From Calditrichia bacterium (GTDB lineage: Bacteria; Calditrichota; Calditrichia; JAJRVZ01): a DNA stretch of 58,187 nucleotides. The position numbers and the translations under genes are program-made. Under the pieces are notes generated by a model. It ran no database searches and was not told the origin of the DNA. It saw only the letters and a program-made list of their open reading frames with translations. Below, piece after piece: positions 1 to 58,187 of the stretch. Numbering within the stretch: position 1 is the first letter of the stretch; each line of letters opens with the position of its first letter. The DNA lies in NCBI GenBank assembly GCA_023132435.1, contig JAGLYF010000239.1, positions 1 to 58,187 on the forward strand, written 5' to 3'.

Positions 1-124
1 ACTGGCGTAGGCCGGGGGATGAGTTTTTTAGGCCAGTTCAACAAACTACCTGCCCTAATGTTAACATTTGAGAAAGAGGGGTGATGGCGTTTAAATTAGT
101 CTTTCTCCACGACCTCACCCCCAT

Positions 125-151
125 TCCCCCTCTCCTGGTAGGAGAGGGGGA
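125..151. repeat. REP-like palindrome (TCCCCCTCTCCT-GGT-AGGAGAGGGGGA)
   Basis: Perfect 12-bp stem with a 3-nt loop; related degenerate hairpin at 187-218. Confidence 0.65.
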
Positions 152-253
152 TTAGTTTGCTTGCGACTGAAATCTCGTAAAATTTTCCTCTTACCCTCTT
201 TGTAAAAGGGGTGAGAGGAGGCTCGTTAATGGATTAGAATATTAATAAACCGC

Positions 254-282
254 TTGCTTTCAAGATGTGCAAAATTTAAATT
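254..282 (+). promoter_or_regulatory. Putative sigma70-type promoter of parAB
   Basis: TTGCTT-17 nt-TAAATT upstream of ATG 326. Confidence 0.45.
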
Positions 283-325
283 AGTTGTCTTTTATTTTAA
301 CAAAAATAGATCGGATTTAGAGAAT

Positions 326-1090
326 ATGGGCAGAATTATTGCCATTGCAAATCAAAAGGGTGGGGTGGGAAAGACCACCACAGCGATCAATTTATCCAGT
401 TGTCTTGCTATTGCCGAAAAAAAAGTATTGTTGATCGACATAGATCCTCAGGCCAATGCAACCAGTGGTTTGGGATTGGAACTGAAAGAGAGCGATCCGA
501 GTATCTATGAATTACTTCTCGATAACCAAAAGTCCGGTGAAGTCATTTCAGAAACACATGTTCCTTTTTTGGATATGATTCCCTCACACATTCGTTTGGT
601 CGGTTCAGAAGTTGAACTTATCAACGCAGATAACAGAGAAAATAAGCTAAAGACAAAATTGGGAAATATACGAGATTACTATGAATATATATTTATTGAT
701 TGCCCACCGTCTTTAGGTCTTTTAACAATAAATGCCTTAACAGCTGCTGACACGGTCCTGATACCCATTCAATGTGAATACTATGCTCTGGAGGGATTAA
801 GTCAATTGCTAAATACGATTCATCTCGTACAAAAAAATCTGAACAAGAATCTGGCAATTGAGGGTGTTTTACTTACTATGTTCGATAATCGATTAAATCT
901 GTCTCAACAGGTTGCCGAAGAGGTTCGGGAGTACTTCAAAGACAGGGTTTATGAAACAATTATAAACAGAAATGTTCGCCTGGGCGAAGCGCCCAGTTTT
1001 GGGAAGCCCATTGTTATGTATGATGCTGTCTGTGTCGGGAGTCAAAATTACATAAGTCTCGCGGAGGAAATAATAAAAAATGAGAACTAA
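326..1090 (+). CDS. parA: Chromosome partitioning ATPase ParA/Soj
   Basis: Deviant Walker A ANQKGGVGKTT, DIDPQAN, IDCPPSLG; start placed at ATG 326 (MGRIIAIANQKGG). Confidence 0.97.
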   Translation: MGRIIAIANQKGGVGKTTTAINLSSCLAIAEKKVLLIDIDPQANATSGLGLELKESDPSIYELLLDNQKSGEVISETHVPFLDMIPSHIRLVGSEVELINADNRENKLKTKLGNIRDYYEYIFIDCPPSLGLLTINALTAADTVLIPIQCEYYALEGLSQLLNTIHLVQKNLNKNLAIEGVLLTMFDNRLNLSQQVAEEVREYFKDRVYETIINRNVRLGEAPSFGKPIVMYDAVCVGSQNYISLAEEIIKNEN

Positions 1091-1949
1091 ACGGTTAGGT
1101 AAAGGCCTCAGTGCTCTGATACCTGATCAGGTTGAGAGTTCGGGAGCGGTCGAGACATCGGATAATCAACTAGTCGAAGTAAAGGTGGCTGAAGTTAAAC
1201 CTAATCCTTACCAACCACGTGTAAATTTTGATGAACAGGCGCTGGCAGAGCTGAAGGATTCAATTCGGGAAAAAGGATTGATACAACCGATAACGGTTAG
1301 ACGAATTAATTCTCATTTTGAATTAATTGCCGGAGAAAGACGCCTGAGAGCAGCGATTGAACTTGGCCTGGATAAAATCCCCGCATACGTAATGCATGTT
1401 GAGACAAAGGAAGAGATGCTGGAACTGGCAATTGTTGAAAATGTTCAGCGTGAGCGACTAAATCCGATCGAACAGGCTAATGCATATCAACGACTGTTAA
1501 AGGAATGTAATTTGACTCAGGATGAGATCGCAAAAAAGATAGGTAAAGATCGCTCTACAATAACCAACATGTTAAGATTGCTCCGCTTACCCAGACTTAT
1601 TCAGAAGAGTGTTGAAGAAGGAGAAATATCCGTCGGTCACGCGCGTACCTTATTGGCATTAGAAGTGACGGAACAACAGATTCAGATTTGGAAAAAGGTA
1701 GTAAAAAATGATATTTCCGTGCGGAAACTTGAAAAATTGGTGAAGGAACTCTCTGAGGTCAAACCCAAGCAATCAATAAAAACCAAGAAAAAATCAGTAC
1801 ACATTCTCAAGATTGAAGATAAACTCAGAGATGTATTTGGTACAAAGGTTTCTGTAAGAACGAGAAATGAAGGTGGATCGATAGAAATTGAATTTTATTC
1901 TCCTGAAGATCTAAATCGGATTTTGGAAATTTTTGAGAAAATCGATTGA
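1080..1949 (+). CDS. parB: Chromosome partitioning protein ParB/Spo0J
   Basis: LGKGLSALI N-terminus, PNPYQPR, GERRLRA CTPase motif, HTH; overlaps parA. Confidence 0.97.
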   Translation: MRTKRLGKGLSALIPDQVESSGAVETSDNQLVEVKVAEVKPNPYQPRVNFDEQALAELKDSIREKGLIQPITVRRINSHFELIAGERRLRAAIELGLDKIPAYVMHVETKEEMLELAIVENVQRERLNPIEQANAYQRLLKECNLTQDEIAKKIGKDRSTITNMLRLLRLPRLIQKSVEEGEISVGHARTLLALEVTEQQIQIWKKVVKNDISVRKLEKLVKELSEVKPKQSIKTKKKSVHILKIEDKLRDVFGTKVSVRTRNEGGSIEIEFYSPEDLNRILEIFEKID

Positions 1950-1968
1950 TGAAATAAAGGAGAAATGT

Positions 1969-1997
1969 TTGCATTTATTTTTATGCAGACCTAAATT
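1969..1997 (+). promoter_or_regulatory. Putative sigma70-type promoter
   Basis: TTGCAT-17 nt-TAAATT upstream of the M23 gene. Confidence 0.45.
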
Positions 1998-2031
1998 TAA
2001 ACCTATTATTTTATAAGAGTTAAGAGTTGTT

Positions 2032-2829
2032 TTGAAGCTTAAAAAACGAAAAACTAAATTTTATACATTTTTACTGATCCCCGATAATGAGAAGGCAACA
2101 AGAAGTTTAAAACTGAGAACTTCAGTTCTTCGTTATCTAATGGTATTTTTTGTATTCACCTTCCTTCTTATTATAGCCGGTGCTGCTTCCTATTGGGAAG
2201 TTGCCGAAGTTGCACTGGATTATAATCGCCTGAATGAAGAAAATCTCCAATTAAAAAAAAATTTAGCAAAAGTTGAAGAATTACAGGCCGATATAGATAA
2301 ATTGAAGATGGTGGATCAAAAATTACGATCCTCACTTTCCGGTTATGTGACGATAATTGAGCAGGAAGAAGGTGATCCGGAAAACATTTTGACCACAGGG
2401 ATGGATAAAATGAGCGGTGTAAAATATGACCGTTCAATTTTTAGCTCTATTCCCGCTGAACTACCGGTTAAGGGTTTTGTTACGAGGGGTTATGAGACCA
2501 ACTCAATCCTCAGTAGGGGTCACATAGGTGTAGATATAGCAGGGGAGATGGGATCACCGGTAAAAGCAACCGCAGATGGGATTGTAATCTTCTCGGGCTG
2601 GACTTTTCAGGATGGGTATGTGGTTATATTAAAACATAAGTATAATTTTTTCTCGTTCTATAAACATAATATGCAAAATTTATGTCAGGAACTGGAATAT
2701 GTAAAAAAAGGTCAGGTTATTGCACTGCTAGGTGATAGCGGGCAAATTATATCGGGAGCCCATTTGCATTTTGAGATATGGCAGGGCTCAAAACCTGTAG
2801 ATCCTATGATGTTTGTGCAAATGAATTGA
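2032..2829 (+). CDS. M23 family metallopeptidase (TM, coiled coil, LytM domain)
   Basis: HIGVD (HxxxD) and AHLHFEI (HxH) motifs; N-terminal TM helix. Confidence 0.93.
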   Translation: MKLKKRKTKFYTFLLIPDNEKATRSLKLRTSVLRYLMVFFVFTFLLIIAGAASYWEVAEVALDYNRLNEENLQLKKNLAKVEELQADIDKLKMVDQKLRSSLSGYVTIIEQEEGDPENILTTGMDKMSGVKYDRSIFSSIPAELPVKGFVTRGYETNSILSRGHIGVDIAGEMGSPVKATADGIVIFSGWTFQDGYVVILKHKYNFFSFYKHNMQNLCQELEYVKKGQVIALLGDSGQIISGAHLHFEIWQGSKPVDPMMFVQMN

Positions 2830-2856
2830 TGAAAAACAGAGGAAAGGGAAAATAAA

Positions 2857-3261
2857 TTGGCTCTAAAAGAAAATGGTGCTGAATCATCCTCCACTGAATT
2901 AAATTTTTTAGGCGGTGGGACTGTCGTAGAAGGTACAGTCCGGTCTAATAACAGTGTTCGTGTTGATGGCAAGATAAAAGGAAAACTGATCTGTAAAAAT
3001 ACGTTGACTATTGGCGTAAATGGCGAAATTGAGGGTGATATCGAAGCGAAAAATGCTATCATCGGCGGTAAAATTAAAGGTAAAATTAAAGTTGCCGAAA
3101 AACTGGTTCTTGAAGCAAAATCAATCCTAATCGGTGATTTAAAAGCAAGCAAACTACTGATCGATGAAGGAGCGGTTTTCGAAGGTACTTCCGATATGGG
3201 AAAAAAAGAGCAGACTGAGGTGGAAGCTAAGCCGATAAGTAACCTGAATAGACCTACCTGA
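2857..3261 (+). CDS. Bactofilin (polymer-forming cytoskeletal protein)
   Basis: Beta-helix repeats VRVDGKIKG, IGVNGEIEGDIEA, LLIDEGAVFEG. Confidence 0.93.
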   Translation: MALKENGAESSSTELNFLGGGTVVEGTVRSNNSVRVDGKIKGKLICKNTLTIGVNGEIEGDIEAKNAIIGGKIKGKIKVAEKLVLEAKSILIGDLKASKLLIDEGAVFEGTSDMGKKEQTEVEAKPISNLNRPT

Positions 3262-3274
3262 TAGCCCTAATCAG

Positions 3275-3520
3275 ATGAAATCGGTAAAATCAGACGGTTC
3301 ATCACAACTCAGGGGCACTGCGAGTTCATTCCAAAAAGCGGCTCCATATATTAATATATCTTATGTATTAATTGCTTCGATGGCGATGCTTGGTGTACTG
3401 GGATGGTGGCTGGATGATCAATTTTTAACAAAACCTCTCCTGACCGTTCTCGGTATTTTGGGGGGATTATTCCTCGGTCTCTACAATTTGTATAAAGTTG
3501 TCAAGAAATTGGAAAAATAG
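3275..3520 (+). CDS. AtpZ/AtpI family membrane protein
   Basis: Two TMs with GWWLD...T.P motif, first gene of atp operon. Confidence 0.85.
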   Translation: MKSVKSDGSSQLRGTASSFQKAAPYINISYVLIASMAMLGVLGWWLDDQFLTKPLLTVLGILGGLFLGLYNLYKVVKKLEK

Positions 3521-3522
3521 AG

Positions 3523-3903
3523 TTGATGAGGTCGTTCTTTTTTCGGATCATTTTATCTTTAATAATTGGTTTTTTTTTAATAATAATAATTTCTAAATTT
3601 ATAGATCTTTCCGGCGATTTGTGGAGTGCCGTTATCTCTGGTATACTTTGTGCATTGTTTTATGTGGTAAGTGGATTTATCTCATACTATTATGCTTCTA
3701 AATTAAAACAACAATCATTTACCAGGATTTTTTTATTCAGCATAGCCGGGAGATTTTTACTTGTAATCAGTATAATTACGCTGGTAATTAAATTTTCGAT
3801 CATAAATACTGAAGTTTTTATTGTTTCATTTTTTATTTGGTATTTTGTCTTCCAGATTTTGGAAATTATTAGTTTGAATCAGATATTAATAAGGAAAATA
3901 TGA
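3523..3903 (+). CDS. ATP synthase protein I-like four-TM protein
   Basis: Four hydrophobic helices immediately upstream of atpB. Confidence 0.7.
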   Translation: MMRSFFFRIILSLIIGFFLIIIISKFIDLSGDLWSAVISGILCALFYVVSGFISYYYASKLKQQSFTRIFLFSIAGRFLLVISIITLVIKFSIINTEVFIVSFFIWYFVFQILEIISLNQILIRKI

Positions 3904-3907
3904 TTTT

Positions 3908-4759
3908 ATGGCAATATTAGCTGCTCTCTCTACTTATAATTCCGGAACCCAGGAAGGACAGGAAGAAAATGTTGGAGAATTTATTGTCCATCATGTAACT
4001 AATTCAAATGAATGGAATGTGTTTGGTTATCATCTACAATTACCACAATTTGAACCGATCACTGTCCTGGGAATGCAGATCGATCTTTCAATCACAAATC
4101 ATGTGGTAATGATTTGGATTGCAGCCTTATTTCTAATCCTTGCCTTTGGTATTTCCTTCAGAAAGAGATCACTTGTGCCAAAGGGTTTCGCGGCGATTCT
4201 TGAGATGCTGATCCTCTTTATAAGAGATGAAATTGCCATCCCAAATCTGGGTGAGGAAGATGGCAGAAAATTTACACCATTGATTTGTACTTTCTTTTTC
4301 TTCGTCCTCACCTGTAATTTAATGGGATTAATCCCTTTGTTTACCACTCCAACAGGTAATATAAATATCACGGCAGCCATGGCTCTTATTACTCTCGGTA
4401 CGGGTCAGGTGTTTGGTATTATAAGGCACGGTTTTTTTGGACACTTTAAAGCCCTGGTCCCCTCAGGCGTACCGCTGGCATTGATACCATTAATGTTCGT
4501 AATTGAATTAATGGGTTTGATGGCCAAGCATTTTGCTCTTCTCATGCGTTTATTTGCTAATATGGTAGCCGGTCATATCGTAATCTTCGCTTTTCTGGCG
4601 GTGATTATAATATTTAAGTCTTTTCTGGCCGCTCCTTTTTCTATTGGTTTCGCCATTTTTGTAAATTTTCTGGAGATTCTTATTGGATTTATCCAGGCCT
4701 ATGTATTCACGATGTTGTCAACTTTGTTTATTGGGATGTCCCTGCATCCCGAACATTAA
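3908..4759 (+). CDS. atpB: F0 ATP synthase subunit a
   Basis: MRLFANMVAGH, IQAYVFTMLS. Confidence 0.97.
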   Translation: MAILAALSTYNSGTQEGQEENVGEFIVHHVTNSNEWNVFGYHLQLPQFEPITVLGMQIDLSITNHVVMIWIAALFLILAFGISFRKRSLVPKGFAAILEMLILFIRDEIAIPNLGEEDGRKFTPLICTFFFFVLTCNLMGLIPLFTTPTGNINITAAMALITLGTGQVFGIIRHGFFGHFKALVPSGVPLALIPLMFVIELMGLMAKHFALLMRLFANMVAGHIVIFAFLAVIIIFKSFLAAPFSIGFAIFVNFLEILIGFIQAYVFTMLSTLFIGMSLHPEH

Positions 4760-4769
4760 ATAATGTAGT

Positions 4770-4802
4770 AGTTGTAGTCCATCTTCAAGATGGACTACAA
4801 CT
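4770..4802. repeat. Intergenic inverted repeat (REP-like or mRNA-stabilising hairpin) between atpB and atpE
   Basis: AGTTGTAGTCCATCTT-C-AAGATGGACTACAACT, perfect 16-bp arms. Confidence 0.75.
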
Positions 4803-4876
4803 CAGATTATTAATATAGATAAGATTGTACAAATTTTATTAACCAGAGTACTAAAATAATTTGGAGGATTAATTCG

Positions 4877-5110
4877 ATGGGTGATTTAGCAACTGCTTTT
4901 GCATATTTAGCAGCTGGAATCGGAGCAGGTCTTGTAACTATTGGTGCTGGTCTCGGAATCGGAAAAATAGCTTCTGCAGCGATGGACGGAACAGCACGTC
5001 AACCCGAAGCAACAAATGAGATTCGTACAACAATGATTATTGCAGCCGCCTTGATCGAGGGTGTTGCCCTGATCGGTGCCGTAGCGTGTTTGCTTCTTAG
5101 TTTTAAATAA
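4877..5110 (+). CDS. atpE: F0 ATP synthase subunit c
   Basis: GxGxGxG, RQPE loop, catalytic Glu in LIEG. Confidence 0.97.
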   Translation: MGDLATAFAYLAAGIGAGLVTIGAGLGIGKIASAAMDGTARQPEATNEIRTTMIIAAALIEGVALIGAVACLLLSFK

Positions 5111-5133
5111 TCACTATTATAGGGAATGGTCCT

Positions 5134-5628
5134 ATGTTAGATTTAGATCCTGGATTAATGATCTGGGCATGGGTAACATTCTTCGTTTTGCTCTTTATTC
5201 TCTATAAAATAGCCTGGAAACCGATTCTTTCTGTGATCGACAAGAGGGAAAAAACCATACAGGATTCAATCGATCGTGCCGAGAAAGCAAAAGAAGAAGC
5301 AGAATCTCTTCTGGAAAAACACGACCAACTGATGCAGACGGCCGAGGAAGAATCACAAAAAATGCTTAAAGAGAATCGGGAACTGGCGGAAAAATCACGA
5401 CAGGAAATATTAGAGCAGGCGAAGCAGAATGCTGATAAAACAGTTGATAAGGCAAAATCTGAAATCGAAAAAGAGAAAGAGGATGCCTTATATTCTTTGC
5501 GAAGTGAGGTAGCAGATCTGGCCATTGCCGCAACAAAGAAAATTATCGGTGAATCGCTCGATGAATCAAAGCAAAAATCGATCATCGACGAGTTTATCCA
5601 AAAAATGCCCAAATCGACCCAACATTAG
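5134..5628 (+). CDS. atpF: F0 ATP synthase subunit b
   Basis: N-terminal TM, AWKPI...RE..I, long coiled coil. Confidence 0.96.
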   Translation: MLDLDPGLMIWAWVTFFVLLFILYKIAWKPILSVIDKREKTIQDSIDRAEKAKEEAESLLEKHDQLMQTAEEESQKMLKENRELAEKSRQEILEQAKQNADKTVDKAKSEIEKEKEDALYSLRSEVADLAIAATKKIIGESLDESKQKSIIDEFIQKMPKSTQH

Positions 5629-5641
5629 CCGGAGGAATAGC

Positions 5642-6175
5642 TTGAGTCGTGTCGCAATACGATATAGCAAAGCACTTTTTGAGCTGGCTCTTGAACAAGA
5701 ATTGATTGAAGATGTTCGGTCAGACCTGGAGATGATTCAAGATGTCTGTACTGAAAATCCGGAATTTCAACAGACTCTTAACAATCCACTGATTGAAGAG
5801 AAAGTAAAATCAAAAGTCTTAAAAGAGCTCTTCGAAACAAAAGTAACTCCACTGACTTTCAAGTTTCTACAGCTGTTGAGCAGAAAAAGAAGAAGTGGAT
5901 TCCTTTTAGAGATGATCGATAATTATTTACAGAGAGTTTTAGATCATCAGGGTATATTATCTTGTCTGTTGATTTCTTCCGGGCCGGTAGAAACAGATCA
6001 GATTGAGGCGATCAAAAGCAGGATCGAGGCGATGACGGATAAAAGTGTGATTTTTTCACATCAAATTGATAACTCGATGATAGGTGGATTCATTGTTAAG
6101 ATCAAGGATACCGTGATCGATCTATCGATAAAAACGCAGCTTGAAAAGATGCGTAGACAACTCCTGCATCGGTAA
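5642..6175 (+). CDS. atpH: F1 ATP synthase subunit delta
   Basis: VAIRYSKALF, IGGFIV...IDLSI; start set at TTG 5642 after GGAGG. Confidence 0.94.
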   Translation: MSRVAIRYSKALFELALEQELIEDVRSDLEMIQDVCTENPEFQQTLNNPLIEEKVKSKVLKELFETKVTPLTFKFLQLLSRKRRSGFLLEMIDNYLQRVLDHQGILSCLLISSGPVETDQIEAIKSRIEAMTDKSVIFSHQIDNSMIGGFIVKIKDTVIDLSIKTQLEKMRRQLLHR

Positions 6176-6215
6176 GACTTTTTAATTTTCAATATTATAG
6201 AAGAGGATAAAACAA

Positions 6216-7739
6216 ATGGGAAATGCAGTAAGACCGGATGAAGTATCTGCGATTCTTAAAAAGCAACTGGCCGGTTACGAACAAAAGGCAGATATCTACG
6301 ACTCAGGAACCGTCGTGCAGGTCGGGGATGGAATTGCTCGGGTATACGGTTTGGAAAAGGTCATGGCTGGAGAATTGGTTGAATTCCCAAATGATGTGAT
6401 GGGGATGGTCTTAAATCTTGAAGAAGATAATGTTGGTGTTATTCTCTTTGGTGAAGTAACCCTGATTAAGGAAGGGGACCTGGTAAAGAGGACTAACAGA
6501 ATTGTTGAAATTCCTACAGGTGATGAAATGCTGGGCCGTGTGGTCAGCCCATTGGGTGAACCACTCGATGGTAAAGGTAAAATTGATGCAAAGAAATATG
6601 TTCCGGTTGAACGCAAAGCCCTGGGAGTAATCCAGCGGCAGCCGGTTAAGGAACCGCTTGCTACCGGAATTAAAGCTATTGATTCTATGATCCCTATTGG
6701 TCGTGGACAGCGTGAATTAATCATTGGTGATCGCCAGACCGGTAAAACTGCGGTTGCTGTTGATACTATTATTAACCAAAAAGGAAAAGATGTAATCTGT
6801 ATTTATGTTGCCATAGGTCAAAAAGCTACAACCGTGGCAAGGGTGATCCAGACTCTGGAAGAGCATGATGCGATGGAGTTTTCTATTGTCGTTTCTGCAA
6901 ATGCCAGCGAACCTGCGCCACTTCAATATCTCGCACCATATGCGGGTGCGGCGATTGGAGAGTATTTCCGTGATAATGGAAGACATGCGTTAATTATTTA
7001 TGATGATCTTTCGAAACATGCCTGGTCATATCGACAGGTGAGTTTGCTTCTCAGACGACCGCCGGGACGTGAAGCGTATCCGGGTGATGTATTTTATTTA
7101 CATTCACGTCTCCTTGAAAGAGCAGCAAAATTGAGTGATGATTTAGGCGGTGGTTCTCTTACTGCTCTGCCGATTATCGAAACTCAGGCCGGTGACGTTG
7201 CTGCTTACATACCAACAAATGTCATTTCTATTACAGATGGTCAGATTTTTCTTGAGACAAATCTTTTTTATTCAGGTGTAAGGCCGGCCATTAATGCCGG
7301 TATATCGGTATCGCGCGTCGGAGGTAATGCACAGATTAAAGCAATGAAACAGGTGGCTGGACGGTTGCGCCTTGATCTGGCCCAATACAGAGAATTGGAA
7401 GCCTTTGCTAAATTTGGCTCGGATCTTGATAAAGCAACACAACAGCAGCTTCGTCGGGGGGAGCGGCTTGTGGAGATTCTAAAACAAGATCAGTATGTTC
7501 AGATCTCGTTTGAAAAACAGATAGTGATCATATTTGCCGCCACAAAGGGTTACCTTGATTCTGTCGAAGTTGAAAATATTAAACGATTTGAAAAAGAATA
7601 TGTGGAGTATCTGGAAGTTAAACATCCGGAATTATTACATAAACTGGCAGAACGAAAAGAGATTGACGAAGAAGTTGAAAAGGAAATAGTTGATGCATTA
7701 GAATCATTCTTAAAAGGATTTAAGCAAGAGGCAGATTGA
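6216..7739 (+). CDS. atpA: F1 ATP synthase subunit alpha
   Basis: [30 protein letters not shown]. Confidence 0.99.
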
Positions 7740-8605
7740 TGGCTACCCTGAGAGAAATACGTACACGCATTTCCAGTGTCAAGAGTACGCAGCAAATAAC
7801 CAAAGCAATGAAGATGGTAGCTTCGGCTAAACTGCGACGGGCTCAGGAGAATATTCTTGCAACAAGGCCGTATGCAAAAAAATTGCAATCGGTTGTAGGT
7901 CATTTAATCGCCAGGGTTGAAAATAGTGATCACATTCTGTTAAAGAATCGTCCGATCGAAAAAATTTTACTGGTGATTGTTACTGCAGACAGAGGTCTTT
8001 GTGGGGCCTTTAATGCCAACATTGTTCGTCAGGCGGTGACTCATATCGAATCATATACGGATAAAGAAGTTTCATTATTTGTTGTCGGGAAAAAAGGCTT
8101 TGAATTTTTCTCCAGGCGGAACTTTACGATTTTTAACAAAAAGATAAATTTTTTCAATCACCTGGCTTTTCATGATGTTTTAGAAATAGTATCCAGTTTG
8201 ATTGAATCATATTCTACAGGTCAATTTGACCAGATCGAAATATTGTATAATGAATTTAGATCAGCTGTCAGACAAGATGTTGTACTCGAACAATTTCTTC
8301 CGTTTGTGCCGGATGAAGAAATGAAGCAATCCGCTTCTAAGGTTGATTATCTTTATGAACCGGGAAAAGAGGAAATACTCCGTCTGATTATCCCAAAACA
8401 ATTGAATATTCAGATTTGGAAAGTTTTATTGGAGAGTAATGCGGCTGAGCAGGGGGCGCGGATGACAGCTATGGAGAGTGCGACTGATAATGCCGAGGAA
8501 ATGATTTCTCAATTGACGCTTCATTACAACAGAGCGCGACAATCTGCGATTACTAAAGAAATATCGGAGATTGTTGGTGGTGCCGAGGCTTTGAAAGAAA
8601 AATAA
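7739..8605 (+). CDS. atpG: F1 ATP synthase subunit gamma
   Basis: QITKAMKMV, DRGLCG, RQSAITKEISEIVGGA; TGATG coupling to atpA. Confidence 0.98.
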   Translation: MATLREIRTRISSVKSTQQITKAMKMVASAKLRRAQENILATRPYAKKLQSVVGHLIARVENSDHILLKNRPIEKILLVIVTADRGLCGAFNANIVRQAVTHIESYTDKEVSLFVVGKKGFEFFSRRNFTIFNKKINFFNHLAFHDVLEIVSSLIESYSTGQFDQIEILYNEFRSAVRQDVVLEQFLPFVPDEEMKQSASKVDYLYEPGKEEILRLIIPKQLNIQIWKVLLESNAAEQGARMTAMESATDNAEEMISQLTLHYNRARQSAITKEISEIVGGAEALKEK

Positions 8606-8616
8606 AATGAGGATAG

Positions 8617-10020
<1,404 letters not shown>

Positions 10021-10070
10021 ATAAAACCGTTTGAAGAACCTGTTTATCAAAATATTAATGGATGGTATAA

Positions 10071-10469
10071 ATGACCGAGTTAAATGTTGAAATTGTTACT
10101 CCGGATGGGATTGTTTTTACAGGTGAAGTGACATCTTGTACCGCTCCGGGTGCAAAGGGTCAGTTCCAGATGCTAACCGGCCATGCACCATTTTTAGCTA
10201 ATCTTCAAATTGGTGAAATCAAAGTAGAAAAGCACGATGGTTTAAAAATAATAGCGACCAGTGGTGGATTTCTTGAAGTTAAAGATAATAATATAAGTAT
10301 TATTGTAGAATCAGCGGAATTTGCCGATGATATTGATGTTGCTCGTGCAAAAGAAGCAGAGGAGAGGGCAAGAAAGAGATTGGAGGATAAAGGAGATATA
10401 GATCTCATTAGAGCTAATTTCGCACTATTAAGAGCATTAAACAGATTAAAAATCTCTTCCCAGATATAA
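10071..10469 (+). CDS. atpC: F1 ATP synthase subunit epsilon
   Basis: EIVTPD, GHAP, SGGFLEV, C-terminal helices. Confidence 0.96.
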   Translation: MTELNVEIVTPDGIVFTGEVTSCTAPGAKGQFQMLTGHAPFLANLQIGEIKVEKHDGLKIIATSGGFLEVKDNNISIIVESAEFADDIDVARAKEAEERARKRLEDKGDIDLIRANFALLRALNRLKISSQI

Positions 10470-10626
10470 ATCGTTTATTTTTTTAATTTTTTTATAAAAC
10501 TATACCGGTTTTATGCCGAAAACATATTATAATTTTTACTGTTTTTTCTTGATTAATTAATTGAAAAGTTTAAATTTAACGTAAATTAATTAAATAATAA
10601 GGTATTACTTAAGTTTTGGATGGGGT

Positions 10627-13251
10627 ATGAAGGTAAAAAATCGTTTCATATTCCTCGCAATTTTTCTTTCATTCATCATTTCTCAACAGATTTTTTCTCA
10701 AGTACAAACGTCCGATGATGATAATTTTCAGCAGGCGTTGCAGGAATACATAAACAAAAATCTGTTGAGGTTTGGTAAGAATGAAATTGCACGCGAGAGA
10801 TTCTTGATACAACAGATGAGGGATATTAATGCGGAAATTAAATCCCGCGTAACAAATGTATCTGCTGTGCGTGATCAATATTTTGCAGGTCTTTTAACTC
10901 GTTTGGAAGAACTGGATGCCTTCCGCAATCGTCTGAGTGATTATAATTCAGCCACCTTAAATTCATTTATTGATCAGTTGGAGAATCGCATAAGGGCTAC
11001 CGTCGATGAGGGAGAGATTAATTACAGACGGCAAAAGATTTTCGAAGACGGAATACAGGTGCTCTATATTGCAGAAGAAATGCTGAAACTTGATCGGGGA
11101 GCCAGACTTGATGGCAATCCGCAATTAACCCAACAATTACAATCATCCAATCAGAAATTATTAGATTCTTTTGGTGACGCGCGCGGTTCAGAATCCGTCG
11201 TCTCTTATTCACCAAGCTCAGGGAATGCAACTATCTGGGATCTTTTCGTTGAATGGAAAAGAACAAACACACTCCAATTCGAGGCCCGCTGGACAGATAT
11301 TCAAGTTATTAAGAACAAACTGCTGAAAAATGGCACATCAATGGAAAAGGACCGGATGTTTAAACGAGAATTAAGTTCGGCACTTCTTGCTTATAATTTT
11401 CGAAACTATGATTTATCTAACCGACTATTTGAAGAAATTTTAACCAGGTACACATTTATTAATACTCTGGATGACATCTATTTTTATAAAGGTGAGGCCA
11501 ATTTTCAGATTGACCGTTTTGATGCGGCAAGTCAAGCCTATTTAAATTTGATAAACCAATATCCAACATCCCCTTATACTTTTAAAGCCTATGCAAGACT
11601 GGTAGCTATTGCTCATCACTTTGGAGATTTGCAGAAAGTCGATCAGTACTATTATGAGTTTGAAAAAGTTGTGGTAGCTTCAGATCCTCTGGTTGATGAG
11701 ATTCGATTTATCGCTGCAATTTCAGCTGTATCACGCGGTTCATATGAAGAATCTATAAATATTCTTAACAATGTTTTACCTGCTTCTGAATTTTACATTG
11801 ATGCACGTTACGTTTTGGCCCAGGCCTATGTGGGGGCCAGCAAGTTCGATGAGGCAGAAAATGTTTTGTTAGGGATTGTGAATAACTATAATACACCAAC
11901 TGATTACCACTTCAATGTTTATCTAAAACTTGCATATATCTCTTATGAGAAGGGAACTTATCAGCAGGCAATCGGATATCTGGATAATATTGGTGGTAAT
12001 TTTTCGCTATATGACCGAGTTCTCATGGCCTATGGATGGAATCATTACAAAGAAGAATTACTCAAAGAGGAGAAAAACAGGAATTTTGATATAATAAAAA
12101 AATATCTCTATATATTGACACAGGAATTTCCAAACTCCGATTATTATCTGGAAGCCAAAAGTCTCTTAGCCTATATTTATCAACTGGAAAAAAATACGCA
12201 TAGCGCGATCCAACAATATGAATATGTCTATCAGACAAGCCATACACAGAATATCTCCAATGTAAATATTCAAACACGCGACCGAATAAAAAATCAACTT
12301 TATGATATAGAGACCGAAAAGAATAGAGCAATTCAAACCAACCAGAAGATGGAGTATCTACAGGCAAATGATAGATATCTTAGTTTACAAGATAGTCTGA
12401 TGATCCTCAGCTATGCAGAATTAAGTCCGAACAGTATTGCTCTCCAGAGAGAAATCCAGCGCATTCAAACTCAAATCGAACAGTTAGATCATCTACGCAC
12501 ACTGGCCGTTGAAAGAAACAGTCCTGACATGATTGACCGGATCGATGACTTGAGAGAAAATCTCACAAGTGAATTGGAGGATGCGCGAGCATTGGAATCA
12601 TATTCTATATTGGGTATCAACTATTATGATGAACATCCCCACGCACGCAAAGAGAGCTTGACGGAGGATCAGAATAAGAAAATTAAGGAAATGCGTGCGG
12701 AAACTGAAAAGCAACAACAGGAGCTGGGAAACAAAATTAAAGATATTGATGCCAAGAAGGAAAGGGCAAGAAGATCGAAGAATTATAAGGAACTGGTATT
12801 ATTGGATATCCAACGTGATCGGTATAGTGAACTTTTAAGAAAATATGATTTTATGCATACAGTTGCTTATGATATGGAAGTGGCAGAATCTGAGATTCAA
12901 CTTCAAAAGTGGAGCAATTATGGCGCCTTCGGAATCGCCAATGTTAATTTTTCTGTGCGTCAGGATAATAAAGATAAAATTGGCTATTATAGTCAACAGA
13001 TTGATACGATAAACCGTATTCTCAATAATCGTAAAACTCTACTTGATTACAAAATTGCTCTGATCGATGGTGAAATAAATTTTATGACACGGAAAGTGCG
13101 TAGGCAAGAACGTTTAAGAGAAAGGGCAGAACTGGATCGTAAATTCGAAGAATCATACTTTGATACACATACCAGTGAACTTCAGGAAACAGGAACATCA
13201 CCTCCTGACTTTAATCAGGAAGAAGAAACACCCATCGAAGAGGACGAATAG
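10627..13251 (+). CDS. Secreted tetratricopeptide-repeat/coiled-coil protein (possibly GltC-like)
   Basis: Signal peptide, multiple TPR units (YPTSPY, FPNSDY), C-terminal coiled coils; heads the ExbBD cluster. Confidence 0.75.
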   Translation: MKVKNRFIFLAIFLSFIISQQIFSQVQTSDDDNFQQALQEYINKNLLRFGKNEIARERFLIQQMRDINAEIKSRVTNVSAVRDQYFAGLLTRLEELDAFRNRLSDYNSATLNSFIDQLENRIRATVDEGEINYRRQKIFEDGIQVLYIAEEMLKLDRGARLDGNPQLTQQLQSSNQKLLDSFGDARGSESVVSYSPSSGNATIWDLFVEWKRTNTLQFEARWTDIQVIKNKLLKNGTSMEKDRMFKRELSSALLAYNFRNYDLSNRLFEEILTRYTFINTLDDIYFYKGEANFQIDRFDAASQAYLNLINQYPTSPYTFKAYARLVAIAHHFGDLQKVDQYYYEFEKVVVASDPLVDEIRFIAAISAVSRGSYEESINILNNVLPASEFYIDARYVLAQAYVGASKFDEAENVLLGIVNNYNTPTDYHFNVYLKLAYISYEKGTYQQAIGYLDNIGGNFSLYDRVLMAYGWNHYKEELLKEEKNRNFDIIKKYLYILTQEFPNSDYYLEAKSLLAYIYQLEKNTHSAIQQYEYVYQTSHTQNISNVNIQTRDRIKNQLYDIETEKNRAIQTNQKMEYLQANDRYLSLQDSLMILSYAELSPNSIALQREIQRIQTQIEQLDHLRTLAVERNSPDMIDRIDDLRENLTSELEDARALESYSILGINYYDEHPHARKESLTEDQNKKIKEMRAETEKQQQELGNKIKDIDAKKERARRSKNYKELVLLDIQRDRYSELLRKYDFMHTVAYDMEVAESEIQLQKWSNYGAFGIANVNFSVRQDNKDKIGYYSQQIDTINRILNNRKTLLDYKIALIDGEINFMTRKVRRQERLRERAELDRKFEESYFDTHTSELQETGTSPPDFNQEEETPIEEDE

Positions 13252-13302
13252 GTCATTTAATACTATTTATTTTGCTTGTATAAAGTAAAATTGGAATTGA
13301 AT

Positions 13303-16300
13303 ATGTTTAAAAAAGACTTAAACTCATATATACTTTTTATTCTGGTATTTTCGGTTTTTTTATTTACCTTTGTCGTTTTCCCGGGATTAATGTATGCCCA
13401 GGACAGAGAAGAACGTCAACTGAAGGTATTAGGAGATACTTTGTTTCAATCGATGAGTATTGAAGAACTCAAGAATATTCAATCTGAGTACGAAAAACGG
13501 ATTGATAGAATTACGAAGGAAGAAGGCAAAATCCGTGACCGGGGATTAGAGGTAACAGAGGAATTCCTGAAACGTGAAGGTGGTAATATCAAGGATCAGG
13601 ATAAAATATTAATCAGACTGGCTGAATATTACTATGATCAGGCAGAGGAACAATATTTTGCTGAGAATGAAGATTTCGATCTCGTATATGCAAAATATGT
13701 GGAGCAACTGGATCAATATTATGAGGGGCAATTAGAAACTGAACCGACAGAACCGCCGCAGCCGAAATATGATTATTCAAAAGTGATTGAGGTATATGAT
13801 AAGATTTTGAAAGAGTATCCCAATAGTGATTTTGCTGATGACGCTTTATATACAAAATCTTATTTATTACAACAAATGGATCAGGGTGTAGAATCACGCA
13901 GGATATATCAGGAAGTGATTGATCGATATCCTGAAAGTCATTTTGCTGCTGATTCATATATGAGGCTTGCGGAATATTACTTTGATCCCAGAGAGGATAA
14001 GGATACTGAGCAAACAATCGTTGAATTACACCGGGCGATCAGATTATACAAAAAGGTCCTTCAATATCGTGATTCAAAAAGGTATGATGAAGCTTTATAC
14101 AAACTGGGTTGGAGTTATTATCGTTTGTCCGCTACGGATCCCGGTTACTACTCCGATGCGATTATTTATTTCCTGGCAGTGGTAGATGATATTACCCGTG
14201 CTGAAAAGCTTGATCCAAAAAATAAGGCCTCCAATCCGAATGTAAAAGATGAAGCCATACAATATATTGGTATAAGTTTCTCAGATGACGAAACCTATGC
14301 CTATGCCGGAGTCAATAATGCACGTCGATTTATAGAAGATATTGGCGGACGTGAGTATGGGGTGGAAATAATGAGATCTCTGGGGCAGACATACCAGACT
14401 ACAGAGCGGAACAATGAAGCAATTGATGCTTATACAGCACTTCTGGATATGTATCCTCTGTATAAAGAAGCTCCTCTGATTAAACAAAATGTATCGGAAA
14501 CGTATTATAATCTTGGTGATGATTCTGCAGCATACCGTACACGGGATGAACTGTTCAGATATTATAATCCTAAATCGGAATGGTATGCTAATCTGGAAGC
14601 TTCGGATTCTCCCGACAGGTTAACTTATTTACAGGAAGGGCATAAACTGACAGAAAGAGCCCTGCAAACAAATATAACCCTTGATTTCCTTAAGGCTCAG
14701 GAACTTGATGAAACAAATCAATCTTCCCTAACTATGTATAAGAGGGTTACTAAACAATGTGAGGATTATCTGGAAGTATTTCCGACAGATACTAATGCTT
14801 ATAGCGTGAATTGGAATTATGCCCAAATATTAGATTTAAAATTGAACCGTTTTGAAGAAGCTTATGAACAATATATCCATGTAAGTAACGATTATTTGGA
14901 AACCGATTATCAGCAAGATGCTGCTAACAACGCGATATTTGTTGCGGATACGCTGGCCAAAATTATGTTTCAAGGTGAGACCGATACAGCTCTGGCGGGA
15001 GTAGAAATTTCATCTGTCGCTGATGAAGAAGCCCTGAGACCGGAAATCCTGACCAATGAAGAAAAAAGGTTGATTGAGGCATATGATAATTACATCCGTC
15101 TTTTTCCGGATGATGAAAGTACACCAAAGTATCTGGCAAATGCTGGCGCCATTTACTTTAATCATAAACAATTCGCTGAGGCTCGCGTTTACTTTAAGAC
15201 TCTGGTTAATAGATTCCCGGGAGCAAAAGAAAAGACTCTGGCCTATCGTTCTATCATGGATTCCTATTTTTATCTGGGGCAATTCGAGGATAGTGAATTT
15301 ATCGCGAAACGAATTTTACAATCTGAAAATCTTCCCGATGAGGAAAGAATATTTGCCCAAAAACGATTGGCCGCTTCCATATTCAACCATGCAAAATTAT
15401 TTGAGGATCAGGGTCAGTTTATGGATGCTGCTAATGAGTTCAGGCGTGTATTTATAGAATCTCCGGAAGATACGGTTTACGCTGAAGCAGGTTTGTTTAA
15501 TAGTGGACGAAATTACGACAAAATAAAGGAATGGGAAGAGGCACTTGCTACTTATATACTTCTCGCCGATCAATTTCCTGCATCAAAATATGCCATCTCT
15601 TCATTGAAAAATGCAGCAGAAGATAACAAAGAACTGAAAAGGTTCTCCGATGCAGCTGGAATTTACGAGCGTATATACAGTCGCCAGATCAGTATTCCTG
15701 AAGAGGCGGAAGTCGCTTTATATAATGCCGCATATTATTATAAAGAAGGTGAAGACTGGCAAAATGCAATCAGGCTCAACAACAAGTATATAGCTACTTA
15801 TCCGGATAACCCGCTTTCCACAGATTTTTATTTTGCAACGGCCGGTTTTTATTTAAAACTTGACAACCTGACCGATGCTAACAGAATCTATGCAGAATTC
15901 GCTACAAAATATCCTGATGATCCTCGTGGTGTCCAGGCATTTTACGAACGAGGTGCATACTATCAGGATGGTGGTCAGTTGAATTTAGCTAAAGTGGAAT
16001 ATCAAAAGGCTATTGATAAGAGTGAATCCCTTAACAGAAAAGGATTAGATCCCAACAGATATTATACCGGTGAATCGCTCAATAAGATGGTGGATATGCT
16101 ATACTCCGAATATAATTATATCGAGATCAAGCAGCCGGCCAGCAATATTGAAAGACAACAGGCAAGGATGCGGAACCTGATTAAAGAAATTTCGGCCAAC
16201 GATTTGAAAATAATTGCTAATGGATCTATAAGAAGTTTTGAAGCTGCCTATAGAAATGCTGAAGTATACGAAATTTTTGCCGACAAGTATGTAAGTCAAG

Positions 16301-18138
16301 AAAGAACTCCAAATCTGAATGCCGATCAAAGGTTTATCGAAGATAAGCAGATAAGGGATGCTTCAGCTGGATTGTATGACAAAGCGGTCGATGAATATAT
16401 AAAGGCGATGGAAAATATACCGATAATTGCTGAAAAACTGGATGTGGACTTATTTGCTATAGATACGATGGTCACAGAAGTAGATATTTCTGATACTACT
16501 TTTGATGATACAACCGGAATGGTTGCTCGTGCCGAAGTCGTTGATTCGACAAAGGAAATTGGTTTGAAGTGGTATAATAAAGCGACAAATAAGATATCTT
16601 TTCTCTATTATAAAGAGGCAGATATTACCAAGATGAATATTTCGGAAGCTCTTAAAACGCAGAATCCACAGACCGATCCTTATTTATCGATCTTATTTCA
16701 GGCACAACTAATCACAAAATTAATTAATCCGGCAGTAGAACAGACTATCGGAGCACACCAGAAAAATATTGACGAAGCAAAAATATTAGGTTTAAGTAAT
16801 AAATATGTTGAAGAATCAAAACGACAAATTTTGCTTACATCAAATGTATCTCCTCAGGAGGTTGAAAAGCTGGCATTCCTCGCTCTAAGAGACTATTCAC
16901 AGCAGATGAGGGAATACAGGCGTCTGGTGGAATTAGAATATGGAACGCTTAATAGGCAGGGTAAAGATTACATGGCGATTAAGGATGATGTCCAGCAATT
17001 GATAGATATTTCCAAAAACTTGGCAATAGGCGCGATAGATAACTTCAAAAATACTCTCGATTGGGCAAGAGATCATAGAATTGAAAATGACCTTGTTCGT
17101 ACAACTGAAATTCGCATGCTTCGCATTGCGGTTGAACTGACTGATCTCTATGATGCTTACTATGATAGTGCAGTGGTAAAACGGGATTATTACCAGGTAC
17201 GATTTGATTCAACAGAAAATTATAATTATGATGATGGTTTTCTCTTTTATCAGGATCAGACATTTAGTTTTAAGGAGTACGGACAGGAAATACTTGACCA
17301 TGCTTTTCAGTTAAAGGAAGAGTATGAAATTTCAAATTTATGGGGTAATAAGGTAGTAGCTAAATTGATCGCTATCGATCCTGCAACATACGCAGGTGCA
17401 GTAGAAAGAGAAAAAGTAGTAATTGAAAGTGATGAATCCTGGCTGGTATCTAAAACATACACTCCAGGATATAACGAAGAAGATTTTGATGACTCAGAAT
17501 GGAAGAATGCCGGAATAGTTACTTCTGCCTATAACCAGTTTATTGATCTTGGAGTTGATCCGAAACCAATGTGGTACCCTAAAAAGCAGGTTGTTGTTGA
17601 TACTTCTCAGATTTCTCCATTTGACACAACATTTGGAATGATCGATTCTCTGGCTGTCTCTGATACAACGATACAGGAAATGGCTCCTCTGACGGAGACT
17701 GATGTTTCAACATTTGATGAAACAGTTACAGATTCACTGATGGGTGATACAGTTCAGGTATATTTCAGAAAGAAGATTACTCTCCATGGTACTCCTGTCG
17801 ATGGGTATTTTTATATTACTGCGGACAATGATTTTAACTTTTTCTTAAATGAAGAATATATCACCGATGATGAAGATGATAATTTTGCAATTATTGATAC
17901 AGTTGATTTCGGATATATGTCTTACTCAGTAAAACAAGGTACAAACATCCTCTCTATTCGTGCAATCGATACGGACAATTCACAACGGGGTGTTAAACTT
18001 TATGGATATTTTGAACTGATTCCTCTGGATATTATCGCTGCGGTTGAACAAAGTAGTCAGGTAGCAACCCTGGATGTTGATCCGGTAATTTTAAGGCGGA
18101 TCAATACGCTTAATAAAAACCGTATAACGGTGAGGTAA
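13303..18138 (+). CDS. Very large secreted TPR protein (GltD/AgmU-like) with C-terminal beta-sandwich domain
   Basis: Signal peptide, >15 TPR/BamD-like repeats (YPNSDFADDALY, ALYKLGWSYY), C-terminal YFRKKI...ITADN jelly-roll-like motif; alternative TTG start at 13276. Confidence 0.8.
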   Translation: MFKKDLNSYILFILVFSVFLFTFVVFPGLMYAQDREERQLKVLGDTLFQSMSIEELKNIQSEYEKRIDRITKEEGKIRDRGLEVTEEFLKREGGNIKDQDKILIRLAEYYYDQAEEQYFAENEDFDLVYAKYVEQLDQYYEGQLETEPTEPPQPKYDYSKVIEVYDKILKEYPNSDFADDALYTKSYLLQQMDQGVESRRIYQEVIDRYPESHFAADSYMRLAEYYFDPREDKDTEQTIVELHRAIRLYKKVLQYRDSKRYDEALYKLGWSYYRLSATDPGYYSDAIIYFLAVVDDITRAEKLDPKNKASNPNVKDEAIQYIGISFSDDETYAYAGVNNARRFIEDIGGREYGVEIMRSLGQTYQTTERNNEAIDAYTALLDMYPLYKEAPLIKQNVSETYYNLGDDSAAYRTRDELFRYYNPKSEWYANLEASDSPDRLTYLQEGHKLTERALQTNITLDFLKAQELDETNQSSLTMYKRVTKQCEDYLEVFPTDTNAYSVNWNYAQILDLKLNRFEEAYEQYIHVSNDYLETDYQQDAANNAIFVADTLAKIMFQGETDTALAGVEISSVADEEALRPEILTNEEKRLIEAYDNYIRLFPDDESTPKYLANAGAIYFNHKQFAEARVYFKTLVNRFPGAKEKTLAYRSIMDSYFYLGQFEDSEFIAKRILQSENLPDEERIFAQKRLAASIFNHAKLFEDQGQFMDAANEFRRVFIESPEDTVYAEAGLFNSGRNYDKIKEWEEALATYILLADQFPASKYAISSLKNAAEDNKELKRFSDAAGIYERIYSRQISIPEEAEVALYNAAYYYKEGEDWQNAIRLNNKYIATYPDNPLSTDFYFATAGFYLKLDNLTDANRIYAEFATKYPDDPRGVQAFYERGAYYQDGGQLNLAKVEYQKAIDKSESLNRKGLDPNRYYTGESLNKMVDMLYSEYNYIEIKQPASNIERQQARMRNLIKEISANDLKIIANGSIRSFEAAYRNAEVYEIFADKYVSQERTPNLNADQRFIEDKQIRDASAGLYDKAVDEYIKAMENIPIIAEKLDVDLFAIDTMVTEVDISDTTFDDTTGMVARAEVVDSTKEIGLKWYNKATNKISFLYYKEADITKMNISEALKTQNPQTDPYLSILFQAQLITKLINPAVEQTIGAHQKNIDEAKILGLSNKYVEESKRQILLTSNVSPQEVEKLAFLALRDYSQQMREYRRLVELEYGTLNRQGKDYMAIKDDVQQLIDISKNLAIGAIDNFKNTLDWARDHRIENDLVRTTEIRMLRIAVELTDLYDAYYDSAVVKRDYYQVRFDSTENYNYDDGFLFYQDQTFSFKEYGQEILDHAFQLKEEYEISNLWGNKVVAKLIAIDPATYAGAVEREKVVIESDESWLVSKTYTPGYNEEDFDDSEWKNAGIVTSAYNQFIDLGVDPKPMWYPKKQVVVDTSQISPFDTTFGMIDSLAVSDTTIQEMAPLTETDVSTFDETVTDSLMGDTVQVYFRKKITLHGTPVDGYFYITADNDFNFFLNEEYITDDEDDNFAIIDTVDFGYMSYSVKQGTNILSIRAIDTDNSQRGVKLYGYFELIPLDIIAAVEQSSQVATLDVDPVILRRINTLNKNRITVR

Positions 18139-18145
18139 GGAAATA

Positions 18146-18790
18146 ATGAATTCGATCATTAAATTGTTTATCTTTCTGCTCCTGGTCGTACCAGTTATAG
18201 TGGCTCATGCACAGCCCACTCAAACTGATGACCAGATATATGAATTTTTTACTGTTGAAGAGAAACCGGTTGTCTCAAGAGATGCGCAGCCCATTTATCC
18301 ACAAAGTGCAATAAATGCAGGCATAGAAGGTACCGTTGTTGTGACGATCGTTGTGGACGAAAATGGCAATGTGACTAATGCTGAAATTTTTAGTTCGGTT
18401 CCGCAACTTGATAACGCTGCTCTACGGGCTGCGAGAAGTAAAGTATTTTCACCGGGATTGATTAATGGTTCACCTGTAAAAACGAGAATAAATATTCCGA
18501 TTAATTTTAATCTTCCGGATGTTTCAACAGGTCCTGACGTTTCAACCGGAGATACGGGAGATTTCGTAGATCTGACCTTGGAAGCTGTAAGGATAACGAT
18601 TGAACCTGAAAGACCACGGGTAAATATTATTGCAGACAGAATTAAACCGGAATTTGACATGATGAATCTTGAAAGATCATATCTACCGGAGCTCACAGGC
18701 AAGGGTGAGAAAATTGTTGTTGTTGATCCGAAAGCACGGATAAGAGATGATCTGATTGAAATTAAAAAGATTATAAACAGAAGTAGATGA
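18146..18790 (+). CDS. TonB C-terminal domain protein with GltF/CglF-like C-terminal segment
   Basis: Signal peptide; PIYPQSAINAGIEGTVVV TonB_C motif; C-terminal I.IEPERPRV...RIKPEF...LERSYLPEL. Confidence 0.8.
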   Translation: MNSIIKLFIFLLLVVPVIVAHAQPTQTDDQIYEFFTVEEKPVVSRDAQPIYPQSAINAGIEGTVVVTIVVDENGNVTNAEIFSSVPQLDNAALRAARSKVFSPGLINGSPVKTRINIPINFNLPDVSTGPDVSTGDTGDFVDLTLEAVRITIEPERPRVNIIADRIKPEFDMMNLERSYLPELTGKGEKIVVVDPKARIRDDLIEIKKIINRSR

Positions 18791-18811
18791 AACATCAATT
18801 AGGAGGAAATT

Positions 18812-19474
18812 ATGGAAGCCTTTTTAGCTGGATTTGGTAGATCATTCTCACCGGGCGATCCCGCGTTCATATTCATGTATGTCATTAGCCTTTTTGCCGC
18901 AGCAGCATTGGCTATCGCGATCGAAAGATTTTACTATATCATGATTCGGTCTAATATAAATGCCGATAAATTTATGGCTGAGATCCGGAAACTGGTTGCT
19001 GGCGGAAATATGGATCGTGCAATCGCATTATGTGACAGGGGAAAACAAAAGGCATTGCCGTTCGTGGTATTAAGAGGTCTGAAACGAGCCATTGAAAGCG
19101 AAGCTCTCGACTTTAGAGCTATTCAAAATGCTGTAGACGAAGGAACTCTTGAAGTTATTCCAAAACTTCAGGAGCGTACGAATTATCTCTCGATGTTCGC
19201 GAATGTTGCAACCCTCACCGGACTGATGGGTACAATTTTCGGTCTGATCATCGCATTTGATGCGGTTGGTGGGGAAGGTATACCTGAAGCTGATAAAACA
19301 CGATACCTTGCTGCAGGCATTTCTGCTGCTATGAATACGACTATCTATGGACTGATGGTTGCTATTCCCAGTCTGATTGCTTATACATTTTTGACCAATC
19401 GGACAACCAAAATTATTGATGAGATGGACGAACATCTGGTTAAATTAATTAACCTAATAACCGGAAATCGTTAA
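18812..19474 (+). CDS. MotA/TolQ/ExbB proton channel (AglR-like)
   Basis: Three TMs, ATLTGLMGTIFGLI, GISAAMNTT.YGL.VAIP. Confidence 0.93.
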   Translation: MEAFLAGFGRSFSPGDPAFIFMYVISLFAAAALAIAIERFYYIMIRSNINADKFMAEIRKLVAGGNMDRAIALCDRGKQKALPFVVLRGLKRAIESEALDFRAIQNAVDEGTLEVIPKLQERTNYLSMFANVATLTGLMGTIFGLIIAFDAVGGEGIPEADKTRYLAAGISAAMNTTIYGLMVAIPSLIAYTFLTNRTTKIIDEMDEHLVKLINLITGNR

Positions 19475-19496
19475 TAAATTAAATTGAGGATCAATC

Positions 19497-20048
19497 ATGG
19501 CATATAAACCCTCAATGAGGCGCAGTCGTGTAACCGCTGATCTTGAATTAAATATCACGCCTGTTATGAATCTGATGGTTGTGCTAATTCCTCTCCTGCT
19601 TCTCGGCGTAGAGATGGTAAAACTTTCGATTGTGGAAATTGATCTGCCACCTGCTTCAGCTGGTGCAGGTGATGCAGCGAATGAGAAAAATCCGGAGAAA
19701 GAAAAAGAGAAAAAACTCGGATTGAAAATTGCGATTACATCCGATGGAATTAGCTTAGCGACCGCCTCGGCAGTAATGTCGGGTGAGCAGGGAGAAGGTC
19801 CCACCATACCGATTCAGGCTGACGGCGAGCAGAATCTTGATTTGTTAAAGGACAAACTTGTTGAGATTAAGAAGGCGATTGCAGACAAGGGATTTAAAGA
19901 CAAGAATACGGCGATTATCACTGCTGGAAAAAATATTGAATATCAGGTTATAATAAATATCCTTGATACAATTCAGAGTTACGAAGACGACAAAGGTGAT
20001 ATTCAGCCCTTATTCCCACAAGTAAATTTCGGACAGGTTGTTATTTAA
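19497..20048 (+). CDS. ExbD/TolR family protein (AglQ-like)
   Basis: ELNITPVMNLMVVLIP.LL single TM plus periplasmic domain. Confidence 0.88.
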   Translation: MAYKPSMRRSRVTADLELNITPVMNLMVVLIPLLLLGVEMVKLSIVEIDLPPASAGAGDAANEKNPEKEKEKKLGLKIAITSDGISLATASAVMSGEQGEGPTIPIQADGEQNLDLLKDKLVEIKKAIADKGFKDKNTAIITAGKNIEYQVIINILDTIQSYEDDKGDIQPLFPQVNFGQVVI

Positions 20049-20062
20049 GGAGAGGTCTTAAA

Positions 20063-20557
20063 ATGGCTTTTACACCCTCAAAGTCAAAAAAACATAATAC
20101 ACAACTACAAGGTACCCTGAATATGAATTCTATGATGGATATGATGACCATTATCCTTCTGTTTCTTCTGAAATCATATTCAACAACGGGTGCCCTGGCT
20201 ACCCAGAGTGAAAGTCTTAAATTGCCGGAATCAGTACGGACAATAAAACCTAAGAAAGAATTAAATGTTTCCATAGCCAGGGATGTAATTCTGGTAAATG
20301 AGCAACCGGTTATGCGGACGGCGGATGTCCCACCAAATGAGATTATTATACCTCAATTGGAATCAAAATTGCGGGAATATGCACGAATGCAAAAAGATCT
20401 GGAAATCGAAGTTGGCAAGGAATTCACTCATGAAGTTATAATTCAGGGAGACGTATCCATCACATATGAACTGTTATTCAGGGTGATGTATACCTGCGGT
20501 CAATCGGAATTTAATAAAATGCGCTTGTTGACTGTCACCCGCACGTCAATTGAATAA
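20063..20557 (+). CDS. ExbD/TolR family protein (AglS-like)
   Basis: LNMNSMMDMMTIILLFLLKSYS, IIQGD...Y.LL..VMYTC. Confidence 0.88.
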   Translation: MAFTPSKSKKHNTQLQGTLNMNSMMDMMTIILLFLLKSYSTTGALATQSESLKLPESVRTIKPKKELNVSIARDVILVNEQPVMRTADVPPNEIIIPQLESKLREYARMQKDLEIEVGKEFTHEVIIQGDVSITYELLFRVMYTCGQSEFNKMRLLTVTRTSIE

Positions 20558-20606
20558 AACATATGTATTATTTATGAGTATTAATCGAAAAGAATGAAGG
20601 ATTAAT

Positions 20607-21701
20607 ATGAAAGAAGATAATAAAGACAGCAAGGCACCAAAGGCTGCACCAAAGCCTGCAGCTTCCGGAGGGGGTGCTGCTGCTTTTCGTTTAACCGGCT
20701 TCCCTAAAGAGTTTGAACGCAATATCTGGGAGGACATGGATAAGCGATATATGCTTATTATGTTGTTTTCCTGGGTATTTATATATGGTATTGCGATCAT
20801 TTTAGGTGCAATAGACTATGACGAGGCAGCCCTTGCTGCAAAGGCACGACAGAACTATCTGGATAAATTTTATCAAGCCGAAATTGTACCTGATATTGTT
20901 GATACAGAAGAAGATACTGGAGAAGGTTTTAGTGATGAAGGGGAAGAGGAGGAAGATGAACGAGCTGAACGTGATCGCGGTAGAACGGCGGAAACCCGTG
21001 GACCCTCAGCACGAGAGATTGCGCAGCAAAGACGAGCTGCTGCCGCTGCCAGAGGTGCTGCACGCCGGCAGATGGAACAGCAAATCGCCGGAACGGGTGT
21101 GCTAGGTTTGCTGTCGGCTGCAGGCGGAGGTGGTACCGGAGACGCGGTCGTGGATGTTTTGGGTGATGTAGGCGCAGGTACCGGCGATCTGAGCGATGTA
21201 CTTTCCGGTGTTGGTGGACTGGCCACAGCGACCTCATCCGGGCAACGATCACGCCTGGGAAGTCGAGGTGGCGGTCGAGTAAGCGGTAGCGCCGATGTTA
21301 ATGAACTATTATCCGGAATCGGTGGAGCTGGTTCAGCAAATATAGGTAGAAAAGGTTCGATCAAAATGGCTTTGGATGCTGCTCGTGTGAGTGGAAAAGG
21401 ATCAAAAGCAGCTAATAGAGGTAGTGACGAACTATCCAGAGTTATTAATAGTCATAATGATGCTATTGAATATTGTTACAAAAAAGAGTCAAAGCTAAAT
21501 CCAAATCTAAAAGGTGATATACAAGTTGAGTTTACCATAGGCTACAATGGACGGGTAAAAGCTGTTCGTATTGTCAGATCGTCCATGCGGAGTAAAAATG
21601 TCGAAAGCTGCATGAGTGGTCGTATCAGAGGATGGCGCTTTAAACCCATCGATAAGAGCGAAGGAGATGTAAAAGTAAGACAGAAATATATATTTGGATA
21701 A
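20607..21701 (+). CDS. AgmX/PglI C-terminal (TonB-like) domain protein (GltG-like)
   Basis: Single TM, acidic and Gly-rich linker with GVLGLL, C-terminal I..CY.KE.K.NPNL.G...V.FTI...G.V...WRF domain. Confidence 0.85.
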   Translation: MKEDNKDSKAPKAAPKPAASGGGAAAFRLTGFPKEFERNIWEDMDKRYMLIMLFSWVFIYGIAIILGAIDYDEAALAAKARQNYLDKFYQAEIVPDIVDTEEDTGEGFSDEGEEEEDERAERDRGRTAETRGPSAREIAQQRRAAAAARGAARRQMEQQIAGTGVLGLLSAAGGGGTGDAVVDVLGDVGAGTGDLSDVLSGVGGLATATSSGQRSRLGSRGGGRVSGSADVNELLSGIGGAGSANIGRKGSIKMALDAARVSGKGSKAANRGSDELSRVINSHNDAIEYCYKKESKLNPNLKGDIQVEFTIGYNGRVKAVRIVRSSMRSKNVESCMSGRIRGWRFKPIDKSEGDVKVRQKYIFG

Positions 21702-21719
21702 AAAAACCACCAATGTATG

Positions 21720-21751
21720 AAAAAAAAGCCACTTATAAGTGGCTTTTTTTT
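21720..21751. terminator. Bidirectional intrinsic terminator
   Basis: Perfect palindrome A8-GCCACTTATAAGTGGC-T8 after the cluster. Confidence 0.85.
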
Positions 21752-21795
21752 TATCTTATGGTGATAATTAAAAGTTTTTAAGAGAGATTTGATAA

Positions 21796-23565
21796 ATGAA
21801 ATATCGAACACACAATTGTGGTGAGCTTAGATCTGAGCATAAAGGACAGGTTGTACAATTATCCGGATGGGTAAAAAACTGGCGGAATCATGGAGGTTTG
21901 TTATTTATAGATCTTCGTGATCGATATGGTATAACACAGATAGTATTTAATCCACAGCAGGGCAAAACGCTCTATGAAAAAGCAATGACGTTAAGATCTG
22001 AATATGTCATATCAGTTCAGGGCAAGGTGAATTTGAGACCTGAAGGTATGGTTAATAAAGATATGAGCACAGGTGAAATAGAGATTACAGCCGAAAAATT
22101 GAATATTCTCAATGTTGCACAAACGCCTCCTTTTGAAATTATGGACGAAATAGATGTGCACGAAGAATTAAAGTTAAAATATCGGTATTTGGATCTTAGA
22201 AGAACTGCAAATAAAAATAATATTCTACTTCGGAGTCAGCTATATAAAATTGTTCGCGATTTTTTTCATCAAAATGACTTTGCTGAAATTGAAACACCTT
22301 TCCTGATGAAAAGTACGCCTGAAGGTGCCCGAGACTTTCTAGTACCAAGTCGAAATTATAAAGGGAAATTTTACGCATTACCTCAATCTCCTCAAATTTA
22401 TAAACAGATCCTTATGATAGCTGGGTTTGACCGGTACTTTCAAATTGTAAAGTGTTTTCGTGATGAAGACCTGCGAAAAGATCGTCAACCGGAATTCACA
22501 CAGATTGATATTGAGATGTCATTTGTAGATGAATCGGATGTTATGGATGTTTCGGAAAATCTGGTTAAAAAAATATATAAAGAAATAAAAGGTAAGGAAT
22601 TAAAATCTGAATTTCCAAGAATGTCATATCAGGAAGCACAGTCTAAATATGGTAGTGATAAGCCGGATCTCAGATTTGATTTGAGTATCACAGTTCTGAC
22701 CGATGTGTTTAATGAAACGCAGTTTAATGCCTTTTCCAGTGTTATTGATGATAAAGGAATTATCGCTGGTTTATGTGTTGAAGGTGCTGACCGGTTCTCG
22801 CGCAAACAGATCGATAAGGTAACCGACTTTGTAAAAAATCATGGAGCCAAAGGACTGGTATGGTTAAAACATCAGGAGGATACACTCGAAGGTCCAATAG
22901 TTAAGTTTTTATCCGATAGAGAGAAAAATGAGGTCATTCAAAAAACAAAATCAAAAAATAATGACATCATTTTTATAGTTGCCGGCAAAGAAGAGGAGAC
23001 CTTCTCTATTTTGGGAGAGTTACGATTATATCTCGGTGAATATCTTGATCTGCTAGATAAGACGAAAGATAGTTTTTTGTGGATCATTGATTTTCCGATG
23101 CTTGAGTTTGATCATGAGGAGAACAAGTTTGTTGCCAGGCATCATCCATTCACAAGTCCCATTACGAAAGATATTGATTTACTCGAGAAAGAGCCGACCA
23201 AAGTAAAAGCACGTGCATATGATTTAGTAATGAATGGAAACGAAATTGCCGGTGGGAGTATTCGTATCCATCAGGCATCACTGCAACAACGTGTATTTCA
23301 GATGTTGGGTATTTCAAAACAGGAAGCAGAAGATAAATTTGGCTTTTTACTGACCGCACTGGAATACGGTGCGCCGCCTCATGGGGGTATCGCTTTTGGT
23401 TTTGATCGTCTGGCAATGCTTCTGGCAAATGCAAATTCTCTGCGGGATGTTATTGCTTTTCCAAAAACAACATCTGCACTTTCTCTTATGGATGGTTCAC
23501 CTTCACCTGTTTCGGAAAAACAATTGTCTGAGTTGGGACTTCGTCTGGAGTCAAATAAAAATTAA
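21796..23565 (+). CDS. aspS: Aspartate--tRNA ligase
   Basis: RTHNCGELR, STPEGARDF, CFRDEDLRKDRQPEFTQ, GAPPHGG. Confidence 0.98.
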   Translation: MKYRTHNCGELRSEHKGQVVQLSGWVKNWRNHGGLLFIDLRDRYGITQIVFNPQQGKTLYEKAMTLRSEYVISVQGKVNLRPEGMVNKDMSTGEIEITAEKLNILNVAQTPPFEIMDEIDVHEELKLKYRYLDLRRTANKNNILLRSQLYKIVRDFFHQNDFAEIETPFLMKSTPEGARDFLVPSRNYKGKFYALPQSPQIYKQILMIAGFDRYFQIVKCFRDEDLRKDRQPEFTQIDIEMSFVDESDVMDVSENLVKKIYKEIKGKELKSEFPRMSYQEAQSKYGSDKPDLRFDLSITVLTDVFNETQFNAFSSVIDDKGIIAGLCVEGADRFSRKQIDKVTDFVKNHGAKGLVWLKHQEDTLEGPIVKFLSDREKNEVIQKTKSKNNDIIFIVAGKEEETFSILGELRLYLGEYLDLLDKTKDSFLWIIDFPMLEFDHEENKFVARHHPFTSPITKDIDLLEKEPTKVKARAYDLVMNGNEIAGGSIRIHQASLQQRVFQMLGISKQEAEDKFGFLLTALEYGAPPHGGIAFGFDRLAMLLANANSLRDVIAFPKTTSALSLMDGSPSPVSEKQLSELGLRLESNKN

Positions 23566-23803
23566 ATATGTGAAAAAATTTCACAATAAAACACAAAATA
23601 TATTTATATTTTACTATTATTGCCGAGTATATATATAAAATATTTAAATATTTTATAGGTCGATATCAGTAATATTCAAATCTTTCGGACTTATTATCAA
23701 AAACCGGGATTAATTTCTAAAAAAATAAAAAATCGGCATAAATCTTGCATCTAAATTATAGGGTTTTGCTCGTATTTTTATTTTCTATAAATATTATTAA
23801 AAA

Positions 23804-23866
23804 TTGACTTTATGGAAAAAATGTAATATTATTCTACTTGACAAATATTTGTATATTTATTATGTT
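23804..23866 (+). promoter_or_regulatory. Tandem putative sigma70 promoters
   Basis: TTGACT-17-TATTAT (23804-23832) and TTGACA-17-TATGTT (23838-23866). Confidence 0.5.
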
Positions 23867-23918
23867 AATCTCAATTCTATCTTAACCCATGATAAAAACT
23901 TTTTAGGAGGCTTGGAGT

Positions 23919-24197
23919 ATGAAACTGTTACTAAATTCACTTAAGGTGTTCTTGGCTATTGGTCTGCTTGCCGGACTTTTTGCCAGCTGTGCCAGCCATC
24001 CCGATGAAGACCAAATTAAAGCTCTTGAGGAAACAAAAGCAGCTACTTTATCGGCGGAACAGGCATTAGCCCAAAAGAAACAGGATAGTAGTGATCTTGA
24101 AGCGAAGCTTGAGGCAAAAAAAGCGGAGCTAGAAAAAGTGAAGAAGGAGAAAGAACTCGTTCTTCAACGTTTAGAACAGAAAAAATCAGAAATGTAA
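23919..24197 (+). CDS. Small coiled-coil lipoprotein
   Basis: Lipobox FASC, AGGAGG RBS, heptad-rich helix. Confidence 0.85.
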   Translation: MKLLLNSLKVFLAIGLLAGLFASCASHPDEDQIKALEETKAATLSAEQALAQKKQDSSDLEAKLEAKKAELEKVKKEKELVLQRLEQKKSEM

Positions 24198-24230
24198 TTA
24201 GCTTAGCTTTATAATTAGGAGGCATAAAAT

Positions 24231-25076
24231 ATGAAAGTCATGAAATTATTTCTTTATCTTATCTTAGCGCTGGCCCTCAGCTCCGTTTCATTCGCTCAAT
24301 CTTATAATTATGAAGAAATGGAAATGGATGAATATAATGCCTTGCTGCAGGAATGGCAGGCCAGACTTGATGCAGCGAATCAAGGAATTGCTGGTGAAGA
24401 TACAAAAATTGCTGATGTAACCAAACAGACTGAAGATGTACAAGCTCAAATTGATACGCTCTGGGGTGAAATTTATACCGCTCTGGGATCTTCAAAAGCT
24501 GAAGATGAAGCGTATAAAAAAGAAATTCAAGCGCTACGTTCAGATGTTAGCGCACTTCTTGGAATGAGCCCTGATGAGATCTACAGAAGAAAAGGTGAAA
24601 TACAGGGATTTAAGGATCGCGTGGCGGAGTTCAGAACAAATAATCTGGCCCTCTTATCAGATAATATGGCTGCTCTTGATAACATTGAGAGTATGATCAT
24701 GCAGGCAGAAGAAAAAGCAAAACCAGTACAACCAGATACTTATTCGGTTGTACGTGGGGATTTTCTGTGGAGAATCGCCGGAATGAACGACATATACGGT
24801 GATCCATATGCATGGAGCAGAATTTATACCTCCAATAGAGATCAGATAAAAGATCCTGATTTGATCTTTCCCGCGCAGATTTTCCAAATTCCAAGAGATG
24901 TTGGTCCTAATGAGCATCTTGTTATAAAAGGTGAATTCCTTTCCAAGATTTCAGGATACTCGAATGTTTACGGCAGCCCTTTCAAATGGCAAAAGCTGTA
25001 TGAGGCAAACAAAGAAGTTGTAACCGATCCTAATATAATTTATCCTTATCAGGTATTGTCTATTCCACGCAACTAA
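24231..25076 (+). CDS. LysM peptidoglycan-binding protein with N-terminal coiled coil
   Basis: Signal peptide; two LysM-type repeats (YSVVRGDFLWRIA...PDLIFP; HLVIKGEFLSKI...PNIIYP). Confidence 0.9.
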   Translation: MKVMKLFLYLILALALSSVSFAQSYNYEEMEMDEYNALLQEWQARLDAANQGIAGEDTKIADVTKQTEDVQAQIDTLWGEIYTALGSSKAEDEAYKKEIQALRSDVSALLGMSPDEIYRRKGEIQGFKDRVAEFRTNNLALLSDNMAALDNIESMIMQAEEKAKPVQPDTYSVVRGDFLWRIAGMNDIYGDPYAWSRIYTSNRDQIKDPDLIFPAQIFQIPRDVGPNEHLVIKGEFLSKISGYSNVYGSPFKWQKLYEANKEVVTDPNIIYPYQVLSIPRN

Positions 25077-25112
25077 TATTTTGTATGCAATAGACATAAA
25101 CATAATAGGTTC

Positions 25113-25158
25113 TAATAAAAAAGCTCTTAATCGTTCAGATTAAGGGCTTTTTTTATTA
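25113..25158. terminator. Intrinsic terminator
   Basis: AAAAAAGCTCTTAATC-GTTCA-GATTAAGGGCTTTTTTT hairpin. Confidence 0.8.
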
Positions 25159-25182
25159 AAAATTATAAAACGGAGAATTTAT

Positions 25183-26160
25183 TTGTCAGAGGAGTTTGAA
25201 AGAGAATTTCTTATTAAGGATACAGATTCACTTATCTTTTTTGGAGCCAACGATCGGAACCTCAAGATAATAGAGAAGCATTTTTCCGTCTTTATGTTTG
25301 GACGTGGAGATAAGATCACAGTTAGTGGTAAGGCAAAAGAAGTTGGTCAGGTTATTGAGCTCCTCAGCGAGTTAATTTTTATTATAAATAAAAATAAACG
25401 ATTAACCAGAACGGATCTTCTTACAGCGATACAAATCATTAAGGGAGAATCGCAGGAAGAAAAGGATGTTCCCAAAGCAAAGGACGAATTAAATTCTGTC
25501 GTATTATTCACAGATGCAGGGTATGTAAAACCCACTACACCCGGCCAAATAGAATATATGCAATCTACAAAAGATAATGATATCGTCTTCTGTATCGGTC
25601 CGGCCGGGACTGGCAAAACATACCTGGCCGTTGCCCTTGCCATCGCCTATCTGAATAAGAAAATCGTTAACAAAATTATTCTTGCCCGACCAGCTGTGGA
25701 GGCCGGTGAAAGCTTGGGTTATCTACCCGGGGATTACAGGGAAAAGATTGATCCATATCTTCGTCCTCTTTATGACGCCCTGACTGAAATGCTTCCGCGT
25801 GACCGCCTGCGTAAACTTATGGATCAAGAGGTGATAGAAGTTGTACCAATGGCCTTTATGCGCGGACGCACCTTAAACGATGCATTTGTTCTATTGGATG
25901 AAGCACAAAATTGCACATTCCTTCAAATGAAAATGTTTTTAACACGGTTAGGATTTAATTCCAAATCAATAATAAACGGAGATATCACCCAGATTGATTT
26001 ACCGGATAAAATATTATCCGGTCTCGTCAGTGTCCAAAATATTCTACAGGGTATTGAGGGGATTAAGTTTGTTTACCTGGGAGCAGAAGATGTAGTACGA
26101 CACCGTCTGGTTAAGGAAATAATTCATGCCTATGCCCAACGCAATGATAACGATTCGTAA
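25183..26160 (+). CDS. phoH: PhoH family ATPase
   Basis: GPAGTGKTYLA, RPAVEAGE.LG.LPG, MRGRTL, DEAQN. Confidence 0.95.
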   Translation: MSEEFEREFLIKDTDSLIFFGANDRNLKIIEKHFSVFMFGRGDKITVSGKAKEVGQVIELLSELIFIINKNKRLTRTDLLTAIQIIKGESQEEKDVPKAKDELNSVVLFTDAGYVKPTTPGQIEYMQSTKDNDIVFCIGPAGTGKTYLAVALAIAYLNKKIVNKIILARPAVEAGESLGYLPGDYREKIDPYLRPLYDALTEMLPRDRLRKLMDQEVIEVVPMAFMRGRTLNDAFVLLDEAQNCTFLQMKMFLTRLGFNSKSIINGDITQIDLPDKILSGLVSVQNILQGIEGIKFVYLGAEDVVRHRLVKEIIHAYAQRNDNDS

Positions 26161-26249
26161 CTAACATATTCTACACTTAGTTCACTGCTTGAATTAAAAA
26201 TGAAAAATATTTACATTAACTAGATTATTCTTTTAACAGGGGAAATCTT

Positions 26250-27434
26250 ATGAAATCTCTCAGAGAGGTGGTTATTGTTGGTGCCGTCAGAACACCAATT
26301 GGCTCCTTTATGGGTAGTTTAAGCTCACTTCCTGCCACGAAATTGGGAAGTATTGTCATCGATGAGGCTCTCAACCGTGCTGGAATTGAAAAATCGGTTG
26401 TTGATGAAGTGATAATGGGAAATGTATTAGTTGCAGGCGAAGGACAGGCCCCGGCCAGACAGGCCGCTCTGGGTGCTAATTTACCTGAATCGATAGAGTG
26501 TTTAACGATAAACAAAGTGTGCGGTTCAGGACTGAAATCAGTAATGCTGGCCTCCCAATCAATCATGGTTGGTGATGCGGATGTCGTTGTTGCCGGCGGT
26601 ATGGAAAGTATGAGTAATGTGCCATACTATCTTTTTAAGGCCAGGAATGGTTTTCGTATGGGCCATCAGAAGTTAGTAGATGGTATGATATTTGACGGAC
26701 TGTGGGATGTGTACAATGATTTTCACATGGGGAATGCAGCAGAATTATGTGCCCGTGAATGCAATATTTCCAGACATGATCAGGATGAGTTCAGTATTAT
26801 GAGCTATCAACGAGCGTTGGATGCTCAAAAAGCAGAGAAATTTAAAGATGAAATAGTAGCGGTGTCCATTCCGCAACGAAAAGGGGATCCTCTTATAATT
26901 GATACAGATGAGGAACCGACAAAAGTTAGCTTTGATAAGATTCCCACTTTAAAGCCTGTATTCGATAAGGAAGGTACTGTTACGGCAGCTAATGCTTCTT
27001 CGATCAATGATGGTGCAGCTGCGGTTGTTCTTATCGCTGAAGAGAAAGCAAAAGAATTGGGCCTCAAGCCAATGGCAAAAATCGGAGCACAAGCTTCAAC
27101 TGCTAAAAAACCGGAATGGTTTACCACAGCACCGGCTGATGCTGTACAGAAATGCCTGAAAAAAGCTGATCTGAATACCTCAGATATAGATCTTTACGAA
27201 ATAAACGAAGCGTTTGCGGTGGTTGCTTTAGCTGTAAATGAAATTTTAGATCTCAATGTAAACAATGTGAATGTAAACGGAGGAGCTGTTGCACTAGGTC
27301 ATCCAATTGGGGCAAGCGGTACAAGAATATTGGTAACATTATTGTATGAAATGAAAAAAAGAGCCGCAAATCGTGGATTAGCAGGCCTCTGTATAGGTGG
27401 GGGAGAAGCATCTGCATTGATAGTTGAAATGTGA
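26250..27434 (+). CDS. atoB: Acetyl-CoA C-acetyltransferase (thiolase)
   Basis: NKVCGSG, NEAF, GHPIGASG, CIGGG. Confidence 0.93.
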   Translation: MKSLREVVIVGAVRTPIGSFMGSLSSLPATKLGSIVIDEALNRAGIEKSVVDEVIMGNVLVAGEGQAPARQAALGANLPESIECLTINKVCGSGLKSVMLASQSIMVGDADVVVAGGMESMSNVPYYLFKARNGFRMGHQKLVDGMIFDGLWDVYNDFHMGNAAELCARECNISRHDQDEFSIMSYQRALDAQKAEKFKDEIVAVSIPQRKGDPLIIDTDEEPTKVSFDKIPTLKPVFDKEGTVTAANASSINDGAAAVVLIAEEKAKELGLKPMAKIGAQASTAKKPEWFTTAPADAVQKCLKKADLNTSDIDLYEINEAFAVVALAVNEILDLNVNNVNVNGGAVALGHPIGASGTRILVTLLYEMKKRAANRGLAGLCIGGGEASALIVEM

Positions 27435-27449
27435 AATAAGGGAGATGTC

Positions 27450-28298
27450 ATGGATGAAAATAAGATTTCGATTATTGGAAGTGGAACTATGGGTAATGGG
27501 ATTGCCCATGTATTTGCTGTTCGTGGCTATAATATAACTCTTATCGATGTAAGTGACGAAATTCTCGAAAATGCCCTTGGCACCATCAAAAAGAATATGG
27601 AGCGTCAGGTTAAAAAGGAAATAATTTCTCAGTCAGATATGGAAAAAGCTTTTTCAGAAATTAAGATCTCGACAGATCTTGAAAAAGCCGCTGACAGTTT
27701 TCTGGTGATAGAAGCAGTCACAGAGGTTAGTGTTCTAAAGAAAGAATTATTTCAGAAATTAGATAATATTTGTGACACGGATACAATTTTAGCAACCAAT
27801 ACATCTTCTATCTCTATTACTGAATTAGCTGCGGTAACACAAAGAATGAGTCAGGTTGTCGGCATGCATTTTATGAATCCGGTTCCGGTTATGAAACTTA
27901 TTGAAGTTATCAGAGGATTATCAACTTCTGATGAAACTTACCAAAAAATTCACGATGTTTCACTAAAACTCGGAAAAACACCTGTTGAAGTTAATGATTA
28001 TCCTGGCTTTATTTCTAACAGGATATTGATGCCAATGATAAATGAGGCAATTTATTGTCTGATGGAAGGTGTGGCAAACCGGGAAGCGATTGATACAGTC
28101 ATGAAACTTGGTATGGCCCATCCTATGGGGCCTTTAACATTGGCTGATTTTATTGGACTGGATGTTTGTTTATCAATAATGAATGTACTATATGATGGTC
28201 TGGGAGATTCGAAGTATAGACCGTGTCCTTTATTAAAAAAGCTGGTCGCAGCAGGTCATCTCGGCAGAAAATCCGGAAAAGGATTCTACGAATATTGA
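27450..28298 (+). CDS. hbd: 3-hydroxybutyryl-CoA dehydrogenase
   Basis: [26 protein letters not shown]. Confidence 0.94.
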
Positions 28299-28302
28299 TC
28301 AT

Positions 28303-28758
28303 ATGGGCAAACGAAAAATTAAAAGAACTGAAGAACGAGAATTTGCCTTTAAGATGCTGTATGCTTGTGAGTTTAATCAAGATCCTTTTAATATACAAAT
28401 CGAGCGTTTGGATATGGCATCTCAGGAAAAGGCTACGCCATATGTAAGGCGGATAATATCGATTTATGAAACCTCAAAGGAAGAGTTTGATAAGTTAATA
28501 AAGGATAAACTCGAAAATTGGGATTTAAAAAGAGTCGCTATCATTGACAAGGTTATCCTGAGAATGGCGATAACAGAAATTTTTCACTTTGAGGATATTC
28601 CGCCTGAAGTATCCATTAATGAAGCAATAGAGTTAGCAAAAAAGTATAGTACGGCAGGAAGTGGTAAATTTATTAACGGTCTTCTTGATGCGATTTACAG
28701 AAAATATAAACAAAAAAAGAGCTCGAAGATAAAGAAAGAGGGAATATCTGCTGATTAA
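28303..28758 (+). CDS. nusB: Transcription antitermination factor NusB
   Basis: INEAIELAKKYS...FINGLLD. Confidence 0.95.
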   Translation: MGKRKIKRTEEREFAFKMLYACEFNQDPFNIQIERLDMASQEKATPYVRRIISIYETSKEEFDKLIKDKLENWDLKRVAIIDKVILRMAITEIFHFEDIPPEVSINEAIELAKKYSTAGSGKFINGLLDAIYRKYKQKKSSKIKKEGISAD

Positions 28759-28817
28759 AAAAAGTATTTAACCTCAGACTATACTAATATTACAGTTCGA
28801 ATTCGGGAAAGTATATT

Positions 28818-29534
28818 ATGCCTGTTGCAATTATATCAGATATTCATGGTAATCTTGAAGCACTAAAAGAAGCACTGACTTATATTGATGCCCATGCGAT
28901 CGAAACTGTCTACTGTTTGGGAGATATCGTCGGATATGGTCCAAACCCCAATGAATGCGTAGAAATAATAGCGGAGACATGTGCTCAGGTAGTAATTGGG
29001 AATCATGATCATGCCGCCATTGGCTTGACAAGTACAGAGTATTTTAATGACTTTGCAAAGATTTCTACACACTGGACGACTAATAATCTGACTGAAGAAA
29101 ATAAAGATTTTTTACATGGCCTGGATTTTACATTTGCTACGGACAAATTTTTGGCTGTTCATTCTACTCCATCTGCTCCGACGATGTGGCATTACATCCT
29201 TTCAGAGGTGGATGCTCAGCATGAATTTAAATATTTTGATGAAAAAATTTGCTTCATAGGTCATTCACATTTTCCAATTATTTTCAATAATCGGGCAGGA
29301 TTCACCCGTGCGCCTGAGGTTAAACTGGAGGCTGATGATAAATATGTTGTAAATGTGGGAAGTGTGGGACAACCAAGAGATGGAAACCCAAGGACCTGTT
29401 TTTGCGTTTATGATGAGGAAGAAGATAGCGTTCAATTTGTTAGACTGAATTACGATGTCAATAAAACGCGAGAAAAAATTATTAAAGCAGGGTTGCCAAT
29501 TTTTCTTGCTGATCGTTTAACGAAAGGATATTAA
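28818..29534 (+). CDS. Metallophosphoesterase
   Basis: SDIHGN, GDIVGYG, GNHD, GHSH, GSVGQPRDG. Confidence 0.92.
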   Translation: MPVAIISDIHGNLEALKEALTYIDAHAIETVYCLGDIVGYGPNPNECVEIIAETCAQVVIGNHDHAAIGLTSTEYFNDFAKISTHWTTNNLTEENKDFLHGLDFTFATDKFLAVHSTPSAPTMWHYILSEVDAQHEFKYFDEKICFIGHSHFPIIFNNRAGFTRAPEVKLEADDKYVVNVGSVGQPRDGNPRTCFCVYDEEEDSVQFVRLNYDVNKTREKIIKAGLPIFLADRLTKGY

Positions 29535-29548
29535 CCGAGGTTTATTTA

Positions 29549-32500
29549 ATGTTAGCATCAATAATTACAAAAATATTTGGTAGTAAACCCGATCGGGATT
29601 TGAAAAAAATAAAACCCATGGTGGGTATAATAAATGAATATTTTGAGGAATATCAATCGCTCTCAGAAGAATCTTTAAAAGCTAAAACTGATGAATTTAA
29701 GCAAAGGCTCCAGGATGGAGAGACTACTGACGATATTTTACCTGAGGCTTTTGCTGTTGTCAAGGAGGCTTGCCGAAGGCATATAGGGAAAAGCTGGAAC
29801 GTTGTTGGCCATCCTCTTGAATGGGATATGGTACCCTATGACGTGCAGTTGATTGGTGGAATTGTATTACACCAGAGTAAGATTGCTGAAATGGCTACCG
29901 GTGAAGGTAAAACGCTGGTCGCTGTACTGCCCACTTATTTAAATGCTTTGGAAGGTAAGGGCGTTCATATCGTTACCGTCAACGACTATCTCGCTCAGCG
30001 CGATACTGAATGGATGGGTGAAATACACAAATACCTGGGTCTAACGGTAGGAATTATTTTAAATGAGATGACACCAGATCAACGGCGTGAAGCCTATAAC
30101 TGTGATATCACCTATGGAACAAATAATGAATTTGGCTTTGATTATCTGCGTGATAATATGGCAGGCTCAGTGGATGATATCGTCCAGATCAGAGGGCATA
30201 ACTATGGCATTATAGACGAGGTCGATAATATCCTTGTTGACGAAGCAAGAACTCCTCTGATAATTTCCGGTCCGGTAAGTGTTTCTACTCATCGATATAA
30301 CGAGATGAAACCACTCGTTGAGAGACTGGTTTCTAAGCAATATAAACTGGTTACTAAACTCATCAGCGAAGGGGAATCTCTGCTTTTAGAAGGTAAAGAA
30401 ATGGAAGCTGGTGAAAAATTTCTGGTTTCGGAAAAAGGAGGTCCCAAACATAAACGTCTTCTGAAAGTTTACCAGGAACCCAGCAATAAAAAACTGGTCA
30501 GAGATGTAGAAAATATTTTTCTACGCGATAAGGGACAGAATAAAGCATCTGAAGAGAAATATTATGGTGAATTATACTATACGATAGACGAAAAAAATCA
30601 TATTATCGATCTGACCGAAAAGGGAAGAGATGAAATAGCTCCTAACGATCCGGAAATGTTTCTCATCCCCGATATGGGGGAAGGAATTGCAAAGATTGAA
30701 AGTGATTCTTCTTTGTCACCGGAAGAAAAAATAGAGAAAAAAGCAGATTTACATCAGACTTTTTCCGAAAGAAGCGAGCGATTACAGAATATATCACAGC
30801 TCCTGCGGGCATTTTCACTATATGAGAAGGATGTTGAATATGTAGTAACCGATGGTAAGGTGCTGATAGTTGATGAGTTTACCGGCCGTCTCATGCACGG
30901 TCGAAGATACAGTGATGGATTACATCAGGCGATCGAGGCAAAAGAGAATGTAAAAATTGAGCGGGAAACTCAAACCCTGGCTACAGTAACTCTACAAAAT
31001 TATTTCCGCATGTATGATAAATTAGCCGGGATGACAGGAACTGCCGAAACAGAGGCCGGTGAATTTTGGGAAATCTATAAGTTGGATGTATTGGTAATCC
31101 CGACAAATGAAGCTATACGCCGAATAGATTATAATGACCTGATCTACCGGACCAAGCGCGAAAAATATAGTGCTGTTATAGATGAAATTGAGAGGATGTA
31201 TAAAAATGGACGGCCGGTTCTTGTTGGTACGATATCTGTTGAAGTTTCTGAAACATTGGGCAGAATGTTGAAAAGAAGGGGGATAAAGCATAATGTGCTT
31301 AATGCCAAATATCATCAACAAGAGGCTGAAATCGTTAAATTTGCCGGTCAACCAGGAGCGGTCACAATAGCCACAAATATGGCTGGACGTGGGACTGACA
31401 TTAAATTAGCCAGACAAATTGTAAAGTGTTCAGAGGGTTGCTATCTAATAAGACCAGAAGCGACTCCTCCTGATGAAATAGATATAAAGCAATGTGAAGC
31501 GAACGTTCCCTGTGGGCTTCATATTATCGGAACAGAACGTCATGAGGCCAGAAGAATTGATCGCCAGTTACGCGGTCGTTCAGGCCGTCAGGGAGATCCA
31601 GGATCATCCCGATTCTTTTTATGTCTTGAAGATGACCTCATGCGTCTATTTGGATCAGACCGAATTGCAAATGTTATGAATCGAATGGGTGCAGAAGAAG
31701 GAGAGGTTATTGTCCATCCTTTGATAACCAAGTCAATTGAAAAAGCGCAAAAAAGAGTTGAAGCACAGAATTTCGCCATAAGAAAGCGGCTGCTCGAATA
31801 TGATAATGTAATGAATCAACAACGTGAAGTGATCTATCATCGCCGGACTGTTGCCCTGAAGGGTGAAGATCCAAAGCAGGATGTTTTAGATACTCTTGAT
31901 GAATTCGTAGAAAATCGTGTAAAGGAATTTATTCAACAAAAATCACATCCGGAAGACTGGGAGATAGATGGATTGCTTGAATCGATTAGTTCTGTTATAC
32001 CTTTAGATATTGTAAGTATCAAAAATAAAGTTTATTCTTTGGATCGTGATGAATTAATAGAACTAATCAAGTCGATGGCTCTTGAAATATATGATTTGAA
32101 GGAGCATCGGATTGGTTCTGAAAGAATGCGTGTTTTTGAAAGGTTTCTTGTTCTCAGGATTATTGATGATGAGTGGAAAGATCACCTCTATGAAATGGAT
32201 ATGCTTAAAGAAGGTATCCATCTCAGAGCATATGGTCAAAAAGATCCTCTTATGGAGTATAAACGAGAAGCCTACCACATGTTTGAAAGTCTTATTGACA
32301 GAATAAATGAAAAGACATTAAATATTCTATGGAAATTTCAGGTTCAGGAAGAACCGCAAACAGCTCGTCGTAATTTCCCGACACAGCGCATGCGAACTGT
32401 CCATGAAAATGCCATGAATCTTGGATTTGCCGGCGCGGAAGAATCAGATATTCAGAAGGCATCGCGGGAACGTTCTGAGAAACTACAACCGGTAAAAGTG

Positions 32501-32578
32501 GAACAAAAGGTGGGTAGAAATGAACCCTGTCCATGTGGTAGTGGCAAAAAGTATAAAAAGTGTTGTGGTGCAGTCTAA
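29549..32578 (+). CDS. secA: Preprotein translocase subunit SecA
   Basis: MATGEGKT, DEVD, TNMAGRGTDI, C-terminal CPCGSGKKYKKCC. Confidence 0.99.
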   Translation: MLASIITKIFGSKPDRDLKKIKPMVGIINEYFEEYQSLSEESLKAKTDEFKQRLQDGETTDDILPEAFAVVKEACRRHIGKSWNVVGHPLEWDMVPYDVQLIGGIVLHQSKIAEMATGEGKTLVAVLPTYLNALEGKGVHIVTVNDYLAQRDTEWMGEIHKYLGLTVGIILNEMTPDQRREAYNCDITYGTNNEFGFDYLRDNMAGSVDDIVQIRGHNYGIIDEVDNILVDEARTPLIISGPVSVSTHRYNEMKPLVERLVSKQYKLVTKLISEGESLLLEGKEMEAGEKFLVSEKGGPKHKRLLKVYQEPSNKKLVRDVENIFLRDKGQNKASEEKYYGELYYTIDEKNHIIDLTEKGRDEIAPNDPEMFLIPDMGEGIAKIESDSSLSPEEKIEKKADLHQTFSERSERLQNISQLLRAFSLYEKDVEYVVTDGKVLIVDEFTGRLMHGRRYSDGLHQAIEAKENVKIERETQTLATVTLQNYFRMYDKLAGMTGTAETEAGEFWEIYKLDVLVIPTNEAIRRIDYNDLIYRTKREKYSAVIDEIERMYKNGRPVLVGTISVEVSETLGRMLKRRGIKHNVLNAKYHQQEAEIVKFAGQPGAVTIATNMAGRGTDIKLARQIVKCSEGCYLIRPEATPPDEIDIKQCEANVPCGLHIIGTERHEARRIDRQLRGRSGRQGDPGSSRFFLCLEDDLMRLFGSDRIANVMNRMGAEEGEVIVHPLITKSIEKAQKRVEAQNFAIRKRLLEYDNVMNQQREVIYHRRTVALKGEDPKQDVLDTLDEFVENRVKEFIQQKSHPEDWEIDGLLESISSVIPLDIVSIKNKVYSLDRDELIELIKSMALEIYDLKEHRIGSERMRVFERFLVLRIIDDEWKDHLYEMDMLKEGIHLRAYGQKDPLMEYKREAYHMFESLIDRINEKTLNILWKFQVQEEPQTARRNFPTQRMRTVHENAMNLGFAGAEESDIQKASRERSEKLQPVKVEQKVGRNEPCPCGSGKKYKKCCGAV

Positions 32579-32584
32579 AATCGT

Positions 32585-33613
32585 TTAATATTTTTCAAGC
32601 TCGTTATTAACCACATTTAGCATTATTGCCTTCTCGCGCATTGGTAAGAATGCGCTCTTAAATCCTGCTACAATAATCGATTTTAGATCATTTATATTCA
32701 GATTGGCATATTCTGCTGCGAGGCTTAATTCTCTTGTAATGGTTGTATTAGAAATCATCCGATTATCTGTATTGATTGTTATTCTTAATCCAAAATCATA
32801 ATAAAATTTTAAGGGATGTTTTTCATAAGAAGGAGCAACCTTGGTTTGTATATTGCTCGTAAGACATATCTCCATGGGAATACGATGATCATTAACATAA
32901 TTAAGTAAATCGCCGTCCTCTAATAAGCGTGTACCATGGCCTATTCTGTGCGCTCCACAATAATGCAAGGCCTGGTGGATACTTTCCGGTCCATAGGCTT
33001 CGCCTGCATGGGCAGTCGTATTAATATTGTTATTCAGAATACGATAAAAAGCTTCACGATGATGTTTCGCCGGATAACTTTCTTCAGTACCGGCCAGGTC
33101 AAATCCAACAACACCACGGTTTTTATATGCAACCGCTAGATCAGCCAGAGTAATTGAAGATTCAGGAGAGATATTCCTCATTCCACATACGATAACACCC
33201 GTCTTAATTTCATATTTTTTTTCTGCTTTTCGTAATCCAGAAAGAACGGCATCAATAATTATTGGTAATTTCATGCCTTTTTTGGTATGTAGTATTGGCG
33301 AATACCTAACTTCCATATACCAAATATTTTCAGCAGCAGCATCTTCAGCCAGTTCGTAAGCAACACGATAAAGAGCTTCTTCCTCTTGCAATACCGATAG
33401 AACGATATCGAAAGGACGTAAATAATCCACGAGATTTTTACATTTTAGACCAGGAACAAGTATTTTTTTTAAATCCTTGTCATTGGAGGCCGGTAGTTTT
33501 ACATTTTGTTTCTTTGCCAATTCGATGAGCGTGGCCATTCGGACAGAACCATCAAGATGGACATGAAGGTCTGTTTTGGGCATTGCCTTAATTATTTTTT
33601 TGTCAATTTCCAT
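32585..33613 (-). CDS. add: Adenosine deaminase
   Basis: PKTDLHVHLDGS, HAGE, RIGHG, NTDN. Confidence 0.92.
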   Translation of the reverse strand: MEIDKKIIKAMPKTDLHVHLDGSVRMATLIELAKKQNVKLPASNDKDLKKILVPGLKCKNLVDYLRPFDIVLSVLQEEEALYRVAYELAEDAAAENIWYMEVRYSPILHTKKGMKLPIIIDAVLSGLRKAEKKYEIKTGVIVCGMRNISPESSITLADLAVAYKNRGVVGFDLAGTEESYPAKHHREAFYRILNNNINTTAHAGEAYGPESIHQALHYCGAHRIGHGTRLLEDGDLLNYVNDHRIPMEICLTSNIQTKVAPSYEKHPLKFYYDFGLRITINTDNRMISNTTITRELSLAAEYANLNINDLKSIIVAGFKSAFLPMREKAIMLNVVNNELEKY

Positions 33614-33625
33614 TAATCATTTATC

Positions 33626-34483
33626 TCAGAAATCTGAAGAATCTTCATCGATTGTCTGAAGCGAATCTAAAATTGAAGGCTCTTCAGCGTCATCATCAGG
33701 AAGTTCGATTTCCCCTGGTTTATCCTCTGCTACCGGGGTTAATGTCGCCGGCACAGTTTCAGCAGGGGGCGGGGGAGGGGTTTCATCTTCAATTGTGACA
33801 GGTTCCTCTGTCCCTGGTATTGCGGTAGTGGTGGTTGCAGTCGGCAAAGGCAGTTCATCGGTATTTGTTGGATCTGCTAATTTTGTTCTTGCTAATGTAC
33901 TGTATGGTGATTCCGGATAGGTGGTGATTAGCTCCTGGTAAGCTTTACTGGCAACTTCAATATCATTAAGTTTGGCATGCATCAACCCCATTCTATAGAG
34001 AGCATTGGCTTTTGTGCCTCGATCATCACTATTAGGGTAAAACACAGCTTTTTTATAATAATCGGCAGCGTTAGTGAAATCGAGAGAGTCTATTGTTACC
34101 GTTCCGGGATTCCATTTAGCAGAATTCTCGTAAAACTCTCCGATTTGCATATAGATTGATGGTACCTTTTCCGGAATAATATTCTCTTTCAAAACACGGA
34201 GTAAAAGATCAAATTGATCTTCATACTTTTCCTGAGCACCCAGCGTTTTCGTAATTAGTAACTGGGCATCAATATGAAGATCAGACGTGGGAAAATAATC
34301 CAACATGAGTTGCGCTAATTTTATTGAGTCATCATATTTTCCATTTTCGTATGCGATCTCACCTTTTTGGAGTAATGTTTCAGGGGTTTCCTCGTCAAGT
34401 ACAATCTCATCCTTACTACCACCACATCCTATAAATGCAATGATTAGTATCATGTAAAGGAAAATCTTTAAATAACAGTTCAT
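33626..34483 (-). CDS. TPR lipoprotein (BamD/CpoB-like) with Pro/Thr-rich acidic tail
   Basis: Lipobox FIGC, TPR repeats (YPESPYS). Confidence 0.75.
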   Translation of the reverse strand: MNCYLKIFLYMILIIAFIGCGGSKDEIVLDEETPETLLQKGEIAYENGKYDDSIKLAQLMLDYFPTSDLHIDAQLLITKTLGAQEKYEDQFDLLLRVLKENIIPEKVPSIYMQIGEFYENSAKWNPGTVTIDSLDFTNAADYYKKAVFYPNSDDRGTKANALYRMGLMHAKLNDIEVASKAYQELITTYPESPYSTLARTKLADPTNTDELPLPTATTTTAIPGTEEPVTIEDETPPPPPAETVPATLTPVAEDKPGEIELPDDDAEEPSILDSLQTIDEDSSDF

Positions 34484-34505
34484 TATTATATCCTCCTGGA
34501 GGAAT

Positions 34506-35819
34506 TTAATGTATAAAATTCTGAACTTCCTGATTTGAATTCAGAATAATTTCATTTATATCGTAGGCAGACAATGTCCGATCCTGCATTACCCACTTCC
34601 CATCAATCATCAAATGATTTACACCTGAAGAATTTGTAGAATATACGACTTTAGAGTATATATTTTCAAAAGGAATTGAACGAATATCATTTAATTTACA
34701 AAATACAAGATCTGCCTTTTTTCCTATTTCAATGCTGCCAATCTGATCTTCAAGACCAAGCGCCTTTGCTCCTTCAATTGTCGCCATTCTAAAAACAGTC
34801 TCTGAACTCATCACAGTAGGCCCGTTTTTTGGTTTTTGTATGAGTGCCGCCAGTCTCATTTCATTGAAAATATCCATGTTATTGTTGCAAGGAGCCCCAT
34901 CCGCGCCTAATGATATTGAAATGCCTCTTTCCAGATATTCGGGAATGGGAGCAATACCAGAACCCAATTTTAAATTTGCACTGGGACAATGAAGGACCTT
35001 TATACTGTTTTGTTCCAATATATCCTTTTCTTTGTCATCAAGCCATATACAATGTGCAAGACATACCTCAGGCCCGACAATTCCTAATTTTTCGAATACG
35101 TTGATATTTCTTGCGCCAAATGTTTGTTCAACCAATCGTGTTTCTTCTATATTCTCTGCGGCGTGAGAATGAAAATGGACGCCATATTCTTTAGACAAAC
35201 GGTATGTTTGAGATAATAATTCCTGAGTACAGGATAAGACAAATCTTGGGGCAAAAGCATATTTTATGCGCCCCTCCGCGCTATCATGCCACTTCTCCAG
35301 TAATTTAAGGCTTCCATCAATAGATTCCGTGGTTGTTTCTTGAAGACTATCAGGAATATCACCCCAATCCATCATGGTCTTTCCGCAAATTGCCCGTATC
35401 CCGCTATGTTCGATTTCCTCGAAAACAGTCTGCATATGGTTTACTGTACCCATGTCCATGATAGTAGAGGTGCCTCCGAGAAGCAATTCCGCGATACCTA
35501 ATTGCGCGCTTGTTCTCAATGAATTTTCAGTGTGCTGACCCTCCAACGGCCATATCTTTTTTTTTAACCAGTCCAATAGACTCAAATCGTCCGCCAGATT
35601 ACGAAATAAAGCCTGGCTAAGATGAACATGGGTTTGAACAAATCCGGGTGTGATAAAATAATCGCTGGCATCAAAGGTAGTGGCATGGGGATCATTGAGA
35701 TCCGTTCCAATATCCGCAATTCTCGAATCCTTTACCAGTATATCACCCGGAAAGACATCAGATGACTCATTAACGGTGACAATTAGTCCTTTCTTTATCA
35801 AGATTGGTGTGGAAGGCAT
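34506..35819 (-). CDS. Amidohydrolase, 5'-deoxyadenosine/MTA-SAH deaminase family
   Basis: PGFVQTHVH, HAAE, HCPSANLKLGSG, LGADG. Confidence 0.88.
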   Translation of the reverse strand: MPSTPILIKKGLIVTVNESSDVFPGDILVKDSRIADIGTDLNDPHATTFDASDYFITPGFVQTHVHLSQALFRNLADDLSLLDWLKKKIWPLEGQHTENSLRTSAQLGIAELLLGGTSTIMDMGTVNHMQTVFEEIEHSGIRAICGKTMMDWGDIPDSLQETTTESIDGSLKLLEKWHDSAEGRIKYAFAPRFVLSCTQELLSQTYRLSKEYGVHFHSHAAENIEETRLVEQTFGARNINVFEKLGIVGPEVCLAHCIWLDDKEKDILEQNSIKVLHCPSANLKLGSGIAPIPEYLERGISISLGADGAPCNNNMDIFNEMRLAALIQKPKNGPTVMSSETVFRMATIEGAKALGLEDQIGSIEIGKKADLVFCKLNDIRSIPFENIYSKVVYSTNSSGVNHLMIDGKWVMQDRTLSAYDINEIILNSNQEVQNFIH

Positions 35820-36073
35820 TATCGGCTCTAATTTAATATAATTGATTTATATAAACCTGATGCTTGAAATTTAATCGCAATAAAAATAAAGAGTTAAATA
35901 TTATTAATCGGATTATTTATGTAAAAGTTTAAACAGATTTTAATTTTTCTTGCCTAAAATACAAAAAAACAAGAGAATAGCAAATAAAAATCAGTCAAAA
36001 TTATCTGTAAATTTTATCATATATTTCATAAATTACATAATTATCTAATTTTATGATTATCGAGGAGTCCGGA

Positions 36074-37354
36074 ATGTTTCCTGAAATTCGAAATTTTGAG
36101 TCAATTTTCTATAAAATTTATGGTAAAAAAAAGTCTGTCATCAAAAAGCAGATTGAGCGCTATAATAATTTATTAGGAGGATTCAGTCAACGATTTAGTG
36201 GATCAGATATTCATATCTTTAGCACACCGGGGAGGACAGAAATTGGCGGAAATCACACAGATCACAACCTTGGTCGGGTGTTGGCAGCAAGCGTAAATCT
36301 TGACTCTGTTGCTGCAGTTGCGCTCAATGATTCGAATTCTGTGAATCTATATTCTGAAGGGTATGATCAACCTTTTGTTGTGGATTTGGGGAATCTGGAG
36401 ACCAATTCAGCGGAAATGGGTACAACTTCTGCACTTATACGGGGAATCGCTGCTCGTTTTAAAGAATTAAACCACAATTTTGGGGGATTTGATGCCTATT
36501 GTATAAGTGATATTCTACCTGGATCCGGATTAAGTTCCTCAGCTTCTATCGAAGTCCTGATCGGTACCATATTTAATTTCATGTTTAATCAGGGGCAGAT
36601 TTCCCCTCAAAACATAGCGATAATTGGTCAGTATGCTGAAAACGAATATTTTGGTAAACCCTGTGGTTTGATGGATCAGATGGCTTGTGCTGTCGGTGGA
36701 ATTGTCAGTATTGATTTTGAGGATCCCTTAACTCCGCAGGTGACGAAAGTAAATTTCGATTTCAATGCTCATAATTATAATTTGTTGGTGGTCGATACGG
36801 GGGGGAGTCATGCTGATTTAACGGATGAATACGCGATTATACCAGAAGAAATGAAATCTGTGGCAAAATTATTCGATCTGGAATATTGCCGGGAGTTGTC
36901 TTCTGATATATTTTTCTCCAAAATAAAGGAACTACGCATAAAAGTTGGTGATCGGGCCATTCTAAGGGTATTACACTTTTTGGGAGATAATGACAGAGTT
37001 GTACATCAGGTAAATGCTCTTGAAAAAGGTGATTTTCAGCAATTTCTTTCTCTTGTAAATGAATCTGGTAATTCCTCTTTTAAATGGCTTCAGAATGTCC
37101 ATTCAGAAAAAAATACCCGGGAGCAGGGTGTCTCATTGGCTCTGGCTCTGACGGAAAAATATATTTCTGAAATAAAAGAAGGAGCTACCCGCATTCACGG
37201 AGGTGGTTTTGCCGGTACAATTCAGGCTTTTTTACCAGGCGATGCTGTTACCGGTTATGTTAAATTAATTGAGAATGTTTTTGGCCAGGGAAAAGTACTT
37301 GTCCTGAATATTCGACCACATGGTACAATGTATTTGAACCAGTTTTATGAATAA
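36074..37354 (+). CDS. galK: Galactokinase (GHMP kinase)
   Basis: PGRTEIGGNHTDH, PGSGLSSSAS, CGLMDQ, HGGGFAG; start at ATG after GAGGAG. Confidence 0.88.
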   Translation: MFPEIRNFESIFYKIYGKKKSVIKKQIERYNNLLGGFSQRFSGSDIHIFSTPGRTEIGGNHTDHNLGRVLAASVNLDSVAAVALNDSNSVNLYSEGYDQPFVVDLGNLETNSAEMGTTSALIRGIAARFKELNHNFGGFDAYCISDILPGSGLSSSASIEVLIGTIFNFMFNQGQISPQNIAIIGQYAENEYFGKPCGLMDQMACAVGGIVSIDFEDPLTPQVTKVNFDFNAHNYNLLVVDTGGSHADLTDEYAIIPEEMKSVAKLFDLEYCRELSSDIFFSKIKELRIKVGDRAILRVLHFLGDNDRVVHQVNALEKGDFQQFLSLVNESGNSSFKWLQNVHSEKNTREQGVSLALALTEKYISEIKEGATRIHGGGFAGTIQAFLPGDAVTGYVKLIENVFGQGKVLVLNIRPHGTMYLNQFYE

Positions 37355-37399
37355 AGAACGATTATATTGAAAAAGAGTATAAAGTAACCGCCCGATTCC

Positions 37400-37428
37400 T
37401 TGACAGAAATTTCACAATTAAGTATATT
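37400..37428 (+). promoter_or_regulatory. Putative sigma70 promoter of gap operon
   Basis: TTGACA-17 nt-TATATT. Confidence 0.6.
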
Positions 37429-37477
37429 GCATTTCTATTATTAAATCTTGTGGTAAAAAATATAGAAAAAGGAGAGT

Positions 37478-38482
37478 ATGATGAGTATCCGCGTTGCAAT
37501 AAATGGTTTTGGAAGAATTGGACGCTTAGTATTTAAGGCAGCTCAGTATGATAAAGAAGTTGAAATTATTGCTATAAATGATCTGACCGATGCACATACT
37601 TTGGCTCATTTGTTAAAATATGATTCAGTCCACGGCAGATACCCGGAAAAAGTAGTCTTTGAAGGTGAAAACCTGATTGCAGGTGACCGGAAAGTTAAAG
37701 TTATTGCTGAAAAAGATCCGTCCAAGTTGCCCTGGAATGATATTGGTGTTGATATAGTCGTTGAGGCTACCGGTGTATTCAGAAAAAGGGAACAGCTGGA
37801 AAATCACATTAATCAGGGTGCAAATAAAGTCGTATTGACTGTCCCGGCGAAAGATGAGATTGACAATACAATCGTTCTTGGTGTAAATAATGCTGAATTA
37901 AAAGCTACAGATAAAATTGTTTCAAATGCTTCGTGTACCACCAATTGTCTGGCCCCGGTTGTCAAAGTGTTGCATGATAATTTCGGCCTCGTTAGAGGCT
38001 TTATGACAACAATTCATGGGTACACAAATGATCAACGTCTTCTAGACCTGCCGCATAGTGATTTACGTCGTGCCAGGGCAGCCGCTATCAGTATGATCCC
38101 GACCACCACTGGCGCCGCCCGTGCCGTTGGGAAAGTGATTCCTGAACTTAATGGTAAACTTGATGGTGTGGCGATCAGGGTTCCGGTAAGTGATGGCTCG
38201 ATTATAGATTTAGTAGCGGAAGTAGGAAAAGACGTCTCGGCAGACGATATTAATGCCGCAATGAAGAAAGCGGCTGATGGCGAGATGAAAGGTGTACTTG
38301 AATATTGCGAGGATCCTATTGTGTCAATCGATGTTGTTGGTAATCCTCATTCCAGCGTTTTTGACAGTCTGTCTACCGGTGTAATGGACGGTAATTTTGT
38401 AAAAGTTTTTTCCTGGTACGATAATGAATGGGGTTATTCCTGCCGTACTCTTGATCTGGCCAAATTAATGGCTAAAATTTAA
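37478..38482 (+). CDS. gap: Type I glyceraldehyde-3-phosphate dehydrogenase
   Basis: INGFGRIGR, SNASCTTNCLAP, WYDNEWGYS. Confidence 0.98.
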   Translation: MMSIRVAINGFGRIGRLVFKAAQYDKEVEIIAINDLTDAHTLAHLLKYDSVHGRYPEKVVFEGENLIAGDRKVKVIAEKDPSKLPWNDIGVDIVVEATGVFRKREQLENHINQGANKVVLTVPAKDEIDNTIVLGVNNAELKATDKIVSNASCTTNCLAPVVKVLHDNFGLVRGFMTTIHGYTNDQRLLDLPHSDLRRARAAAISMIPTTTGAARAVGKVIPELNGKLDGVAIRVPVSDGSIIDLVAEVGKDVSADDINAAMKKAADGEMKGVLEYCEDPIVSIDVVGNPHSSVFDSLSTGVMDGNFVKVFSWYDNEWGYSCRTLDLAKLMAKI

Positions 38483-38508
38483 TATTAATATATAGATAAT
38501 ATGTTCAG

Positions 38509-38539
38509 GAGGACTGTTAGGGGGTAGTCCTCTTTTTTT
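38509..38539 (+). terminator. Terminator-like hairpin between gap and pgk
   Basis: GAGGACT...AGTCCTC followed by T7. Confidence 0.55.
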
Positions 38540-38551
38540 ATGGAGGAGATG

Positions 38552-39748
38552 ATGGCAAAGAAAACGATCGATGATGTTGATTTAAAGAACAAAAAAGTGC
38601 TGATGCGGTGCGACTTTAACGTTCCTTTAGATGAAAATGGTAATATAACCGATGATAGAAGAATTACTGCCTCTCTTCCATCGATAAAAAAAGTGTTGAA
38701 TGAGGGAAGTGCTCTAATATTATGCTCCCATTTAGGCCGGCCAAAAGGACAGAAAAAGCCTGAAATGAGCCTGAACCCGGTTGCCAACAAACTCTCTGAG
38801 TTACTTAATCTAGATATAAGACTTACTGAAGATGCAATAGGAAATCAGGCCGCGGAATTGAAGAAGAATTTACAGCCGGGAGAAGCTCTTTTGCTGGAAA
38901 ATCTGAGATTCCATGAGGGTGAAACAAAAAATGATCCCGAATTTGCCAGGGAGTTAGCAGAAGGTTGTGACTTATATGTCAATGATGCATTCGGAACTGC
39001 ACACCGGGCACATGCCTCGACGGAGGGCGTAACCCATTATATCGATCCATCTGTGGCCGGATATTTAATCGAGAAGGAAATTGAATATCTTGACAGTGCG
39101 ATAAACAATCCGAAACGCCCCTTGGTAGCAATTCTGGGAGGAGCAAAGATCTCCGGTAAAATTGATGTTATAAAAAACCTGTTTGATAAAGTCGATTCCC
39201 TGATTATTGGTGGAGGGATGGTCTTTACATTTTTTAAAGCCAAAGGCCTGGAGATTGGAACCTCTCTTCTGGAAGAAGACCGGATTGATATGGCCAAAGA
39301 ATTACTTGAAGAAGCAGAAAGCAGGGGAATTCCAATGCTCCTTCCCGATGATGTCGTTATTGCTGACGCTTTTAATAATAATGCTTCCCGCAAGACGGTT
39401 TCTGTTGAAGAAATACCCTCAGACTGGATGGGTCTCGATATAGGGCCGGTAACAATCGAAAAATTTAATACTGCTATAAAAAAGTCTGATACGATTATCT
39501 GGAACGGGCCGATGGGCGTATTTGAGATGGATAATTTTTCTGTGGGTACACAAAAAATTGCAGAAACACTGGCTGAGGCATCAGTCAGCGGTGCAACCAC
39601 AATTGTTGGAGGAGGAGATTCTGCAGCAGCTATTTCAAAATTTGGCCTGGAAGATAAAATCTCTCATATATCCACAGGTGGTGGTGCTTCATTAGAGTTT
39701 CTTGAGGGTAAAAAACTGCCGGGGATTGAGGCGTTAACTGATAAATAA
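38552..39748 (+). CDS. pgk: Phosphoglycerate kinase
   Basis: DFNVP, SHLGRP, NDAFGTAHRAHAS, STGGGASLE. Confidence 0.98.
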   Translation: MAKKTIDDVDLKNKKVLMRCDFNVPLDENGNITDDRRITASLPSIKKVLNEGSALILCSHLGRPKGQKKPEMSLNPVANKLSELLNLDIRLTEDAIGNQAAELKKNLQPGEALLLENLRFHEGETKNDPEFARELAEGCDLYVNDAFGTAHRAHASTEGVTHYIDPSVAGYLIEKEIEYLDSAINNPKRPLVAILGGAKISGKIDVIKNLFDKVDSLIIGGGMVFTFFKAKGLEIGTSLLEEDRIDMAKELLEEAESRGIPMLLPDDVVIADAFNNNASRKTVSVEEIPSDWMGLDIGPVTIEKFNTAIKKSDTIIWNGPMGVFEMDNFSVGTQKIAETLAEASVSGATTIVGGGDSAAAISKFGLEDKISHISTGGGASLEFLEGKKLPGIEALTDK

Positions 39749-39768
39749 ATGGATCAAAAATGCAAATC

Positions 39769-39796
39769 GTAGGGGCACGGTGCACCGTGCCCCTAC
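39769..39796. repeat. REP element (GTAG-type palindrome)
   Basis: Perfect 28-bp palindrome GTAGGGGCACGGTGCACCGTGCCCCTAC between pgk and tpiA. Confidence 0.8.
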
Positions 39797-39832
39797 ATAT
39801 CATAAATTAGAATAACCAGGAGAATTATTGAG

Positions 39833-40597
39833 ATGCGAAAATTTGTAATAGCCGGTAATTGGAAAATGTATAAAACCAATGCTGAAGCCGAACAATTAAC
39901 TGAAGCGATAAAAGGTAAAACGACATCGATAGAGAAAACACAAATTATTATTTGTCCCCCTGCGACGGCTTTGGAAACTGTCTCTTCGATCGTCAAGGAC
40001 TGTGAAATTGCTGTAGGCGCCCAGAATATGTATTGGGAAAGCCAGGGAGCATTTACCGGGGAAATCTCCAGTGAAATGATCAAATCCACCGGTGCTACCT
40101 ATGTGATCATTGGACATTCGGAGAGAAGACAGTATTTTTACGATACTGATGAAACTGTAAATAAAAAGACATTATACGCTCTGCAAACTAATTTAAATCC
40201 GATTATTTGTATCGGAGAAAGTCTTGAGCAAAGAGAAGAAGGAATAACTAAAGATATTCTCAATGATCAATTAGAAGGTGCTTTAAAGAGTATCTCTGCC
40301 GAACAAATGATCCGGCTAATTATAGCTTATGAACCGATCTGGGCGATTGGAACCGGGAAAACCGCTACGCCTGAACAGGCCCAGGATGTACATGCGTTTA
40401 TCAGGACGAAATTACAGTCACTATTTAATGCGGCAACCAGCAACTCAGTGATCTTGCAATACGGGGGAAGCGTAAAACCGACGAATGCTTACGACCTGCT
40501 AAAACAAAATGATATAGATGGTGCCCTGGTCGGTGGTGCCTGTTTAGAAGCTGAATCCTTTTCAGAAATCATAAAAGCAGCGGAGAGTCTTTCCTAA
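39833..40597 (+). CDS. tpiA: Triose-phosphate isomerase
   Basis: AGNWKM, GHSERR, AYEPIWAIGTG, YGGSV. Confidence 0.98.
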   Translation: MRKFVIAGNWKMYKTNAEAEQLTEAIKGKTTSIEKTQIIICPPATALETVSSIVKDCEIAVGAQNMYWESQGAFTGEISSEMIKSTGATYVIIGHSERRQYFYDTDETVNKKTLYALQTNLNPIICIGESLEQREEGITKDILNDQLEGALKSISAEQMIRLIIAYEPIWAIGTGKTATPEQAQDVHAFIRTKLQSLFNAATSNSVILQYGGSVKPTNAYDLLKQNDIDGALVGGACLEAESFSEIIKAAESLS

Positions 40598-40610
40598 AAG
40601 GCAAAAAATA

Positions 40611-40639
40611 TTGATATAACGTTTATTCATCGTTAAATT
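40611..40639 (+). promoter_or_regulatory. Putative sigma70-type promoter of secG-tRNA
   Basis: TTGATA-17 nt-TAAATT. Confidence 0.45.
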
Positions 40640-40666
40640 TATAAGCTTTAAATAATGGAGATATAA

Positions 40667-41008
40667 ATGTATACGTTTTTGTTAATATTGTTCGTGTTAG
40701 TATGTTTTGCACTGGTGGTTGTAATTCTCCTTCAGGCGGGTAAAGGTCAGGGATTAGCAGGTACATTCGGTGGTCCCGGGGCTGGCGCTGTTTTTGGTGG
40801 AAGGGGAGCTGCAACATTTTTGAGTAAGTCAACAGGTATCCTGGCTACTATTTATCTTGCACTCTGCTTGCTTATCGGGTATGTATACAAATCCCAGAAC
40901 GAAGTGCAAAGAGATAGTTTGATACAGCAGGAGGTACAACAGGAAGCCCCGGTCTCGGCAGTGCCTTTGGCGCCGATTGGAACAACACCCACTGACACAA
41001 CACAATAA
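40667..41008 (+). CDS. secG: Preprotein translocase subunit SecG
   Basis: Two TMs, LLQ.GKG.GL...FGG motif, after tpiA. Confidence 0.95.
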   Translation: MYTFLLILFVLVCFALVVVILLQAGKGQGLAGTFGGPGAGAVFGGRGAATFLSKSTGILATIYLALCLLIGYVYKSQNEVQRDSLIQQEVQQEAPVSAVPLAPIGTTPTDTTQ

Positions 41009-41011
41009 TAA

Positions 41012-41096
41012 GCTGGAGTGGTGGAACCTGGTAGACACGCTATCTTGAGGGGGTAGTGCCCACGCGGGTGTGCGGGTTCAAGTCCCGCCTCCAGCA
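41012..41096 (+). tRNA. tRNA-Leu(GAG)
   Basis: Acceptor stem GCTGGAG/CTCCAGC, anticodon arm CTATC-TTGAGGG-GGTAG, long variable arm, GGTTCAAGTCC T-arm; CCA not encoded. Confidence 0.95.
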
Positions 41097-41101
41097 CTAA
41101 T

Positions 41102-41139
41102 AAAAACAAGGGTTTACAGCAACTGTAAATCCTTTTTTT
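41102..41139 (+). terminator. Hairpin/terminator after tRNA
   Basis: AAGGGTTTACAG-CAA-CTGTAAATCCTT followed by T run. Confidence 0.7.
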
Positions 41140-41162
41140 ATGCCTAAGAACCTACCGTATTT

Positions 41163-41192
41163 TGTGTCCTTTGTGTCCATAAATGTGTCCAT
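41163..41192 (+). repeat. Three TGTGTCC direct repeats, putative integrase arm-type sites
   Basis: TGTGTCC at 41163, 41172 and 41184 between tRNA and integrase. Confidence 0.6.
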
Positions 41193-41366
41193 ACCCATTT
41201 TTAATGAAAATCTTGTGAAAATCGGAACTAAGTAGCGTTTGAAAAGTGTAATGACTGGCTTAAGGAATACAAAATTCCCTTCAGAAATTCCCCTCACTTT
41301 CCTTATTCCGGTATTACTTTATCAAGATATTTTTAATATTCAAACCCATTGAATACGGGAGGTTTT

Positions 41367-42473
41367 ATGGCTTGCTTGGAAAAGCGAAATAAAAATTTAT
41401 ATCGACTTCGCTGGATTGAAAATGGTGAGCGGAAACAAAAAACATTTACGGCGGACAGCTATAAAGATGCTCTGGATAGTAAGCATCAGAAAGAAGAAGA
41501 ATTGCTGAGAATGAAAAGCAGCAATTTGCGATTGACAGAGATTTGGCATTTATATAAGCAAGCCCGACCAAGAAGAAATAATGAGAAACACGAAGAAGCA
41601 TTTATTAAAAGAGCAATTGAATTCTTCTCGGATTGTTTTTTATATGAAATCACGGAAAAATCCATTAACGAATATAAAATATGGTTACTGAAACAGACCA
41701 ATAAAAATTACAAAAAGAAAAAGGTGTTACTGTCTTCAACATATGCCAATGCCTGCCTAAAGAAATTGCAGGCGCTTTGGAATTTTGGCAGACAGCAAAG
41801 ATTAATAAATCGTGAGAACGATATATTTCTTGAATTTAAATTTCCGCCAGAGAACAAAAGGGAATTTGTTTTATCTCCACGAGAATTTAACCATCTATAT
41901 GAAACAACAAAAAATGAAAATCCTCTATATGCTGAATTTATGAAGCTGCTTATCCAAACGGGATGGAGAAGGGGAGAATTAGCGAAATTGCAATGGAAAG
42001 ATATTTATGATAAACACATTGTTCTGCGCAGCACAAAAGGTAAAGGGCAGGATGATTATTATCCATATTTCAGCTTTGTCAAAAGCACATTACAAAGGAT
42101 ATTTAAATTACAGAAGCGACATTCAAAATATATTTGGGCTGATGAAAAGGGCAGGCGTTTAGCCCAAGTAACAATAACCCGAATGGTTTCAAGATATATG
42201 AAAAAAGCAGGCTTTCCTGAAGGAGCAGCACACACTCTGAGGCATTCGTTTGCCACCAATGCACAGGCAAACGGATTAACCATATACGAAGCCAATTTGC
42301 TTTTACGGCAAAGCTCAATAAGAATGACCGAAAGATATACTCACCTAATTCCTGACCAAATTGATGAACGAAAGGTTGATTTCTTGAGGCGAGAAGAACC
42401 GACTTATGATATTAACAATGAAAAATATATGCCATATCCTTTTGCACCAAATATATTCCAGTCGGTAGAATAA
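41367..42473 (+). CDS. Phage-type tyrosine recombinase/integrase
   Basis: TGWRRGEL (R), TKG (K), HTLRHSFA (HxxR), MTERY (Y); SAM-like N-terminal domain; GGAGG before ATG 41367. Confidence 0.92.
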   Translation: MACLEKRNKNLYRLRWIENGERKQKTFTADSYKDALDSKHQKEEELLRMKSSNLRLTEIWHLYKQARPRRNNEKHEEAFIKRAIEFFSDCFLYEITEKSINEYKIWLLKQTNKNYKKKKVLLSSTYANACLKKLQALWNFGRQQRLINRENDIFLEFKFPPENKREFVLSPREFNHLYETTKNENPLYAEFMKLLIQTGWRRGELAKLQWKDIYDKHIVLRSTKGKGQDDYYPYFSFVKSTLQRIFKLQKRHSKYIWADEKGRRLAQVTITRMVSRYMKKAGFPEGAAHTLRHSFATNAQANGLTIYEANLLLRQSSIRMTERYTHLIPDQIDERKVDFLRREEPTYDINNEKYMPYPFAPNIFQSVE

Positions 42474-42528
42474 AAATAACATTTATGTTATACCCCCTAC
42501 TTTAGATCAATAATTTCATCAAGAATAT

Positions 42529-43128
42529 TTGAAATTTGATCCAAATTTTCGGCAAATCCCCGGTCTGTCTCAACCTTATAAATGGAAAAAACCAAAACGA
42601 ATATTTGTAAATTCAATGTCTGATATGTTCCACGATGATATTCCTGATGATTTTATTCAGCAGGTATTTGCCACAATGAATGAAACACCCCAGCATAATT
42701 ACCAAATACTGACCAAACGGTCGCAAAACATGTTAAACCTTTCCAAAGACCTGCTATGGACGGACAACATATGGATGGGCGTCACGGTCGAAAATGCAAA
42801 TTATGTTGACTGTATCGACCACCTTCGCCAGACAAATGCCAACATTAAATTCATTTGTTTTGAACCATTATTGGGCCCAATTAATAATTTAGATTTATCA
42901 GACATAGATTGGGCAATACTTGGCGGTGAATCCGGAATAAACGCACGACCAATGGAGAAAGAATGGGCTATTGATATAAAAAATCAAAGTGTTGGTAATA
43001 GAATACCGTTCTTTTTCAAGCAATGGGGCGGAAGAGACCGCCAGAAAGGCGGCCGAATAATGGAAGGCAGGACATGGGATGAGTATCCCCACGATTACAA
43101 AGCAGAAAAAATAAACGAATTCTTTTGA
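42529..43128 (+). pseudogene. N-terminally truncated DUF5131 (phage Gp37/Gp68) protein
   Basis: IFVNSMSDMFH, QILTKR, NIWMGVTVE, EPLLG, GGESG, FFFKQWGG; the usual WNP..GC...C..C radical-SAM N-terminus is missing and an in-frame TAA lies at 42511. Confidence 0.75.
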
Positions 43129-43279
43129 AAATGATGTCGATTTTTATATTTCCAGCTATTTATAAGTGTGTCATACATTAAATCTAAACCTTAAAACACC
43201 ATTTTAAAACCAGAACATTTAAAATATTTTTATCAAAATACAGCAAAGGATTGGGGCAACCATTGACTTGTTTCATGGC

Positions 43280-43326
43280 AATAGCCGACGGCCTTTTTAT
43301 CCTAATCCTTTCAGCCGTCGGCTATT
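43280..43326. promoter_or_regulatory. 13-bp inverted repeat in polymerase leader
   Basis: AATAGCCGACGGC...GCCGTCGGCTATT just upstream of the RBS. Confidence 0.55.
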
Positions 43327-43346
43327 TGTTTGAACGGAGAAATGCA

Positions 43347-44648
43347 ATGCAGCTTTATTTACCGGAAACGATTGACCTGACAAGAATTGACGACAAGAAG
43401 GCTTTCTTCTGCGATTATATTTATACTTACAGCTTCAGTCATAAAGAACAGCTGGCCGCAAAAAATAATAAAAATGGAATGTCTGGGGATATGATTGATG
43501 GATATAATTTGGGTGATTATAATTTTAAATTTTCTAATTATAGTTGTTCTAATTTAAATTTTTATAATAGCTCTTATTCTAATGTGGTTCATTCAGATCC
43601 AGTCCCCATTTATAGCCAGTATATGCGTTCTATTATTTCTGTTCACGATTACGGACGTGTTAAAACCGAGCTTATAAACGATGGTATAATAACCTGCGAT
43701 TGGTCATATAGCAATTTTGATGGTAATAAGAAAACCATGAGCTATTCATTGGTCGAACCACATTGCTATGCTTCCCCTACCATATATGAAATTCAAGGTA
43801 AACGTTTCATAGATAAATTGCATAGCATTAATCAATACTGGAGAAATAATTTGTCACCTCTGGAGAAAGCATTAGAAGCCAAATTATATGAAATTGAATT
43901 TGACGAAAAGGCTGCACACCAATTTTTACAGACAGAAGAATATGAAACCCCGGCAGCCCGAATAGCCCGTGAAAATACAATAAACATTATGTCCACGAAG
44001 AACCAGCTAAAATATAATTTAAGGCGAAGCCAAAAAGTGGGTCGGATTTTCACACCCGTGACCAGTTCTCCCAAAGACATGCGACAATTTTTTCAATATG
44101 ATGAACCATTGGTTGAAGTTGATATTTCTTGCGCCCTGCCTTTGCTGTTTAACAAATATTTGCTGAATGAAAACGCACCTGATGTTCAATTATACAGATG
44201 GCTAACGAGCGACGAAGGTGAAATTGATTTGTATGAATACTTAGGAACAGAAGTATGGCAAGAAGAATTTCCAATATGGAATGATGAAGTAAGAGACCAT
44301 ATAAAGATTTTAACGATGGTAATATTCTTCGGAAAACAAAATACCATTCGGGATCTACGGAGGAAATTTGAGCAGGAATTTCCAACGGTTAGCCGAGTGA
44401 TGAAAGAATTAAAAAAGAAAAATTATAAAATATTAGCGGAGGTATTAATGAAAGAAGAAAGTAATTTAATAATTGATGAAGTAAGTAAAGAAATACTTGA
44501 GGTCGAACCATATCGGCTATTATTAACAATTCACGACGCAATGATTGTACCTGAATCGTTTAGTGATGATGTGAAAAGGCGAATAATTAAAGCTGTTGAA
44601 AGACGGATAAATTTGACACCGAAGGTGAAAAATAAACGAATCAATTAA
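43347..44648 (+). CDS. Stand-alone family-A/T7-like polymerase palm protein (TV-Pol-like)
   Basis: GRIF, motif A VEVDISCA.P, motif B R.HIK...FFG, motif C LTIHDA; no exonuclease domains; GGAG before ATG 43347. Confidence 0.75.
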   Translation: MQLYLPETIDLTRIDDKKAFFCDYIYTYSFSHKEQLAAKNNKNGMSGDMIDGYNLGDYNFKFSNYSCSNLNFYNSSYSNVVHSDPVPIYSQYMRSIISVHDYGRVKTELINDGIITCDWSYSNFDGNKKTMSYSLVEPHCYASPTIYEIQGKRFIDKLHSINQYWRNNLSPLEKALEAKLYEIEFDEKAAHQFLQTEEYETPAARIARENTINIMSTKNQLKYNLRRSQKVGRIFTPVTSSPKDMRQFFQYDEPLVEVDISCALPLLFNKYLLNENAPDVQLYRWLTSDEGEIDLYEYLGTEVWQEEFPIWNDEVRDHIKILTMVIFFGKQNTIRDLRRKFEQEFPTVSRVMKELKKKNYKILAEVLMKEESNLIIDEVSKEILEVEPYRLLLTIHDAMIVPESFSDDVKRRIIKAVERRINLTPKVKNKRIN

Positions 44649-44699
44649 TGCTCAGTAATTACATGAGGTTAAAAAAATATAAAGGATTAGGAGAAAATT

Positions 44700-45395
44700 A
44701 TGAAACGAGGATTAGTAAGAACAACAAAATTAATTGAGAAATATGCCCCAGAAAGGCATTACAATTTTAATACCTACGACCAATATACAAACATTCAGGT
44801 TTGCAGCTCAAATGCCCTTCCAGAACACAAAAAGGTAAGTCCCATGAAATTGGGGCCCATTATTACCGGTGACCCTGATTTTCCGGAATGCAAAATAATG
44901 GAAAATTATTGGCAGTGGATGAAGGTACATAAATGTGAGGTGATATCATTACCACCGAAGAACAAAAACCTCACAAAATTCTTTAATTATCCCGATTTTG
45001 ATGATTCCCCCAATGAGGAATATTTCCAGAATCGGAAAAAATGGTTTACCACAACAAAGGCTGATTTAGATAGAATGCGAGAAGATAAAAAGAACCGACA
45101 AAATTTTATGTACTGCTGGTATGATGGCCAGAAGATTTATGATTATGTAACATGCCGAAAAGCATTTTACTGCCTTGTATATGCTCAATATGTTCAGGAT
45201 GAAGCAGCATATCAATTAATAAAGCAGCGGTTGGATAGTGGTGAAAATTTATGTTTGACAGGCTGGGACGCTTTTGAATGGTCAGAAGAAGCCGACCCTA
45301 ATTGCGTGGAAATAAAGGAAGTATTAAATGATAAGAATAAAGTATTCGGACATGAAATGGTTCTTGCGTCAATGCTAATGGGGAATCATATTTGA
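44700..45395 (+). CDS. Hypothetical protein, DUF6939/NADAR-like
   Basis: VSP..LGP, MENYWQ..KV, Y...RK..Y...Y, FGH..VLA; AGGAG RBS; family call is tentative. Confidence 0.5.
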   Translation: MKRGLVRTTKLIEKYAPERHYNFNTYDQYTNIQVCSSNALPEHKKVSPMKLGPIITGDPDFPECKIMENYWQWMKVHKCEVISLPPKNKNLTKFFNYPDFDDSPNEEYFQNRKKWFTTTKADLDRMREDKKNRQNFMYCWYDGQKIYDYVTCRKAFYCLVYAQYVQDEAAYQLIKQRLDSGENLCLTGWDAFEWSEEADPNCVEIKEVLNDKNKVFGHEMVLASMLMGNHI

Positions 45396-45401
45396 GAATA
45401 A

Positions 45402-45528
45402 TTGAAAATACGCCAACGTCCACCCATGTTTTAAAAAGTAATACATTCTTACGATTTACGGCAATTGACCGGCACAGGATTGAACGTGTGCCGATTTTGG
45501 CAAAGTCTTGCGGTGAGTTGCAAAGCAA
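45402..45528. repeat. ~127-bp dispersed repeat, copy A
   Basis: Close match to 55898-56024. Confidence 0.85.
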
Positions 45529-45631
45529 ATACCAGCACGAAGTATTGGCTTAGGATGTTGGTAATTTGTGTGTTATTCTGTTTCACGCAACAGTTCTATG
45601 CCTTGTTTCGTTAGGTGATAAAAATTGTAAT

Positions 45632-46117
45632 TCAAAATTGTCCCGGAAATGATTCAGATGTATTAATTATTTTCCAAGCGCCATTACGATATACGTATAG
45701 CGTTGTATATGTACCAATCATCTTTTCCTCAACTCCCGAATTCAACGTCGCATCCCAATCGAATCTCTGAGTAACAATTACCGTATTTCGGTTAATAACG
45801 TCAATATATCGCTCAATTGTCTTTGCCTCAGCTCTTGTGTAAATGACCGTATGTGCTTTGACTGTATCAGAAAAGGCATTCCATGAACGTGCAATAAAGC
45901 CATTAGCGGCAAATGTATATTCCTCACTATTCAGGTAGTAGCCTAAGTATCGATCATATTCTTGATTATTCCATGATTCAAATAGCTCGTTTGATAATCT
46001 TTCAATTTCTTGCCTGATTGCACTTTTTTCGGTTTCTGTTAATAATGCTTCATGGTCTTGACATGAGAATAATGTGGACAAAATTGAGAGAACTACACAA
46101 ATTCTTAATACTATCAT
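45632..46117 (-). CDS. Lipoprotein with NTF2/SnoaL-like domain (gene cassette 1)
   Basis: Lipobox LFSC, C-terminal GAWKII; bounded by GTTAGGT/ACCTAAC core sites; GGAG before ATG 46117. Confidence 0.75.
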   Translation of the reverse strand: MIVLRICVVLSILSTLFSCQDHEALLTETEKSAIRQEIERLSNELFESWNNQEYDRYLGYYLNSEEYTFAANGFIARSWNAFSDTVKAHTVIYTRAEAKTIERYIDVINRNTVIVTQRFDWDATLNSGVEEKMIGTYTTLYVYRNGAWKIINTSESFPGQF

Positions 46118-46483
46118 TTTTCTCTCCACGTTTATACCTAAATTTTTAGCACCTAACATTAATTCGGCGGACGAAACGCCCTGTTATAATAAGTGTAATT
46201 ATAACTGAAATTTATGGTACTTCTTGGAAATATAGTATGCGACATAGCACTTTTAGGCGGAAGTAATGCAATATAAAACCGTGTCATTGGATACAGTCCT
46301 ATAGTAAATGACTATCCAAATCAAAAATATCAAAAAAAACTGTCATGTCAAATAAAAATTTGTCAAAATTAACTGAACGATATATCAAGTAACTATCCCG
46401 AATAAGTCGCCCAACATTGAGATACATTGATAATAATATAAAATAATCATCTGAAAGCAAAGAAAATATTTTAGTTTCGAAAT

Positions 46484-46546
46484 ATAAAAGCGGTTGAAAA
46501 AAGAATTAATTTAACACCGAAGGTGAAGAGTGAAAGGGTAAATTAA
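46484..46546 (+). pseudogene. Remnant 3' end of a second polymerase gene copy
   Basis: Translates IKAVEKRINLTPKVKSERVN* versus IKAVERRINLTPKVKNKRIN* at 44586-44648. Confidence 0.75.
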
Positions 46547-46705
46547 AAGATCAACTTATAGCCGGAAGGTTCCGTTAATTTTCTTTATTTTTTTGACGGC
46601 GACTACTTCAACTAATGAGTCAAAGAACGAAATACGAAAAAATGTAATTTTATCGTAATAGGATACTATTTTCTCTTGACTTTGAAGGACATGTATATGA
46701 TAGAC
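46547..46705. repeat. Inter-cassette ~250-bp repeat, partial copy 1
   Basis: Matches the right part of 48249-48497; ends GGACATGTATATGATAGAC. Confidence 0.8.
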
Positions 46706-47493
46706 TATTTATTTATTTGTTCCCAACCTGATGCTAAAATCCAATGTTCAAATTTTAAGTGTTTTCTTATATTAGTATCAACACGTATTAGCAGACCAAA
46801 ATTATTGTTTTCTTTAATGTATTTAACAATTTTAGGATCAGGTTCCATTAATTTTGGTGTGGAGTGAATTGGTTTAAAACCAATTACATAAATTATTTCA
46901 TCTGATTTATCTTCTAGAAGTTCAACAAACATCCCAATCTTATCCATGACAATTCCAAAAGCGATGGAGCCAGTAAATCTTTCGAGAATAACATGAAGAT
47001 GTTCAAAATTGACATTATTTGTATGGTAATAAAATGATTTTAAATAAATATGAATTAACGAATCATCGATAGATTTAATCTTCGAGCTTTCCCAATCAAC
47101 TGTAAATATAGATTTTATTTTATGGCTTGAGGGGATAACAATATTGTTATCGGTTGAAAATAGAAAATAACCCATTGGATACTTAGTTTTTAAACTGTCA
47201 TAATCTATTATTATGTTAAGGTGCATTCTTTCTAGCATGAAAAGCATTTTGTTCTGTTGTTCAAGAGTCGCAACTTCAGATTGAAGGCTTATTAAGTTCT
47301 CTTGGAGTGAATTAATATATTGATCATTTGAGTATACCACTACGATATTTACTATAACTGCAATGGCGATAACAAACATTAATATTATTCTAGTATTCTT
47401 GTATCGTTTTGTTCTTCTATCGGGCCAAAAATGATCTAAAACAAGTGTTAAAAATGCTATAAAACCAAGAAAGATTGGTAAAAGAATACTCAT
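46705..47493 (-). CDS. Hypothetical membrane protein (gene cassette 2)
   Basis: Two N-terminal TMs and coiled coil; GAGGAG RBS; GTTAGAC core site upstream. Confidence 0.7.
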   Translation of the reverse strand: MSILLPIFLGFIAFLTLVLDHFWPDRRTKRYKNTRIILMFVIAIAVIVNIVVVYSNDQYINSLQENLISLQSEVATLEQQNKMLFMLERMHLNIIIDYDSLKTKYPMGYFLFSTDNNIVIPSSHKIKSIFTVDWESSKIKSIDDSLIHIYLKSFYYHTNNVNFEHLHVILERFTGSIAFGIVMDKIGMFVELLEDKSDEIIYVIGFKPIHSTPKLMEPDPKIVKYIKENNNFGLLIRVDTNIRKHLKFEHWILASGWEQINK

Positions 47494-47511
47494 CTTTTCT
47501 CCTCAAAAAAA

Positions 47512-47740
47512 GTCTAACATATAAGCGAGCGAAATGAATTCTTAAATCAAGGTCAACTTCAGTACAATTAGATTAACTTTTCTGCCATCACTTAACAAGT
47601 ATAATTTATTAATTTTTAATTGATCCGGCGATTTTCTTTAATTTTGAGTGCGACTCAAAGAACAAAACTCAAAAAAATGTAAATTTATCGTGATGGAATA
47701 TTATTTTCTGTTGAGTTAATAAGGCAAATACATGCTATGT
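47512..47740. repeat. Inter-cassette ~250-bp repeat, copy 2
   Basis: Starts GTCTAACATATAAG; aligns with 48249-48497 with a 16-bp internal deletion and a degenerate right end. Confidence 0.85.
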
Positions 47741-47777
47741 ACAATTTTAGATAATATAACCATTTCCAAATATAACT

Positions 47778-48206
47778 TTAATGCAAACGTACACAGCTTA
47801 AAACTTCGTCTTGAGATGTTCTAATATCAAGAATTCTATCTATTTCTACCCCAGAAGAATCGGTTGATAAATTTACTTCAGATTGGGGAGGTAGGGTTTC
47901 TATACAGGCATAACATAATAATTCCGCAGTGACATTATCACAACTAGAATTTATGCGTTCGACTAGTATATTTAAATTTTCTCCGTGACCAAACTTGTCA
48001 CCAGAGATTTTATCAGGATGTAAATCGGAAAGCAATTTTGTGATTTCTGAACAGACAATTTTTGAATCCGTATTAATTATCCCAAGTTGTAGATTATCAC
48101 AATTTGGTTGGTCGAAATCAGTATCGAAAATCTTTTTACATGTTGAAATATAGCAACAGAGAATGAGTGTAATTATGAGTGTCAATTTTTTATTCTGACT
48201 AAACAT
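47778..48206 (-). CDS. Cys-containing putative lipoprotein (gene cassette 3)
   Basis: Signal peptide ending STC, CYACIET.PPQSE motif; GGAGG RBS. Confidence 0.7.
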   Translation of the reverse strand: MFSQNKKLTLIITLILCCYISTCKKIFDTDFDQPNCDNLQLGIINTDSKIVCSEITKLLSDLHPDKISGDKFGHGENLNILVERINSSCDNVTAELLCYACIETLPPQSEVNLSTDSSGVEIDRILDIRTSQDEVLSCVRLH

Positions 48207-48248
48207 AAATCCTCCAAATCACAAAGGACTTTCATCATATCATCATGC

Positions 48249-48497
48249 ACCTAACATATAAGTAAATGAGATGAGTCTTTATATCAAAATCAACCGCATT
48301 ACAATTAGATTAACTTTTCAGATATCATTTCACAAGTAAGTATTTTATAAATTTTCAATTGATCCGCCGATATTCTTTATTTTTGGTGGCGACTAGTTCA
48401 ACTATTGAGTCAAAGAACAAAATAACGAAAAAATTTATTTTATATCGTAATGGAATACTATTTTCTGTTGAGTTTAAAGGACATGTGTATGTTAGGT
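48249..48497. repeat. Inter-cassette 249-bp repeat, complete copy 3, with terminal inverted core sites
   Basis: ACCTAACATA...TATGTTAGGT, 10-bp terminal inverted repeat. Confidence 0.85.
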
Positions 48498-48584
48498 AAA
48501 GTTGCGGACTTATTGCCGCTTGTGATCATTTTTGGCCTTCAAACTTTGGTTTTATTTTAAATAATATACAACTTTTTATGCTCC

Positions 48585-49205
48585 CTAAGAAACTTGCTGT
48601 TTGTATGATTTATAATGACTTAAAAATAGAAAAAGCCATCCCAGCACCAATAATATCATAACGTGTATCGGGCTAGCAGTTGGCGTTCCTTCAAGGGCTT
48701 TCAAGAAAGGTTGGCCAGCTATTCCGCAGATATACCACGCTGCAATCAACATAAACACATAACCAACCAGTTTAAAATCTGCTGCTGTTGCGGACGCATC
48801 CTTCAGAGCCATTCGTTCTTTAGCCCATAACCAGAGTATTCCGAGGAAGAGCAGCAAGATCAAGGTTCCACCGATACCGAACAACGGGGGGATATGTCCT
48901 AAGGATCCAATTGTCATGCCGATAATAATCGCCAGAAATATTCCTATTCCATATTTCCATACCGTCGATCCTTTTGCGCCTGAATAGAGTAATAATCCAA
49001 TCCCGGCTACTAACGCCCCCAGTGGAACCCCGAAAGACCATAACAAAGTCCAAGTTCCCATGAATGCCCACATCGTCTGATTAAGCTCATCCATTGTTAA
49101 ATTTTTGAAAGCCGAACCCACAAAAATCGACCCAATCACCCCCCAGAGAATTGCCCAGATAACGGCTATCCCGAATAGTACCAAGCCAACTTTTTGTTTA
49201 GTCAT
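48585..49205 (-). CDS. Hypothetical multi-pass membrane protein (gene cassette 4)
   Basis: About six TMs, AAGGAGG RBS, minus-strand GTTAGGT at 49312-49318 upstream. Confidence 0.75.
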   Translation of the reverse strand: MTKQKVGLVLFGIAVIWAILWGVIGSIFVGSAFKNLTMDELNQTMWAFMGTWTLLWSFGVPLGALVAGIGLLLYSGAKGSTVWKYGIGIFLAIIIGMTIGSLGHIPPLFGIGGTLILLLFLGILWLWAKERMALKDASATAADFKLVGYVFMLIAAWYICGIAGQPFLKALEGTPTASPIHVMILLVLGWLFLFLSHYKSYKQQVS

Positions 49206-49652
49206 TTTGCTTTCCTCCTTTTATGAAATTAATTATCAACCACGATTGTTATTTTTGTCCTTTTCCTGATAAATAATTTCCGACGGAAAACAGAAAAAGA
49301 TAATTTTGCCCACCTAACAAATAAGTGAGCCGAATGGATACATACATCATTCCAAATTCCATAACTTCTTATACATCACTAAAACTATTACTCGGATAGG
49401 ATTTAATTTTATCGTCTTTGTCAAACAGAATATTAATAATAGAAGCAGTTTTATCAGAACCGAAGGCGACGCAAATGATATTATAAAAATATCCTTTAAA
49501 ATGAAAGTAATTTTGGGAATGTATATGATAAAAATATTATTGCGATTTCTTCGATAGTTAGGTAGCTTCAATTGTACTGTTTCTATATTCTTATTCTGCT
49601 ATTTAATAACATAAGATAACTGGTCTTTCATAGTAAATCAGGCGATCAGACT

Positions 49653-52037
49653 ATGGTAGGCAAAACCATATCACACTACAAGATCATTGAACGCATCGGC
49701 ACCGGTGGCATGGGCATCGTCTATAAAGCCCAAGACCTCAAACTTGATCGTTTCGTCGCTCTTAAATTCTTACCACCACAACTGACCACCAGCGAAGAAG
49801 AGAAACAACGCTTTATTCATGAAGCCAAAGCAGCATCTTCTTTAGACCACAATAACATCTGCGCTATTCATGAAATAGATGAAACTGAGGAAGGGCAGTT
49901 GTTCATCAGCATGGCTTACTATGAAGGCGAAACGTTAGACAAAAAGATTAAAGATAAGCCATTACCGGTTGAAGAGGCAATCGACATCACTATCCAGATA
50001 GCACAGGGTCTTACCAAAGCGCATGAGAAAGAGATTGTGCATCGAGATATTAAACCGGCGAACATCATGCTGACGAAGGAAGGTGTAGTCAAGGTTCTTG
50101 ATTTTGGTTTAGCAAAGCTTTCTACGCAAACAAAGCTGACCAAAGAATCGACCACATTAGGCACTGTTTCTTATATGTCTCCGGAACAGGCGAAAGGCGA
50201 GGAAGTTGATTATAGAACAGATATTTGGTCTTTAGCCGTCATCCTCTATGAGATGCTGACCGGGCAACTTCCTTTTAGAGGCGACTATGAATCTGCTGTT
50301 ATTTATTCCATCCTAAATGATTTGCAGGAGCCAGTCACCGCATTGCGCACTGGTGTGCCGATGGAATTGGAACGCATCGTTAATAAATGTCTTCAAAAGA
50401 GCCCGTCAGATCGGTATCAACATATTGATGAATTGATCGTCGATTTGCGAGGTCTGAGAAGAGAATCTGAGTCAACTATTATTCCATCTAAAGAAGAAAA
50501 ACAAAAGAAGCGTTCTAAATATGTTATCATGTCAGTAGCAGTTTTATCAATTTTAATTCTTATTATCGCTGGATACTTCATTTTGATACAACCGAGTGAA
50601 AAAAGTGTATCAGGCTGGGAAAATTCGATTGCTGTTTTGCCTTTTGCCGATCTGAGTCCCAATAAAGATCAGGAATACTTTTGTGATGGTATGACTGAAC
50701 AGATCATTACAAATCTGAGCAAGATAAATCGGTTAAAAGTAATTGGTCGAACCTCTGTTATGTCATACAAAAACACAGATAAAAAACTGCCTGAGATCGG
50801 GAAAGAATTAAATGTTTCACATATCTTGGAAGGAAGTATCAGGAAATATGGCAATAGTATCAGAGTGACAGCACAGTTAATTAACACAGAAGACGGCTCT
50901 CACATATGGGCGGATGACTTTGATAGGGAATTAGAGCATGTCTTTGAGGTTCAGGACGATATATCTGAAATGATTTCAGGAGTATTGCTACAGAAATTAT
51001 CCGTCGAAGAAATAGGAGAAGTTAAATCCCAAAAACCGCAGAATATTGAAGCTTGGGAATATTATCTGAAAGGAAAATATTTTCATATAAATAAATTTAT
51101 AGATGCAACCGGGAGCATGGATGATTTTAATACATCTGAGCTGATGTTAAAAAAGGCTATTGAACTCGATCCAAATTATGCTCCCTCGTATGCAGCTCTG
51201 GCTGATCTTTATAACTCATATTACAATATTGAGGCACAAAATGAAGATGAGAAGAAAAAATATCTTGATTTACAAGAGAAATATATCGAGACAGCGTATA
51301 ATTTAGATCCCAATTCAGCTGATGTATACTCGATTATGGGATATGTTCATGAGGCAAAAGGTGAACTAAAAAAAGCTTATGAAAGCTTCAAAAAAGCGAT
51401 TTTGATCCAACCCAATTGGTGGGAACCCCATTATTCCTTGGCCGACTTCTATAATAGTCGAGGCCTTTACCATTTAGCTATTAAATACCGTACCAAAGCC
51501 ATAGAATTAAATCCTTTATACCCATCATCTTATGTTAGACGCTCTATTTATTTCTCTTATATAGGAGAACTTAATAAAGCCGAGATAGATTTGCAGAAAG
51601 CTTTGGAGATTAATCCAGATCACCGGACGGCTACTGGTTATTATGGATATATATTGATCTTATTGGAAAAATATGATGAGGCAGAGATAATCATAACAAA
51701 ACGAGAAAAAATTCATCCTAATTCAAGTTCAAATTCACTCCTGAGAGCTTGTTTATCTGCTGCGAAGGGTGAAAGAGTAAAAATGCCTGAGATAAATATT
51801 AGTGCTTTTTATAAGTCCAGACTCTATCTTTTATTAAAAATGAGGGAAGAAGTTATACAGTATTTGAATGAGGATTTTGAGATACTAAAAAAATCAGAAG
51901 GATCAAGATATTTATGGCTGAAGAATCAACCATTATGCGATTTTCTCCGCTCCGACCCCCGCTTCCAAGAAATATTGGCAACACACAAAGAAATTTATGA
52001 AGAGAATTTGGCGAAGTATGGGGATATTGATATATGA
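49653..52037 (+). CDS. Hanks-type Ser/Thr protein kinase with TM, TolB_N-like (SIAVLPF) and TPR domains
   Basis: GTGGMG, VALK, HRDIKPAN, DFG, YMSPEQ; SIAVLPFADLS; TPRs. Confidence 0.93.
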   Translation: MVGKTISHYKIIERIGTGGMGIVYKAQDLKLDRFVALKFLPPQLTTSEEEKQRFIHEAKAASSLDHNNICAIHEIDETEEGQLFISMAYYEGETLDKKIKDKPLPVEEAIDITIQIAQGLTKAHEKEIVHRDIKPANIMLTKEGVVKVLDFGLAKLSTQTKLTKESTTLGTVSYMSPEQAKGEEVDYRTDIWSLAVILYEMLTGQLPFRGDYESAVIYSILNDLQEPVTALRTGVPMELERIVNKCLQKSPSDRYQHIDELIVDLRGLRRESESTIIPSKEEKQKKRSKYVIMSVAVLSILILIIAGYFILIQPSEKSVSGWENSIAVLPFADLSPNKDQEYFCDGMTEQIITNLSKINRLKVIGRTSVMSYKNTDKKLPEIGKELNVSHILEGSIRKYGNSIRVTAQLINTEDGSHIWADDFDRELEHVFEVQDDISEMISGVLLQKLSVEEIGEVKSQKPQNIEAWEYYLKGKYFHINKFIDATGSMDDFNTSELMLKKAIELDPNYAPSYAALADLYNSYYNIEAQNEDEKKKYLDLQEKYIETAYNLDPNSADVYSIMGYVHEAKGELKKAYESFKKAILIQPNWWEPHYSLADFYNSRGLYHLAIKYRTKAIELNPLYPSSYVRRSIYFSYIGELNKAEIDLQKALEINPDHRTATGYYGYILILLEKYDEAEIIITKREKIHPNSSSNSLLRACLSAAKGERVKMPEINISAFYKSRLYLLLKMREEVIQYLNEDFEILKKSEGSRYLWLKNQPLCDFLRSDPRFQEILATHKEIYEENLAKYGDIDI

Positions 52038-54466
52038 TTGGTAAAACCATATCACACTACAAAATCACCGAAAAACTTGGTGGCGGAGGCATGGGTATCG
52101 TTTACAAAGCCGAAGACACCAAGCTTATCAGAACAGTAGCTTTAAAATTCCTACCGCCAGAACTAACCCGTGATCCTGATTCTAAAAAGCGATTCATCCA
52201 TGAGGCACAAGCAGCTTCAGCCCTTCAGCACAATAATATTTGTACAATTCATGATGTAGATGAGACTGAAGATGGACAGTCTTTCATTGTTATGGATTTT
52301 TATGATGGTGAAACACTGAAGAAAAAAATCGAACGAAAACCGTTAGATATTGATGAATCTATAGAAATTTCTATTCAGGTAGCTCAAGGATTAGACAAAG
52401 CTCATAAAAAAGATATAGTACACCGTGATATAAAGCCTGCTAATATTATGATTACCGAAGAGGGTACACCAAAGATAGTAGATTTTGGTTTAGCCAAACT
52501 GACAAGTTTTACACGGTTGACTAAAGAAGGTGTTTCTGTCGGTACTGTTGCTTACATGTCTCCTGAACAGACGAAAAGTGAAGAAGTCGACTCACGAAGT
52601 GATATCTGGTCATTGGGCATCGTTCTTTACGAAATGATCACAGGTCAAATGCCATTCAGAGGAGACTACGATCAGGCAGTTGTTTATGCAATAATTAATG
52701 AAGAACCTGTACCAGTAACGAGTTTGAGAACTGGTGTGCCGTTGGAACTGGAACGAATCATCAATAAGTGTCTGCAAAAAAGCCCGGCTGAAAGGTATCA
52801 ACATGTTGATGAATTGATTGTGGATTTACGCCAAATTAAAGGAGAATCAGAATCAAAATCTTCCCAATCAAATAAAGGTATGGATCTTGAATCTCCAAAG
52901 AAGAGGGAAAAACTTATTAAGTTTTCTGTCATTCTACTATCTATTGTTGTAATCATGGTGGCTGGATATTTTTTCATTGATAGAATTATTCAGACTGAAG
53001 TGCCCGAATTTAAAGCAACTTCTGAAACTCAATGGGAAAATTCTATTGCTGTACTTCCTTTTGCAGATTTAAGTCCAAACAAGGATCAGGAATACTTCTG
53101 CGACGGTATGACCGAACAGATTCTTACCAATCTAAGTAAATTGAATAAATTAAAAGTAACTGCTCGTACATCAGTTAATCAATACCGGAATACTGAAAAA
53201 ACAATACCTGAAATTGGTGATGAGTTGGAAGTAAAAAACATATTGGAAGGCAGTGTATTTAAATATGGCAATAGTGTGAGGATAACGGCTCAATTAGTTA
53301 ATACAAAGGACGGTTCTCATATCTGGGCGGAGATTTATGATCGGGACTTAGCAAATCTCTTTGCAATACTGGATGATGTTTCAAAATCGATAGCTGGTGT
53401 GTTGTTAGAAAAATTATCTGTAAATGAAGTTGAAGAAATTCAGACTAAAAGACCAAGTAATATAGATGCCTATGAATATTACCTTAAGGGTAATTATTTT
53501 CATAATAAATTTTTTTGGGGACAATTTAAAAATGAAGATTTTAATACATCGGAAATGATGTATAAAAAAGCCATCACTCTCGATTCAAACTTTGCTCTCT
53601 CATATGCAGGTTTGGCTGATCTTTATAATACATATTGGAATTACAGAGCACAGTTTGAAGAAGAAAAACAAAAATATCTTGAGTTACAAGAGAAGTATAT
53701 AATAATTGCTTTCAGTTTAGATTCGCTTTCAGCTGATGTAAACGTAGTTAAATACTGGATTCATTTTGCAAAAGCTGAAACAGAAAAGGCGTATGAATGC
53801 ATTAAAAGGGCGCTAAATATTAACTCTAATAATGGTGACTACAATAGAGCATTTGGAAGATTTTTATCTAACATCGGGCTAGCCTACCAATCTATTAATT
53901 ACTATAATAAAACCATAGAATTAGATCCTTTATCAACAATTGCATATATTTCTCGTGGTCAAGCATATTATCAAATTGGGAAATTTATTGATGCGGCGAC
54001 AAATTATCAAAAGGCCTTAGAAATTGATACAAAATCTTATTTAGCCCTTGGTAATTATGCAGAATTATTGATTGCCTTAAAAAACTATGAAAAAGCTGAA
54101 GAATTGTTGATGAGAATTGATGATGAAACAGTTCCTCTTTGTGGATACTGGATAGCTCTGCTTCATGCAGCAAAGGGTGAGAAAGAAGAAGCTCTTAAAA
54201 TTTTGAATGATTTAGATATTTGGAAACATTTGATTCCAAGTATTTATATTCTCTTAGGAATGAATGAAGAGGTTTTTAAGACTCTAGATGAGGGGTATGA
54301 TGAAGCATATGAATGGGATCGTTCTTGGTATCTTCAATTAAAAAATCATCCACTTTATAAGAACCTCCTTACCGACCCCCGCTTCCAAGAAATACTGACA
54401 AAACATAAAAAATTATATGAAAAGAATTTGGCGAAGTACGGTGATATTGAAGCATTAATAAATTAA
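52034..54466 (+). CDS. Hanks-type Ser/Thr protein kinase with TM, TolB_N-like and TPR domains (paralog)
   Basis: Same architecture; ATGA overlap with the first kinase. Confidence 0.93.
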   Translation: MIGKTISHYKITEKLGGGGMGIVYKAEDTKLIRTVALKFLPPELTRDPDSKKRFIHEAQAASALQHNNICTIHDVDETEDGQSFIVMDFYDGETLKKKIERKPLDIDESIEISIQVAQGLDKAHKKDIVHRDIKPANIMITEEGTPKIVDFGLAKLTSFTRLTKEGVSVGTVAYMSPEQTKSEEVDSRSDIWSLGIVLYEMITGQMPFRGDYDQAVVYAIINEEPVPVTSLRTGVPLELERIINKCLQKSPAERYQHVDELIVDLRQIKGESESKSSQSNKGMDLESPKKREKLIKFSVILLSIVVIMVAGYFFIDRIIQTEVPEFKATSETQWENSIAVLPFADLSPNKDQEYFCDGMTEQILTNLSKLNKLKVTARTSVNQYRNTEKTIPEIGDELEVKNILEGSVFKYGNSVRITAQLVNTKDGSHIWAEIYDRDLANLFAILDDVSKSIAGVLLEKLSVNEVEEIQTKRPSNIDAYEYYLKGNYFHNKFFWGQFKNEDFNTSEMMYKKAITLDSNFALSYAGLADLYNTYWNYRAQFEEEKQKYLELQEKYIIIAFSLDSLSADVNVVKYWIHFAKAETEKAYECIKRALNINSNNGDYNRAFGRFLSNIGLAYQSINYYNKTIELDPLSTIAYISRGQAYYQIGKFIDAATNYQKALEIDTKSYLALGNYAELLIALKNYEKAEELLMRIDDETVPLCGYWIALLHAAKGEKEEALKILNDLDIWKHLIPSIYILLGMNEEVFKTLDEGYDEAYEWDRSWYLQLKNHPLYKNLLTDPRFQEILTKHKKLYEKNLAKYGDIEALIN

Positions 54467-54586
54467 TCTATCATTTTCCTATCATTTAATTCCCGCCTAC
54501 ATCAATCTGAATTTCTATGTGAAAACTTTATTCCCCAATTTCCAAATTCACATTAAAAAATTATTTTTTAGATATTTACTTATAGA

Positions 54587-54664
54587 ATGGTGTGTCATTC
54601 ATAACAACTTTTAAGTTGAATTCAACAAAACAAAAACCCCGATGACACACCGTCGGGGTTTTTT
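54587..54664 (+). promoter_or_regulatory. Attenuator-like leader (terminator plus competing antiterminator)
   Basis: Terminator AAAAACCCCGATG-ACACAC-CGTCGGGGTTTTT at 54632-54664; upstream GGTGTGTCAT (54589) is the reverse complement of ATGACACACC (54642). Confidence 0.55.
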
Positions 54665-54687
54665 AGTTTATATGAAGGGACAATATT

Positions 54688-55722
54688 ATGAAAACACGAA
54701 GCACAAGAAACCAACCGTTTTGTTGGCAGGAAAAAAAAGTTCTGCGGCTATTAAAAGAAAAATTTAAAGGTTCCAAACTGGCCAAATTGAGGAATTTATA
54801 CTTAACAATTACCCAAATGGATAGTGACTTTAACGGAAAGCATATTAATTGGTATACAAAAAGTCTATCTACCTATTCCGGCTTATCGGTAAAATGGATA
54901 CCAACCGGATTGAAAGTATTTGAAGAACTTAATATTGTAAAAATTGTCCGGAACAGGGATAAATATGGCCGATTTCAAATAAATGAATTGATTTTCACCC
55001 CTGAAAGCGTAGCAAAGTCCAAAACTACCGATGTGCCAAAACCCGCTAGCGGTAAACCGGCTAGCGGAAGAACGGCTAGCGGAAAACTACCATCATCAGA
55101 AGATAGTACTAGTAAAGAAGATAGTAATATATTAGAAGATAATACTAATACTAAGGGCGGGAGCATTAGCCTCTCTTCTAAAATATCTTCTGAAGACATA
55201 AAGGCAGTCTTTAGTAGCCAAAGAACTACTGAATATGTTCCTGCCAGCATCACAGAATACGAGCAACACCTTGGTCTTGCTGTTAATGGGCCCCCGGGGA
55301 ATGGTTCATCCGACGCTGATGCGCTGCCTGATGTTGACTATATGAACGATGCTGTCAAATTACATTATCTGCTGAACCGCTCCGACATTGATAATTTTCA
55401 GCAATCTAAAATGTATGAATACTATGTCCCACAATTACTTATCCGCCGACCGCATTTGGCTGTCAAATTGCTGGATAAATTCATCAGCCATCCTAAGTCG
55501 CAAATTTCACCTGAACAAATTAATGATTTTAATGAGACGGCATATGTACATTTTGAAGCTTCTGAATCTGAAGAACTTCTGCGGCAAAACAATGACCAGC
55601 AAAAAGATATTGTTGAAGAAGATATGTCGCCCGTAAAGCCATCACGGAAGCAACTTGAATATGAAAGAATAAAAGAACTTGCCGATGGATTTGAAAAACA
55701 TTTTCCGGTCACAGCCAAATAA
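54688..55722 (+). CDS. Phage/plasmid-type replication initiator-like protein (N-terminal wHTH)
   Basis: HTH-like N-terminus, KPASG x3 linker, ED/N/T low-complexity tract typical of initiators with an intragenic origin. Confidence 0.6.
   Translation: MKTRSTRNQPFCWQEKKVLRLLKEKFKGSKLAKLRNLYLTITQMDSDFNGKHINWYTKSLSTYSGLSVKWIPTGLKVFEELNIVKIVRNRDKYGRFQINELIFTPESVAKSKTTDVPKPASGKPASGRTASGKLPSSEDSTSKEDSNILEDNTNTKGGSISLSSKISSEDIKAVFSSQRTTEYVPASITEYEQHLGLAVNGPPGNGSSDADALPDVDYMNDAVKLHYLLNRSDIDNFQQSKMYEYYVPQLLIRRPHLAVKLLDKFISHPKSQISPEQINDFNETAYVHFEASESEELLRQNNDQQKDIVEEDMSPVKPSRKQLEYERIKELADGFEKHFPVTAK
55039..55151 (+). repeat. Intragenic iterons plus AT-rich repeats (putative origin)
   Basis: Three 15-bp units with GCTAGCGG (55039-55083), then three 18-bp units starting AGAAGATA (55098-55151). 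Confidence 0.7.
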
Positions 55723-55897
55723 AGAGATTATACATTGTTGAAAAATTATCGCACCGATAAAAATGCAACAAAACGGTAAGACTATAGTTGATGGTGTGAT
55801 TAGACTATTGCCAAGAGTAAAGCCGATAAGTTTGGTGAATTAAATTTTTAGTCACGAATCGGTTCTGGCCTGTCTTTTGATGGGAAATACAAGAAAT

Positions 55898-56024
55898 TTG
55901 AAAATACGCCACTGTCCGCCAATGTTTCAATAAGTAATACATTCTTACAATTTACGGCAATTAAACCGACAGGATTGAAGTGTGTGCCGATTTTGGCAAT
56001 TTCTTGCGGTGAGTGGCGAAGCAA
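55898..56024. repeat. ~127-bp dispersed repeat, copy B
   Basis: Close match to 45402-45528. Confidence 0.85.
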
Positions 56025-56051
56025 CAACGGCCTCTGGGAAAATAATTGCTG

Positions 56052-56474
56052 TTATGGGTTGGTTTTGTTTTGTGTTATTTCGTTATGAGTTTTTAGAAGA
56101 TTCTTTTTCTTCATGAAGTGACTTATAATAAAAAGAATACCTACAACAACGAATGGGAAAGTAATCGTTAGGATGATCCCAAGGCTCATGCCGACAGAAT
56201 GGTTCATATTATAATTATGCATAAAGATAATTGGGCTCAGTCCAAGACCTATTACTGTAAAGATGATACCACCAATATATTCCCATTTCCATGCAACAAT
56301 AAGTAAGGCTAGTAAAATAAAAGATGGAATAAGATGCATCAAAAAACCGCCAAGTTGTTGCCAGATGGTTAGCCCGGGTGCAAAAGAATCAGCTGCAAAC
56401 ATACTGATAAAAAGTATTGCAAGAATACAGACAACTCGTGGGAGCCAATGAATTACGCTGATAGACGTTTTCAT
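56052..56474 (-). CDS. Hypothetical four-TM membrane protein (gene cassette)
   Basis: WLPR..CILAILFISMFA; stop codon lies within the inverse core site CCATAAC. Confidence 0.8.
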   Translation of the reverse strand: MKTSISVIHWLPRVVCILAILFISMFAADSFAPGLTIWQQLGGFLMHLIPSFILLALLIVAWKWEYIGGIIFTVIGLGLSPIIFMHNYNMNHSVGMSLGIILTITFPFVVVGILFIISHFMKKKNLLKTHNEITQNKTNP

Positions 56475-56614
56475 TATTTTTCCATTTTAATTTTGTCCTA
56501 CTCGTATGGCTTTTCGGTGTCGCCCCGTTTTTTTAGTGGTTGCTGGTCTCCACATTTTATTTATTGTTGGTGCTTGTGTCTGTCAGTGTACGCTTTGTTG
56601 TTTTATAAACTTGC

Positions 56615-56702
56615 ACATAACGTTTCGCGGATATGAGAAGTCCGAGTGAAGCGAGGATTTGGGCGAAAGCCGAAGGCTGTAGCCTCATATCCGCTGTTAT
56701 AT
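56615..56702 (-). mobile_element. Integron attC site (88 bp)
   Basis: Minus strand ATATAAC-A-GCGGATATGAG...CTCATATCCGC-GAAAC-GTTATGT imperfect palindrome between co-oriented genes. Confidence 0.85.
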
Positions 56703-56798
56703 GACCCGAAGGGCAAGGTTGCGAAGCAACCGCAGAGTTCCGAACCCCGCCACATTCTTTGCTATTTTCCAACATTTCAATCTCATCTCCTCATAAAT

Positions 56799-57395
56799 TT
56801 ATCTTAGAAAAATGATGCGGAAAGCTAAAAATGCGATCACTCCCGGGGTCAAAAGAATTAACGACTTCCATCTATTTATCTTATTTTGTTTATGAATGAA
56901 TTCTGACACATAAGCAATATCAATAATTAAACATATTGGATGAATAACCATCAAGAATGGCAAATTCCATGTAAAACTCAACAAATCTGCAGGAACAGCT
57001 AGTAAGCCTATTGTATTCCAGATGAACATAAAAAATAGAAACACTTTTTTGATATTAACTTCATAAAGTTGTAAAATTTTAGAAGTAGCATAGATTACGA
57101 CACCGAAAATAAGAAAGTCTATCACATTGACTAAGGCATCATTTATACCATACAAAAAATACTGGTTGTCAGAGATTGGGAGTATTTTGAGAAATACTGA
57201 TGTTTGTGAGAGGTATAATGATAAAAACACATAAAACGTTACAAAAATGGTCAGCGGAACAATGCCGTATAGTAGCGAGGACTCACTAAGAAAATTATCT
57301 ATCAACAACCTGGGTTTAGAAAATGCCATTGCCATGTAACTTATATTTCTTCTAAGTGAATAATTTTTCATAGTTCTTCCCAATTCGTTCCCCAA
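56799..57395 (-). CDS. Yip1-like multi-pass membrane protein (cassette gene)
   Basis: About five TMs, AF.KP N-terminal motif; start may be 57371. Confidence 0.6.
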   Translation of the reverse strand: MGNELGRTMKNYSLRRNISYMAMAFSKPRLLIDNFLSESSLLYGIVPLTIFVTFYVFLSLYLSQTSVFLKILPISDNQYFLYGINDALVNVIDFLIFGVVIYATSKILQLYEVNIKKVFLFFMFIWNTIGLLAVPADLLSFTWNLPFLMVIHPICLIIDIAYVSEFIHKQNKINRWKSLILLTPGVIAFLAFRIIFLR

Positions 57396-57439
57396 GCATA
57401 TTTTAGGAGTCTTTCTGTCGAAAATTTCTCATCCATTTT

Positions 57440-58051
57440 CTATCTCCATAGTATTGCACATATCACAACCCATAAAATTATTATTACCATAATGCTGATG
57501 ACTTTCTCCGACCATTTCAATCTGCAGATATTAGATATAATACTTGTTGCGGCAAGACTTTCCCACAAAAGTATAATGGTATGTATTGGAATGATGAGTA
57601 AGCTAATCCAGCCAACAGTAAATCTCACGAATATATCAACAGGTTGCACAATTACGAAAGGAAGGAAGAAGGTAACTCCGAGTATGTTGAATATTTTAAA
57701 AATCGATATATCTTTCTTTATCAATCGCAAATAACTAGATAAAACGAAGGTTATAGAACCCATAACAAAAATACCAAATAATAAAGAGAACTGTGTTTGT
57801 AGGAAGGCGTACGTTTCCAAATCAATACCAAATGGCGGAGGTGCAAATGGCTTCCAATTACCATGATAATCACGGAAGGAAAATATAATCGAATAACTAA
57901 GCCATCTTATAACGATAAACAACCACCCATATTTGTTTACAATCAAGAGCCCTTTTGGATTTTTGAGAAATGAGTCTGGAGCAAATACAGATTGGTATAG
58001 TGCTTTTAACATACTATCTTCCTTGGATAATATACTTGCAACCTTGTTCAT
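57440..58051 (-). CDS. Yip1-like multi-pass membrane protein (cassette gene)
   Basis: About five TMs, similar layout to the neighbouring gene. Confidence 0.65.
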   Translation of the reverse strand: MNKVASILSKEDSMLKALYQSVFAPDSFLKNPKGLLIVNKYGWLFIVIRWLSYSIIFSFRDYHGNWKPFAPPPFGIDLETYAFLQTQFSLLFGIFVMGSITFVLSSYLRLIKKDISIFKIFNILGVTFFLPFVIVQPVDIFVRFTVGWISLLIIPIHTIILLWESLAATSIISNICRLKWSEKVISIMVIIILWVVICAILWR

Positions 58052-58151
58052 AGATTTTTATTTCGTTTATCATAGCAATTTCTCCTTCCAAAACTTAAGT
58101 TTTCCATATAATGAAAGGCTTTCCTTTTTAAAAGCAAGGGTTCGGAATTTC

Positions 58152-58187
58152 AAATAACGTTCAGTATAAGAATAGTAGCCGATTGCG
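58152..58187 (-). mobile_element. Partial attC site cut by window end
   Basis: Minus strand ...CGGCTACTATTCTTATACTGAAC-GTTATTT upstream of the cassette genes. Confidence 0.6.

Follow-up and report, generated by a model that had tools for sequence, protein, structure and literature searches.

An intact minimal family-A-type polymerase on an integrative element of a Calditrichia bacterium, a candidate primase-polymerase

The DNA analysed here, called the window throughout, is a stretch of 58,187 nucleotides from a Calditrichia bacterium (assembly GCA_023132435.1, contig JAGLYF010000239.1), and its features of interest are collected in Table 1. The secG gene (40667-41008) lies directly before a tRNA-Leu(GAG) gene, and the order secG, tRNA, integrase was also found at locus L004 and in the related genome G004. 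An initial annotation, prepared from the DNA letters without database searches, had described an integrative element with no helicase or capsid gene nearby. The first part is supported by the tyrosine integrase near tRNA-Leu(GAG) and by integrase linkage in relatives. The second part also holds, as no helicase or capsid family was detected in the eight ORFs scanned between 41349 and 49205.

Table 1. Features of the element and its integration site in the window.
Feature	Position	Strand	Evidence
tRNA-Leu (anticodon GAG), integration target	41012..41097	+	ARAGORN; Rfam tRNA 47 bits
Hairpin followed by T-run, terminator-like, behind tRNA	41103..41139	+	Inverted repeat; terminator-like site 41108-41134
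Three close direct copies of TGTGTCC(ATA/TTT)	41161..41193	+	Direct repeats D2 and D4
Tyrosine recombinase (integrase), 374 aa	41349..42473	+	PF00589 E 2.2e-19; phrog_1 integrase E 3.8e-40
5'-truncated DUF5131 gene (radical-SAM superfamily, phage Gp37/Gp68 type), 199 aa	42529..43128	+	PF07505 E 6e-71
Perfect 13-bp inverted repeat (AATAGCCGACGGC / GCCGTCGGCTATT)	43280..43326	+	Inverted-repeat search
Minimal family-A-type polymerase (TV-Pol / divPolA2 type), 433 aa	43347..44648	+	Motifs, homolog alignments, fold matches, dN/dS
Divergent DUF6939 (NADAR-superfamily-like) protein, 231 aa	44700..45395	+	BLASTP, profile, conserved residues
Remnant, last 23 codons of a second, different polymerase copy (…KAVEKRINLTPKVKSERVN*)	46478..46546	+	Direct repeat D3

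The integrase of the window is 77% identical to that of L004, which occupies the same site in an element consisting of an integrase and a polymerase only. Between these two genomes, dS is 0.089 for tpiA in the host flank, 0.80 for the polymerase gene and 1.34 for the integrase gene, and the element genes are thus far more diverged than the flanking host DNA. This difference, the presence of the polymerase in only 1 of 61 related genomes (its own), and the existence of remnants of other polymerase copies together indicate that the element is mobile. The remnant in the window is 77% identical to positions 44580-44648 and 91% identical to the end of the polymerase gene at locus L003. The same polymerase-end remnant lies ~2 kb downstream in locus L006, and contig C220 carries a longer remnant of the same polymerase variant.

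No att repeat that would mark where the element ends on its right side was found: a direct-repeat search over 40900-50000 yielded none, and no second copy of the tRNA 3' end or of the 23 nt behind the tRNA was present at up to three mismatches. Repeat searches identified no origin or iterons. With regard to an empty site, no integrase follows secG-tRNA in the genomes G001 and G003, but further downstream their DNA has no match to that of the window. The TGTGTCC repeats behind the tRNA are, judged from their sequence, possibly arm-type sites of the integrase, and the 13-bp inverted repeat, which ends 20 nt upstream of the polymerase start, is a candidate operator, origin or 5' hairpin. The tRNA was the only Rfam match over 40500-50000, and a sigma-70 promoter scan was uninformative (23 sites versus 24.3 expected). 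The repeat-separated minus-strand ORFs at 45.6-49.2 kb were also considered as a possible integron. This reading was rejected, as no integron integrase in the genome scores above the cut-off (best 86.7 bits versus 265) and only one of the three repeat copies among these ORFs folds better than shuffled sequences.

The polymerase frame appears in the ORF listing as 43251-44648 (+), with 465 aa if counted from a TTG. The 433-aa form begins at the ATG at 43347, its start MQLYLPETIDL is identical to that of homologs P0002 and P0004, and a GGAG lies ~9 nt 5' of this ATG. The initial annotation had reported motifs A, B and C in this ORF, and all three are present as claimed and conserved in homologs: motif A reads D259-ISCALP, motif B reads R316-DHI-K320-ILTMVIF-F328-G329 (R316-x3-K320-x7-F328-G329), and motif C reads TI-H396-D397-A. 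The 10 close homologs all share residues D259, R316, D317, K320, F328 and G329, while conservation of H396 and D397 reaches at least 90%, with one row ending before motif C. Across 59 diverse relatives, R233, D259, P265, K320, E371, H396 and D397 are invariant, including both catalytic aspartates (D259 and D397), and R316 is part of the family consensus.

An hhalign comparison with the Pol I domain of the host itself (probability 3.9%, E 0.011) aligns D259, R316, K320, F328-G329 and H396-D397 with the Pol I residues of motifs A, B and C (DYSQIELR / RRKAKxxNFGxxYG / VHDE). The phenylalanine that had been noted at the Pol I tyrosine position is indeed aligned there, as F328. Support for the polymerase assignment from sequence profiles is weak. 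The protein matches no Pfam, PHROG, NCBIfam or PADLOC family at E<=0.1, neither it nor any of 30 wider relatives matches Pfam DNA_pol_A (PF00476), and HMM searches of PDB sequences (phmmer, hmmsearch) returned no match.

Among the 50 matches listed by Foldseek against the PDB, all 50 are family-A polymerases (best E 9.1e-3, probability 0.99). VIA-align of the AF2 model gives matches to Pol theta (Z 8.6 over 241 residues, 168-424) and Klenow (Z 8.4), with yeast mitochondrial RNA polymerase at Z 6.6. A structure search of BFVD finds phage proteins of 400-435 aa that match over the full length (E 1.7e-14, TM 0.52). It also matches a 'DNA polymerase' of Rheinheimera phage Barba31A (E 2.9e-5, 419 columns) at a TM of only 0.27. 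The model itself is moderate (pLDDT 61.7, below 50 in the motif B region) and places strands on either side of R233 and of motif C. Its layout comprises an N-terminal domain (~1-150), a helical segment (150-220), and then the palm and fingers, which hold R233, D259 of motif A, R316, K320 and F328 of motif B, and H396-D397 of motif C. In the model, the short helical segment appears to occupy the place of the thumb.

The N-terminal 150 residues model as winged-helix-like with a disordered insert at 29-85, where the winged-helix assignment has Z values of 7-8, a range that the tool calls common by chance. No nuclease family was found in the protein or its neighbours, in keeping with the earlier statement that 5'-nuclease and 3'-5' exonuclease domains are missing. 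The fold matches and the conserved catalytic residues bear out the proposal of a stand-alone polymerase related to family A and T7 RNA polymerase. We conclude that the product of the ORF at 43347-44648 is a minimal but intact member of the family-A / T7-RNAP polymerase superfamily.

One reading of the locus is that it is a decaying relic, in which the element is dead and the polymerase gene is non-functional. The truncated DUF5131 gene, the failure to find an att repeat in the searches of 40900-50000 and the tRNA end, and the scattered polymerase remnants would fit such decay. Nevertheless, the frame is intact, the catalytic residues are all kept, and dN/dS is 0.11-0.15 over a dS of ~0.8, and the gene is thus evolving under purifying selection. 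We regard a dead element as very improbable.

A second reading concerns the product that the enzyme makes. A single-subunit RNA polymerase or RNA primase would produce RNA primers or element transcripts, as T7-like RNA polymerases do. The TIHD[AS] form of motif C is that of T7 RNA polymerase, and M324 presumably occupies the position of T7 RNAP M635. Among relatives, PF00940 (RNA_pol) gives sub-threshold matches at motif C in 2 of 30 (20-21 bits against a cut-off of 22), phrog_2051 ('RNA polymerase') is matched by 1 of 59, and the fold match to the yeast mitochondrial enzyme points the same way. Several observations oppose this reading. In the motif register, F328 falls at the position of Pol I Y766 and T7 RNAP Y639, and the tyrosine of T7 RNA polymerase at this position reads the 2'-OH. 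Likewise, in the hhalign register the Pol I steric-gate position E710 is occupied by L264, a bulky residue (Gln in the wider family), whereas T7 RNA polymerase has Gly there. From the sequence, F328 and L264 would favour dNTPs over rNTPs. Furthermore, the top structural matches are all DNA polymerases among the matches listed, and the protein, at 433 aa, has no promoter-recognition modules. We therefore consider an RNA-synthesizing enzyme unlikely.

The family to which this protein belongs is very large, with at least 4387 clusters (representatives) at 50% identity, and no Pfam model covers it. Members occur in large phages and, in bacteria, near tyrosine integrases and small HTH_17 genes; Bacteroidota and Planctomycetota are among the hosts. 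A survey of gene neighbourhoods found repeated integrase linkage: of 24 bacterial loci, 10 have a tyrosine integrase within 3 kb of the polymerase. An HTH_17-like small gene is equally close in 10/24, and an integrase, an HTH_17-like gene or the small gene c71 is present in 17 of these 24 loci. The polymerase is thus a backbone gene of small bacterial elements ordered integrase, small HTH_17 (Xis/AlpA-like) gene, polymerase. No helicase was found within four genes of the polymerase in any of the 24 loci. At locus L007 an IS3 transposase adjoins a polymerase homolog. In phages, the neighbours include DNA_pol_A (9 loci), gp32, ThyA and NUDIX genes. A search of genome contigs and viral contigs with the close polymerase alignment (A1) found no loci, and tblastn of the polymerase against plasmids found no match.

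The closest described kinds are the TV-Pols (2008) and divPolA2 (2024). TV-Pols were predicted in 2008 to start DNA copying for mobile elements, as primase-polymerases, and a subset was described with an N-terminal domain and linkage to integrases, resolvases or transposases (Iyer, Abhiman & Aravind 2008, PMC2579912). The window polymerase fits this description, as the initial annotation had suggested. It shares the minimal family-A core without a fused or linked nuclease (433 aa, against 400-600 aa for TV-Pols), the beta-hairpin arginine (R233), the two catalytic aspartates (D259, D397) and RxxxK in the fingers (R316, K320). Its family also shares occurrence in Bacteroidota, Planctomycetota and phages and a gene position beside lambda-type integrases. 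In contrast, the named TV-Pols are tied to replication in that account through D5-like helicases (PMC2579912), and no D5-like helicase lies near the window polymerase or in the 24 bacterial loci. The N-terminal domain of TV-Pols is described there as 'all-helical', whereas that of the window protein models as a winged helix. When a direct sequence link to a named TV-Pol was sought, the family profile A2 found no match at E<=1 in the whole genome of Microcystis phage Ma-LMM01, the host of one such TV-Pol.

DivPolA2 is a divergent accessory PolA of barbaviruses and other phages, for which repair rather than replication has been suggested (Yutin et al. 2024, PMC11348598). As described there, it resembles the window protein in its length of ~430 aa, N-terminal globular domain, active-looking palm, lack of an exonuclease and variable gene neighbourhood. 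By tblastn, Barba19A gp041 is 26% identical to the window polymerase over 185 residues (232-416; E 6e-3), and barbavirus divPolA2 scores 22 bits against the window family HMM, mostly at motif C. These values place the two proteins at the level of distant relatives. The setting differs, in that divPolA2 sits in phages with their own replicative polymerase whereas the window gene is on a bacterial integrative element.

A third described system is the PolA-SSB primase CcPol-MP, found on SCCmec and other elements of Bacillota (Bebel et al. 2020; Rice 2023, PMC10061031), for which primer-independent DNA synthesis has been demonstrated. As far as these sources go, it stands alone as a biochemical precedent for a PolA-type primase. 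The likeness lies in an A-family catalytic domain carried on an integrative element. Unlike the window polymerase, however, CcPol needs a small OB-fold partner and belongs to a helicase operon, whereas here no helicase was found among the ORFs scanned and the downstream gene is DUF6939/NADAR-like and optional. CcPol also retains part of the 3'-5' exonuclease fold, where the window protein has its winged-helix-like domain.

These comparisons raise the alternative of a repair or lesion-bypass DNA polymerase, which would only extend existing 3' ends, for example in gap filling on element or host DNA, and would not prime. This is the role proposed for the phage divPolA2 group (PMC11348598), and the window enzyme is related to barbavirus divPolA2 structurally and weakly by sequence. 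Phage members of the family occur alongside a regular DNA polymerase (in 9 loci DNA_pol_A is the neighbour), and CcPol alone only extends primers (PMC10061031). The neighbours in the window are DNA-modification-type genes (DUF5131 and NADAR-like). However, the tight and repeated integrase / HTH_17 / polymerase backbone of the bacterial elements is not readily accounted for by a repair enzyme, since no further replication gene is present on them. In addition, site-specific initiation is the better match for the conserved N-terminal DNA-binding-like domain. A repair role is possible, and we hold it to be rather doubtful.

The 231-aa gene downstream had been proposed as a NADAR-like partner of the polymerase. 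The protein has no direct Pfam match, including PF08719 and PF22397, and does not match PF22075 even at E<=10. It is linked by BLASTP (E 1e-26) to a protein of genome G023 that scores 27.4 bits against the PF22075 cut-off of 27. Its profile retrieves 79 proteins, and 44 of the 77 that were scanned match PF22075. By this transitive homology the protein is a divergent member of DUF6939. Relatives are common in large phages. Five of the 77 match PF22397 (NADAR-DarT1) weakly (best E 0.029), and E68, N69, K75, R153 and Y161 are invariant in the 77-sequence alignment.

NADAR-superfamily proteins are ADP-ribosyl-DNA glycohydrolases (PMC11543638; PMC11125620), and E88/K95 are essential in the NADAR of E. 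coli C7 (Schuller et al. 2023, PMC11543638). The pair E68/K75 has the same E-x6-K spacing, an equivalence by spacing and not by alignment, and the length of ~230 aa also agrees. In contrast to the described NADARs, the Pfam home of the 231-aa protein, reached transitively, is DUF6939, of unknown function, and the ORFs scanned at 41349-49205 included no DarT gene. Family profile searches of PDB sequences found no NADAR and only spurious HU, de novo TIM and TBP matches, the AF2 model has a pLDDT of 37.7, and no PF08719 NADAR was found in 41 related genomes. The NADAR-like reading is thus a lead only. The gene has a dN/dS of 0.18.

A fixed partnership of the two genes is not supported. The 231-aa gene adjoins the polymerase gene in the window and in L006 and lies upstream of it in L003. 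In L004 and L005, the two closest loci extending past the stop codon, the polymerase is not followed by this gene, and comparison with L004 reveals a clean indel between 44648 and 45372. Overall, gene and polymerase occur together in 3 of 6 close loci and in 0 of 104 loci of wider relatives. It is an optional accessory of some element variants rather than a fixed polymerase partner.

These counts weaken the further suggestion that the two proteins form a defence or anti-defence pair, in which polymerase and NADAR-like protein would act as an immune or counter-immune unit. The adjacency in the window and L006, and in reversed order in L003, would agree with such a unit. Defence genes are also found close to more distant homologs of the polymerase (ApeA-HEPN in L007; CAP12-TIR with AAA_16 in L011), the DUF5131 protein matches PADLOC candidate-system models (PDC-M41B/M30B, E 1e-82), and phage NADARs are described as countering DarT1 (PMC11825919). 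Against this, neither protein has a significant PADLOC match (best E 0.054, for the 231-aa protein), and the polymerase is linked to integrases and has no fixed effector. A two-gene immune unit therefore seems quite unlikely.

The DUF5131 gene on the other side of the polymerase is incomplete. Its PF07505 match covers only profile positions 61-243 of 243, and the protein is without ~60-70 N-terminal residues, including a cysteine-rich CxxxxxxCxxC stretch. A full-length copy in L006 (256 aa) starts with NPITGCTKFSSGCKNCYAE, and the DNA homology of the window region to L006 starts only at 42566. By its sequence, the window gene has lost the putative Fe-S cysteine motif. DUF5131 and DUF6939 genes flank the polymerase in the window and in L006, are adjacent in G023, and lie within ~1 kb of each other in the viral locus L143; in all, the pair occurs in 4 of 7 contexts looked at. 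At L037, an unrelated polymerase relative has DUF5131 directly downstream. The two genes around the polymerase are cargo, and as a pair that is linked elsewhere they may act on modified or ADP-ribosylated DNA.

Taking the evidence together, we favour the reading that the window polymerase is the primase-polymerase of the element, priming after excision, and we give this a probability of roughly 60%. After excision, the N-terminal domain would bind the element's own DNA, as predicted for TV-Pols. The polymerase domain would then start and extend a short DNA chain without a pre-existing primer, and the primed small circle could be passed to the host replisome. Points against this role include that no origin, iterons or att sites were identified in the repeat and tRNA-end searches, and that the 24 bacterial loci have no helicase within four genes. 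The weak profile evidence, the moderate model with its low Z values for the winged helix, and the repair role suggested for divPolA2 also count against it.

A more elaborate proposal combines DUF5131, the minimal polymerase and DUF6939 into a three-gene module that recurs and protects DNA. In it, ADP-ribose or some other bulky adduct on the bases of single-stranded replication intermediates of the element would be removed by the NADAR-like enzyme, either alone or together with the radical-SAM partner, and the winged-helix polymerase would re-prime on the cleaned template. The DUF5131 and DUF6939 pairings and the arrangement at L037 described above hint at such a module, but we think it a long shot. 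If it were true, small elements and phages could replicate in hosts with DarT-like DNA-modifying toxins. That DUF5131 and DUF6939 travel together offers an initial clue to two uncharacterized families, both common in jumbo phages.

The window's polymerase adds an example and a new set of neighbours to a known kind, rather than a new kind. Searches on divPolA2 and on family-A polymerases with primase, integrative or winged-helix terms found no biochemical paper on any member of this branch, which, as far as the literature searched shows, is without a biochemically studied member. On a widespread class of tiny integrase / HTH / polymerase elements, no replication-type gene other than the polymerase is present. 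If one protein both recognizes element DNA and starts chains, no simpler replication initiator-primase would be known, and it would be, after CcPol-MP, the second precedent for priming by a family-A enzyme.

The genes from gap through the 231-aa ORF all lie on the plus strand and are followed, up to position 49205, by minus-strand ORFs without known function (see table). The polymerase gene likely starts with the ATG at 43347, because its homologs share the N-terminus MQLYLPETIDL and GGAG stands upstream. Further along the window, two neighbouring paralogs (49653-54466; 794 and 810 aa), each a Ser/Thr kinase with TPRs, overlap by 4 nt, and both match a single region in a relative, genome G001.

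Features of the polymerase element and its flanks
Feature	Position	Strand	Remark
gap	37478-38482	+	followed by pgk, tpiA
secG	40667-41008	+	after tpiA
tRNA-Leu(GAG)	41012-41097	+	behind secG
tyrosine integrase	41349-42473	+
DUF5131 ORF	42529-43128	+	199 aa
polymerase ORF	43347-44648	+	433 aa
231-aa ORF	44700-45395	+
repeats among minus-strand ORFs	46617-46702, 47514-47737, 48251-48494

Motifs A, B and C of the 433-aa ORF were found as the initial annotation had described them, and the protein has no match in Pfam, PHROGs, NCBIfam or PADLOC. Among 5.8 billion proteins, nine close homologs were retrieved besides its own gene call, and D259, R316, D317, K320, F328 and G329 are invariant in the 10-row alignment. 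A profile of this alignment reaches 4387 cluster representatives at E<=1e-3 (2134 at E<=1e-10), mostly of 380-560 aa and covering profile positions ~85-438. The active site is conserved in this family. When 59 diverse members were aligned, R233, D259, P265, K320, E371, H396 and D397 were invariant, including both predicted catalytic aspartates (D259 and D397). Pfam assigned no family to 27 of 30 wider members scanned, and PF00940 (T7-type RNA polymerase) appeared below threshold at motif C in two of the 30. A PHROG of unassigned function, phrog_4756, is matched by 32 of the 59 members.

The fold of the polymerase is of the family-A class. An AlphaFold2 model built from 10 sequences has a mean pLDDT of 61.7, with residues 29-85 disordered and the motif B region below 50. 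Foldseek searches of the PDB with this model yielded nothing at E<=1e-3 (best match E 9.1e-3, probability 0.99), and all 50 of the matches listed are family-A polymerases (Bst, Klenow, Taq, Pol theta and the apicoplast polymerase), bearing out the relationship that had been proposed. A VIA-align comparison covering 48161 chains placed Pol theta at the top (Z 8.6, rmsd 5.3, 241 residues, model 168-424), followed by Klenow at Z 8.4; yeast mitochondrial RNAP reached Z 6.6. Residues 8-150 resemble winged-helix domains (MarR, ORC/Cdc6, TubR, RPA32C) at Z 6.6-7.9, a range that is common by chance. When viral predicted structures were searched, phage proteins of 400-435 aa matched best, over their full length (E 1.7e-14, TM 0.52), and one match labelled DNA polymerase comes from Rheinheimera phage Barba31A (E 2.9e-5).

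Alignment of the family by hhalign with the Pol I polymerase domain of the host genome and seven relatives scored poorly (probability 3.9%, E 0.011), yet every motif fell in register. In motif A, D259 lies over the Asp of Pol I DYSQIELR and L264 over its Glu; in motif B, R316, K320, M324 and F328-G329 lie over RRKAKEINFGIIYG; and in motif C, H396-D397 lies over VHDE. We take the aligned motif residues to correspond to Klenow D705, E710, R754, K758, F762, Y766 and D882, and to D537, G542, M635, Y639 and D812 of T7 RNAP.

The polymerase resides in a mobile context. Among 61 related genomes searched, the gene occurs only in its own genome, and 11 metagenome loci carry relatives. Locus L004 has the same host flank as the window (tpiA 97% identical), then integrase and polymerase, and lacks both DUF5131 and the 231-aa gene; to the right of the polymerase stop codon it jumps to DNA matching window 45372-45553. 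The 231-aa gene is optional beside the polymerase: L005 likewise lacks it, L006 is colinear with window 42566-45632 and carries a full-length DUF5131 gene, the polymerase and the 231-aa gene, and L003 has the order ParB_N-like gene, 231-aa-type gene (46% identical), polymerase. Nei-Gojobori comparisons of the window with close-kin loci put dN/dS at 0.11-0.15 for the polymerase, which is under purifying selection; the 231-aa gene has 0.18 and the integrase 0.10. Compared with L004, the window shows a dS of 0.089 in tpiA, 0.80 in the polymerase and 1.34 in the integrase; therefore, the element was exchanged or separately acquired in two closely related hosts.

The secG-tRNA-Leu site of a related genus (genome G004) also holds an integrase (L129:3488-4575), which matches in two pieces at 68-91% identity, suggesting a frameshift or stop; no polymerase homolog was found anywhere in that genome. 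Remnants of another polymerase variant were detected at window 46478-46546 and on host contig C220. On the latter, the last 57 residues of an 82-aa ORF (C220:8385-8633, equal to L002:1498-1746, minus strand) represent the variant's C-terminus from motif C on; this ORF ends as the 46478-46546 remnant does and adjoins copies of the intergenic repeats. Relatives at greater distance (36-43% identity) lie among other genes, including an IS3 transposase, ApeA-HEPN, a CAP12-TIR gene and a UDG-like gene. Two relatives at 43% identity adjoin defence-type genes, namely DUF2321, a 682-aa ORF and ApeA-HEPN in L007, and a CAP12/Pycsar-type TIR protein and an AAA_16 ATPase in L011.

Wider loci were collected from genome contigs and viral contigs with a 15-row sub-alignment as query. 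The genome contigs gave 24 loci, whose records name Ignavibacteria, Bacteroidota (Rufibacter, Hymenobacter, Flavobacterium, Chitinophagaceae) and Planctomycetota; the viral contigs gave 191 relatives, many on contigs of 100-570 kb, and neighbourhoods were counted for 80 of these. The polymerase is linked to integrases. Within 3 kb, a tyrosine integrase is present in 10 of the 24 bacterial loci, an HTH_17/AlpA-like small gene in 10 and a small conserved gene, c71, in three, with at least one of the three in 17. An integrase occurs in only 3/80 viral loci. The 24 bacterial loci showed no helicase within four genes of the polymerase; their variable genes include restriction-modification, Mom, PycTM-HD, ArdC, AbiEi, Vsr and NUDIX. 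The viral setting comprises replication and nucleotide-metabolism genes, including gp32, thymidylate synthase and NUDIX, and DNA_pol_A lies near the relative in nine of the 80 loci (directly downstream in seven). In viral loci L040-L119, two conserved proteins of unassigned function, neither with a Pfam family, immediately adjoin the polymerase: one of ~179 aa downstream in 31 and one of ~441 aa upstream in 19. Searches by tblastn matched huge uncultured phages and barbaviruses among named phages, and nothing among plasmids.

The DUF5131 gene of the window is 5'-truncated, and its product is probably inactive, because it covers only PF07505 positions 61-243 and lacks the NPITGCTKFSSGCKNCYAE present at the N-terminus of the L006 copy. 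It matches the PADLOC candidate models PDC-M41B and PDC-M30B. In the literature searched, one paper mentions DUF5131; the family is classed as a radical-SAM subgroup in PMC9477430. DUF5131 lies near DUF6939 in four of seven contexts (the window, L006, genome G023 and L143, not L003, L141 or L142). In G023 (L015:1366-2791), a DUF6939 gene of 228 aa overlaps a full-length DUF5131 gene of 250 aa by 14 nt, so that the pair looks like an operon; in viral locus L143 the two are ~1 kb or less apart. A second, independent polymerase-DUF5131 adjacency is found at L037:6001-8192, where a DUF5131 homolog lies directly downstream of a distant polymerase relative (26% identity to the query sub-alignment).

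The 231-aa protein has four close homologs and matches nothing in Pfam even at E<=10. In the ESM Atlas it neighbours DUF6939 clusters, mostly viral, one of which has NADAR-DarT1 on 17% of its members. PF22075 (DUF6939) was detected in one of 86 genomes searched at phylum scope (G023), in a 228-aa protein 31% identical to it (E 1e-26). A family profile retrieved 79 proteins, 77 of which were scanned: PF22075 was found in 44, PF22397 weakly in five and DUF4326 in two. Residues E68, N69, K75, R153 and Y161 are invariant, and E68/K75 have the same E-x6-K spacing as E88/K95 of E. coli C7 NADAR, which the accessible part of PMC11543638 describes as essential. We infer that the 231-aa protein is a predicted ADP-ribosyl-DNA hydrolase. 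Relatives are present in Erwinia, Dickeya, Klebsiella and Ralstonia jumbo phages, and four DUF6939-type relatives (P0172, P0176, P0177, P0186; E 1e-31 to 1e-39) bear eukaryote source names (Naegleria gruberi, N. fowleri, Willaertia magna, Jimgerdemannia flammicorona). The literature searched held no mention of DUF6939.

Behind the 231-aa gene, 45396-45632 is an intergenic composite of two short repeats, with six genome matches; in L004, L005 and L006 it also follows the polymerase. One half recurs at 55898-56024 (87%) and the other on contigs C299 and C220 (~90%). Four minus-strand ORFs of unassigned function follow (45632-49205; 175, 262, 142 and 206 aa) in low-GC DNA, with GC at 0.29-0.30 over 46-48 kb. 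Between the last three stands a conserved intergenic module of ~224 nt that matches eight places in the host genome (contigs C156, C299, C220, C302, C77) and also metagenome locus L012. This layout looks cassette-like; no integron integrase was found for it, and its repeats showed no consistent folding.

Polymerases of this kind have been described computationally as TV-Pol in 2008 (PMC2579912) and as divPolA2 in 2024 (PMC11348598, consulted in part); in the literature searched, the latter name occurred only in that paper by Yutin and its preprint. By analogy with the proposals of Iyer et al. 2008 and with CcPol-MP (PMC10061031), as far as the available text of these sources goes, the element's enzyme is a predicted primase-polymerase. 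Its N-terminal domain would bind DNA, and a preference for dNTPs is predicted.

What the first reader, a model, noticed from the sequence alone, without database searches (positions are those of the whole stretch)
45610..49340. Cassette array in which a ~250-bp double-ended repeat replaces attC
Seen: four co-oriented minus-strand genes each start after GTTAGGT or GTTAGAC (46151, 47512, 48249, 49312). Three of them end in the matching inverse core site (45610, 46699 degenerate GTCTATC, 48491), with start and end sites complementary per cassette as in integron cassettes. Between them there is no GC-rich attC hairpin. Instead there is a conserved AT-rich unit (46547-46705 partial, 47512-47740, 48249-48497) whose complete copy is 249 bp and bounded by ACCTAACATA...TATGTTAGGT. 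Established: described attC sites are roughly 55-140 bp and fold through L boxes. Inference: the unit is a giant attC, a pair of back-to-back attI-like simple sites (each gene then flanked by inverted sites and invertible, shufflon-like), or a non-autonomous element that captures cassettes at both ends.
Basis: partly seen in the sequence, partly recalled or inferred. Interest (0 to 1): 0.85.

Follow-up and report, generated by a model that had tools for sequence, protein, structure and literature searches.

The report
Integron cassettes joined by scar repeats
Four small genes sit in an integron-type gene-cassette array whose usual folding recombination sites have been replaced by a 230-260 bp mosaic made of an insertion-sequence end and an attI-like site, an unusual variant of known integron biology and not a giant attC.

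Summary
Four co-oriented minus-strand ORFs (45632-49205) are separated by a conserved AT-rich unit that starts at an inverse core (xxCTAAC) and ends at a core site (GTTAGxx).

The unit is not an attC. Ten copies fold no better than shuffles, with z from -1.37 to +1.21. Canonical attCs of the same lineage fold at about z -3.

The unit is a mosaic:
- **Left part.** The R'' of the upstream cassette is followed by the terminal 85-130 nt of an IS1111-family insertion sequence. An empty and an occupied copy of one attC in a relative show that this stretch belongs to the IS.
- **Right part (about 130 nt).** It ends in the lineage's attI simple site, CACTCACTTATAT|GTTAG. That motif matches 17 of 18 bases of the true attI next to the remnant intI of this genome, and 17 of 18 of the attI of a relative.

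Relatives carry bona fide IntI and classical arrays. This genome holds only a 49-codon intI remnant.

At least 10 full copies lie between different genes, in this genome and in seven metagenome contigs. Orientation relative to the genes is constant.

The closest known things are IS1111-attC insertions and the "delta-attI-type" cassettes of mobile integrons.

The giant-attC and shufflon readings are not supported. The MITE reading is weakened because the unit has only one IS end. Recombination activity is untested.

The parts
49312..49565 (-). Head of the array ('u4'). It is a different repeat whose gene-proximal end (..GGCTCACTTATTT|GTTAGGT, crossover at 49312-49318) is attI-like. Its distal part, including an ACCTAAC at 49557-49563, belongs to a conserved region upstream of the divergent kinase gene and is not an R''.
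   Evidence: Homologues are C299:24771-24844, C106:1202-1246 and C220:8287-8324. The end matches the attI 18-mer with 3 mismatches.
48585..49205 (-). Cassette ORF c1, 206 aa, predicted membrane protein. Starts after GTTAGGT and ends before ACCTAAC.
   Evidence: No Pfam, PHROG or NCBIfam family.
48249..48497 (-). Full 249-bp unit u3. R'' ACCTAAC at 48491-48497, IS1111-type end (A-part) at about 48409-48490, centre at about 48381-48408, attI-like B-part at 48256-48380, core GTTAGGT at 48249-48255.
   Evidence: The A-part is 81% identical over 90 nt to the IS of C302 (E 1.5e-18). Fold z is -0.53 and +0.15.
47778..48206 (-). Cassette ORF c2, 142 aa.
   Evidence: No family.
47512..47740 (-). Full 229-bp unit u2, with a degenerate R'' (ACATAGC, 47734-47740) and core GTTAGAC at 47512-47518.
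46705..47493 (-). Cassette ORF c3, 262 aa. Starts after GTTAGAC. Its stop overlaps the matching inverse core GTCTATC.
46571..46705 (-). Half unit: R'' GTCTATC (46699-46705), the IS-end A-part and part of the centre. There is no B-part.
   Evidence: nhmmer profile positions 124-253. It is 83% identical over 87 nt to the IS of C302.
46371..46546 (.). Filler made of two other repeats. 46478-46546 is a copy of the last 69 nt of the 465-aa ORF (43251-44648), on the + strand. 46371-46473 is the 'X' repeat that also precedes isolated B-parts elsewhere.
   Evidence: (D3).
46151..46369 (-). A genuine attI region. It is homologous to the whole spacer between intI and the first cassette of relative G007. 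The crossover is at GTTAGGT 46151-46157, and intI itself is missing.
   Evidence: Local alignment score 57 against 13.2 +/- 1.8 (max 19) for 300 shuffles. BLAST gives 64% over 219 nt, E 1.7e-19.
45632..46129 (-). Cassette ORF c4, 165 aa from the ATG behind the GGAGAG ribosome-binding site. There is a weak SnoaL-like match below the cut-off. It is the first cassette behind the attI of 46151-46369.
45539..45617 (-). Degenerate copy of the lineage's AT-rich canonical attC ('T-type'), with R'' ACCTAAC at 45611-45617. It ends the array.
   Evidence: Copies are at C220 (3), C299, L062, L065, L080 (2) and L091. A good copy folds at z -3.07 and this one at z -1.22. Contigs of 4 of 4 laid runs diverge at 45613-45615.
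45396..45538 (.). 'S' repeat between the last attC and the convergent gene 44700-45395. It is also found at 55898-56024.

Best explanation
The region is a remnant integron cassette array (a cluster of cassettes without a local integrase). The inter-cassette sites are recurrent mosaics and not attC hairpins.

Reading along the genes, each unit is built as follows:
1. The inverse core R'' (xxCTAAC) of the upstream cassette's former attC.
2. Directly abutting it, the right end of an IS1111-family insertion sequence. This is 85-130 nt and includes its 12-bp subterminal repeat.
3. A short centre.
4. A conserved, unstructured module of about 130 nt. Its last 18 nt are the attI simple site of this bacterial family, ending at the G|TT crossover in front of the next cassette.

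Proposed history and mechanism:
- **Step 1 (shown in a relative).** The IS inserts, guided by its RNA, just behind R'', antisense to the cassettes. This splits the attC.
- **Step 2 (inferred).** A deletion or recombination replaced the rest of the IS and the attC stem with an attI-type module.
- **Step 3 (inferred from the flanks).** IntI supplied in trans used the attI-type end as a double-stranded insertion or exchange site. As a result, many different cassettes begin at exactly the same nucleotide.
- **Step 4 (inferred).** The mosaic spread to other cassettes, either by recombination between IS ends or by attI x attI-type exchange.

Today the sites are probably fossil or only weakly active, because this genome holds only a 49-codon intI remnant.
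For: **1. Integron context**
- IntI scores 456-477 bits (cut-off 265) in 5 of 10 family genomes.
- In G001, intI, an attI and GC-rich attCs of about 95 nt with xxCTAAC...GTTAGRY lie in the classical layout.
- G000 itself has an in-frame deleted intI (C319:4351-4494). Its attI (..CACTCACTCATAT|GTTAGAA) and canonical attCs are on the contig that overlaps C319 by 25 nt.

**2. The left part is an IS end**
- Three identical IS copies in G001 (372-aa transposase, PF01548 and PF02371 type) start right after CTAAC.
- One cassette is present twice, once with an empty attC (..CCCTAAC AATACAATCAAGCGG..) and once with the IS between CTAAC and TACAATCAAGCGG.
- The IS has perfect 12-bp subterminal repeats and a noncoding region of 310-370 nt downstream of the transposase gene.
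- Units match this end at 76-82% over 87-93 nt, and C299a at 82% over 61 nt.
- In G000, complete IS copies and the units share the sequence up to ..TTCTTTGACT and then diverge.

**3. The right end is attI-like**
- The 18-mer CACTCACTTATATGTTAG occurs 7 times in the genome with up to 2 mismatches, against 0.35 expected.
- Six of these are unit ends and the seventh is the true attI.
- The attI ends of G001, G003 and G008 are alike.
- This part is unstructured (z +1.79). That suits a site that acts double-stranded, which is recalled knowledge about attI.

**4. Sharp boundaries and varied neighbours**
- Pairwise identity is 0.81, 0.77 and 0.81 inside the unit, and 0.29 and 0.39 outside.
- The 10 aligned copies have dissimilar flanks on both sides.

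**5. No attC fold**.

**6. Agreement with print**
- Passages of PMC3001079 say IS1111-attC elements sit near the 5' end of attC, antisense to the cassettes.
- Passages of PMC11187229 give the family features.
Against: - Only the last 18-25 nt of the right part are demonstrably attI-like. The other roughly 100 nt and the centre match nothing in 41 relatives or in 86 genomes of the class, so their origin is unknown.
- No copy was found next to an intact intI. tblastn with IntI found none in the 41 fetched public loci.
- The spread to many cassettes has no demonstrated mechanism.
- In two metagenome contigs (L062, L084) the right part stands alone behind a complete attC or behind another right part, like an ORF-less cassette. 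It may therefore be a mobile cassette in its own right and not a piece of an integron platform.
- One of 7 single-ORF cassettes (L065) does not show start/end complementarity.
- The genome is a 360-contig metagenome bin. Local order rests on assembly through 75-85% identical repeats. A 1720-nt contig of run X1 bridges c3, unit u2 and c2 without a difference, but X1 may be the source sample.
Confidence: 0.62

Rival explanations
1. The unit is a complete non-autonomous derivative (MITE) of the IS1111-family element. It would be mobilised in trans into attC sites. The attC stem behind it would then have been removed by IntI acting on an attI-like site at the element's end.
For: - The left part is an authentic IS end at the authentic insertion point.
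- Complete IS copies exist in the genome (C302, C125).
- The unit is multi-copy with sharp ends.
- Longer composites starting with the same IS end lie inside canonical attCs in L080 and L086.
Against: - The left-end subterminal repeat (TTTAAAGGACAA) is absent from the right half in 10 of 10 units, even allowing 3 mismatches. The full IS copies of C302 and G001 have both repeats.
- According to passages of PMC11187229, both IS ends are needed for movement.
- No unit is followed by an attC remainder (0 of 10).
- The right part also occurs joined to other left partners: the X repeat, a complete T-type attC, and another right part.
Confidence: 0.15
2. The unit is a functional, very long attC. R'' and R' would pair, and the roughly 230 nt between them would form an oversized variable loop.
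For: - The ends are inverse and direct core sites, extended to a 10-bp inverted repeat in u3.
- There is a possible second stem (GTCCTTTAAAGTCAAGA with TCTTGATATAAAGAC, two bulged bases), seen by eye in u3 and in C302.
- Cassette-wise complementarity of the outer bases holds in 6 of 7 cassettes.
Against: - No excess folding energy appears in 10 of 10 units on either strand. Canonical attCs of the lineage give z -2.9 to -3.1 in the same test.
- The candidate second stem is the IS subterminal repeat on one side. On the other side it is a minority variant, since most copies read TATAATGAC there.
- The terminal complementarity is equally expected as a relic of the former attC.
- u2 lacks a good R''.
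Confidence: 0.1
3. Each gene is flanked by inverted recombination sites and is inverted by a recombinase (shufflon-like). Alternatively, the repeat is a purely regulatory intergenic module, promoter plus terminator, with no recombination role.
For: - Inverted 7-10-mers flank each ORF.
- The right part is strongly conserved (0.81) and always 20-110 nt upstream of a start codon.
- It contains two conserved core-like direct repeats, GTTAATC and GTTGAYC, 20 nt apart. The first is intact in 8 of 10 copies and altered in C220 (ATTGATC) and L086a (GTTAGTC). The second is present in 6 of 10, and the other four read GTTGATT, GTTGACT, GTTGGTC or GTTAGTC.
Against: - No copy was found in the opposite orientation in any contig.
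- No strand-change joint appears among the 15 joints shown by read laying.
- The sigma-70 promoter scan gives 26 hits against 22.9 +/- 5.5 expected, with none in the right part on the gene strand. It finds 0 terminator-like sites.
- The ends coincide with integron crossover points and with an IS insertion point, which a purely regulatory module would not explain.
Confidence: 0.05

Closest known systems
IS1111-attC group insertion sequences (ISPa21, ISPst6, ISKpn4) in integron arrays
   Same: - DEDD transposase (PF01548 and PF02371), 12-bp subterminal inverted repeats, and a long noncoding region downstream of the transposase gene.
- Site- and orientation-specific insertion at the 5' (R'') end of attC, antisense to the cassettes.
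- This matches passages of PMC11187229 and PMC3001079.
- "Footprints" of such IS in Pseudomonas arrays are recalled from the abstract of Tetu and Holmes 2008. That paper is not held in the library.
   Different: - In the window only one IS end survives. It is fused to an attI-type module, and this same fusion recurs between many different cassettes.
- The host is an uncultured bacterium whose DNA is held by runs labelled cold seep metagenome, not a Pseudomonas or a clinical integron.
- The terminal extensions beyond the subterminal repeats are longer (about 6-7 and 10-12 nt) than the 3 and 7 nt quoted for the family.
[quoted passage not shown] 2026, PMC12901181; abstract, section 5 and passages read)
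   Same: - The attC behind an ORF is replaced by a stretch of attI that ends at the crossover. The paper reports 14-18 nt, and once 244 nt.
- This gives attC-ORF-delta-attI or attI-ORF-delta-attI architectures. The paper shows them to be recombined by IntI1.
   Different: - Here the R'' of the old attC and an IS end are retained in front of the attI-like stretch.
- The module is about 130 nt, and only 18-25 nt of it are recognisably attI.
- It is the prevailing junction of a chromosomal array, with at least 10 copies, and not a rare variant.
- Activity is untested.
- The paper's supplementary table could not be consulted.
Canonical attC sites of sedentary chromosomal integrons (e.g. Vibrio cholerae repeats; recalled)
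   Same: - Repeated, mutually similar sites between co-oriented promoter-less cassettes.
- They are bounded by RYYYAAC and GTTRRRY.
   Different: - No stable hairpin and no L-box pairing.
- Twice the usual length.
- Mosaic origin.
Group IIC-attC introns
   Same: They are another class of element that targets attC sites antisense to the cassettes (abstract and passage of PMC3001079).
   Different: No intron RNA or reverse transcriptase is present here. Rfam found no family in 45000-50000 beyond one chance-level snoRNA hit.

Membership tests
Integron gene-cassette array (cluster of cassettes lacking integrase) | Co-oriented, closely spaced short ORFs, each with its own ribosome-binding site | tested here: met
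   There are four minus-strand ORFs of 142-262 aa. No Pfam hit reaches the cut-off, and there are no PHROG or NCBIfam hits.
Integron gene-cassette array (cluster of cassettes lacking integrase) | Cassette boundaries at G|TTRRRY, with a complementary RYYYAAC behind the ORF | tested here: met
   - Homology of all unit copies starts at CTAAC and stops after G/TTA.
- The outer two bases are complementary in 6 of 7 single-ORF cassettes.
Integron gene-cassette array (cluster of cassettes lacking integrase) | Folding attC sites between cassettes | tested here: not met
   - The units do not fold.
- Only the terminal site 45539-45617 is a canonical attC, and it is degenerate (z -1.22).
Integron gene-cassette array (cluster of cassettes lacking integrase) | Integron integrase in the lineage | tested here: met
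   - Five of 10 family genomes are above the TIGR02249 cut-off.
- There is none in the window.
- There is only a 49-codon remnant in this genome.
attC site (as a description of the 249-bp unit) | Imperfect hairpin of one strand with paired R and L boxes | tested here: not met
   - z ranges from -1.37 to +1.21 for 10 units on both strands.
- Controls: 8 of 8 G001 attCs have negative z. Three canonical sites give z -2.94 to -3.07.
attC site (as a description of the 249-bp unit) | R'' and R' inverse core sites at the ends | tested here: met
   The site is degenerate in u2.
IS1111 family insertion sequence (full copies C302, C125 and G001 x3) | DEDD transposase with the IS110-type C-terminal domain | tested here: met
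   PF01548 at 45.2 bits and PF02371 at 65.3 bits. Identity between the G000 and G001 proteins is 81%.
IS1111 family insertion sequence (full copies C302, C125 and G001 x3) | Subterminal inverted repeats of 11-13 bp and a long noncoding region downstream of the transposase gene | tested here: met
   TTGTCCTTTAAA and TTTAAAGGACAA are perfect in C302 and G001. There are 310-370 nt between the transposase stop and the IS end. The definition is taken from passages of PMC11187229.
IS1111 family insertion sequence (full copies C302, C125 and G001 x3) | One specific target | tested here: met
   All 5 full copies follow xxCTAAC of an attC. There is an empty/occupied pair in G001.
Non-autonomous IS1111 derivative / MITE (as a description of the unit) | Both IS ends present | tested here: not met
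   - The right-end repeat is present with up to 2 mismatches in 7 of 9 units that have the left part.
- The left-end repeat is absent in 10 of 10.
Delta-attI-type cassette junction | A stretch of the cognate attI directly 5' of the crossover, in place of the attC 3' arm | tested here: met
   - 17 of 18 bases are identical to the attI of G000 (C202) and to that of G001.
- 7 genomic hits against 0.35 expected.
Delta-attI-type cassette junction | Recombined by the integron integrase | not testable with these tools
   Needs an in vivo or in vitro assay.
Shufflon / invertible cassette | Segments found in both orientations | tested here: not met
   Orientation is constant in all contigs. No strand-change joint is among the 15 shown. 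The laid runs are contigs, which drop rare variants.

The most novel reading that the evidence does not exclude
The mosaic is a working hybrid recombination site, not a scar. An attI-type, double-stranded site has taken over from folded attCs as the inter-cassette site of a chromosomal array. Cassettes would then move as gene + R'' + IS end + attI-like module, by attI x attI or attI x attC exchange with an IntI supplied in trans.

The roughly 130-nt right part, which also occurs alone as an ORF-less cassette in L062 and L084, would be a mobile "portable attI". It might carry accessory IntI-binding repeats (GTTAATC and GTTGAYC) or a promoter, and it would seed new insertion points inside arrays and next to ordinary chromosomal genes (C302, C299, C77).
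Probability: 0.2. Interest if true: 0.7.

Novelty: new variant of a known kind. Interest (0 to 1): 0.45.

Why it matters
Integron cassettes are thought to depend on folded single-stranded attC sites. Arrays without them are usually read as dead.

Here an environmental lineage carries many cassettes whose only intact recombination signal is an attI-type site welded to an IS end. The same weld recurs between different genes in at least two related populations.

If these junctions are active, the recently described delta-attI-type cassettes of clinical integrons would extend to chromosomal integrons of uncultured bacteria. It would also show a route by which IS1111-type elements remodel arrays instead of merely disrupting them.

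There is a practical consequence as well. A search that relies on a model of the folded attC would be expected to miss these cassettes (inference; IntegronFinder was not run). Arrays of this kind may therefore be under-counted.

If the junctions are inactive, the locus is a well-documented example of array decay.

Tried and rejected
- **Rfam** on 45000-50000 at E up to 5 gave only a chance-level snoRNA hit.
- **A strict palindrome search** for CTAAC...GTTAG pairs genome-wide gave 14 rows, that is 7 places each listed on both strands. Only one of them is the unit. The search was too strict to find canonical attCs.
- **A loose search** for "empty" CTAAC(0-14)GTTA sites gave 152 uninformative matches.
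- **The idea that the X repeat holds an intI 5' remnant.** tblastn with four IntI proteins found nothing there, so I dropped it.
- **Whole-B homology to attI regions of relatives.** BLAST found only a 22-nt match, so the claim is restricted to the last 18-25 nt.
- **X+B in other genomes.** It was not found outside G000 in the 86 genomes of the class that were searched, apart from 5 weak hits of 30-66 nt.
- **The 18-mer scan of genome contigs.** It returned 8 loci from unrelated taxa, none with the unit, so these were chance matches. Of 33 metagenome loci, 7 held the unit.
- **A direct repeat of the tRNA-Leu 3' end** that would delimit an island behind the 41349 integrase: none longer than 11 nt.
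- **Sigma-70 promoter and terminator scan:** not above shuffles.
- **Read laying** used assembled contigs only. It shows that the repeat modules are multi-copy in four runs, and that contigs diverge at 45613-45615. It cannot show circles, rare inversions or absence of anything. Bins without cover in X2, X3 and X6 are not evidence.
- **No IntI or IS transposase** is encoded in the 41 fetched public loci.
- **The taxon** of the genome was not determined.
- **Unavailable sources.** Tetu and Holmes 2008 (PMC2447020) is not held, so statements about it are recalled or taken from other papers' passages. Supplementary files were not opened, and Table S1 of PMC12901181 may list junctions closer to this one.
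- **Print searches** for a description of this mosaic were. Nothing closer than the papers cited was listed.

Full report
**What is there**

Between 45611 and 49565 the window carries four co-oriented minus-strand ORFs:
- c1, 48585-49205
- c2, 47778-48206
- c3, 46705-47493
- c4, 45632-46129

Each ORF is preceded, on its own strand, by GTTAGGT or GTTAGAC. Three are followed by the matching inverse site, and the fourth by a degenerate one.

Between c1/c2 and c2/c3 lies a conserved AT-rich unit of 249 and 229 bp. Between c3 and c4 only its gene-distal half is present. None of the four proteins reaches a Pfam cut-off or matches any PHROG or NCBIfam family.

**The repeat is a family with sharp ends**

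A profile of four copies finds 11 hits in the 3.7-Mb, 360-contig genome. It finds 12 hits in seven metagenome contigs that are 78-96% identical to pieces of this genome but carry other genes.

In nine aligned full copies the pairwise identity is 0.81, 0.77 and 0.81 in the left, centre and right parts. It is 0.29 and 0.39 in the flanks. Homology begins at CTAAC and ends right after G/TTA. Orientation relative to the neighbouring ORFs is the same in every contig.

**The context is an integron**

- Five of ten genomes of the family encode an integron integrase at 456-477 bits on TIGR02249 (cut-off 265). The same model rings in none of 14 control genomes at that threshold.
- In G001 the layout is classical. 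There is intI, then an attI ending ..CCACTCACTTTTAT|GTTAGGC, then cassettes separated by GC-rich attCs of about 95 nt running from xxCTAAC to GTTAGRY.
- The window's own genome has no intact intI.
- Contig C319 holds an in-frame remnant: about 15 N-terminal and about 34 C-terminal codons, the C-terminal 35 aligned residues 77% identical to G001's IntI.
- C319 overlaps by 25 nt the end of C202. On C202 an attI (..CACTCACTCATAT|GTTAGAA), a 280-aa cassette and canonical attCs follow.
- The window itself holds a well-folding canonical attC at 56618-56710, in a second array.

**The unit is not an attC**

| Sequence folded as DNA | z-score |
|---|---|
| u3, the two strands | -0.53 and +0.15 |
| Ten units, both strands | -1.37 to +1.21 |
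| Eight canonical attCs of G001, top strand | -0.66 to -5.05 |
| Eight canonical attCs of G001, bottom strand | -1.45 to -3.78 |
| Window 56612-56716 | -3.05 |
| T-type attC of C220 | -3.07 |
| G001 attC | -2.94 |
| Right part of the unit alone | +1.79 |

The three canonical sites show the expected paired R boxes, open spacer and L stem.

**The left part is the end of an IS1111-family element**

- In G000, three copies of the left part stop at ..TTCTTTGACT. In two of them (C302, C125) they continue into an IS with a 352-aa transposase (PF01548, PF02371) on the opposite strand, behind about 370 nt of noncoding DNA. The third (C17) shares only about 250 nt of that noncoding region.
- G001 has three identical copies of the related IS (81% protein identity) inside its array.
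- One G001 cassette is duplicated. One copy has the intact attC ..CCCTAAC AATACAATCAAGCGG... The other has the IS between CTAAC and TACAATCAAGCGG, and the rest of the attC is unchanged.
- So the stretch that follows CTAAC belongs to the IS. It also contains one of the two perfect 12-bp subterminal repeats.
- These features fit what is printed for IS1111 and its attC-targeting subgroup: subterminal repeats, a noncoding region downstream of the transposase gene, and insertion at the 5' end of attC antisense to the cassettes (passages of PMC11187229 and PMC3001079).
- The units match this IS end at 76-82% over 87-93 nt, and C299a at 82% over 61 nt.
- They lack the other subterminal repeat in 10 of 10 copies, so they are one-ended.

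**The right part ends in the family's attI site**

- The last 18 nt, CACTCACTTATAT|GTTAG, are identical at 17 of 18 positions to the true attI of this genome and to that of G001. They resemble those of G003 and G008.
- With up to two mismatches the 18-mer occurs seven times in the genome against 0.35 expected. Six hits are unit ends and one is the true attI.
- Behind the G the sequences differ from copy to copy (TTAGGT, TTAGAC, TTAGGC, TTAGGG, TTAGCT, TTAAGC, TTATAC, TTATGT). This is expected if cassettes were inserted there at the G|TT crossover.
- The remaining roughly 100 nt of the right part and the centre have no match in 41 relatives or in 86 genomes of the class. They carry two core-like direct repeats, GTTAATC and GTTGAYC. 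The first is intact in 8 of 10 copies and the second in 6 of 10; the other copies show close variants.

**The other junctions of the array**

- The head of the array (49312-49385) ends in a related attI-like sequence.
- The stretch 46151-46369 in front of c4 is homologous to the entire spacer between intI and the first cassette of G007, up to the crossover. The local score is 57 against 13.2 +/- 1.8 in shuffles. However, intI is replaced by other repeats.
- The array ends in a degenerate copy of an AT-rich canonical attC family ('T-type') found in eight further copies.
- The right part also occurs behind a conserved 'X' repeat at the start of arrays next to ordinary chromosomal genes (C302, C299, C77).
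- In L062 and L084 it occurs on its own, behind a complete attC or behind another right part.

**Reading**

The unit is a mosaic junction: R'' of a former attC, then the right end of an IS1111-type element, then a centre, then an attI-type module.

Step one, IS insertion behind R'', is shown. The fusion, the use of the attI-type end by IntI and the spread of the mosaic are inferred.

The complementarity of cassette starts and ends holds in 6 of 7 cassettes, including the informative AC/GT and GC/GC cases. It is what a former attC would leave behind, so it does not argue for a folding site.

The closest published analogue of the right-hand junction is the delta-attI-type cassette of class 1 and 2 integrons. 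In those, 14-18 nt (once 244 nt) of attI replace the attC and IntI1 still recombines them (PMC12901181, abstract and section 5).

**Population data**

- One run holds 95% of the sampled words. It may be the source sample.
- Contigs of four runs from four studies were laid.
- The repeat modules reach 4-20 times the depth of the ORFs.
- Contigs of all four runs diverge at 45613-45615, inside the R'' of the terminal attC.
- A 1720-nt contig of the best holder bridges c3, unit u2 and c2 without a difference.
- Among the 15 joints shown none is a strand change, and nine were not shown.
- Contigs cannot show rare circles or inversions.

**The nearby integrase**

The ORF at 41349-42473 sits 250 nt behind tRNA-Leu (41012-41097). 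It matches phage integrases (phrog_1, 139.7 bits) and scores 44.6 bits on the integron-integrase model against a cut-off of 265. It is not the array's recombinase.

**Verdict**

- The giant-attC and shufflon readings are not supported, and the MITE reading is weakened.
- Novelty: a new variant of known kinds (an IS1111-attC scar plus a delta-attI-type junction), recurrent in a chromosomal array of an uncultured bacterium.
- Whether the sites still recombine is open.

Noticed in passing
window 55898-58187: There is a second minus-strand cassette array: ORFs 56052-56474, 56799-57395 and 57440-58051. It has a canonical attC at 56618-56710 (R'' ATATAAC, R' GTTATGT, fold z -3.05). It also has a copy of the 'S' repeat at 55898-56024, abutting a convergent 344-aa ORF with a weak DnaD/replication-initiator-like match.
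   Followed up: partly
window 41012-45395: tRNA-Leu(gag) is followed by a phage-type tyrosine integrase (41349-42473), a DUF5131 protein (42529-43128) and two ORFs without any family (465 aa and 231 aa). This looks like the remnant of an integrative element that ends against the cassette array. No att repeat was found.
   Followed up: partly
window 45396-45538 and 55898-56024; L080 and L086: The 'S' repeat (about 140 nt, 84-87% identical between copies) follows the last attC of both arrays in the window. In two metagenome contigs it lies between the IS end and the 'X' repeat, inside a canonical attC. Its nature is unknown, and Rfam found nothing.
   Followed up: partly
window 44580-44648 and 46478-46546; L080 (gene-oriented 1700-1770): The last 69 nt of the 465-aa ORF recur (77%) as an isolated fragment next to the IS-end half unit, and again in a metagenome contig. 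This suggests that this gene once travelled with the IS-ended composite.
   Followed up: no
G001:C19:139990-140087 and 151291-152954 (L038, L039): The same cassette and attC are present twice in one array, once empty and once occupied by the IS. This natural before-and-after pair fixes the IS boundaries to within the shared CA.
   Followed up: yes
G000:C319:4351-4494 and C202 (reverse strand, last 240 nt): The genome's own intI is an in-frame internal deletion leaving 49 codons (N-terminal about 15 plus C-terminal about 34). Its attI and first cassettes are intact on the neighbouring contig.
   Followed up: yes
G000:C319 about 4810-4830; L031 (G004) and L032 (G006) intI-attI spacers: Palindromes of the type GTGAACGATCGTTCACA recur in the spacer between intI and attI in three genomes. 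This may be an operator controlling intI. It is a lead only.
   Followed up: no
G000:C302:3352-4076, C299:19185-19872, C77:113-485, C94:11690-11868: A repeat of about 725 nt ('X' plus the attI-like right part, including the 3' end of a small lipoprotein-like ORF) stands at the start of at least three arrays, next to ordinary chromosomal genes. It was not found in 86 genomes of the class.
   Followed up: partly
window 48290-48320 (right part of the unit) and all aligned copies: Two core-like direct repeats, GTTAATC and GTTGAYC, lie 20 nt apart, about 62 and 42 nt upstream of the crossover. They are conserved or nearly so in the 10 copies (intact in 8 and 6, close variants in the rest). They are reminiscent of the accessory integrase-binding repeats of attI1, a comparison that is recalled and not tested.
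   Followed up: no
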